From the NCBI GenBank assembly GCA_046731655.1, contig JBKPLM010000056.1, forward strand, positions 1 to 35,625: 35,625 bases of DNA, written 5' to 3'. The stretch is from Verrucomicrobiota bacterium (GTDB lineage Bacteria; Verrucomicrobiota; Verrucomicrobiia; Chthoniobacterales; UBA10450). Shown in pieces: positions 1 to 35,625 of this stretch. Position 1 is the first letter of the stretch. The number at the start of each line of letters is the position of its first letter. The notes under the pieces were generated by a model. It saw only the letters and a list, made by a program, of their open reading frames with translations. It was not told the origin of the DNA and made no database searches. Made by a program: the position numbers and the translations under genes.

Positions 1-1200
1 GCGCAGAAGCCAAAAGTATCTGTACGCTGGCAGCCGCTTGATCCCAAGTATATCGGCGCGCTGACCCTGCGTGGCAGTTACACTGAAGCGTTTCACGCGC
101 CGACACCGGTCGAACTTTCGCCCGCTGGCCAACAGAGCTTCCCGCTGGTTGTGGATCCGTTTTCCACTGCTACGGAGCCGCAGGTTGAGGAACGCCAAAG
201 CGGAAACCCATTCCTGCATCCGGAAGTGGCCTATGAATGGACCTACGGGGCCGTGTACAGCCCGAAATGGCTCAAGGGTCTGACCTTGAGCGCTGATTGG
301 TGGCATATCGACATGCGCGACATCGTGGCGCTTCTCGGCGCGCAGTTTATTCTCTCGAACAGCAATCGTGCACCGTTCAATACTCTTGTAACTCGCGACC
401 CAAACACTGGTGCGGCCACGCTCATAATCGATCCCCGCTCAAACATATCCGGTGCGATTTTCGAAGGTCTCGACTACGAAGCGATCTATATCCTGGATTC
501 AACGATCTTCGGTGCCGGAGATTGGGGACGACTGACCACGACGGTCAACGGCACGTGGCTCTCACGGGCTGAGCTTCAACCGGCTCCGGGCACGAAAATG
601 TTCGGTATCGCCGGCGAATTCTTACCGACGTCATTCACTTTGACCAGTTCGCTGCCGAGAAATCGGGCCAACTTCAGTATCTTCTATGACGGCCCGGCTG
701 ACACATGGTTGGGCGGTCTGGATGTTGGAGCAGTTGTGCACTGGATCGGCCAGTATGAAGATGACAATATCGATCTAGTCGGAACTTACGACGGTGGAAC
801 GCCCAAGCCGCAAACGCCGAGAACTGACCCTGTAACCGGTGAGGATGGTGCACATGCGAGGAAAGTGGAAACCTGGGTCACGCTCGACCTGATCCTAAAT
901 TATACGTTTAACTTCCCGGCGCCCGCGCCGGCCGAGGTGCCTGGCTTTGCCAAGGATGGCGGCAAAAACGTGAAGATGAAGGATGGCAAGGAAAAGAATG
1001 TCATACCGGTGTCCACGGCTGAGTACGGCTGCAGCAACTGGAAATGGTGGCTCAACAACACCACGGTTACGCTTGGTATGCAGAACGTGACCGACGAAGA
1101 TCCACCATTCGTGGCCGGTAACTTCGAGAACGGCTACGATGAGTCGCTGACCACGATCAAAGGCCGGTTCTGGTACGTCGGGCTGAAGAAGCGCTTCTAA
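1..1200 (+). CDS. TonB-dependent outer-membrane receptor, C-terminal part (5' end outside window)
   Basis: Frame 1 is open from nt 1; the listed ORF 151..1200 only marks the first GTG. The translation contains ...LTLRGSYTEAFHAPTPVEL... and ends ...TIKGRFWYVGLKKRF-stop. The alternating beta-strand pattern and terminal Phe are typical of the last strand of TonB-dependent receptors. Confidence 0.85.
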   Translation, partial: AQKPKVSVRWQPLDPKYIGALTLRGSYTEAFHAPTPVELSPAGQQSFPLVVDPFSTATEPQVEERQSGNPFLHPEVAYEWTYGAVYSPKWLKGLTLSADWWHIDMRDIVALLGAQFILSNSNRAPFNTLVTRDPNTGAATLIIDPRSNISGAIFEGLDYEAIYILDSTIFGAGDWGRLTTTVNGTWLSRAELQPAPGTKMFGIAGEFLPTSFTLTSSLPRNRANFSIFYDGPADTWLGGLDVGAVVHWIGQYEDDNIDLVGTYDGGTPKPQTPRTDPVTGEDGAHARKVETWVTLDLILNYTFNFPAPAPAEVPGFAKDGGKNVKMKDGKEKNVIPVSTAEYGCSNWKWWLNNTTVTLGMQNVTDEDPPFVAGNFENGYDESLTTIKGRFWYVGLKKRF

Positions 1201-1224
1201 AAATCAGCTAGTACAAAATTCACA

Positions 1225-1260
1225 GCGGCCGGGCTCCTTATGGGCCCGGCCGTTTGCTTT
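1225..1260 (+). terminator. Rho-independent terminator-like hairpin after the receptor gene
   Basis: cggccgggc (1226-1234) pairs with gcccggccg (1244-1252) around a 9-nt loop and is followed by tttgcttt. It starts about 25 nt after the TAA stop. Confidence 0.65.
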
Positions 1261-1539
1261 GGCGCCTTTTGTCATATCAAACGGCATTTGGGACGTCTTT
1301 CGAGGACTAACTGCCGATCCACATTAGACAATGACAGCTTTGTGAACCCATGTTGCTACGACGCGAGCTACTCAATTCCCTCAATGGGAACAACATTGAA
1401 TTTCTGGAGCAGCGCCGCGAGTCATGTTTTTGCCTCGCACACCTTTAGTTCCAGCTCCTCGCCTCACGGAAAAGTGACGTCGAAGAGTTGATTATTCATT
1501 CCGCGATTGCGTCAATACAAGCAGGGAAATGCAGGGCGT

Positions 1540-3753
1540 TTACTCGCTCGCGTCGCGCAGCGGAAGGTTACGCCGGTAACGATCGATATTAGATTCGAGT
1601 AGGTTTGCGATCGCAGCGTTTCCCTGTTTTGTGGCTAGCGCTGAGCCACGCTGCGCTGTCTCAATCGCCTTACCGAATTGCCCATTCTCGGCATACGCTG
1701 CAGCCAGCAACCGATAAATTTTGGGATCTTGGTCCCCTGAAAGTTCCAGTGCCCGCTCGCCTAGAGCAACCGCTTTTGCCCCGCTGCGAATGGCGTCGTC
1801 GGGAAACGTGGCGAACACCCACACGAGGTTGCAGTAAGCGCTCAGATTGTGTGGCTGTAGCTCCAGAGTCTTTTGCCATTGGCCGATTGCTTCGTCGATG
1901 CGCCCCTTTTGCGACAACGCAATGCCAAGGTCGTTGTGGGCTTCTGCACTCGCCGAATTGATTTGTAATTCCTTTTCTAAATGGGCAATTGCTTGATCGA
2001 ATTCGCCTTGTCGCAGGAAAACTGTTGCCAGGTTGTAATGAGCTTTGGGACGCCGCGGATCCAGTTGGATGGCTTTTTGGAAGCAAGTGACTGCGTCATC
2101 AAATGCTCCTTTCCGTTCAAAGACGGTGCCTAGGTTATTCTCGGCTTCTACGAACTCCGGCTGAACCTGTAATTCCTTCCGGAACTCTGCGATCGCCTCA
2201 TCGAGCTGGCCACTGTCCGAAAGTAATGTTGCGAGGTTGTAGTGCACCCGTGGACGGACTGGGCTTGTCTCGATAACCTTCCGGAATTCAATGAGCGCCT
2301 CGGTTTTTTGGCCTGTGCCCAAAAGCGCAAGTCCGAGATTGTTATGGGCATCCGCACTGTGGGGCCGGACTTCCAGGGCCTTGCGAGCGTGAAAGACTGC
2401 TTCCTCAAAACGATTTTGCCTCAGGGCGAGATTGCAAAGGCCGTTATGCGCTGTGTCGTTCTGTGGATTGACGTCGAGGGCGTGTGTCCAGAGCGTACGG
2501 CTATCATGCCAGTAGCTTGTTTGTTTCCAGGCAGACCACATCAAGATCACGATTGATGAGACCATTGCCGTGCCGAGGAGAACGCGTTGATTGCGCCCCG
2601 AGGATACAATGTCGGCAACGAACCAAGTCCCGAGAACATACAGACCGATCTGCGGTAAGTAAGTGTAGCGATCTGCATGAGCCTGCGTGCCGACCTGAAC
2701 GATCCCACTCACGGGCACCAGCATTCCCAAAAACCAAAACCAGCCGGTTAGAAAATAAGGATGTTTCCGTCTGTAGACGAAGGAGGCAATGGTGATTGCG
2801 AGGAGCAATAGCGCTGCCATCGAGACTTGAACGAGAGAAAGGCTGTGCCTTGGATGAGGGTAAAAGACGGACAACCCAAATGGCCAGACTAGTTGTCGCA
2901 GGTAAACGAGAATTGCCACGGCAGCATTACCAAGCCGCTCTGCTAATGACAGCTTGTCGATAGGATCGATAAAGTGACGCTGCGCGAGAACAGTTGCCAA
3001 GCATGAAGCAAACGAAAGAAACAGCAGCGGAATTTTTTCGAGGAAGATTCGTCGGAAATCCACGCGGCCTCCAGTTCTGCGCCGATGGCCCGATTTGCCT
3101 GGAGTCTCTGACGCAAATCGCTTTAAGGGCCAGTAGTCCAGTAATAGCAATACGAACGGAACCGTCACCAAAATCGGTTTTGACATGAGGCCGAACGTTA
3201 AAAAGAGGAGAACAAAGAGGTAGGATGTAAGCGACAGCGTCCGGATGTATCGAGTGTAGGCGCCGAGGGTCAGCATGAAAAATACGGCGCTCAGTACGTC
3301 CTTCCGTTCGGAGATCCAAGCTACCGATTCAACGTGCAATGGATGAATTGCGAACAGCACGGCAACAAAAGCGCTTCGCCACAAAGTCCCTGTCATTTGT
3401 CGCAGCACGAGAAACAGCAGGATGACAGCGATGGTGTGCAAAAGAACGTTGGTGAAGTGATGCCCTGCCGGCTTCAGTCCGTACACCTGGCAATCCAGCA
3501 TGTGCGAAATGACTGTCAGAGGATGCCAGTTGGCACAAACAGTGTGTGTGAATGCCCAACCTATGTTTTGCAGCGAAAGGCCCGCCCCTACTTTCGCATT
3601 ATCGTAAACATAGAGTTCGTCGTCGTAGTTGACGAAATCGTGCGCAAGCGTCTGACCGAAAATCAACCACGTCATCGCGGCAAGGACAGCACATATCCCG
3701 AAGACTACTCCGCGTTTTGGAGCCATTGTCCGGATAGAGGCGTGTTTTGCCAT
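1540..3753 (-). CDS. TMTC-like GT-C membrane glycosyltransferase homolog with C-terminal TPR domain (paralog A1)
   Basis: The ORF is open up to a GTG at 3786. I prefer the ATG at 3753 (MAKHASIRT...) by alignment of N-termini with paralogs A2 and A3. It has a polytopic N-terminal domain of about 430 aa. The first-loop acidic motif is FVNYDDELYVYDN, followed by NWHPLT..SHMLDCQVYGL and HPLHVESVAWISERKDVLSAVFF (DUF1736/TMTC-type). About 7 TPR units follow, then the shared C-terminal cap ...LLAAAYAENGQFGKAIETAQ.... Confidence 0.8.
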   Translation of the reverse strand: MAKHASIRTMAPKRGVVFGICAVLAAMTWLIFGQTLAHDFVNYDDELYVYDNAKVGAGLSLQNIGWAFTHTVCANWHPLTVISHMLDCQVYGLKPAGHHFTNVLLHTIAVILLFLVLRQMTGTLWRSAFVAVLFAIHPLHVESVAWISERKDVLSAVFFMLTLGAYTRYIRTLSLTSYLFVLLFLTFGLMSKPILVTVPFVLLLLDYWPLKRFASETPGKSGHRRRTGGRVDFRRIFLEKIPLLFLSFASCLATVLAQRHFIDPIDKLSLAERLGNAAVAILVYLRQLVWPFGLSVFYPHPRHSLSLVQVSMAALLLLAITIASFVYRRKHPYFLTGWFWFLGMLVPVSGIVQVGTQAHADRYTYLPQIGLYVLGTWFVADIVSSGRNQRVLLGTAMVSSIVILMWSAWKQTSYWHDSRTLWTHALDVNPQNDTAHNGLCNLALRQNRFEEAVFHARKALEVRPHSADAHNNLGLALLGTGQKTEALIEFRKVIETSPVRPRVHYNLATLLSDSGQLDEAIAEFRKELQVQPEFVEAENNLGTVFERKGAFDDAVTCFQKAIQLDPRRPKAHYNLATVFLRQGEFDQAIAHLEKELQINSASAEAHNDLGIALSQKGRIDEAIGQWQKTLELQPHNLSAYCNLVWVFATFPDDAIRSGAKAVALGERALELSGDQDPKIYRLLAAAYAENGQFGKAIETAQRGSALATKQGNAAIANLLESNIDRYRRNLPLRDASE

Positions 3754-3780
3754 TCCTAAAGACTGGATCGAGGAGAGTAA

Positions 3781-3853
3781 AACCACGAATGGACACGAAT
3801 AAACACGAATTTTTCTTCTCTCTATTCGTGTGCATTAGTGTTCATTAGTGGTT
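3781..3853. repeat. Inverted pair of 3x10-bp tandem arrays (CACGAAT decamers) filling the divergent A1/B1 intergenic region
   Basis: Left arm: aaccacgaat/ggacacgaat/aaacacgaat (3781-3810). Spacer: ttttcttctctct (3811-3823). Right arm: attcgtgtgc/attagtgttc/attagtggtt (3824-3853). The arms are reverse complements at 25/30 positions. Confidence 0.85.
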
Positions 3854-6214
3854 AGATCTTTCCGGCAGCGAGACTGGCTTTGGGGCTTTGTTTTGATTGG
3901 TCTCGTTTGCGTGGCATACGCTCGAGTTTTTAATGCGGACTTCATTTGGGATGACGAATCACATCTGACTCGCAATCCCTGCGTCGTTGGTCCTCTGGGA
4001 TTGAAAGAAATTTGGACTAGCGCGCGAGCCGTCTATTACCCGTTAGTGCTGACGACTTTTTGGATCGTACACAAGTTCGTCGGCCTGGCGCCCTGGCCAT
4101 ACCATCTTTTGAATGTGCTTTTGCACGCTGGATCGGCTGTCTTGCTCTGGCAGATCTTGCGACAACTAAATGTCCGCGGCGCGTGGCTCGGAGCGGCGCT
4201 ATGGGCTTTGCATCCGGTGATGGTCCAATCAGTCGCCTGGGTAACTGAGCTGAAAAATACGCAATCGGGCTTCTTTTATCTCGTGTCGATCTTCTGCTTT
4301 TTGAAACGGGATAAGGAAACCGCGGATTGCGCGGATGACACGGATAGTTCGGAACAAAGCTCGCCAGACGAACTGACGAAATCGCCGATTCGCCGATTCG
4401 CCGATTCGCCGATTCTGTGGTTGGGCCTTTCTTTACTCTTTTTCATCCTTGCGACCCTTAGCAAGCCTTCCGTGGTCATGTTGCCTATGGTCCTTGCCCT
4501 GTGTATCTGGTGGAGAACGGGTCGGATCCGTTGGCGTGATGTTGCAGTGCTTGCGCCGTTTGTCATAATTTCCGCACTCGCGAGCGTCTGGACGATTTTG
4601 GAACAGAAGTTTCACGCTGGCGCGCTTGGCGCTGAGTGGGCGCAGACCTGGCCGGAACGGGTTATCATCGCGGGGCGCGCGATATGGTTTTATTTGGCGA
4701 AGCTGATATGGCCGCATCCGCTAATCTTCATCTATCCGCGGTGGGAGATCGATTCTTCTCAACTAATCCCCTATTTGCCGCTCCTCGCGGCATTAGCTGG
4801 ATTACTTGTCCTGTGGTTGAACCACGCGAAATGGAGTCGTGCCGTATTGTTTGCCGCCGCATACCATGTGGTTTCCCTGTTCCCTGTGCTTGGATTTTTC
4901 AGCGTCTATTTCTTTCGCTACTCATTTGTGAGCGATCATTTTCAATATCTGGCGAGCATGGGGCCGCTGGCATTAGCCGGCGCGGGCATCGTAACTGCTG
5001 TAGGGCGTTTGACTCGTTCGCTCCCGCTCGCTCGCCTTGGCGAGCCGCCCGTCCATGTCGCTCGCGTCCCCGCGGCTCAATTCGGTGAACTCCGAAAGTT
5101 TTCGCGGCCTGACACAGGCGCCCCACAATTTTCCGGTAACATCGCCGCGGTTAGACGGAAATCGTTTCTGCTTCCGACAACATCGGGGATGCTCCTCCTG
5201 TCGCTTGTTGTTCTGACATGGCGACAAACTGCCGTTTATCACAATCTAGTGACCCTGTACACAGCGACACTGACAAGGAATCCCGGTTGCTGGATGGCGC
5301 ATTACAACTTGGGCATCGCTCTAAATGAACAGGGCGACACTGATGGAGCGATCGCCCACTATCGCCAGGCTCTTGACCTGCGGCCGAGTTATTGGGAGGC
5401 GCATTATAATCTAGGCCGGCTTCTCGTACAGAGGGGCCAGGTCGACGAAGCTGTTACTCATTACCAGGAAGCACTGGAAATAAATCCCGCCGATGCAGAA
5501 GCACACAACAATCTTGGGGCCACGCTTTTTGTGAGCGGGAGTGTAGATGAGGCCATTGCTCATTATCGGAGGGCGCTCGCAATCCAACCCGATTACGCCG
5601 ATGCCTCGTGCAATCTGGCAAGTGCGCTTCTTTTCAAAGGTGATTTAGATGGCGCCATCGCTTATTACTCAGGTTGCCTCGCGGTATCACCAAATCAGGT
5701 TGAGGCTCAGTACAACTTTGCGACCGTCTTGCTTCGAACTGGTCGGACGGACGAGGCGATGGCTCATTATCAAAAAGTCCTCGAGTTGAGCCCGGACAAT
5801 GCGGATGCTCGAGCAAATCTGGGAAGCGTGTTTCTCGCAAAAGGCCGCGTCCGAGATGCAATTGCTCAGTACAGAGATGCGCTTCGGATTGCGCCTGATA
5901 ATGTGACTGCCCAGAGTAATCTTGCATGGCTGCTCGCGACCGCTGGCGATCCGTCGCTCAGAAATGGATCAGAGGCTGTCCTCTTGGCCGAACGGGCAGA
6001 ATCCGAGAGCTCTCGGAGCGAAAATCGCGCAATTGTTCTACGCACCCTGGCTGCAGCATACGCTGAGACTGGCCGCTTTGTTGATGCCAAGAAAACTGCC
6101 GAACAAGCATTGCAAGCCGCAGAGATCCAGGGAAACTCCACTTTGTCCAGCGCTCTCCGGGCAGAAATCTCGCTTTACGACCTTGGTTTACCGTATCATA
6201 AGGAGGCGAGATGA
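3848..6214 (+). CDS. TMTC-like GT-C membrane glycosyltransferase homolog with C-terminal TPR domain (paralog B1)
   Basis: GTG start at 3848; the N-terminus aligns with paralog B2. The first-loop motif is FIWDDESHLTRN, followed by YYPLVLTTFW and HPVMVQSVAWVTELKNTQSGFFY. About 10 TPR units follow (AHYNLG.../AHNNLG...), then the shared C-terminal cap NLAWLLATAGDPSLRNG...LRTLAAAYAETGRF.... It carries two insertions relative to B2 (about 4319-4415 and about 5003-5188). Confidence 0.8.
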   Translation: MVRSFRQRDWLWGFVLIGLVCVAYARVFNADFIWDDESHLTRNPCVVGPLGLKEIWTSARAVYYPLVLTTFWIVHKFVGLAPWPYHLLNVLLHAGSAVLLWQILRQLNVRGAWLGAALWALHPVMVQSVAWVTELKNTQSGFFYLVSIFCFLKRDKETADCADDTDSSEQSSPDELTKSPIRRFADSPILWLGLSLLFFILATLSKPSVVMLPMVLALCIWWRTGRIRWRDVAVLAPFVIISALASVWTILEQKFHAGALGAEWAQTWPERVIIAGRAIWFYLAKLIWPHPLIFIYPRWEIDSSQLIPYLPLLAALAGLLVLWLNHAKWSRAVLFAAAYHVVSLFPVLGFFSVYFFRYSFVSDHFQYLASMGPLALAGAGIVTAVGRLTRSLPLARLGEPPVHVARVPAAQFGELRKFSRPDTGAPQFSGNIAAVRRKSFLLPTTSGMLLLSLVVLTWRQTAVYHNLVTLYTATLTRNPGCWMAHYNLGIALNEQGDTDGAIAHYRQALDLRPSYWEAHYNLGRLLVQRGQVDEAVTHYQEALEINPADAEAHNNLGATLFVSGSVDEAIAHYRRALAIQPDYADASCNLASALLFKGDLDGAIAYYSGCLAVSPNQVEAQYNFATVLLRTGRTDEAMAHYQKVLELSPDNADARANLGSVFLAKGRVRDAIAQYRDALRIAPDNVTAQSNLAWLLATAGDPSLRNGSEAVLLAERAESESSRSENRAIVLRTLAAAYAETGRFVDAKKTAEQALQAAEIQGNSTLSSALRAEISLYDLGLPYHKEAR
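4319..4415 (+). repeat. Intragenic structured repeat: 3x9-bp (..CGGAT) units, a 6-bp-stem palindrome, and 4 tandem copies of the octamer TCGCCGAT
   Basis: The cggat-ending 9-mers end at 4327, 4336 and 4345. agttcg (4346-4351) pairs with cgaact (4369-4374). tcgccgat x4 occupies 4382-4413, followed by a partial tc. The region encodes ADCADDTDS...SPIRRFADSPI, a loop that is absent from paralog B2. Confidence 0.85.
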
Positions 6215-6260
6215 CCTCACGTTCCCGAATTCTTTATCGCGACCCGTACAACGCTGTGAG

Positions 6261-8360
6261 TTAATCGCCGGGAGATGTTCGTCGAAGCGGAACCTGCTGG
6301 CGATAGAGCAAACCGTCTTGTTCGAGAAGATCCGCCAGACCGGTTTTGCCCTGCACGCTGGCAATGGCTACGCCTTGTTGTATCACCGCACTGGCGTTAG
6401 AGAAACGGCCGGTTTCTGCATAAGCGGCCGCGAGCGTCCGAAAAAAGAGGGGTTCTCTGCCGCCTGAGAGGGATACCGCTTGCTGCGCTAGTTCGACCGC
6501 CTTTGCGCCGTCCCGGATCGAGGCGTCAATTGACGTTGCCAGGACCCAGGCAAGATTGCTACGAGAGTGCGGATCTTCGGGCGCTAACGCCATTGCTTTG
6601 TTGTAGTGGGCGATTGCCTCCTTCAGAGCACCTTTGCGCAGAAAGGCGTTACCAAGCCCGGTATAAGCATTCGCGTCGTTGGGCTGTATTTGAAGATCCT
6701 TCTCCCAGTCAGTGATTGCTTCGTCGATCCTGCCCTTTGCATAAAGAGCGTTTCCGCGATTGTAATAGGCTTCTGCGTAATCGGGTTGCAGGTTTATCGC
6801 CTGTTCGAAGTGGGCCATCGCTTCATCGAGTTGCCCTTTTCTCGCCAGAGCGTCTCCGATATTCATTTCTACAAAAGCGGTACCCATTTTATAATGAGGA
6901 TGTAACTTGCCAGACCTGATTTTCGACGCGGCCTCAAAATGCGACATCGCTTTGTCCAGTTCACCGCGGTCGACGCAGAGGTAGCCGAGATTATTGTGGG
7001 CGAAATCGTTGTCGGTGGTGACGGCGAGAGCACGCGTCCAAAGCGTCTCGCTGTTTCGCCAGTACGACGTTTGAGTGAAGGCCGTGCATGCCAGGGCAGC
7101 GACGATCACTACGGTGCCCGCGATAGCTACACCACGCCATAATCTGACCTGGCCCACTGCTGCTACGTCGCCAGTAATCCAAGCTGCAATCAGGAACAAA
7201 CCGATAGAAGGAAGGTAGCTATAACGGTCGGCATGGCCTTGTTCACCAACCTGAACAAGCCCAATCACGGGAACCAGCATAACAAGGTACCAGAACCAAC
7301 CGGTAAACAGATAAGGTCGCTTATCTCGCCAAACTACTGCCGCACAAGTGATGGCGAGGAGGAATGCAATCGCGAGAATAACCTGCCAAGTTCCCAAAGT
7401 ATCATTTGGATGAGGATAAAAAACAGCGAGACGCGTTGGCCACAACATTTTCCAGGCGTAAATGACGTAACTCATGACTGCATTCTCCGCCCGCCAGAGA
7501 AACGGCAGCGGAGGGAGCGCGCCAACGGCGCGTTTTTGAAGCACAAATGTAACGATCCCGGCGGCGGTGGAAAGAATGAACAAGGGAATCTTTTCCAGAA
7601 AAAGCCGCCGTATGATGCGCCTTTGGCTGTCTGACTGCAGGACTTTCGTCTTCCCTTTTGGGGAGGCGATTTTCTCAAAACGACGGAGCGGCCAGTAATC
7701 CAAAACGAGAAGGATAACCGGGGCGGTTACCAGCATGGGCTTGGACATAAGTCCTGCCACGAACAGGGCAGTCACCACGACATAGCGCGTTATTGATGGC
7801 GCCCGTGCATATCGAACGTATGCGTCCAACATGAGGAAAAAGAAAACTGCGCTCAGAACGTCTTTTCGCTCGCTCACCCATGCGACCGACTCGACGTGCA
7901 GCGGGTGAACGGCAAATAGTGCAGCGACAATGGCACTCTTCCAAAGCGCGCCGGTCATTTGCTGCAGCACACGAAACAGCAGAAGTGCTGCAATGGTGTG
8001 CAACACGACGTTCGTAGCATGGTGACCGCCAGCGTTTAAACCGTATAGCCCACAGTCCAACATATGTGACAGGGTTGTTAACGGATGCCAGTTGCCAGCA
8101 TGCGGGCTCGTAAAGGCGGCTGCTATCCCTTTTAGCGTCGGCCCGGTCCGAATGGCCGGGGCGTTGTAGACGTACATATCGTCGTCGAAATTGACGAAGT
8201 TGTAATGAATTGTCTGACCGAAGACGGCCAGACTAAGCGCGGTAAGGAGCAGGCATATGCCGCCAGTTGTGACACGTCTGTGAACGTCCCGTGGTACTTC
8301 ACGTGGTCCGTGATTCCGTTGTCGCTTCCTTTTATTCGCTGTTGGGTGACGAGCTGGCAT
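6261..8360 (-). CDS. TMTC-like GT-C membrane glycosyltransferase homolog with C-terminal TPR domain (paralog A2)
   Basis: ATG at 8360, overlapping the stop of A3 by 29 nt. Motifs: FVNFDDDMYVYN, NWHPLTTLSHMLDCGLYGL, HPLHVESVAWVSERKDVLSAVFF. TPR units follow, then the cap NLAWVLATSIDASIRDG...FRTLAAAYAETGRF.... Confidence 0.8.
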   Translation of the reverse strand: MPARHPTANKRKRQRNHGPREVPRDVHRRVTTGGICLLLTALSLAVFGQTIHYNFVNFDDDMYVYNAPAIRTGPTLKGIAAAFTSPHAGNWHPLTTLSHMLDCGLYGLNAGGHHATNVVLHTIAALLLFRVLQQMTGALWKSAIVAALFAVHPLHVESVAWVSERKDVLSAVFFFLMLDAYVRYARAPSITRYVVVTALFVAGLMSKPMLVTAPVILLVLDYWPLRRFEKIASPKGKTKVLQSDSQRRIIRRLFLEKIPLFILSTAAGIVTFVLQKRAVGALPPLPFLWRAENAVMSYVIYAWKMLWPTRLAVFYPHPNDTLGTWQVILAIAFLLAITCAAVVWRDKRPYLFTGWFWYLVMLVPVIGLVQVGEQGHADRYSYLPSIGLFLIAAWITGDVAAVGQVRLWRGVAIAGTVVIVAALACTAFTQTSYWRNSETLWTRALAVTTDNDFAHNNLGYLCVDRGELDKAMSHFEAASKIRSGKLHPHYKMGTAFVEMNIGDALARKGQLDEAMAHFEQAINLQPDYAEAYYNRGNALYAKGRIDEAITDWEKDLQIQPNDANAYTGLGNAFLRKGALKEAIAHYNKAMALAPEDPHSRSNLAWVLATSIDASIRDGAKAVELAQQAVSLSGGREPLFFRTLAAAYAETGRFSNASAVIQQGVAIASVQGKTGLADLLEQDGLLYRQQVPLRRTSPGD

Positions 8361-10251
8361 TTGTTAGGCTATGGTCGCGGAGCGGCTGCTGTTCCTGGTA
8401 AAGCGAGATGTTGGCCTGGAGTTCGGTAGCGAGACCAGAGTTCCCCTGGCTATTGGCTAACTCGATGCCGTGCTGCGCAGTCTGGATCGCGTCCATGAAT
8501 CGGCCATTCTCTGCGTATGCCGCCGCTAACGTGCGGAAGAGAATTGGGATTCTGCCTCCCGAGATGCGTACGGCTTGTTCTGCCAGCTGGACCGCTTTGG
8601 CGCCATTTCGAATCGACTGGTCCGGTGACGTGGCAAATACCCAGGCGAGATTGCTCATCGCGTTTCCATTATCAGGTTCAACCGACAACACCTTCTGCCA
8701 CTCTTCGACGCCTTCCTGCACATGGCCTTGCTGTACAAGAACGGTGCCCACGATATTGTGGACCTCCATGTTATCGGGTTGTAGCTCCAGTAATTTACGG
8801 TAGTGAACTAGCGCGTCGGCCACTTGACCTTTTTGGAGAAGAGCCTTGGCAAGGTTCTCGTGAGCAGGGCTGTTGTCAGGTCGAAGATCCACGGCTGCCT
8901 GTAGGAGCGAGATAGCCTCGTCCACCTTGCCTTGGCCCAAAAATACGATGCCGAGATTATTTTCAGCAACGTCGTTGTTTGTGGTTACTGCAAGCGCGTG
9001 CTTAAACAATGTTTCGCTGTTACGCCAATAGGACGTCTGAACCCATGCGCACAAGCTCAAAGCGCCGATGACAAGTACTGCAGCAGTGCTCACAATTGAG
9101 CGTTGATGCCGGTATAAAGCGGTCAAATCGGCCACTCCCCAGGTGGCTGCTATGTATAGGCCAATCTGTGGTAAGTACGTATATCGGTCAGCGCGGCCCT
9201 GCCAGCCGACTTGCACGAGTCCGATAACTGGGACAAGCATTCCGAGATACCATAACCAGCCCGTTATGAAGTAGGGCCGCTGTTTCCGCAAAGCGATGGC
9301 CAGTGCCGTGATACATATTAGAAGGAGGAGACATGAGACGATTTCCAAAACGGGTAGCCGGTTCTCAGGATGTGGGTAGAACACGGCGAGGTTCACCGGC
9401 CAGAGCATCTGCCAGATGTAGAGGACATAGCTGACTACCGCGTTATTGATTCTTTCCAATATCGGCAAGTCCTCCGTCCAACCGACCGCGCTTTTCTGAA
9501 TGAGAAAAGTGACGACGCTTGAAGCGGCGGAGAGAGCTATCAGTGGAATCTTTTCCAGGACCGGGATTAATAACTGGCGCCTGCCGTCTAATGCCTGACA
9601 TCCGATTCTACAAAGCGGCCAATAATCAAGAACCAATAACACCAATGGCAGCGTGACCAGCATCGGTTTAGACATGAGGCCACAGGCGAAGGCGAATACC
9701 ACGGCCAGATAACGTCCGAACCGAGGTAAGCGCACGTAATACACGTAGGCGAGGAGTGTCAGCGTGAAGAAAACGCCGCTTAGCACATCCTTTCGTTCTG
9801 CTATCCAGGCGACCGATTCGACACGTAATGGATGAATTGCGAACACTGCTGCAACGAAAGCGCTTCGCCAGAGCGCTCCGGTCATCTGTTGGAGCGCAAG
9901 AAAAAGGAGGATCGCCGCCAGGGTGTGGAGAAGGACGTTCGTAAAATGATGCCATCCTGCGTTCAACCCATATAGCTGGCAGTCGAGCATATGTGACATA
10001 GTCGTCAGCGGATGCCAGTTCATGGAATGAATATGACTGAATGCCCAGGCAAAACCGCTAATGCTGAGCCCGCGGGTTATTCTCGTATTTTCATAAACGT
10101 AACGTGGATCGTCGTAGTTGATGAAGTCGTGCCATAGCGTGCGGCCGAAAACAAGCCAAGTCAGGCCCGCCAGAGCGATGCAGATGCCGATGGTCCGCCA
10201 AAAACGGTCGGTTTGTGGCGGAGCTAATTCAGCGTTGCTGATACGGTGCAT
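8332..10251 (-). CDS. TMTC-like GT-C membrane glycosyltransferase homolog with C-terminal TPR domain (paralog A3)
   Basis: ATG at 10251. Motifs: FINYDDPRYVYEN, NWHPLTTMSHMLDCQLYGL, HPLRVESVAWIAERKDVLSGVFF. The TPR array is shorter (about 4-5 units). The cap reads NLAWVFATSPDQSIRNG...FRTLAAAYAENGRF.... Confidence 0.8.
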   Translation of the reverse strand: MHRISNAELAPPQTDRFWRTIGICIALAGLTWLVFGRTLWHDFINYDDPRYVYENTRITRGLSISGFAWAFSHIHSMNWHPLTTMSHMLDCQLYGLNAGWHHFTNVLLHTLAAILLFLALQQMTGALWRSAFVAAVFAIHPLRVESVAWIAERKDVLSGVFFTLTLLAYVYYVRLPRFGRYLAVVFAFACGLMSKPMLVTLPLVLLVLDYWPLCRIGCQALDGRRQLLIPVLEKIPLIALSAASSVVTFLIQKSAVGWTEDLPILERINNAVVSYVLYIWQMLWPVNLAVFYPHPENRLPVLEIVSCLLLLICITALAIALRKQRPYFITGWLWYLGMLVPVIGLVQVGWQGRADRYTYLPQIGLYIAATWGVADLTALYRHQRSIVSTAAVLVIGALSLCAWVQTSYWRNSETLFKHALAVTTNNDVAENNLGIVFLGQGKVDEAISLLQAAVDLRPDNSPAHENLAKALLQKGQVADALVHYRKLLELQPDNMEVHNIVGTVLVQQGHVQEGVEEWQKVLSVEPDNGNAMSNLAWVFATSPDQSIRNGAKAVQLAEQAVRISGGRIPILFRTLAAAYAENGRFMDAIQTAQHGIELANSQGNSGLATELQANISLYQEQQPLRDHSLTNASSSPNSE

Positions 10252-10266
10252 GCCGTGATCTTACCT

Positions 10267-10401
10267 AAATGACGAAATCCGAATAAATGCTCGAAGCATT
10301 TCACGTGATTCGTGAGTAGTTACAACGTTAAAACGGGTCCGGTTCAACGATTTAAGAATTCAACTTGGCGAAAGCCATTCGTCATTCGAGTTTCGTCATT
10401 T
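10267..10401. repeat. Imperfect inverted repeat built from ACGAA/TTCGT short units, between the ArnT/PMT-like gene stop and the A3 start
   Basis: aaatgacgaaa (10267-10277) is the exact reverse complement of tttcgtcattt (10391-10401, abutting the TAG stop at 10402). The right arm reads as heptamers: cattcgt/cattcga/gtttcgt/cattt. The left arm continues as tccgaataaatgctcgaag. The spacer contains attcgtg (10308-10314), the same heptamer as in the 3781-3853 element. Confidence 0.7.
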
Positions 10402-12015
10402 CTAGGACTTCCTCCGGTAGATCAAAATGTATTTTCCCAGCTGTGGCACTGATTGGGGTACGTCCCCAAAATAATAATCTGTTTTGTCTGGTGCCACCAC
10501 GTTCACGAAACCCGCTACAGTATAGTTTTGCGCCGTGTATTCATTAGCCCAGTTGAAAATCAGCCGCTCGGATTCCGGCCGTTGCAGCCATGAATCCGGC
10601 ATCACCACAGAGATGAGAAATTTGGGATGGGCACGTTCAATGTCGCGGATCATTTCCTGCTGCATTTGGCTGGCATACTTCTGGGGTTCCATCAGGCCGT
10701 AAGTATAAATGTAGCCGGTTGCGGAATGTCGGTCGGAATAAAAATAAATCTGCGGCTCGGAACCAAGCACGGCGATCGTGTCATTTCGGGTGGTATGTTC
10801 TCGCAGATATTCTGCAATTCTGAGGGATTCCGGGAAGGGTCCCTCTGGATAAATCATTCGAGAGGCATCGACTAGGGAGGCTTCAAAAAAGAACTTTCTC
10901 TCTGCGACAATCGGCCCAGCAAGAGAAAGCCCCAGAATCAACATGGGGATGAATCGCACTACGATTAATCGATCTGCACTGAGATCTGACAATTTGCTAA
11001 TGGCAACGCCTGCAAGCAGCGAGACAGCTGGAAGCACCAAGATGAAATAGTGCAATCGAAAATAGAATCCCGGGCATAGCGACAGGGCAGAGAACAAAAG
11101 GAAGCCGAGCAGAAAAATTGCGATAGGACGTGTTCGCTGCTCCCACAAACCCGCAACGAGTCCGATTCCAGCCAGCGTCCAGATCGGCCAGCCGGCTACA
11201 ATCACTTCCTTTGCGCTGTAGAAGAAAATCCGCGGCGCTTGGCTGAAAGGAACCAGGCTGCCGTACTGACGCGCGTAATCGATTGTCCAAAACCAGAACC
11301 TGTCGAAGACACCAATGCGCCAGAGAAACAGACAAGTAATTCCCAAGGGAAGAATTACGCCGGTACTAAAAATCAAGCTTCGCAGGAAAATTTTTTCAGG
11401 TCGAGATCGGCGATGAAAACCGTTGGAGACAAGATAAACCGCTCCAAACAGAGCGAAGAAAACCGCCGGCTGCTTCATTAACAGTCCGATGCCGAAGAGG
11501 ATCCCGCTCGCGAACAATCGTCCCAGGGACTGCCGACCTGCCGAGTTGACCAAGAGCAGTGTTCCACCGAGCACCGGGAGCAGCACAAAATGTGTGGCGT
11601 GGCCGGCAAACCCCAACACCGAGGGGCTTACAGAGAGCACAGCGTAACTCATTCCTGCGGCAAGTCCCACTACCGAATTCAGAAGATGGCGGCCCAGTAA
11701 AAAGATCAAAATGATCGTAGCCGCGTTAACAAGAAGCAGTCCTAAATGAATTCCGGTTATTGTTTGCCCAAAGATCGACATGATTGCGGCGTAGGCTGCA
11801 TAAGTTCCTGGGAACTTCATGTTGTAGGCGAGCGTGTATGGTGGAACACCTTGCAAAATGAGTTGACCGGCATAAGCGTATTCGCCTTCATCGCGCTCGA
11901 GTGGAACTCCAAGGAGTCGAACTCTGATGGCAATAACGAGGCCAAAAACACCAGCCGCGACAAGCCACCATGCAATCGGCAGCGCTCTTTCTTGATCGCG
12001 ACTTTTAGTCGGCAT
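10402..12015 (-). CDS. GT-C fold membrane glycosyltransferase, ArnT/PMT-like (GT39/GT83-type) with a C-terminal soluble domain
   Basis: The ORF is open to 12162. However, the ATG at 12015 (MPTKSRDQERALPIAWWLVAAGVF...) sits just before TM1 and avoids overlapping the divergent gene. The first-loop motif is PLERDEGEYAYAGQLILQGVPPY. About 11-13 predicted TM segments are followed by a hydrophilic C-terminal domain of about 170 aa. Confidence 0.65.
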   Translation of the reverse strand: MPTKSRDQERALPIAWWLVAAGVFGLVIAIRVRLLGVPLERDEGEYAYAGQLILQGVPPYTLAYNMKFPGTYAAYAAIMSIFGQTITGIHLGLLLVNAATIILIFLLGRHLLNSVVGLAAGMSYAVLSVSPSVLGFAGHATHFVLLPVLGGTLLLVNSAGRQSLGRLFASGILFGIGLLMKQPAVFFALFGAVYLVSNGFHRRSRPEKIFLRSLIFSTGVILPLGITCLFLWRIGVFDRFWFWTIDYARQYGSLVPFSQAPRIFFYSAKEVIVAGWPIWTLAGIGLVAGLWEQRTRPIAIFLLGFLLFSALSLCPGFYFRLHYFILVLPAVSLLAGVAISKLSDLSADRLIVVRFIPMLILGLSLAGPIVAERKFFFEASLVDASRMIYPEGPFPESLRIAEYLREHTTRNDTIAVLGSEPQIYFYSDRHSATGYIYTYGLMEPQKYASQMQQEMIRDIERAHPKFLISVVMPDSWLQRPESERLIFNWANEYTAQNYTVAGFVNVVAPDKTDYYFGDVPQSVPQLGKYILIYRRKS

Positions 12016-12031
12016 TAGAAGTGCTAAATCG

Positions 12032-13555
12032 ATGAAGAGGCGACCGGACGCAAGATGCGAACAAGCAGGCCTTCGAGTATCGGCGAAGGGGTTTATTTGG
12101 CTCTTATGCTTGCTCGCTGGAATGCGAACCTTCCTCTTCTGCGCGGGCTTCCCCTTTTTCAATAATGCCGATGAACAAGCGCACTTTGATGTTGTGCTTA
12201 AGTACTCACAAGGGCATCTGCCTCGCGGAATGGAACACTTTTCCGGCGAAGCCGCCCGTTATTTCGTGCAGTACGGTTCACCGGAGTTCTTCATGTCGCC
12301 GGCGGCATTTCCAGACGGGCGCTTCCCTCCTCCGACTTGGACGTCCTCGGCGGAGGGAACTTCGGCCGCAGTTTTGGCGACCGAACAAGCATGGAGCGAT
12401 GCGACTAATCCTGAATCGTGGCAGCCGCCTTTGTATTATGCAGTCGCCGGCTTGTGGCTGAAATTGGGGAGGTTGGGCGGGCTCTCCGACGGTCACCTGC
12501 TTTATTGGGTACGGTTTCTAAACGTTCTCTTCTTCTCAGCGCTCGTTTGGTTGAGTTTTCTGGCAGCGCGGGAGTTCTTTTCTCAACGAGAATGGGTAGC
12601 CATGTGCGTTCCAGTTTTGGTGGCGTTTATCCCCCAGGACATGTTTTACGGGTTAGAGAACGATAATCTATCGCCACTCCTGTTCGGTGCGGTTTTCATT
12701 TGCTTGATCCACTGGTGGCGAGCAGAAATACTGAGTCCTCTGCTCGCGGTTCGTCTCGGATTGACAATGTCGGCGACATACCTCACGAAACTCAGTAACG
12801 CTCCGTTGCTTGGGGTTGCTCTTTGTGTTGCTCTGCTAAAGGTCTTTTCGACGGTCCGTTCAGGAAATCTCGGCCGGATGCTGACTGCGCTGGGGATTTT
12901 CGTCGCATGCGCCATCATTCCGGTCGGCGCCTGGATGATTTGGATGCAGCACGCTTTCGGAGATGCGATCGGTTCTTCGACACACATCGCGCTTTCAGGC
13001 TGGACGCAAAAGCCGTTCGAAGCGTGGTGGCATCATCCTATTTTCACATGGCAAGGCGCCTGGAGCTTTCTGTCCAAGCTGCTGGCAAGTTTCTGGCGCG
13101 GCGAGTTCATTTGGCAGGGAAGCAGATTGGCTTCGGCTGCCGCAGATTACTTTTATGTTATTTCGTCGCTGCTATTGGTCTGGATCACAGCGCTGCATCT
13201 GCCCCTGCTTGCTCGCCGCGATAAAGTGAAGGCACAAATTGTTTCTTTCGCCTTACTAAGTTTTATCGCCGCGGTGCTGTTTCTCGCGTTTATCTCAATA
13301 CGATTCGATTTTGGCGATTCCGTCTATCCTTCGCGTACCGAGCCCTATTTGTGGTCGGGACGTTACATCACCGGTGCGCTGATTCCGTTCATGATCGTCT
13401 ATGTTTACGGACTCGACCTCGCTCTTCGTTGGACACATAGAACGTGGCCGCTGTTAGCTACCGTAGTCATAATTGTCACCGCCGTTACGGTTTCGGAAAT
13501 CCGAGTCAATCGAGCGGTATTCTCCAGCGACTATAATTGGTTTCACCTCCCTTAG
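12032..13555 (+). CDS. Polytopic membrane protein, GT-C-like (DUF2142-like) putative glycosyltransferase
   Basis: ATG at 12032. A positively charged N-terminus precedes TM1 (FIWLLCLLAGMRTFLFCAGF), followed by the loop motif PFFNNADEQAHFDVV. The first loop is long and many TM segments follow. The family assignment is from motif memory only. Confidence 0.5.
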   Translation: MKRRPDARCEQAGLRVSAKGFIWLLCLLAGMRTFLFCAGFPFFNNADEQAHFDVVLKYSQGHLPRGMEHFSGEAARYFVQYGSPEFFMSPAAFPDGRFPPPTWTSSAEGTSAAVLATEQAWSDATNPESWQPPLYYAVAGLWLKLGRLGGLSDGHLLYWVRFLNVLFFSALVWLSFLAAREFFSQREWVAMCVPVLVAFIPQDMFYGLENDNLSPLLFGAVFICLIHWWRAEILSPLLAVRLGLTMSATYLTKLSNAPLLGVALCVALLKVFSTVRSGNLGRMLTALGIFVACAIIPVGAWMIWMQHAFGDAIGSSTHIALSGWTQKPFEAWWHHPIFTWQGAWSFLSKLLASFWRGEFIWQGSRLASAAADYFYVISSLLLVWITALHLPLLARRDKVKAQIVSFALLSFIAAVLFLAFISIRFDFGDSVYPSRTEPYLWSGRYITGALIPFMIVYVYGLDLALRWTHRTWPLLATVVIIVTAVTVSEIRVNRAVFSSDYNWFHLP

Positions 13556-13611
13556 AGGAGCGAATCAGGGATTCTTTCACTGGAATGGAAGCAGCGGCTG
13601 GTCGCTAAGAG

Positions 13612-15681
13612 ATGTCGCAACCAATCACAGAGCAGCCTCGCCGTTCATGGCAAAAAGGACTGCTTTTCGCATTGATCCTGGCGGCTGTGACGATCTTTGC
13701 ATACCGGCCTGCGTGGAACGGGGGTTTTCTCTGGGACGACGACTTCTACATCACCAATAATGAGCTGCTGACGGCGCCTGATGGTCTGCGGCGAATCTGG
13801 TTCTCGCTCGATTCGCCTTCGCAGTATTTCCCGCTGGTTTATACAACTTTTCGCATCGAGCGCGCCATTTGGGGCCTCAATCCAACTGGTTATCATTGGG
13901 TGAATCTTCTGCTGCACGTTGCCAACGCGCTGCTGGTGTGGTTGGTGCTGGCGCGGTTAAAGGTTCCGGGAGCATGGCTGGCTGGAGCAATTTTTGCGCT
14001 GCATCCCATCCAAGTGGAGTCGGTCGCTTGGATCACGGAACGCAAAAATGTGCTGATGGGCTTTTTCTTCTTGCTCACGCTACTTGCCTGGATTGCGTTT
14101 GTGAACGCAAGAACGAAGCGGCCCTCGCTGTTTTATGGACTTGCTCTGATCCTTTATCTACTGGCGCTTTCGGCCAAGACAACAGCCTGCACCCTACCCG
14201 CGGCGTTGTTCCTAATTTTGTGGTTGCAGAGGATACGCATCAGTTGGAAGCGAATTTTCCAGATCATTCCCTTCCTTGTTCTTGGCATAGCCATGGGCGT
14301 ATTAGCGATGTGGTGGGAGCGGTACCATCAGGGAACGAGCCGGTCTGTATTTACGTTCCTGACCCCAATCGAACGGGTCCTCGTCGCGAGCCGTGCTGTT
14401 TGGTTTTATCTGAGCAAACTCATCTGGCCATCTAATCTGACATTTATTTATCCGCGATGGGATATCGCGCCGACTCATCTGCTCAACTTTGCGTGGCTGT
14501 TAGCGGGAGTCATCGCATGCGGAGCTCTCTATTTTCTCCGTCGATATTTAGGACGCAGCGTCGAGGTCGCAGTGGGATTTTTCGTTGCGACCCTGAGCCC
14601 GGTGTTGGGATTCATCATGCTTTACACCTTTCGGTACACGTTTGTAGCCGATCATTACCAGTATCTGGCTTGTATCGGTCCGATCGCCCTGGCTTCTGCC
14701 GGCCTGGTCAATTTGACCGACATGTTTAAGAACGGCCGCGCCTTAATTTTAAGCGCGGCGCTCTGTGTCGTGGCTCTCCTGGCGGCACTGACGTGGCGAC
14801 AAGCCGCGATGTATGGCAATATCGAAACGCTCTGGCGCACGACTCTGGTCAAAAACCCCGGTTGCTGGATGGCTCACAACAATTTGGGCATCGTGCTGTT
14901 TGAAAATGGCCAACTTGACGATGCGATTGCGCATTATCGGACGACCTTGCAGATGCAGCCGAATTATTGGGATGCCGATTACAATCTTGGCACCGCTCTT
15001 CTGGGTAAAGGCCAGGTGGACGAGGCAATTTTTCATTGCGACAAAGCAGTCAGGATGCAGCCAAACGATCCAGATGCTCGAGTGGCCTTGGCCAATGCTC
15101 TTCTTCAAAAGAGACGTATCGACGATGCGATCTTTCACTACCAAAGAGCAGTTGCAATTCGTCCCAATTATTTTCTTGCCCGTCGCGGGCTTGGGCACGC
15201 TCTGCTTGAGAAAGGGAAGCTTGATGCTGCGATCGAGCATTCTCGGGCTGCCTTGTTGATCCAGCCTAATGACGCAGACTGTCACACAGTCCTGGCCATA
15301 GCTCTTGATGAAAAAGGCCAATCGGCCGAAGCCATCGCACACTATGAAAAGGCGTTGGAGATTTCTCCTCAATCCGTTTCTGCTTTGAATAATCTGGCGT
15401 GGTTACTAGCCACAGGTTCCGACGCGTCATTGCGAAATGGGCCCCGTGCGATTCAATCTGCGCAGAAAGCTGACCAACTTTCCGGAGGCACCAATGCGGT
15501 TGTGCTCCGCACGTTGGCAGCAGCATATGCGGAGGCTGGTCAATTTGGAAAAGCCATCGAAAGCGCCCAGGCTGCGACGCAGCTGAGACGGAGCCAGGGT
15601 GACGATTCGTTAGCTACCGAGCTTCAGCAAGAAATCGCGCTTTATGAGTTAGGGTTGCCTTATCGTGAAACGCCAAAATGA
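13612..15681 (+). CDS. TMTC-like GT-C membrane glycosyltransferase homolog with C-terminal TPR domain (paralog B2)
   Basis: ATG at 13612. Motifs: FLWDDDFYITNN, YFPLVYTTFR, HPIQVESVAWITERKNVLMGFFF. About 6-7 TPR units follow, then the cap NLAWLLATGSDASLRNG...LRTLAAAYAEAGQF...LYELGLPYRE. Confidence 0.8.
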   Translation: MSQPITEQPRRSWQKGLLFALILAAVTIFAYRPAWNGGFLWDDDFYITNNELLTAPDGLRRIWFSLDSPSQYFPLVYTTFRIERAIWGLNPTGYHWVNLLLHVANALLVWLVLARLKVPGAWLAGAIFALHPIQVESVAWITERKNVLMGFFFLLTLLAWIAFVNARTKRPSLFYGLALILYLLALSAKTTACTLPAALFLILWLQRIRISWKRIFQIIPFLVLGIAMGVLAMWWERYHQGTSRSVFTFLTPIERVLVASRAVWFYLSKLIWPSNLTFIYPRWDIAPTHLLNFAWLLAGVIACGALYFLRRYLGRSVEVAVGFFVATLSPVLGFIMLYTFRYTFVADHYQYLACIGPIALASAGLVNLTDMFKNGRALILSAALCVVALLAALTWRQAAMYGNIETLWRTTLVKNPGCWMAHNNLGIVLFENGQLDDAIAHYRTTLQMQPNYWDADYNLGTALLGKGQVDEAIFHCDKAVRMQPNDPDARVALANALLQKRRIDDAIFHYQRAVAIRPNYFLARRGLGHALLEKGKLDAAIEHSRAALLIQPNDADCHTVLAIALDEKGQSAEAIAHYEKALEISPQSVSALNNLAWLLATGSDASLRNGPRAIQSAQKADQLSGGTNAVVLRTLAAAYAEAGQFGKAIESAQAATQLRRSQGDDSLATELQQEIALYELGLPYRETPK

Positions 15682-15697
15682 CTTGGCGCAATAACAA

Positions 15698-15723
15698 GCT
15701 TTTGTCGCATAAGCAACAAAAGC
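15698..15723. terminator. Weak hairpin between the convergent B2 and phosphatase-like genes
   Basis: gcttttgt (15698-15705) pairs with acaaaagc (15716-15723) around a 10-nt loop. The stem is AT-rich and there is no clear T-tract afterwards. Confidence 0.35.
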
Positions 15724-15740
15724 CTGCATAGCTGGCTTGA

Positions 15741-17015
15741 TCAAAGCTCGTCGCGCAGGATTTTGAAAACAGCTGTGCTGTCGACTACGCCTTGTAGTGT
15801 GTCTGTTCCGGGACCATTGCCAAACGCGACGACGTCTTCAACGGTCACCAGGGCGGATTTCGTGTAAAAGGCCGCCGGCTCCGCCTGATCCGTCTGCGGT
15901 TGTCTGCTCTGATTTTCGTCTTGTTTACCTGGTATTTTCGCTGCTCCGTACGATTTATCGCCATTTGGACCTGTCGCCCAGGTAATCCAGGGCTGGCCGG
16001 CAGAATTAAAGCCTAAGAGGGCGATGCCGCTATCTTTGCGAAACGGAAATCCATTCAGGTTTAATCCGCCGATCGCCACATCGCCGCAAACTATGATGGT
16101 TGATTTTTCTCCGCCGTAACTTCGCGCAATGCCAACTGCACGGTCTAGTTCGACCGTTTGGCCCAAGGTCCTCTCCCCGTTGTTTTCCTGCGCTGCCTTT
16201 CGCATTAGCCCTGCATCAACCACCAGTAAATACCCGCCAACGTTGTACTGGAGCAATTGGATTGCTCGCCGCACCATGTCCGAAAGGCTTGGCTGCTGAC
16301 TTCTTTCTTCCACCTGGTTCACGAATGCGAGATCTTCTTTACTAAAAACGCCGACCAGTTTTGGACGGCGCCAGGCGGGAACCGCGTCGAGTTCGGCTCG
16401 GGTTCGAACAATATCAAAACCGTTGCCACGGAGCTCGAGTAGGAGGTCGCGATTGTCCTGTCTCTCCCCGGCCTTCGTGGCCGGAAGAAATTGCGCCGCG
16501 CCGCCACCCATCGCTATGTCGACATTTCCCCGATCCACAAACTCGGTTGCAATCTTCTCGGCATCGCTCGACTCGGCGGGATGTGCGTAAAAGGCCGCGC
16601 TCGTCGGATCGGTGAGCTTCGTGTCCGTTATGAGTCCTGTGGCCCGTCCGTATTCCCGTGCTAATTCAACGATGCTCTTGATCGCCTTCCCGTCGGTATT
16701 GATCGCGACGGCGCGATTCGCCACTCTCTCACCAGTCGCAATTGCAGTCGCAGCGGCCGCCTGGTCCGGAGCGGCGAAATCCTTTGAATAATTCATCACC
16801 AAAGCTGCATGAGCCATCGAATCCAGATTCAGGCGTGCGGCGGCGCCAGCGGCATAGGCGCGCGTTGGGGCAAGCCGGCCAGGGGAAAGGCCTTCTCCAA
16901 CAAACAAAATAATTCCGAAAGGCTTCCGGATGACCCAGTGCTGAAAATAAAGGACACCAATTCCAGCAAAGGCGAGGAGACAAAAAAGTGCCAGCAACTG
17001 GTTACGCCACTTCAT
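15741..17015 (-). CDS. Alkaline-phosphatase-family protein with N-terminal membrane anchor and degenerate active site
   Basis: It is collinear with E. coli PhoA blocks: IILFVGEGLS (vs IILLIGDGMG), APDQAAAATAIATGERV (vs VTDSAASATAWSTGVKT), TDPTSAAFYAH (vs QDATPAALVAH), DIAMGGGAAQF, LLVVDAGLMRKAAQEN (vs FLQVEGASIDKQDHAAN) and TIIVCGDVAIGG (vs LVIVTADHAHAS). The N-terminus MKWRNQLLALFCLLAFAGIGVLYF looks like a signal anchor. Confidence 0.75.
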   Translation of the reverse strand: MKWRNQLLALFCLLAFAGIGVLYFQHWVIRKPFGIILFVGEGLSPGRLAPTRAYAAGAAARLNLDSMAHAALVMNYSKDFAAPDQAAAATAIATGERVANRAVAINTDGKAIKSIVELAREYGRATGLITDTKLTDPTSAAFYAHPAESSDAEKIATEFVDRGNVDIAMGGGAAQFLPATKAGERQDNRDLLLELRGNGFDIVRTRAELDAVPAWRRPKLVGVFSKEDLAFVNQVEERSQQPSLSDMVRRAIQLLQYNVGGYLLVVDAGLMRKAAQENNGERTLGQTVELDRAVGIARSYGGEKSTIIVCGDVAIGGLNLNGFPFRKDSGIALLGFNSAGQPWITWATGPNGDKSYGAAKIPGKQDENQSRQPQTDQAEPAAFYTKSALVTVEDVVAFGNGPGTDTLQGVVDSTAVFKILRDEL

Positions 17016-17086
17016 TGCGTTTCAATGTAGCGTATGCGTCCTCGCTTGCGCTGGGAAAATGGCAAGCCGAGGCAGGCGCGCCACTC

Positions 17087-17188
17087 GATGCTTGATGCTG
17101 GATACTGGATACCAGATGAAGGACGCGAAATGGTTCGCGTTATCGCGATTTGAATCCAGTCTCGAATATCCAGAATCCAGTATCGTTA
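17087..17188. repeat. Inverted pair of 5x7-bp tandem arrays (CTGGAT heptamers) in the divergent phosphatase-like/gpmI intergenic region
   Basis: Left array: gatgctt/gatgctg/gatactg/gatacca/gatgaag (17087-17121). Right array: atccagt/ctcgaat/atccaga/atccagt/atcgtta (17154-17188). ctggatactggata (17098-17111) matches the reverse complement of tatccagaatccag (17167-17180) at 13/14 positions. The spacer holds the small palindrome cgcgaaatggttcgcg. Confidence 0.8.
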
Positions 17189-17247
17189 CGTCTGTAACAA
17201 AGAACCCGCTTGTCGATCATCTCATTCATCTGCAAAGTGCGCGACGT

Positions 17248-18780
17248 ATGGCTGGTCCAGTGATGCTAATCATTTGCGATGGTTGGGGCATTAATCCGGG
17301 CGGCAAGGACAAGCGCAACGAAAATGGCGATGCAACCCTTCTCGCGTCGACTCCATTCCATGACACGCTTTACCGGGATTATCCAGGCTCCAAATTAAGC
17401 GCAAGCGGAGGCGAAGTTGGTCTGCCGGAAGGCCAAATGGGCAACTCGGAAGTTGGCCATCTTAATCTGGGAGCTGGCAGGATCGTTTACCAGGACCTGA
17501 CTCGAATTAACAAGGCAATTAAAGAGGGCGAACTCACGCGTAACCGAGTTTTACAGGAAACTTTTGCCAAGGCGCGGGGCCACCGGCTTCATTTGCTCGG
17601 CCTGGTTTCAGACGGTGGTGTGCACAGTCATTATTCGCACATGATCGCGCTTGCGAACGCGGCGCACGACGCAGGCGTCGCGGAGATTTTCGTCCACGCT
17701 TTCACTGATGGCCGGGACACGTCACCGACCGGCGGCGCCGCTTATCTAAAAACTTGTGAGAAAGAACTCAAAAAAAGCGGCGGGCAAATTGTTACGGTGG
17801 TAGGCCGTTATTTTGCGATGGATCGCGATCGGCGTTGGGACCGTACCAAAAAAGCGTGGGACGCGGTTGTCCTCGGTCGCGGCGAAATCTGCAAATCGTC
17901 CCCCTCGGCGGCCGTGGACCAGCAATACAAGAACGGCAAAACGGACGAGTTCTTGCCGCCATTGATTTTTTCTTACGCAAATGAGCAACGGGTGCGTGAT
18001 GACGACGTGGTTTTATTTTTCAATTTTCGCGCCGATCGCGCCCGGCAATTATCACAGGCATTTTTGCTGAAAGATTTCGACGGCTTTGACCGCGAGATTT
18101 GGCCGCAAGTGGAGTTTGTCACGCTAACGCAATATGATGTGACCTATTCTTCGCCGTTCGTTTTCGCGCCGGCGGAGCTAGCCGACATCTTGGGCGAAGT
18201 CGTCAGCGCAGCCGGCAAACGGCAATTGCGCATCGCCGAGACGGAAAAGTACGCGCACGTGACTTACTTTTTTAATGGCGGCGTCGAGAAACCGTTTCCG
18301 GGCGAAGATCGCAAACTGATCCCTTCACCAAAAGTTGCCACCTACGATTTGAAACCGGAGATGAGCGCATTTGAAGTCACCGACGCAGTGATCGCGCGAA
18401 TGGCGAACTACGATCTGATTATCCTCAACTTCGCCAACCCCGACATGGTCGGCCACACCGGCGTTGTCGAAGCGGGAATCAAGGCCGTAGAGACAGTGGA
18501 TAAATGCCTGACCCGAATTATTCCCAAACTTCTGGAGCTTGACGGCAAGGCCATCGTGACCGCCGACCACGGCAATTGCGAGCAGATGCGCAACGCTGAT
18601 GGTTCAGCCAATACTGCGCACACCAGCAACCTTGTGCATTTTATCTACGTGGCCAACGATGCTGCACGATTTCGGTGCGAAGACGGGATGCTGGCCGATG
18701 TGGCGCCAACTCTTTTGTTTTTGCTTGGGCTGCCGCAACCAAAGGCGATGACCGGGCACAATTTGCTGGTGCGTCAGTAG
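17248..18780 (+). CDS. gpmI: 2,3-bisphosphoglycerate-independent phosphoglycerate mutase
   Basis: From the ATG at 17248 the protein is 510 aa. Motifs: MAGPVMLIICDGWG, GQMGNSEVGHLNLGAGR, GLVSDGGVHSH, ANPDMVGHTG, TADHGNCE. The longer ORF from 17059 would translate the heptamer repeat element. Confidence 0.93.
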   Translation: MAGPVMLIICDGWGINPGGKDKRNENGDATLLASTPFHDTLYRDYPGSKLSASGGEVGLPEGQMGNSEVGHLNLGAGRIVYQDLTRINKAIKEGELTRNRVLQETFAKARGHRLHLLGLVSDGGVHSHYSHMIALANAAHDAGVAEIFVHAFTDGRDTSPTGGAAYLKTCEKELKKSGGQIVTVVGRYFAMDRDRRWDRTKKAWDAVVLGRGEICKSSPSAAVDQQYKNGKTDEFLPPLIFSYANEQRVRDDDVVLFFNFRADRARQLSQAFLLKDFDGFDREIWPQVEFVTLTQYDVTYSSPFVFAPAELADILGEVVSAAGKRQLRIAETEKYAHVTYFFNGGVEKPFPGEDRKLIPSPKVATYDLKPEMSAFEVTDAVIARMANYDLIILNFANPDMVGHTGVVEAGIKAVETVDKCLTRIIPKLLELDGKAIVTADHGNCEQMRNADGSANTAHTSNLVHFIYVANDAARFRCEDGMLADVAPTLLFLLGLPQPKAMTGHNLLVRQ

Positions 18781-18862
18781 GGCGCGTCGCCCGTGCGCGC
18801 CGTGATTGACGTGCCAACGTTCGCGGTGTGCAGAGGACAGCCCGCCCTACCGAAACGCGCAC

Positions 18863-19591
18863 TTAACAGGATCGGCAACGTTCTGCTACAACGTCGTCGA
18901 ATGTGATTTCCAATTTTCGATTAATCACTCGTGTTCCGGCCATGGCGATTCGGTGCAACAGCCGAATCTGATACTCGGCTGTTGTTTCGTGCCAGATTGG
19001 TTTGCGATCGAGCGTAAGCGTACCGTCGTCCTCTACAAGAGCGCCCCAGCCGACGGGAATCTCCGAATCGCGGAATAACTCTCCAGGCAGAACAAGGAAA
19101 TACAAATTTGCGCAACGGTAGCGAAGTAACTTGTCGAACTTGGTGCAGTCATACAGGCGATTTTGCAGGGCATGCAGATCCCGCAAAAGCCGCGCGTAAC
19201 CGCGATGGCCGATCACAGAGAAGTCGGGCACATCGAATTCGGGAAATAGGGAATCGCCGTTCCGCAGGTTAGGATAATGTCCGCGGAGGCGCCTTTCGAG
19301 AAGCTGTCGGCGTTGGGAAATTGTTTCGAATCGCTGGTGGGCGGCGTCGCTCTGGCAATTATCCCGCCGCAAATCGCAGAGCGCTTGTTTACACTCAAAG
19401 ATCGCCGTCGATCCAATTTTCTTAGGCGCGAATCGATACGCGGCGACGTCAGCACGATAGCGGCAGTTTGGCAGACTCACTTCCATAGCGCACGCGGAAT
19501 ATCCATGGGCTTGCGCCCAAAGGAATGCCAGCCGCTTCAACCGGGTGTGTCTCTCAGTTTCGCCGCCAGCGCGTTTCACTGCTGCAGCCAT
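18863..19591 (-). CDS. MmcB-like PD-(D/E)xK nuclease-fold protein
   Basis: The core RYRADVAAYRF...STAIFECKQALCDLRRD matches a D...E-x-K nuclease pattern. A C-terminal block reads CANLYFLVLPGELFRDSEIPVGWGALVEDDG. As I recall them, these correspond to the two conserved blocks of the MmcB DNA-repair family, here separated by an extra segment of about 70 aa. The ATG at 19591 overlaps the hemB stop by 16 nt. Confidence 0.5.
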   Translation of the reverse strand: MAAAVKRAGGETERHTRLKRLAFLWAQAHGYSACAMEVSLPNCRYRADVAAYRFAPKKIGSTAIFECKQALCDLRRDNCQSDAAHQRFETISQRRQLLERRLRGHYPNLRNGDSLFPEFDVPDFSVIGHRGYARLLRDLHALQNRLYDCTKFDKLLRYRCANLYFLVLPGELFRDSEIPVGWGALVEDDGTLTLDRKPIWHETTAEYQIRLLHRIAMAGTRVINRKLEITFDDVVAERCRSC

Positions 19592-20562
19592 CTCGCGAGG
19601 TCGTTTGCCCAGTAGGTGACAATAATATCCGCTCCCGCTCGCTTGAGAGCAGTCATGGTCTCAATTACGGCATCGCGCTCGTTCAAAAATCCTTTCTCGA
19701 CCGCGGACTTGACCATCGCATACTCGCCACTCACATGGTAAACGGCGGTCGGTCTTCGAAATCGCTCGCGCACTTGCCACAAAATGTCCATGTAGGGCAA
19801 GGCAGGTTTTACCATCACAATGTCCGCTCCTTCTTCGACATCCAGTGCTACCTCACGCAAAGCTTCATTGGCGTTGGCAAAATCCATCTGGTAAGAGCGC
19901 CGATCGCCAAACTGCGGCGGGCTCTCAGCAGCCTCACGGAACGGCCCGTAGAAAGCCGATGCGAATTTGGCCGCGTAACTCATAATCGCAGTTTGATCGA
20001 ATCCTCCGGCATCGAGCGCCGCACGAATCGCACCAACGCGGCCATCCATCATGTCGCTCGGCGCCACGATATCTGCACCAGCTGCGGCGTGAGAGAGCGC
20101 TGTCCTTACTAACAACTCGACAGTCTCGTCGTTGAGAACGTGGAAATGATCTCCGTCGATACGCGTCACACCGCAATGCCCGTGACTCATGTACTCACAC
20201 AAGCAGACATCGGTGATGGTGATAAGGTCTGGACATTTTGATCTTATCGCCTTCAGCGCTTTTTGGACGATTCCGTTTTCGGCGTAGGCGCCGCTGGCCT
20301 GTTCGTCTTTCTGTTCTGGAATCCCGAAAAGCAGAACGGCTTGGAGTCCCAGGTCCTGAGCGGCAAGCGCTTCATCGGCAACTTCCTTGACAGATAATTG
20401 AAAAACGCCGGGCATACTGGCGATCGGTCGGCGCTGCTGCACTTTTTCACTTACAAACAGCGGTAAAACAAAATCGTGAACGCTCAAATGTGTCTCGCGC
20501 ACGAGGTTTCGCAGAGCGGGCGAACGCCGCAACCGGCGCGGGCGATGCACGAGTTTTTTCAC
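19576..20562 (-). CDS. hemB: Porphobilinogen synthase (delta-aminolevulinate dehydratase), Zn-type
   Basis: Motifs: RPRRLRRSPALRNLVRETHLSVHDFVLPLFV, DVCLCEYMSHGHCG (Cys-rich Zn site), IVAPSDMMDGRVGAIR, MSYAAKFASAFYGPFREAA, VKPALPYMDI, YHVSGEYAM. Length 328 aa. Confidence 0.95.
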   Translation of the reverse strand: MKKLVHRPRRLRRSPALRNLVRETHLSVHDFVLPLFVSEKVQQRRPIASMPGVFQLSVKEVADEALAAQDLGLQAVLLFGIPEQKDEQASGAYAENGIVQKALKAIRSKCPDLITITDVCLCEYMSHGHCGVTRIDGDHFHVLNDETVELLVRTALSHAAAGADIVAPSDMMDGRVGAIRAALDAGGFDQTAIMSYAAKFASAFYGPFREAAESPPQFGDRRSYQMDFANANEALREVALDVEEGADIVMVKPALPYMDILWQVRERFRRPTAVYHVSGEYAMVKSAVEKGFLNERDAVIETMTALKRAGADIIVTYWANDLARWLQQ

Positions 20563-20661
20563 AACGCGACGCTACGCGGTGCGAAAGTGAGTCGCAAGCA
20601 AGCAGGAACCAGATTACCAAAATCCCCACCTAAAATGGATCGGCCAGGCGCTTGACGGCGC

Positions 20662-21435
20662 GTGACGTTAGGTGTCTGCATCTTGATCGTGGCGCGCGGC
20701 TCGGAATATTTATTAGTCGATATAAGCAATTCATACGCAAAATTTGCATTCGCATCGGCAAGGCGAGTCTTAGGCCCGACGCGGATCGCTACCAGCAAAC
20801 TTTCAAGTCGCGTGGTCGCACGATTTCTCGGGAAGCGAAATGTGGGGAAGATCGTCGTCTCTTCGGTGGTGCCCGCGAAGAACTCGGCAATTTTGAAAGC
20901 TGCGGCAAAAACGAACATACTCTGGCTGGATTGGAAGCTGAAGTTGGGCGTCAAGATTGATTATCCGAAGCCGCAATCAATTGGCGCAGATCGTTTGGCG
21001 AACGCTGCGGCGGTCACAGCGCTTTACGGCTTTCCTGCAATCGTGGTGGATTTCGGCACGGCGGTGACGTTTGATATAGTCTCCGAGCACCGGGCTTATA
21101 TTGGCGGCGTGATCGCGCCGGGCCTTGAAGCAATGACTAATTTTCTTTACCAGCGAACGGCACTCTTGCCCAAGCTTTCATTGAAAGAACCGCGATGCGC
21201 TATCGGTAAATCGACAATCCAGGCGATGTTGTCGGGAGCTGTGTTCGGCTATCGCGGATTGGTTCGCGAAATTCTGGTGCAAGTTAGAGCAGAGCACTTT
21301 TCGCATAAGAAGGTTCACGTCGTCGCGACCGGTGGCTACGCGCGACTGATCGCGCGACGATTACCGGAGATCGAGGTGGTTCATCCGAACCTTACTCTGG
21401 AAGGATTGCGGGTTGCGGCAAACCTTAATGACTGA
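20662..21435 (+). CDS. coaX: Type III pantothenate kinase
   Basis: Motifs: LLVDISNSYAKFAF, GADRLANAAAV, IVVDFGTAVTFD, IAPGLEAM, ATGGYA. The start is uncertain: GTG 20662 as listed, or the in-frame GTG at 20689, which gives the usual short N-terminus. Confidence 0.85.
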   Translation: MTLGVCILIVARGSEYLLVDISNSYAKFAFASARRVLGPTRIATSKLSSRVVARFLGKRNVGKIVVSSVVPAKNSAILKAAAKTNILWLDWKLKLGVKIDYPKPQSIGADRLANAAAVTALYGFPAIVVDFGTAVTFDIVSEHRAYIGGVIAPGLEAMTNFLYQRTALLPKLSLKEPRCAIGKSTIQAMLSGAVFGYRGLVREILVQVRAEHFSHKKVHVVATGGYARLIARRLPEIEVVHPNLTLEGLRVAANLND

Positions 21436-21568
21436 TTCACGGCCGTGCAGCGTAGCCGCGCCTCCCTATTTCTTGCGGTTGATTTTTCCGAAGCTAGCTG
21501 AAAAATCGACTCACTGAAGCAACTTTCCACTTGTCAGACGCACTGAATAGGGCTTCAATCGCTACTTC

Positions 21569-24500
21569 ATGAGAGTGTGGGGGATGGCGGCAGTCGCCGC
21601 GCTGGTGCTTAGGTTATTCGCCGCAGATTCGTTTGGAGCGGAAAATGTCGCCCCGACGAAAGCGGAACTGGAAGAAATGTACAACGCTGCGTACCGCGCG
21701 TTCGATTCTGGCAAATTCGCGGAAGCGCTAAAACAGCTTGATGCCATCGATATCCGCCAACCTGATCTTGCAGCGTCAAAGAACTTGCGCGGCGTGATCC
21801 TGATGCGCCAGGGCAACTACGATCAGGCGGAGGCAGCACTGCAGGACGCTGCCCGAATCGATCCCAAGTTTTGGAACGCGCGCTTCAACCTGGCGGAAAT
21901 TCCGTTTCTTAAGAAAGATTGGCCGGAAGCGCGGAATCGTTTCGAGCAACTTCTTTCCAACGGTGAATCCGATCTGGCGAAAGAAGCTTCGCAGCTGATC
22001 CAGTACAAAATTCTGCTCACGTACCTGCTGGAGGGGAAAGTCAACATGGTCGATTCTATTCAGGCCAAGTTGGAGCTTTCGCCCGATACGCCCGCCGTTG
22101 ATTACGTGAAGGCGGCCGTTGCGCTGCAACAAAAGAATCAAAAGGAAGCGAAAGATTGGATCAGTACCGCAGAGAAGAATTTTCCTCCGCAACTGAATAA
22201 GCTTTTCGTCGAATCACTTTACGAAGTCGGATGGCTTGAAAAGCCAGCCGGCCAAGCGCGGCCTTCGTTGCCGCTAATGACTGCCGCTGAGCGCTCGGAG
22301 AAGACGAAGGCGATTGCCCGCGCAAAATTTGAGCAGGCGCAGCAGGCGCTCCGGCAGCGCGATTTCACAGCAGCTCTTAAACTGGCCGATGAAGCGGATC
22401 AGGCAGATCCGAATCAGGCGGCGACAATTAATTTACGCGGCGAAATTCTGATGCAGCAGGAGCAGTTCGACCAGGCCGAAGCGGCATTTAAGAAGGCAGC
22501 CAAGCTGGATCCGAAACTTCGCGAAGCACAATACAATCTGGCACAAATTCCCTTTAAGAAGAAGGAATATGCAAAAGCGCGGGACCGCTTCGAGACCTTG
22601 TACAAGCGGACGCCCGGGGGTGATAAAAATCAGGCGGCCGAACTCATCAAATTCAAGATCTACATGACGCTTTTGCTCGAAGGAAAAGAGAGCCGCGCAC
22701 ACGCGATGATGGATGAGTTTCAATTTACCGGGGACACGCCCGCACTTTATTACGCCCAAGCGGCTTGGGAGTTTCAACATAACAATGCAGAGAAGGCCAC
22801 GGATTGGACTGCTTCGGCGAATAAGATTTATTCGTCGGCACTGAACAGCGTTTTTGCTGACGCTTTCTACGATGTTGGTTGGATGCAAAAGCCGGCGGCC
22901 GCGACCATGCCGACACCCGCCTTTGACACAGCCCAGGCTGAGGGCAGTCCGGCGGTCGAGCCGAGTCCTATTCCAGACAAGGTTTTTGCTGCTAATAGCC
23001 AAAGTGACACCTCGAAAAATGAAGGGCTGGCTTTGGGCTCAACAGTGAGTGCACCCGGTGCTGGACTGGATATCGCCGGCACTGGAAAGGCTGCGCAGAC
23101 TTCCATCTCTGCATCGAATGAGTCGGCATCGGGTACGGGCGCGCAGTCTGAGCAGCCGGCGTCGGCATTGCCCTCCAGTGGCAGCGAATCCACGACTGCA
23201 GCGGCGCCCGCTGAGTCACCGCAGACATCATCGCCCGCTCCCAAGGAACAGGGTGAACAGCCGGCTCTCGCTCAAACGAGCGCGAGCGCTTCCGCGAGTC
23301 CCGCCGTAGGAGTGAAGGCTGCCGAAGCTGCGCCGTCCGGCGTTCTCGCGAGAGGCAGAATGTGGCTTGTCGGCGGACTACTTTTAGCGGCGATAGTGAT
23401 ACTCGCCTGGGTGATCGTGCCTTCCCTTCGCCGTCGTTATGCCTTCAACCTGCCAAGCTACTCGCGGACAACCTCTGCCGCCGCACCTGCCTTGTTTAAG
23501 CCGAGAGCGGAGCCGGCATTGCCGCAAAAGAAGGCTGTACACGGCAACGGCTTTGTCGGAGGACCCCGTCAGATTTCGCTGCAACTAAAGGCATCGAAAC
23601 CGTCGTTGCGAGATACTGCCGTTCCTACGGGCAACTTGAGTCACAGAGTTGATCTGACCAAAGGCCGAAGCGCGAAGCCGTCACGAGACTCGGCCTTTCA
23701 GATGGAAGAGCCAATTCGCGAGGTATCGCTTATTGGATCCGAGGCTGAGGCTGAATCAGTCGTGGGGCCGATTGTCGAACAACCGGCAGAGAATGGAGAG
23801 AGCTTGCATACGGACATTCCGCAGACGCCTGAGATCGCCGGGGTTCCAGCGGTCAACGAATTGACCGAGGTCGCTGCGATCGCTCCGCGAACGACGGCTG
23901 AGATTCCCGAAAGCGTTGAGAAAACCACGTGGCCCACATATGAGGCGAGCGATATTTTCGATGACGCGAAGGAAACTGCATCGTTTTCTGAGCAGCCTGT
24001 TGAGATCCCGCGAGATGAAGAAGTCGCATTGCCTGCCGTGACAACGTCGACAGAATTTCCCGGGGAATCGATCAGCCTGGAGCCACCAGTGCCGGATCAA
24101 ACAGTTTCGCCTGTGATTGCTACCCCGGTGCTCGCAAGCGCTGCTACCTTCCCTGATTCACCAGGGGCCACTTCCGCAGAACCTGTATTTCCGCAAACAA
24201 CAACACCCGCAATCATGCCTGAAACAACTCAAACCCCAACCGCTCCTGTAAATAAAGCCCCGGCCCCGCCGATGGCCAAACCGCAACAACCACCTGCCGC
24301 GATGCAAACATCCGTGCAGCTCACTTTCTCGTTCGAGATCGCAGCCATGCAGTTGACACCCAGTTTTAAAATGGGCGCCCTCAAGGTGCGACCCATATCA
24401 AAGCTGGTCACGATGCGGTTGCCCTCGCCTCAGCAGCCTCAGTCGGCTCTGAATTTGCAGGTGAGCTTTGAAGTGGCAAAGATTCAGCCCACCGCAGGAG

Positions 24501-24883
24501 CGCTTGGCAGGATTCGAATGGTTCCGTCTCAACAGCAAAGACCGACTCCGGGCGGTTTGCCGTCATTCGCAGTGGCGGGATTACAGGTGGTTCCCAATTC
24601 TGAGACCGCGCCAGTTCAACTCACACCTTCGCAGCAGGGACGGGCATCTGTCCTCATCACGGTTCCGTTCCAGATTACCACGCTTGAGTTTGCGCCCTCG
24701 CTCGAAATTGCATCTGTTATCCTAAACTCCAATTCCAAGCAGGTGGCTGTTCAGTTACCCGGTGCCGGCCCGGCCCCGGCTGAGGGCGCGCCAATGTTTG
24801 AAATCGCAAATCTGGAGCTCGGCGAAGGCGGCGACATCGGCATGATACATCTGAATCCCGTTAGCGCTCCAAAACGAGTCTGA
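21569..24883 (+). CDS. Large single-pass membrane protein: signal peptide, duplicated TPR-like periplasmic module, S/T/A/P linker, TM helix, disordered acidic region, C-terminal repeat domain
   Basis: The ORF is 1104 aa. The signal-like N-terminus is MRVWGMAAVAALVLRLFAADSFGAEN. Two homologous modules span aa 31-228 and 243-444. A low-complexity region spans aa 445-590. The TM helix is MWLVGGLLLAAIVILAWVIVPSL (aa 598-620), followed by RRRY. An acidic, Pro-rich region follows. Repeats of the FEIAxxQLxP motif occupy aa 912-1104. Confidence 0.8.
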   Translation: MRVWGMAAVAALVLRLFAADSFGAENVAPTKAELEEMYNAAYRAFDSGKFAEALKQLDAIDIRQPDLAASKNLRGVILMRQGNYDQAEAALQDAARIDPKFWNARFNLAEIPFLKKDWPEARNRFEQLLSNGESDLAKEASQLIQYKILLTYLLEGKVNMVDSIQAKLELSPDTPAVDYVKAAVALQQKNQKEAKDWISTAEKNFPPQLNKLFVESLYEVGWLEKPAGQARPSLPLMTAAERSEKTKAIARAKFEQAQQALRQRDFTAALKLADEADQADPNQAATINLRGEILMQQEQFDQAEAAFKKAAKLDPKLREAQYNLAQIPFKKKEYAKARDRFETLYKRTPGGDKNQAAELIKFKIYMTLLLEGKESRAHAMMDEFQFTGDTPALYYAQAAWEFQHNNAEKATDWTASANKIYSSALNSVFADAFYDVGWMQKPAAATMPTPAFDTAQAEGSPAVEPSPIPDKVFAANSQSDTSKNEGLALGSTVSAPGAGLDIAGTGKAAQTSISASNESASGTGAQSEQPASALPSSGSESTTAAAPAESPQTSSPAPKEQGEQPALAQTSASASASPAVGVKAAEAAPSGVLARGRMWLVGGLLLAAIVILAWVIVPSLRRRYAFNLPSYSRTTSAAAPALFKPRAEPALPQKKAVHGNGFVGGPRQISLQLKASKPSLRDTAVPTGNLSHRVDLTKGRSAKPSRDSAFQMEEPIREVSLIGSEAEAESVVGPIVEQPAENGESLHTDIPQTPEIAGVPAVNELTEVAAIAPRTTAEIPESVEKTTWPTYEASDIFDDAKETASFSEQPVEIPRDEEVALPAVTTSTEFPGESISLEPPVPDQTVSPVIATPVLASAATFPDSPGATSAEPVFPQTTTPAIMPETTQTPTAPVNKAPAPPMAKPQQPPAAMQTSVQLTFSFEIAAMQLTPSFKMGALKVRPISKLVTMRLPSPQQPQSALNLQVSFEVAKIQPTAGALGRIRMVPSQQQRPTPGGLPSFAVAGLQVVPNSETAPVQLTPSQQGRASVLITVPFQITTLEFAPSLEIASVILNSNSKQVAVQLPGAGPAPAEGAPMFEIANLELGEGGDIGMIHLNPVSAPKRV
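21659..22900 (+). repeat. Internal tandem duplication of a TPR-containing module of about 200 aa within the 1104-aa protein
   Basis: Copy 1 reads NLRGVILMRQGNYDQAEAALQDAARIDPKFWNARFNLAEIPFLKKDWPEARNRFEQLL...YEVGWLEKPAG. Copy 2 reads NLRGEILMQQEQFDQAEAAFKKAAKLDPKLREAQYNLAQIPFKKKEYAKARDRFETLY...YDVGWMQKPAA. Confidence 0.85.
24302..24880 (+). repeat. Array of about 5 degenerate peptide repeats (core (S/P)F(E/Q/A)(I/V)Axx(Q/E)(L/V/P)xP) at the C-terminus of the 1104-aa protein
   Basis: The repeat copies are: VQLTFSFEIAAMQLTPSFKMGALKVRP; LQVSFEVAKIQPTAGALGRIRMVP; LPSFAVAGLQVVPNSETAPVQLTP; ITVPFQITTLEFAPSLEIASVILN; APMFEIANLELGEGGDIGMIHLNP. Confidence 0.7.
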
Positions 24884-24893
24884 CCGGACGAAG

Positions 24894-24911
24894 CTTCTTT
24901 CTTAGAAGAAG
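24894..24911. terminator. Weak AT-rich hairpin between convergent genes
   Basis: cttctt (24894-24899) pairs with aagaag (24906-24911) around a short loop. It lies 11 nt after the TGA of the 1104-aa gene. The stem is weak. Confidence 0.3.
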
Positions 24912-24924
24912 ACCGTTCTGCAGT

Positions 24925-26025
24925 TCAGCGCCAGTTTAGCGAACGCAGTTGTTTCGGAAGAAACACTCCGTTCTTTCGAATCGGCTTGCCGTCGAAATAG
25001 ATTTCTCCGCCCCCGTATTCGGGCCGCTGGATGTTTACCATGTCCCAGTGGACCTGGCTTCGGTTTCCATTGTCGGCTTCCTCGTAAGCTTGCCCGGGAG
25101 TGAAATGAAACGAGCCGGCGATTTTTTCATCGAACAAAATGTCACGCATGGGATGTAAAATGCGTGGATTAAAGCCGAGCGAAAATTCGCCGATGTAGCG
25201 GGCACCCGGATCTGAATCGAGAATCTTGTTCAGCTTTTTCGTTTCGTTGCTTGTCGCATCGACAATTTTTCCGTTTTTGAATTCGAGGCGGATGCCATCA
25301 AAGGCGATCCCCTGATATATGCTTGGCGCGCTAAACGTCACATGCCCCTCGACCGAATCTCTCACGGGGCAGCTGAACACTTCGCCATCGGGAATATTGC
25401 GATCGCCTCCGCAGATCACAGCTGGAATCCCCTTGAGGCTGAACCGAAGATCGGTTCCAGGACCTTTGATTTCGACGCGATCGGTTTTTTCCATCAGCCG
25501 CTTGAGCGCCTTCATGCCGGGCTGGAGCTTCCGATAATCGAGAGTGCAGACTTCGAAATAGAAATCTTCAAACGCCTCCGAGCTCATTCCTGCAAGCTGT
25601 GCCATGGATGGCGTGGGCCAGCGCAGGACTACCCACTTGGTCTTTTTTACTCGCTGATCCTGTACCGGCCGCATTTTCCTGGCGATTAATTTCATTGTCT
25701 CCGGTGGCACATCGGATAATTCCGTGATGTTGTTGCTGCCTCGCACTGCGATGTAGGCATCCATTTTTTTCATCCGCGCCAGTTCGTGGCTTGTGATGAG
25801 GTTTAGCTGCCTGTCGGAGGCTTCCAGCGCAAGCGCGCGGTTTACGCGAACGTGATAAGTCTGTGCAAATGGCACTCCACCCGCCTTCCTCACCGCCCGT
25901 ATGAGCGCGATGGTCATTTCGTCGGGAATATCGAACGCTTCGATGAGGACCATTTCATTGCGCTTGAGACGGATGGAATATTCCACCAGAAGTTTCGCGA
26001 GTTTATCAAACCGGGCGTCGTGCAT
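24925..26025 (-). CDS. M29-family (AmpS/PepS/aminopeptidase T-like) aminopeptidase
   Basis: Length 366 aa. The N-terminus is [48 protein letters not shown]. Later blocks are [38 protein letters not shown] and HWDMV, which are typical of thermophilic metalloprotease M29 members. Confidence 0.75.
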
Positions 26026-26071
26026 AGGCTCTTATCATTCCACCAGCATCGCCGGACGCAACCGGCTGATG

Positions 26072-27325
26072 CTATCCGCCTCGGATAAATTTCGCTGCGA
26101 AAGCGCCGTCGACACCGTCTCGAAAGGGAAGCAAGCGCTTTTGCTCTTCGACGCGTAGGATGGACGCGCCGGTCAGAGCTTGCCGCACCACCTGCTCGTT
26201 CTCTTCTGGCTCAAGGCTGCAGGTGCTGTAAGCAAGTACTCCGTTCGCCTCTAATAATGGGATGAGTGTGCGAAGCATTTCGAGCTGCCGTTGTTGCATG
26301 CGAGGAAAATCGGCTGGTTGTAATCGCCACCGCACATCGACGCGTCGCCGCATTACTCCGGTATTGCTGCAAGGTGCATCAATCAGAATGCGGTGAAAGG
26401 GCGCCATTGAAGCGATCTCTGCAGGGATGTGACCGCGTGTCCAATCATGGTCAACAGTGTGAACGATCTCAACACCGAGGCGCGCCATGTTCTCTTTCAA
26501 CATTTGCAGCCGGGCTGGATCGCGATCGCATGCGATGATTGTTCCACGGTTTTCCATTAGTTGTGCAATGTAACCCGTTTTTCCGCCCGGAGCGGCGCAT
26601 GCGTCGAGGACCTTTTCTCCAGGCCGGACATCGAGAATCTCACAGGCAATTGCGGTGCTTGGATCTTGAATGTAGCAATGGCCTTGCCTGACGGCGCCCA
26701 TCGGCAACACGTCAAATTCAACGAACTCGGGATTAGGCGTCAGCGGCCGCGCGTCTCGATAAAGCACGAGGAACTCCTCCCGGCGTATTCTTAGTTGATT
26801 GATTCGTCCAAAGACCGGCGCAGGAAGATTGTTCCATTTACAGAGTTCTTCAGCGTGTTGGACGCCGAAATGCTGCTGCCAGCGTTCGACAAGAAATTGC
26901 GGATGTGAGGCTCGAACGAAGAGAGGCTCTGCGTCGGTGCGCGCAAGCAATTCACTCTGCCGCCGGATCGCGGTGCGAAGCATGCCATTCACGATCGGCC
27001 GCTGGCTTTGTGGGACGAGATCCACTGTCTCATGGACCGCCGCATGCCGGGCTGTCTTGAGAAGGAAAAGTTGATATAAACCAAGTCGCAGAACGTCGCG
27101 AAGATGGCTATCGACCCGCGAACTACGCAGGCAGCCGATCCAAAAATCCAGCAAGGTTAAATTGCGCAGAACGCCGTAAAAAAGTTCAAAGGCAAACCCA
27201 CGATCCGATTCGGTCAATTCCACCCTGGCGAGAGATTCCGAGACAATCGAGTCGGCAAAGCGCTTTTCTTTTCGCCATGTGCGCAGCGCGCTCAGCGCAA
27301 TCCGGCGAGCAGAAAGCCGCGCCAT
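26072..27325 (-). CDS. rsmB: 16S rRNA (cytosine-C5)-methyltransferase RsmB/Sun
   Basis: A NusB-like N-terminal domain is followed by the SAM-methyltransferase motifs VLDACAAPGGKTGYIA, ILIDAPCSNTGVMRRR and LAYSTCSLEPEENE. Confidence 0.88.
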   Translation of the reverse strand: MARLSARRIALSALRTWRKEKRFADSIVSESLARVELTESDRGFAFELFYGVLRNLTLLDFWIGCLRSSRVDSHLRDVLRLGLYQLFLLKTARHAAVHETVDLVPQSQRPIVNGMLRTAIRRQSELLARTDAEPLFVRASHPQFLVERWQQHFGVQHAEELCKWNNLPAPVFGRINQLRIRREEFLVLYRDARPLTPNPEFVEFDVLPMGAVRQGHCYIQDPSTAIACEILDVRPGEKVLDACAAPGGKTGYIAQLMENRGTIIACDRDPARLQMLKENMARLGVEIVHTVDHDWTRGHIPAEIASMAPFHRILIDAPCSNTGVMRRRVDVRWRLQPADFPRMQQRQLEMLRTLIPLLEANGVLAYSTCSLEPEENEQVVRQALTGASILRVEEQKRLLPFRDGVDGAFAAKFIRGG

Positions 27326-27341
27326 ATTCCTGAAAAGGTTG

Positions 27342-28655
27342 TTATTGCGGCTTCACGCTGGCGCGTCCAATCGAGTGATAATGAAAACCCAGCCGACCCA
27401 TCGTTCCAGGGTCTAACAGATTTCGCCCGTCGAAGACGATCGGCGTTCTCATTTTTTCTTTCACCACCGCGAGATCGACGTTGGCGAATTCGTTCCATTC
27501 TGTGGCGATGACGAGCGCTTCGGCATCATTCACCGCTTCAAGAGCAGACGAGGCGAATTCCGTGTCGGCGATCGCTTTGATGGCGCGGGCCTTTTGCATT
27601 CCTTTCGGGTCGTAGGCAACGACGTGTGCTCCTTCGCGCAGCAGGGTTTCTACCAGTTCGATTGCGACAGATGAACGAAGATCGTCCGTATCGGGTTTGA
27701 ATGTGAGACCCCATACAGCAATCCGCTTTTCTCGCAATACCCACAGCGTTTCCCGAATCGCCTTTAGGAAACGCACTTTCTGAGCATTGTTAATGCGCTG
27801 TACTTCCTTGAGCAAATTAAACGGTACACCAAGCCGCTCGCTGATCGTGATGAAGGCAGCAATATCTTTGGGAAAACAAGAACCGCCGTATCCAATTCCA
27901 GCATTAAGAAAATCACGGCCGATTCGATGATCCATCCCGATGCCATCGGCGACTTTTTCAACATTGGCTCCGCTTGCCTCGCAAATCGTCGAGACCGCGT
28001 TGATGTACGAAATTTTCAGCGCCAGGAATGAATTGGCGCAATGCTTGATGAGTTCGGCGCTGTTAATGTCGGTCACCAGGATGGGCGCCATAAACGGCTC
28101 ATAAATCTTCTTCATGAGATCGATGGCGCGTTCGCTTTGGGCCCCGATCACGACGCGATCAGGCTTCATCAAGTCAGCTACCGCACAGCCTTCGCGCAGA
28201 AATTCAGGATTACTGACGACATCGAAATCTGCGCCATGGCGGTTATATCTTTTGATTGATTCGGCCACTTTTTCGCCGGTTTTCACAGGCACTGTGCTCT
28301 TGTCAACAATTACGCGGTAATCGGTTAAAACTCCCGCGATTTCACGAGCGACTTTCTCCAGAAAGCTGAGATCGACATCGCCATCCGGCTGCTGTGGAGT
28401 AGGAACGGCGATAAAGACGATCTGAGAATTATTCACGCCCTCCTCTATGCTGCCGGTGAAACGCAGCCGATGCGCCGACACATTGCGATGAATGATTTCT
28501 TCAAGGCCAGGTTCATAGATTGGTACCTCGCCGCTTTGGAGTTGCTTTATCTTCTGCATGTCGTTGTCGACGCATATGACGTTATGTCCGACATCGGCGA
28601 AACAGGCGCCAGTCACCAGGCCGACATAACCAGAACCGATGATTGCAAGATCCAT
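27342..28655 (-). CDS. ugd: UDP-glucose 6-dehydrogenase
   Basis: Motifs: MDLAIIGSGYVGLVTGACFADVGHNVICVD, PIYEPGLEE, GGSCFPKDI, GLTFKPDTDDLRSS. Length 437 aa. Confidence 0.92.
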   Translation of the reverse strand: MDLAIIGSGYVGLVTGACFADVGHNVICVDNDMQKIKQLQSGEVPIYEPGLEEIIHRNVSAHRLRFTGSIEEGVNNSQIVFIAVPTPQQPDGDVDLSFLEKVAREIAGVLTDYRVIVDKSTVPVKTGEKVAESIKRYNRHGADFDVVSNPEFLREGCAVADLMKPDRVVIGAQSERAIDLMKKIYEPFMAPILVTDINSAELIKHCANSFLALKISYINAVSTICEASGANVEKVADGIGMDHRIGRDFLNAGIGYGGSCFPKDIAAFITISERLGVPFNLLKEVQRINNAQKVRFLKAIRETLWVLREKRIAVWGLTFKPDTDDLRSSVAIELVETLLREGAHVVAYDPKGMQKARAIKAIADTEFASSALEAVNDAEALVIATEWNEFANVDLAVVKEKMRTPIVFDGRNLLDPGTMGRLGFHYHSIGRASVKPQ

Positions 28656-28741
28656 GATTGAAGGAATGGTGCGGGCGAATTAGCCGCAACACAAGTGCCC
28701 GAACAAATCCAGGCTATCCAGTATTGTTCGCGCGTTTTCGT

Positions 28742-30976
28742 TCATTCCCCTTCGGCCGAAGGATCGAAGTTCAAGTCGAATCCAAATTTCGGGAATGCCT
28801 TGAGCGTTATGGTGAAGATGACGCCATATTCTCTTGAGCCCGAATTGTCGCGTATGATCCCGCCGAATGAGGCCACCCAGCTCGACAAGTCTCGGTAAAT
28901 GGAGTAGCGCTGCTGCTCGAGGACTCCCGTTGCACCTTCGTATTGCTCCTGGATTCCGATGCCCCAGTTATCATCGATCCGATAATATCCGCCGACAACG
29001 AACAAACTGCTGTCCTGGAAGAAGGGATTGCCATTCAAATAGCGATGCGCAACGGTCAATTGCAGATTGGCCATTGGTTGAACGCTTGCAATGGTATCGA
29101 CTTCCGTAAACCCTTTGTCGAAGGCTGGCAGCTGAGAGTTGATCGTGAAGGACATCCAAGGCAGCGGTGTAAAGCGGATGTTATTAAAAAGGTTTGAGTA
29201 TTCGGTGCGGTCGTACGGATTGTCGAAGTTCACGTCAAGGTAGGTATCGAGTTCGAACCAGGTGATTGTTCTATCGTCCCGGCGCGTTTCCAGCTTATTG
29301 CGAACCCCTACCCGCCACACGGTCCAATTATCGATGGAGTCGATACTCGTGAATTGGGGGAAATCAATTGCCCGCAGTGGGGTCGAAGGCTGAAACCGAT
29401 CGAGCGCCAAAATTGCTGTTGGATCAGGTCCATCCTCTTTCACGTAAGAAAAGTTCGTGAACGGCTGAACAACGTGCATGAGTCCGTCCAGCCCGAACGC
29501 GCGACTTTGCACATCCTCCCACTTACGCGAGACCTTGAACGAAGCTTCTGTACCTGTGTCGAAAACCGATCGAAACGTGTCTCCGTCGAATTTGACCGGA
29601 TTAGCTAGCGTCGGAGGCGGAAGAATAAAGTCTGGTACGAGAGGATTTGACGGCGGTATGAAGGTTGTTGAGCCCAGGTCCCAAGTCTTGCCATAATAGG
29701 TTCCGCGATAGCCGGCCCGTGGTACGATGGAAAGCCATCCAAAGTACGTGTTGGGAAAAGTTAGTTGGTGGAAGGTGTCGAGACGATCCGTGCCATAATT
29801 CTCGAAGCCCAAACCCTGAGGGAATTGTAGCCTTAAATTGGCAAAGCCGGTCTCGCCTTCGTAGAAGATAGGTCCGCCAAAAAGGGCATGCCGTTTTACG
29901 TCCAATACGACTTCCGGTTGGCGTTCAGTTGTGACGAAAAACTCGTTCGCCTGAAAACGTTCGATCGCCGTGAGCGTATAAAACGGATCCGTCTTTGCCA
30001 CGGCGATCACATTGTCCGGAACGGGATCGATGCGGAACTCCCCTTGATAGAAATCCTGCATTACATATTTATCGCTAAGCTTGGTGAGATTGGTGAGGGC
30101 ATAGATATCATCTGTAAAGTTGGTCGTATCCGCCAGACTTACCCGGTATCGTCCGGTAGGAACGTCTTTTCGCGGAATATTAGTTTCATTCAGGTTCGGA
30201 TTTTGGTCCTGGATATAATACGTTTTGATCCGCGCCTGGCTGTCGTTGAAATAATCTATGGTCGAATCCAAGCCCACAGCCACACCGCGCCGGCCCCGAT
30301 AATCGAGCCGGAACCGCTCCCTGATGTCGTCTGTAATTGGGAATGTCACTTGAGTGAGAAGCGATGGTCCCCATGAACTCAAATATGCTGGCGAAATTGA
30401 GAAGCTGAATGCCTCGTTGAGCGATTGATAAAGATAGGGCCACCAAAAAACAGGCACCTTCCCCACGTACGCGGTTACATACTGGAAAATCACGCGATCG
30501 TTCTCGTAAACGCGAATCGTTCGAGCGTGGAGATGGAAGTCAGCCTTTGGTGAATCATGAGTCGTAAAGGTGCCGTCCTTTATTAGATAACCGTTCTCAG
30601 AAATTGAGGTCACGTGGGCGCCGCTTAGGAAATAAGGTTGCGACTCGGTTCGTGCATTGAGCGCTCTGATTTTCTTAGTCTCAGTATTGTAAATGCCGTT
30701 CTCGGCGATGTACAGGCTCGTGTCCCGATAGATTCGCACGTGGCCTCTCAACTCGACGTCGTGCGTAACGGAATTGTATTGCGCGTAATCGGCGTAAATG
30801 TCCGTGTTGCCAATATGAATCGCGACGTTATCGCGCGCCGTGGCCAGGCCGTTCTCATATGTCGTTTCTCCAGTAGAAGTAATTTCAATCGGAGCGTTCT
30901 CCGGAGTCTTGATCTCTCCGTGGATCAAGCTGGCACTTGCCAAAAGAATGGCGATCAACAAGACCCGCGTTCGCAT
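28742..30976 (-). CDS. lptD: LPS-assembly outer-membrane protein LptD-like (OstA N-terminal domain plus large beta-barrel)
   Basis: I prefer the ATG at 30976 (MRTRVLLIAILLASASLIHGE, signal peptide) over the ORF-maximal 31105. The OstA-like block is IEITSTGETTYENGLATARDNVAIHIGNTDIYADYAQYNSVTHDVELRGHVRIY. The C-terminal region is long, rich in aromatic residues and beta-strand-like. Confidence 0.7.
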   Translation of the reverse strand: MRTRVLLIAILLASASLIHGEIKTPENAPIEITSTGETTYENGLATARDNVAIHIGNTDIYADYAQYNSVTHDVELRGHVRIYRDTSLYIAENGIYNTETKKIRALNARTESQPYFLSGAHVTSISENGYLIKDGTFTTHDSPKADFHLHARTIRVYENDRVIFQYVTAYVGKVPVFWWPYLYQSLNEAFSFSISPAYLSSWGPSLLTQVTFPITDDIRERFRLDYRGRRGVAVGLDSTIDYFNDSQARIKTYYIQDQNPNLNETNIPRKDVPTGRYRVSLADTTNFTDDIYALTNLTKLSDKYVMQDFYQGEFRIDPVPDNVIAVAKTDPFYTLTAIERFQANEFFVTTERQPEVVLDVKRHALFGGPIFYEGETGFANLRLQFPQGLGFENYGTDRLDTFHQLTFPNTYFGWLSIVPRAGYRGTYYGKTWDLGSTTFIPPSNPLVPDFILPPPTLANPVKFDGDTFRSVFDTGTEASFKVSRKWEDVQSRAFGLDGLMHVVQPFTNFSYVKEDGPDPTAILALDRFQPSTPLRAIDFPQFTSIDSIDNWTVWRVGVRNKLETRRDDRTITWFELDTYLDVNFDNPYDRTEYSNLFNNIRFTPLPWMSFTINSQLPAFDKGFTEVDTIASVQPMANLQLTVAHRYLNGNPFFQDSSLFVVGGYYRIDDNWGIGIQEQYEGATGVLEQQRYSIYRDLSSWVASFGGIIRDNSGSREYGVIFTITLKAFPKFGFDLNFDPSAEGE

Positions 30977-31192
30977 GGCGCACGCCGAACGTACCGCGCT
31001 GGAGCCTAGCTGCAAAGCCAAAAGCACTCCACGCAATAAGGGCAGGCAGTAAGCACGACCCGGTTTTGAAGCGAAATCATTGCGCGTTCTGTCTTGATTA
31101 ACCAATCAATTGACGGTTTTCTTCATCTCAACGTGAGCCAGTCTGTTGATCAGATCTTTGTTGATGCCAAGCAGTGGCTGCTGTCTTGGGTG

Positions 31193-32320
31193 ATGGCGGC
31201 GCCTGGCTGGTTTGTCCAGATCGTATCGAGTTTGATCAATATTTTCGCGCTGCTCACAGTATTTTTGACGTTGTTCGCGCTCATGTCGGTGCTAGAGCGG
31301 AAGATTCTCGGCCGGATACAAAATCGCTATGGCCCTAATCGCGTCGGGCCGTTCGGGCTTTTGCAGCCAGTGGCCGACGGCATCAAGATGTTGATAAAGG
31401 AAGACATCGTCCCCGCCCGCGCGGACAAGCTTGTGCATTTCCTGGCGCCGATTCTCATAGCTGCTGCGGCGATTCTTGCCCTTGGGATAATCCCTTATGG
31501 CCGGAACATGACGCCGTTTACAATCGACGGCGGGATTCTTTTTTTCTTTGCGGTTGGATCGACAACAGAGCTTGCGGTCTTCATGGCCGGCTGGGGAAGC
31601 AATAACAAGTTTTCGATGCTCGGTGCGATGCGCGCCATCGCGCAAATGATTAGCTACGAACTGCCGCTCATAATCACTGTCCTCCCGGTGGTGATGGTGG
31701 TCGGCTCGCTTACACCCGACATGATTGTTGCCGCGCAGGCTGAATACACATTTGGTTTCGTGCCGCGCTGGTTCGTCTTCACGCCGTGGGGCGCAACTGC
31801 GTTCGTTTTGTTCTTTGTGTCCGGTCTCGTGGAATCGAATCGCACTCCGTTCGATGTGCCGGAAGGCGAATCGGAAATTGTCGCGGGCCACATGACCGAA
31901 TATTCCGGATTCAAATACGCGACTTTTTTCATGGCGGAATACATCGGGATGTTCGCCATCACGGGGCTCGCCGCGACCTTGTTTCTCGGTGGCTGGCATT
32001 CGCCCGTGCAGGTCCTGGAATTTATTCCGTCCTACGTCTGGTTTTTCGCGAAGCTGAGCGCGCTTCTCTTCGTTTACGTCTGGCTTCGCGGAACGTTGCC
32101 GCGCACGCGGATTGACCAAATCATGAACTTTGCCTGGAAATTCATGCTGCCAATGTCGTTCACCTGCGTCATCGCGGCGGCTGTGTGGCATTATGCTGGT
32201 CGCGGATTGCGCGGTTGGCTTTGGTCGCTTGTGGTGATCGCAATCGTTTACAGCATCCTGTCGATGTTGCTCGACACACAAAGGAAGTTTGCGCCGCGCG
32301 TTTACCGTTTCGCCGAATGA
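31193..32320 (+). CDS. nuoH: NADH-quinone oxidoreductase subunit H
   Basis: Motifs: MSVLERKILGRIQNRYGPNRVGPFGLLQPVADGIKMLIKEDI, ESNRTPFDVPEGESEIVAGHMTEYSG, FFMAEY. The ATG at 31193 gives the usual ~34 aa before the ERK motif. The listed ORF begins at a TTG at 31094. Confidence 0.9.
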   Translation: MAAPGWFVQIVSSLINIFALLTVFLTLFALMSVLERKILGRIQNRYGPNRVGPFGLLQPVADGIKMLIKEDIVPARADKLVHFLAPILIAAAAILALGIIPYGRNMTPFTIDGGILFFFAVGSTTELAVFMAGWGSNNKFSMLGAMRAIAQMISYELPLIITVLPVVMVVGSLTPDMIVAAQAEYTFGFVPRWFVFTPWGATAFVLFFVSGLVESNRTPFDVPEGESEIVAGHMTEYSGFKYATFFMAEYIGMFAITGLAATLFLGGWHSPVQVLEFIPSYVWFFAKLSALLFVYVWLRGTLPRTRIDQIMNFAWKFMLPMSFTCVIAAAVWHYAGRGLRGWLWSLVVIAIVYSILSMLLDTQRKFAPRVYRFAE

Positions 32321-32450
32321 ACAAAGCTGTTGCCCCACAATTGACCATCAGACTGAGCGGCGGCACGCGCGAAACTCGGCGGCTTAAAGCCGTCGAGTTC
32401 CAAGGACTAGAACCCGGATCCCGCGGGCAGGATGTCTCTGCCACGATTGA

Positions 32451-32933
32451 ATGAGCAGCGCCGCGTTGGTCATTATCTCTGTCCTGACGCTGGCCGCTGC
32501 GCTGGCCGCTGCCACGCTGCAAAAGCTTATGCATGCGACGCTGAGTTTTGCCGTGACACTTGTGGGTGTCGCCGCACTCTTCTTTCTGCTGGGCGCGGAA
32601 TTTGTCGGCCTGGTGTTGGTATTCGTCTATATCGGTGCGGTCGCGGTATTAATCGTTTTTACGATTCTTCTAACTCGGCGTGACATTGGAAAAGATCGCG
32701 GCGTTAACTGGGGCGGTGCACTCCTGGCGTTTGGCGTCTTTGGTGGTTTGGCCTGGGCAGTTTTTAAGACGCACTCGGTGGCCATTGGCGCCCCACACGT
32801 TCGAGCACTGACTGTTAAACGAATCGGTGAAGCATTGATGACTGGCTATGTCTGGCCATTGCAGTGTGTGGGGCTCCTTCTAACTGCTGCGTTGATCGGC
32901 GCGCTCGTTCTTGTAATGGAGGAGAAACGGTGA
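32451..32933 (+). CDS. nuoJ: NADH-quinone oxidoreductase subunit J
   Basis: Length 160 aa. The sequence HATLSFAVTLVGVAALFFLLGAEFVGLVLVFVYIGAVAVLIVFTILL is typical of NuoJ, and the gene sits directly upstream of nuoK. Confidence 0.85.
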   Translation: MSSAALVIISVLTLAAALAAATLQKLMHATLSFAVTLVGVAALFFLLGAEFVGLVLVFVYIGAVAVLIVFTILLTRRDIGKDRGVNWGGALLAFGVFGGLAWAVFKTHSVAIGAPHVRALTVKRIGEALMTGYVWPLQCVGLLLTAALIGALVLVMEEKR

Positions 32934-33244
32934 CGCCGACGCTTCAAGCCTTCCTCATTGTTTCCGCCGCCCTGTTCTCTGCCGGCCTGCTGGCTGCTTT
33001 GAGCCGACGTCACGCCATCTTCATTCTGATTGGGATCGAGATGATGCTTGCCGCAGCAAACCTTAATTTCATTGCATTCTGGCGCTTCGGCCCGCTATCG
33101 CAGCCACCAACCGGTGTTATGATCGCGATTTTCTCAATCGCCATTGCCGCGGCTGAAGCCGCTGTCGGCCTTGCGCTGGTAATTGCTGTCTATCGGCACT
33201 ACCGCACAACAAACGTTGATCATCTGAACCAACTCAAAGGATGA
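32930..33244 (+). CDS. nuoK: NADH-quinone oxidoreductase subunit K
   Basis: The GTG at 32930 overlaps the nuoJ TGA (GTGA). The protein is 104 aa: VTPTLQAFLIVSAALFSAGLLAALSRRHAIFILIGIEMMLAAANLNFIAF...AAAEAAVGLALVIAVYR. The listed ORF from 32864 is an in-frame over-extension. Confidence 0.88.
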   Translation: MTPTLQAFLIVSAALFSAGLLAALSRRHAIFILIGIEMMLAAANLNFIAFWRFGPLSQPPTGVMIAIFSIAIAAAEAAVGLALVIAVYRHYRTTNVDHLNQLKG

Positions 33245-35238
33245 GCCGCTGGATCATCGATCATCTCTGGTTGATCCCTGCGGTGCCGTTCGCGGTTTCA
33301 TTGGTAATTTTGAGCTTGCCGAATGGTCGGCACAGAAGCGCAGCCGCGCTCGCGGTTGCTGGGCAAATCGCCGCGCTTGCAATTTCGTTTTTTGCGTTCC
33401 TGCCGACGCTGCAACTGCCCGGATTCCGCGGCGTCCAGAATTTCAACTGGTTCACCTTCGGCGATCACGCGCTACGTCTGGGATGGCTTCTGGATCCACT
33501 CGCGGCCGTCATGCTGCTGATGATTACGCTCGTCGGGCTTTGCATCTTCGTCTTCAGCACCGGTTACATGGCCGGCGACAAAAATTTCGTCCGCTTTTTT
33601 GCTTATCTCTCGTTTTTCTCTGGTTCAATGCTGGGGCTCGTTATTTCGAACAGTTTGCTTCTTCTGTTTATCTGCTGGGAGCTAGTCGGCTTGGCGTCCT
33701 ATTTGCTCATTGGGTTTTGGATTGAGCGACCGAGCGCCGCCGCGGCGGCAAAAAAAGCGTTCGTTACCACTCGCATTGGCGACATGGGATTTTTCCTTGG
33801 CTTGCTCTGGCTCTACGGCCGCAGTGGCACGCTTCTCTTTTACGACGGTGGTAACGGCTGTCTGGAAAGCGCCGGTCTCGCCATGCTCGGCGCGAGCGCC
33901 ACGTCTATTGCGCTGCTGATTTTCTGCGGCGCGGTGGGCAAGTCAGGGCAATTCCCGCTGCATGTTTGGTTGCCGGATGCGATGGAAGGCCCGACGCCGG
34001 TCAGCGCGCTGATCCATGCCGCAACGATGGTTGCTGCCGGTGTTTTTCTGGTCGCACGTGTGTATCCGCTCTTCTCGTTAGACGCAATCAACGGGGTGAC
34101 ATCATCGCTTACGGTCGTCGTGGGGATTGGAGTCACAACGGCATTAATGGCCGCGCTCATCGCGATAGCGCAGGCTGACATCAAACGCATCCTCGCGTAT
34201 TCCACTGTCTCGCAACTTGGTTTGATGATGGTCTCTCTCGGGGTGGGCGGTGTCGCCGCCGGGATGATGCATCTGCTGGCGCACGGTTTTTTCAAAGCGC
34301 TCTTGTTTCTCGGCGCTGGTTCGGTCATTCACGGCTGCCATGGCGAACAGGACATTCGGAAGATGGGCGGCCTGCGCCGGTTGATGCCAGTCACGTTTTT
34401 AACTTATGCAATCGGTATGATGGCTCTGAGCGGCGTACCGCTCTTCTTTTCCGGCGGTTGGACAAAAGAGGAAATCCTGCATGTGACTGCGCATTGGCCG
34501 GCTTCCCGCTTGCCCTATTGTTTTCTGCTGGCAGGCGTCGTCCTCACCGTGGTCTACATGACGCGGCAAATCATCTACGTCTTCTTGGGTGATCGGCGCG
34601 CTGCCTCTCAGCAAGCGTACGAAAGCCCGCCTGTGATGACGATGCCGCTCATCGCACTTGCGATTTGTGTAATCTTATTCAGTGTCGTCTTAACGCCAGC
34701 ATGGCCCTGGCTGCATGACTATCTAACGGGCCATCCTTCCCACTTTGAAATCGCGCGCTTGATTCAGCCAGCGCTTTTTCTGTCGCTCGTTCTTGTGGGC
34801 GTGGGCTTCGCGCTCGGCATCTGGCTGTATCGCAAGGCCGGGATGCAAGATCGACAACGTCCCGCCGACATCGATCCGCTCGAATTCGCGCAGCCCCAAT
34901 TATTTCGATTCCTCGAAAATAAAATGTGGATCGATGAACTTTATGCTCGCACGGTCATCGCGTTTAGTTGGATGAGTGCTTGTCTGTCCGACTGGATGGA
35001 CCGCCAGTTCTGGGATCGCCTGGTGCGCGGGTTTGGCGGGATCGGTCAACTCTTTGGAATTTTTACGGCCGGTGTCGATGAGCGCGGCATCAATGCTGGA
35101 GTCGATGAGACGACCGCTGGCACTCGCGGTCTGGGCCGTCTGATTTCCGCGGCGCACTCTGGACAAATCCAAACATATCTCGGCGTCATCGCGATCGGTA
35201 TGCTGGCGTTATTGCTTTTATACGCATGGTTGGCTTGA
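33241..35238 (+). CDS. nuoL: NADH-quinone oxidoreductase subunit L
   Basis: The start overlaps the nuoK stop (ATGA). Length 665 aa. Motifs: WELVGLASYLLIGFW, GKSGQFPLHVWLPDAMEGPTPVSALIHAATMV, HGFFKALLFLGAGSVIH. Confidence 0.92.
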   Translation: MSRWIIDHLWLIPAVPFAVSLVILSLPNGRHRSAAALAVAGQIAALAISFFAFLPTLQLPGFRGVQNFNWFTFGDHALRLGWLLDPLAAVMLLMITLVGLCIFVFSTGYMAGDKNFVRFFAYLSFFSGSMLGLVISNSLLLLFICWELVGLASYLLIGFWIERPSAAAAAKKAFVTTRIGDMGFFLGLLWLYGRSGTLLFYDGGNGCLESAGLAMLGASATSIALLIFCGAVGKSGQFPLHVWLPDAMEGPTPVSALIHAATMVAAGVFLVARVYPLFSLDAINGVTSSLTVVVGIGVTTALMAALIAIAQADIKRILAYSTVSQLGLMMVSLGVGGVAAGMMHLLAHGFFKALLFLGAGSVIHGCHGEQDIRKMGGLRRLMPVTFLTYAIGMMALSGVPLFFSGGWTKEEILHVTAHWPASRLPYCFLLAGVVLTVVYMTRQIIYVFLGDRRAASQQAYESPPVMTMPLIALAICVILFSVVLTPAWPWLHDYLTGHPSHFEIARLIQPALFLSLVLVGVGFALGIWLYRKAGMQDRQRPADIDPLEFAQPQLFRFLENKMWIDELYARTVIAFSWMSACLSDWMDRQFWDRLVRGFGGIGQLFGIFTAGVDERGINAGVDETTAGTRGLGRLISAAHSGQIQTYLGVIAIGMLALLLLYAWLA

Positions 35239-35625
35239 TCAGCGTCCTCATCTTAATCCCGCTGCTCGGCGCGCTGGCGCTTTTTGCCGCCCCGGTAAAA
35301 AATGCGCGTCCGATCGCATTGTTGTTTAACGCTCTGGCCGCCTCTGATGCAGTGGTGTTGTGGCAGCACTTCGATATTCGGGTTGCCGGCGTTCAATTGG
35401 TCGAACGCCACGCATGGATCCCTGCAATCGGTGCTGAATACCTGGTCGGGATCGACGGTTTGAGCCTGCTGCTGGTGTTACTTACCTCGCTCATTATTCC
35501 TTTCGCGTTTCTTGCGCAGAGGATGGACCGCGGGTTTTACGGGCTGATGTTGATCATGCAATCCGCGCTCTAAGGCACGTTCACGGCCCAAAATTTTGTT
35601 CTCTGGTTTTTGTTTTACGAGATGA
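35226..35625 (+). pseudogene. nuoM: nuoM (NADH-quinone oxidoreductase subunit M) 5' part, interrupted by an in-frame TAA at 35571-35573; continues past the window end
   Basis: MVGLISVLILIPLLGALALF...GIDGLSLLLVLLTSLIIPF...GFYGLMLIMQSAL-TAA-GTFTAQNFVLWFLFYEM. The sequence after the stop stays in the same frame and matches the conserved NuoM helix (compare E. coli ...GGVIGVFLAIDMFLFFFFWEMM...). This could be a true pseudogene, a strain variant or a sequencing error. Confidence 0.6.

Follow-up and report, generated by a model that had tools for sequence, protein, structure and literature searches.

Protein acceptors have been documented for TMTC1–4 (CAZy GT105) and for TMEM260 (PMC10214176). TMEM260 (DUF2723) is an O-mannosyltransferase in which an 11-transmembrane (TM) GT-C module is combined with a luminal TPR region, and distant bacterial homologues of it have been reported (PMC10214176). 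In Pseudomonas aeruginosa, pilin is glycosylated by the D-arabinofuranosyl transferase TfpW, which combines a DDx motif and 11 TM helices with a TPR domain on the periplasmic side (bioRxiv 10.1101/2020.04.19.049825). The tfpW gene immediately follows pilA, which encodes the substrate, and some species also have D-Araf donor genes next to it. DUF2142 proteins occur in cell-wall polysaccharide loci and have been proposed to be polymerases or transferases; the WpsI/WpsJ-like members are found in Gram-positive polysaccharide clusters together with GT2 and flippase genes (PMC9746298, PMC12599335).

We analyzed a 35,625-nt stretch of DNA (hereafter, the window) from a Candidatus Udaeobacter-like soil bacterium (Verrucomicrobiota). 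ORF calling and translation revealed seven adjacent ORFs spanning 1540–15681, all encoding polytopic membrane proteins, five of which (g1, g2, g3, g4, and g7) carry C-terminal TPR domains. With moderate confidence, we interpret the locus as a conserved array of GT-C glycosyltransferases that act outside the cytoplasm, most likely on envelope or secreted proteins. The features are as follows:

g1, 1540–3786, minus strand: 748 aa; putative TMTC-like GT-C glycosyltransferase; membrane domain (~aa 1–420) at 2527–3786, TPR tail at 1543–2526
g2, 3848–6214, plus strand: 788 aa; putative TMTC-like GT-C glycosyltransferase, second subgroup; membrane domain (~aa 1–457) at 3848–5218, TPR tail at 5219–6211
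g3, 6261–8360, minus strand: 699 aa; putative TMTC-like GT-C glycosyltransferase; membrane domain (~aa 1–428) at 7077–8360
g4, 8332–10251, minus strand: 639 aa; putative TMTC-like GT-C glycosyltransferase; 11 TM helices (aa 13–408) at 9028–10251, then 12 TPR-type helices at 8335–9027
g5, 10402–12015 (ORF to 12162), minus strand: 537 aa (ORF 586 aa); putative PMT_2/ArnT-like GT-C protein without TPR
g6, 12032–13555, plus strand: 507 aa; DUF2142 polytopic membrane protein
g7, 13612–15681, plus strand: 689 aa; putative TMTC-like GT-C glycosyltransferase, second subgroup; membrane domain (~aa 1–395) at 13612–14796, TPR tail at 14797–15678

The intergenic distances from g1 to g7 are 61, 46, −29, 150, 16, and 56 bp, with g3 beginning 29 nt inside the 3′ end of g4. 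Therefore, there is no room for a further gene between the seven, and the original prediction of seven consecutive ORFs uninterrupted by an unrelated gene was borne out. The genes lie on mixed strands in four transcription units (g1; g2; g5-g4-g3; g6-g7). The true start of g5 is the ATG at 12015, giving a 537-aa protein that matches the calls at three orthologous loci (536–537 aa), and g6 starts 16 bp from it in the opposite orientation. Elsewhere in the window, a UDP-glucose 6-dehydrogenase gene lies at 27342–28655.

In all seven proteins, the translations contain the first-loop acidic motif that had been quoted for them, immediately C-terminal to the first hydrophobic helix: FVNYDDELY (g1), FIWDDESH (g2), FVNFDDDMY (g3), FINYDDPRY (g4), and FLWDDDFY (g7) in the TPR proteins, and PLERDEGEYAY (g5) and FFNNADEQAHF (g6) in the others. 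A second motif, HPxxV(E/Q)SVAW(I/V)xE(R/L)K(D/N), is present in g1, g2, g3, g4, and g7, the five for which it had been claimed, and alignment of their membrane domains gave a mean column identity of 48% with 47 invariant columns. Within the second subgroup, g2 carries FIWDDES, HPVMVQSVAWVTELKN, and two insertions, with SDHF replacing the ADRY of subgroup 1, and g7 carries FLWDDDFY and ADHY. The TPR tails were detected by Pfam at E-values of 1e-29 to 1e-54 (g1, g2, g3, and g7) and 5e-19 (g4). The expected number of 4–10 TPR units was roughly right: Pfam found 2–7 canonical units per protein, the longer tails (235–331 aa) could hold ~6–10, and the full-length AlphaFold model of g4 (pLDDT 83.5) shows 12 helices past TM11, forming six hairpins.

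BLASTP aligned the five TPR proteins with the N-terminal domains of human and fly TMTC proteins at 42–79 bits and 21–34% identity over up to 407 columns. Specifically, g1 scored 79 bits against fly TMTC1 (and 609 bits against the family HMM), g2 53.5 bits against human TMTC2, g3 61 bits over 407 columns against human TMTC4, and g7 76 bits over 380 columns against fly TMTC4. A 153-sequence family profile matched the TMTC alignment in hhalign with a probability of 99.85% and an E-value of 6.7e-31 over 374 columns. Judged by sequence, g1, g2, g3, g4, and g7 are true homologues of animal TMTC1–4, beyond the shared architecture that had been predicted, and are old paralogues within one very large bacterial family. 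The homology extends across the entire membrane domain, and both groups have 11 TM helices, a first-loop DD, and a non-cytoplasmic C-terminal TPR domain. Based on the functional residues named for TMTC (PMC7801869), the EL1 DD corresponds to D47/D48 of the bacterial family, SHKSYRPL to NWHPL, HxVNxxLH to H102/N105/H109, HPIHTEAV..GRADVL to HPLRVESV..ERKDVL, the K of KE to K195 (the catalytic-site Lys), and AERV.Y.PS.G to ADRY.YLP.IG. The original prediction of a DUF1736-type domain did not hold up in Pfam, which gave no DUF1736 match even at E≤10 for the window proteins and ten family representatives, because the TMTC "DW" motif reads "YP" in the array proteins. The equivalent loop does align with TMTC, although DNPA and DW (in the TM7–TM8 loop) are lost. 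The array proteins would differ from TMTC1–4 in residing in the periplasm instead of the ER lumen and in using a bacterial polyprenyl phosphate rather than dolichol as the carrier, and cadherin-type clients would not be expected. TMEM260 is similar in overall design; however, the sequence homology of the array is to TMTC, and none of the seven proteins matched Pfam DUF2723.

The predicted GT-C fold was supported by structural modeling. When the membrane-only AlphaFold model of g4 (pLDDT 79.6, pTM 0.84) was searched against the PDB using Foldseek, the best 23 matches were all GT-C proteins, including STT3, Pmt4, AglB, DPY19, PglB, Pmt1/2, PIG-M, and PIG-U (probability 0.77–1.0, query TM-scores 0.35–0.54), whereas all non-GT-C matches had probabilities of at most 0.14. 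Emb was another GT-C enzyme matched. These models support a GT-C fold for the five TPR proteins. Lys and Arg make up 19% of the predicted cytoplasmic loops versus 7% of the periplasmic loops, and this positive-inside bias, together with the 11 TM helices, supports the predicted extracytoplasmic position of both the acidic loop and the TPR domain. In g4, D47/D48 sit within the first periplasmic loop, and across the TMTC-like family they are 99% conserved.

The two genes without TPR were also predicted to encode GT-C proteins, which stood better for g5 than for g6. g5 scored 52.9 bits against Pfam PMT_2 (cut-off 26.1), has RDEGEYAY after TM1, and ends in a soluble domain of ~170 aa; it thus shares with the ArnT/PMT_2 family (PF13231) both the PMT_2 threshold and an ArnT-like first-loop DEGxYA. 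The PMT_2 threshold was also passed by three of the ten TMTC-like family representatives, and hhalign aligned the g5 family with the TMTC-like family across TM1–TM6 (probability 88%, E 3e-6). Comparison of g5 with an ArnT sequence fragment gave a non-significant hhalign probability of only 13%, no match to g5 was found by sequence among PDB chains, and arn pathway genes are absent near g5. g6 scored 51 bits against Pfam DUF2142 (cut-off 30.1) and has 10–11 predicted TM helices; its first-loop motif is PFFNNADEQAHFD, and D47, E48, H51, and D53 are 98% conserved among 117 homologues. Profile comparison detected no link between g6 and the other six array proteins, and its assignment as GT-C-type, taken solely from the DUF2142 match, is the weaker one. 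Like the WpsI/WpsJ-like proteins, g6 belongs to DUF2142, and it has a conserved first-loop D-E..H.D; unlike them, it has GT-C genes as neighbors and no GT2 or flippase partners. g5 and g6 may be two more GT-C-type enzymes, with acceptors that are possibly lipids or glycans.

A possible, if doubtful, alternative is that the same GT-C enzymes have glycan or lipid acceptors (lipid A or LPS core, exopolysaccharide, or peptidoglycan-linked polymers), with the TPR domains serving as periplasmic scaffolds that dock them to export machinery rather than as selectors of protein substrates. Exopolysaccharide export routinely uses TPR scaffolds (BcsC, PgaA, AlgK, and PelB), and TPR domains attached to envelope glycan machinery can likewise serve as scaffolds, which counts against a protein acceptor. 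The ArnT-type DEGxYA of the PMT_2/ArnT-like g5, the UDP-glucose 6-dehydrogenase gene at 27342–28655, and the residence of DUF2142 proteins, the family of g6, in cell-wall polysaccharide loci (PMC9746298, PMC12599335) point the same way. Among the five paralogues, the membrane domains are 30–55% identical and the TPR tails 37–49%; divergence is no greater in the tails than in the membrane domains, and therefore the predicted specialization via TPR is not indicated. The conserved C-terminal module found in all these tails is easier to reconcile with one shared partner than with separate clients. However, TMTC1–4, the closest characterized sequence relatives, modify proteins, and neither the flanks of the array nor 138 neighboring ORFs in other phyla contain genes for polysaccharide synthesis or export. 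TfpW, whose described architecture matches that of the array TPR proteins, likewise modifies a protein; the statement that substrates are unassigned for all bacterial TMTC-like proteins thus needs this qualifier. Unlike tfpW, the array shows no linkage to a substrate gene or to donor genes. As predicted, no polyprenyl-phosphate glycosyltransferase or flippase was found within the window, and family members in other phyla have no conserved partner beside them, GT2 occurring in only 4 of the 138 neighboring ORFs. These absences, like the missing DUF1736 match and the missing profile link of g6, count against the favored reading.

We consider it quite improbable that the five TPR proteins are non-catalytic, membrane-anchored TPR adaptors or chaperones retaining a GT-C-derived fold. 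The first accounts of TMTC proteins presented them as ER adaptors involved in calcium homeostasis, their glycosyltransferase role being proposed later, and we know of no enzymology for bacterial TMTC-like members, which favors such a role. Against it, the equivalents of the GT-C catalytic and donor-binding residues (DD, H102, HP..VES, E152, K154, K195, R267, and D355) are 98–100% conserved in the 153-sequence family alignment. In g2 and g7, unlike in TMTC, the Arg of AERV/ADRY is replaced by His; this Arg contacts the donor phosphate in other GT-C enzymes, which counts against the favored reading for these two proteins.

The same gene order was found on independent Candidatus Udaeobacter contigs (NCBI, ENA, JGI, and Logan samples) at 62–94% protein identity (83–91% for g7 orthologues), with g1 and g6 variably present: g1 is missing in the relative L085, and g6 is present in L083, L084, and L085 and absent in L001 and L005. 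Although the clustering of five related genes in 14 kb of metagenome-type sequence might suggest collapsed or chimeric paralogues, we rejected an assembly artefact as having almost no likelihood, given these independent contigs and a paralogue identity of only 30–55%, too diverged for mis-assembly. The membrane-domain family comprises ~117,000 clusters at 50% identity in many phyla; at least two copies occur at 30 of the 83 loci examined, and arrays of four to five in several phyla. JGI annotation already calls family members "protein O-mannosyl-transferase". The array is thus less special than had been implied, and its novelty is limited: the family is very large, already so labelled by annotation pipelines, and often arrayed.

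In the glycosyltransferase array with protein acceptors that we favor, each TPR protein combines an 11-helix membrane domain, presumably catalytic, whose Asp-Asp lies within the first periplasmic loop, with a TPR domain that extends into the periplasm. Analogy with TMTC, PMT, ArnT, and PglB suggests that the enzyme would remove one sugar unit or a glycan from a polyprenyl-phosphate carrier on the outer side of the inner membrane and transfer it to an acceptor kept close to the active site. This acceptor, most likely recruited by the TPR domain, would most likely be an envelope or secreted protein.

As predicted, seven large ORFs occupy positions 1540-15681. Their limits were taken from the ORF list and the translations and, for g5, from its orthologues.

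Genes of the array, with coordinates, strand and product
g1: 1540-3786, minus strand, TMTC-like TPR protein
g2: 3848-6214, plus strand, TMTC-like TPR protein (second subgroup)
g3: 6261-8360, minus strand, TMTC-like TPR protein
g4: 8332-10251, minus strand, TMTC-like TPR protein
g5: 10402-12162 as the longest ORF, minus strand, PMT_2 protein without TPR; orthologues of 536-537 aa fit an ATG at 12015
g6: 12032-13555, plus strand, DUF2142 protein without TPR
g7: 13612-15681, plus strand, TMTC-like TPR protein (second subgroup)

From g1 to g7, the intergenic gaps are 61, 46, -29, 150, 16, and 56 bp. The apparent overlap of g5 and g6 arises because the longest ORF was taken for g5; read from the ATG at 12015, g5 lies 16 bp from g6, with the two genes divergent. 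g3 and g4, both on the minus strand, share 29 nt (8332-8360) where g4 ends and g3 begins, and the same overlap was found at L001 and L085, two loci on contigs of relatives; this suggests translational coupling inside a g5-g4-g3 operon. All of the acidic first-loop strings quoted in the original prediction were found, covering 7/7 translated proteins, and the sequences likewise contain the HPxxV(E/Q)SVAW(I/V)xE(R/L)K(D/N) motif.

Searched alone, the membrane domains of the five TPR proteins matched nothing in Pfam or NCBIfam, even at E<=10 and E<=1, respectively, and a membrane-domain profile had no match among PDB sequences; g5 and g6 likewise had none there, and a profile from full-length homologues retrieved only TPR proteins. 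Family assignment was therefore made through structure and direct comparison with TMTC. Using TMTC N-terminal sequences from the supplementary alignment of PMC7801869, BLASTP of g1, g2, g3, g4, and g7 against human and fly TMTCs gave 42-79 bits at 21-34% identity, with alignments spanning nearly the whole domain for g3 and human TMTC4 (407 columns) and for g7 and fly TMTC4 (380 columns). BLASTP gave nothing significant between ArnT and these five proteins, and no match of g5 or g6 to TMTC. When a 153-sequence profile of the TMTC-like family, the large bacterial family of the five TPR proteins, was compared with a six-sequence TMTC alignment by hhalign, the probability was 99.85% (E 6.7e-31, 374 columns). 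Together with the 11 TM helices in the g4 model, these results show that the proposed likeness to TMTC is real homology.

The correspondence extends to the TMTC residues for which PMC7801869 offers a catalytic or ligand-binding rationale.

TMTC functional residues and their counterparts in the TMTC-like family
TMTC DD: D47/D48
TMTC SHKSYRPL: NWHPL
TMTC HxVNxxLH: H102/N105/H109
TMTC FAVHPIHTEAVAGIVGRADVL: FAIHPLRVESVAWIAERKDVL
TMTC Lys of KE: K195
TMTC VAERVLYxPSxG: RADRYTYLPQIG

In the 153-sequence family alignment, these counterparts are 84-100% conserved (DD, 99%). The description of the domain as DUF1736-type did not survive: Pfam PF08409 gave no match at E<=10 in the five membrane domains or at E<=1 in ten family representatives. 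The equivalent loop (TM7-TM8) aligns with that of TMTC and reads ...WP..L..FYP; Pfam misses it because DNPA is absent and the DW position is YP. On sequence grounds, the five TPR proteins are TMTC homologues, but they lack a Pfam feature that helps to define the eukaryotic family.

In STT3, PglB, and TMTC models, it is the Arg of AERV/ADRY that contacts the phosphate of the donor. This Arg, 98% conserved across the 153 aligned family sequences, is His in g2 and g7, where the conserved ADRY becomes SDHF (g2, 5000-5012, aa 385-389) and ADHY (g7, 14659-14670, aa 350-353). Two insertions occur only in g2. The first, acidic and rich in Asp and Ser, follows the ERK(D/N) motif (4300-4420, aa ~153-190); the second, of ~50 residues, falls between the final pair of TM helices (5006-5160, aa ~387-438).

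The full-length AlphaFold model of g4 (pLDDT 83.5) has 11 long helices and then 12 of TPR type. Because a Foldseek search with this model was swamped by TPR proteins (OGT, Tom70, and APC among them), which were the only matches returned, a second model was needed for the membrane domain (residues 1-408; pLDDT 79.6, pTM 0.84). Its best 23 matches in the PDB were all GT-C proteins, namely human and yeast STT3, Pmt4, AglB, DPY19, PglB, Pmt1/Pmt2, PIG-M, and PIG-U (probability 0.77-1.0, query TM-score 0.35-0.54); the Emb and AftD arabinosyltransferases ranked next, and transporters and GPCRs had a probability of <=0.14. With g4 as representative, the GT-C fold proposed for the five TPR proteins is thus supported by 23/23 top matches. 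Lys and Arg make up 10/52 residues of the predicted cytoplasmic loops of the g4 model and 9/134 residues of the periplasmic loops, a positive-inside count that agrees with an extracytoplasmic, rather than cytoplasmic, acidic loop. The same count gives a cytoplasmic N-terminus, with the DD loop and the TPR tail both extracytoplasmic; an odd number of TM helices with an N-in topology makes the tail periplasmic.

The two genes without TPR fared differently as members of the proposed GT-C set. g5 passes the threshold of Pfam PMT_2 (PF13231; 52.9 bits against a cut-off of 26.1, E 6e-14), its orthologues carry the same precomputed match, and its RDEGEYAY is close to the PDEGRYAE of ArnT. By hhalign, a shallow five-sequence profile of the TPR proteins gave an insignificant result with g5; deeper alignments, a small g5 orthologue profile against the TMTC-like family, matched over TM1-TM6 (probability 88%, E 3e-6). 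g6 matches Pfam DUF2142 (PF09913) at 51.0 bits against a cut-off of 30.1, over profile positions 11-368 of 395. Among 117 DUF2142 homologues, conservation of its first-loop D-E..H.D reaches 98%. The g6 family profile gave no signal by hhalign with any of the other profiles, and its putative GT-C status comes from the Pfam family, which we take to be a member of the GT-C clan. In the cell-wall polysaccharide loci of Gram-positive bacteria, DUF2142 proteins have been considered as possible polymerases or transferases (PMC9746298, PMC12599335).

The C-terminal TPR domains proposed for g1, g2, g3, g4, and g7 were recovered by Pfam TPR families at E 5e-19 to 3e-54. The paralogues are old: identity between them is 30-55% in the membrane domains and 37-49% in the TPR tails. 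The last ~105 residues of all five form one conserved module (8335-8650 in g4), NLAW..AT..D.S.R.G..A...A..A...SG......RTLAAAYAE.G.F..A...A......QG...L...L.....LY....P.R., which is conserved as strongly as the catalytic domain (38-57% identity). Such conservation points to a structural cap or a common partner and away from binding of particular clients; that each TPR domain would pick its own client is an idea drawn from analogy.

Conservation of the array across related genomes was found, with g1 and g6 variably present. Soil metagenomes and MAGs named Candidatus Udaeobacter (Verrucomicrobiota, order Chthoniobacterales) contain abundant orthologues of g4, g7, and g6, at 78-94% identity; the JGI name that many orthologues carry, 'protein O-mannosyl-transferase', is an automatic label and not the result of an assay. 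The same seven genes in identical order were present in GCA_009772835.1 and GCA_009772125.1 (NCBI). L085 lacks g1, and its g6 is only 49% identical; L001 and a further locus, L005, lack g6, and their g7-g5 spacing is just 65-150 bp. L001 also carries an additional 743-aa paralogue and a 227-aa TPR-only gene adjoining the TonB receptor. g6 is not a strain-specific insertion, as orthologues 46-94% identical adjoin g7-like genes in several lineages. An assembly artefact was rejected because the array lies on independent contigs and its paralogues are only 30-55% identical. The array is thus genuine and conserved, with some fluidity.

At E<=1e-3, a search with the membrane-domain profile returned 116,708 clusters (50% identity); a threshold of E<=1e-30 leaves 35,284. 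A scan of one genome per species placed relatives in Verrucomicrobiota, Planctomycetota, Acidobacteriota, Desulfobacterota, Nitrospinota, Myxococcota, Hydrogenedentota, and others. At 30/83 loci, the window counted, at least two family members lie within ~10 kb, and among the 83 loci four- to five-gene arrays occur in Planctomycetota, Sedimentisphaerales, Phycisphaerales, Smithellaceae, and other Verrucomicrobia; such arrays are commoner than the first reading implied. CAZy GT105 has been reported in annotations of bacterial genomes. The array adds a member to what is, by homology, a known, very large, and functionally uncharacterised bacterial family.

Genomic context was uninformative on the donor. 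Pfam was run on 138 ORFs lying up to 2.5 kb from family members in loci of many phyla and showed no recurrent partner: each family was present in four ORFs at most, with GT2 and methyltransferases each in 4/138. A Pfam scan likewise bore out the absence of a donor-synthesis gene from the window. The array is flanked by unrelated housekeeping genes (TonB-dependent receptor, alkaline phosphatase, phosphoglycerate mutase, ALAD, pantothenate kinase, and others), and no pilin gene was noticed beside it among the window ORFs. The sole nucleotide-sugar gene in the window, 12 kb off the array, encodes a UDP-glucose/GDP-mannose dehydrogenase family protein (27342-28655, minus strand; Pfam E 5e-66). The ArnT donor pathway starts from UDP-glucuronate; no further arn-type gene was seen in the window. 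The 787-aa ORF at 28742-31105 (minus strand) begins with a hydrophobic segment and is unmatched in Pfam at E<=1e-3; its composition resembles that of a large outer-membrane beta-barrel, which may be LptD-like.

The best-supported interpretation, by analogy, is that the array encodes putative periplasm-facing glycosyltransferases using polyprenyl-phosphate-linked sugars. The putative donor sugars would be carried on polyprenyl phosphate and used on the periplasmic side, and the five TPR enzymes would pass the sugar to a protein acceptor. TPR domains are protein-binding modules, and the nearest characterised relatives of these enzymes, TMTC1-4, act on proteins. TMEM260 (PMC10214176) and P. aeruginosa TfpW (bioRxiv 10.1101/2020.04.19.049825) share the same design and carry out protein glycosylation. 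A protein is most likely the acceptor, we infer, because TMTC1-4, TMEM260, and TfpW glycosylate proteins and TPR domains bind them. A serious alternative is transfer to a glycan or lipid, the TPR domains serving as a scaffold. Literature searches found no characterised bacterial TMTC-like enzyme and no work on Udaeobacter glycosylation, in line with the earlier statement that no bacterial TMTC-like protein has an assigned substrate; against that statement, TfpW, an architectural analogue, is of the same design and glycosylates a protein.

The plus-strand gene at 21569-24883 encodes a 1104-aa protein with a signal-like N-terminus, TPR repeats, a Ser/Thr/Ala/Pro-rich stretch (S+T 34% at aa 501-550), a hydrophobic helix near aa 600, and a Pro/Thr-rich tail with five loose 'FEIAxxQLxP'-like repeat units. 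At L001, a 1105-aa TPR protein lies at the equivalent end of the array, adjoining the pantothenate kinase gene. Ser/Thr-rich stalks near the membrane are the type of segment modified by O-mannosyltransferases, which makes the 21569-24883 protein a candidate, if speculative, client of the array enzymes. A broader scheme, which we consider unlikely, would have the five paralogues form a protein O-glycosylation system with divided labour, each TPR domain recruiting a different class of envelope protein (the 21569-24883 protein being a candidate client), as TMTC1-4 do with cadherins, and would make the family the prokaryotic source of eukaryotic TMTC. The core interpretation of the array as periplasm-facing glycosyltransferases holds, with corrections on DUF1736, g6, bacterial precedent, and the commonness of arrays.

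Candidatus Udaeobacter, whose genome is reduced, ranks with the most abundant bacteria in soil. That five to seven array genes are kept in one locus despite this reduction suggests that envelope glycosylation is important to Udaeobacter. The window itself adds little toward the question of donor and acceptor, because the organism is uncultured, the context is silent, and arrays occur in more tractable phyla. Bacterial TMTC-type enzymes are among the largest membrane-protein families without an experimentally assigned function and are abundant in the dominant, mostly uncultured phyla of soil and sediment. Their donors and acceptors, once found, would open a possibly widespread bacterial glycosylation pathway and would clarify the origin of the animal TMTC enzymes.
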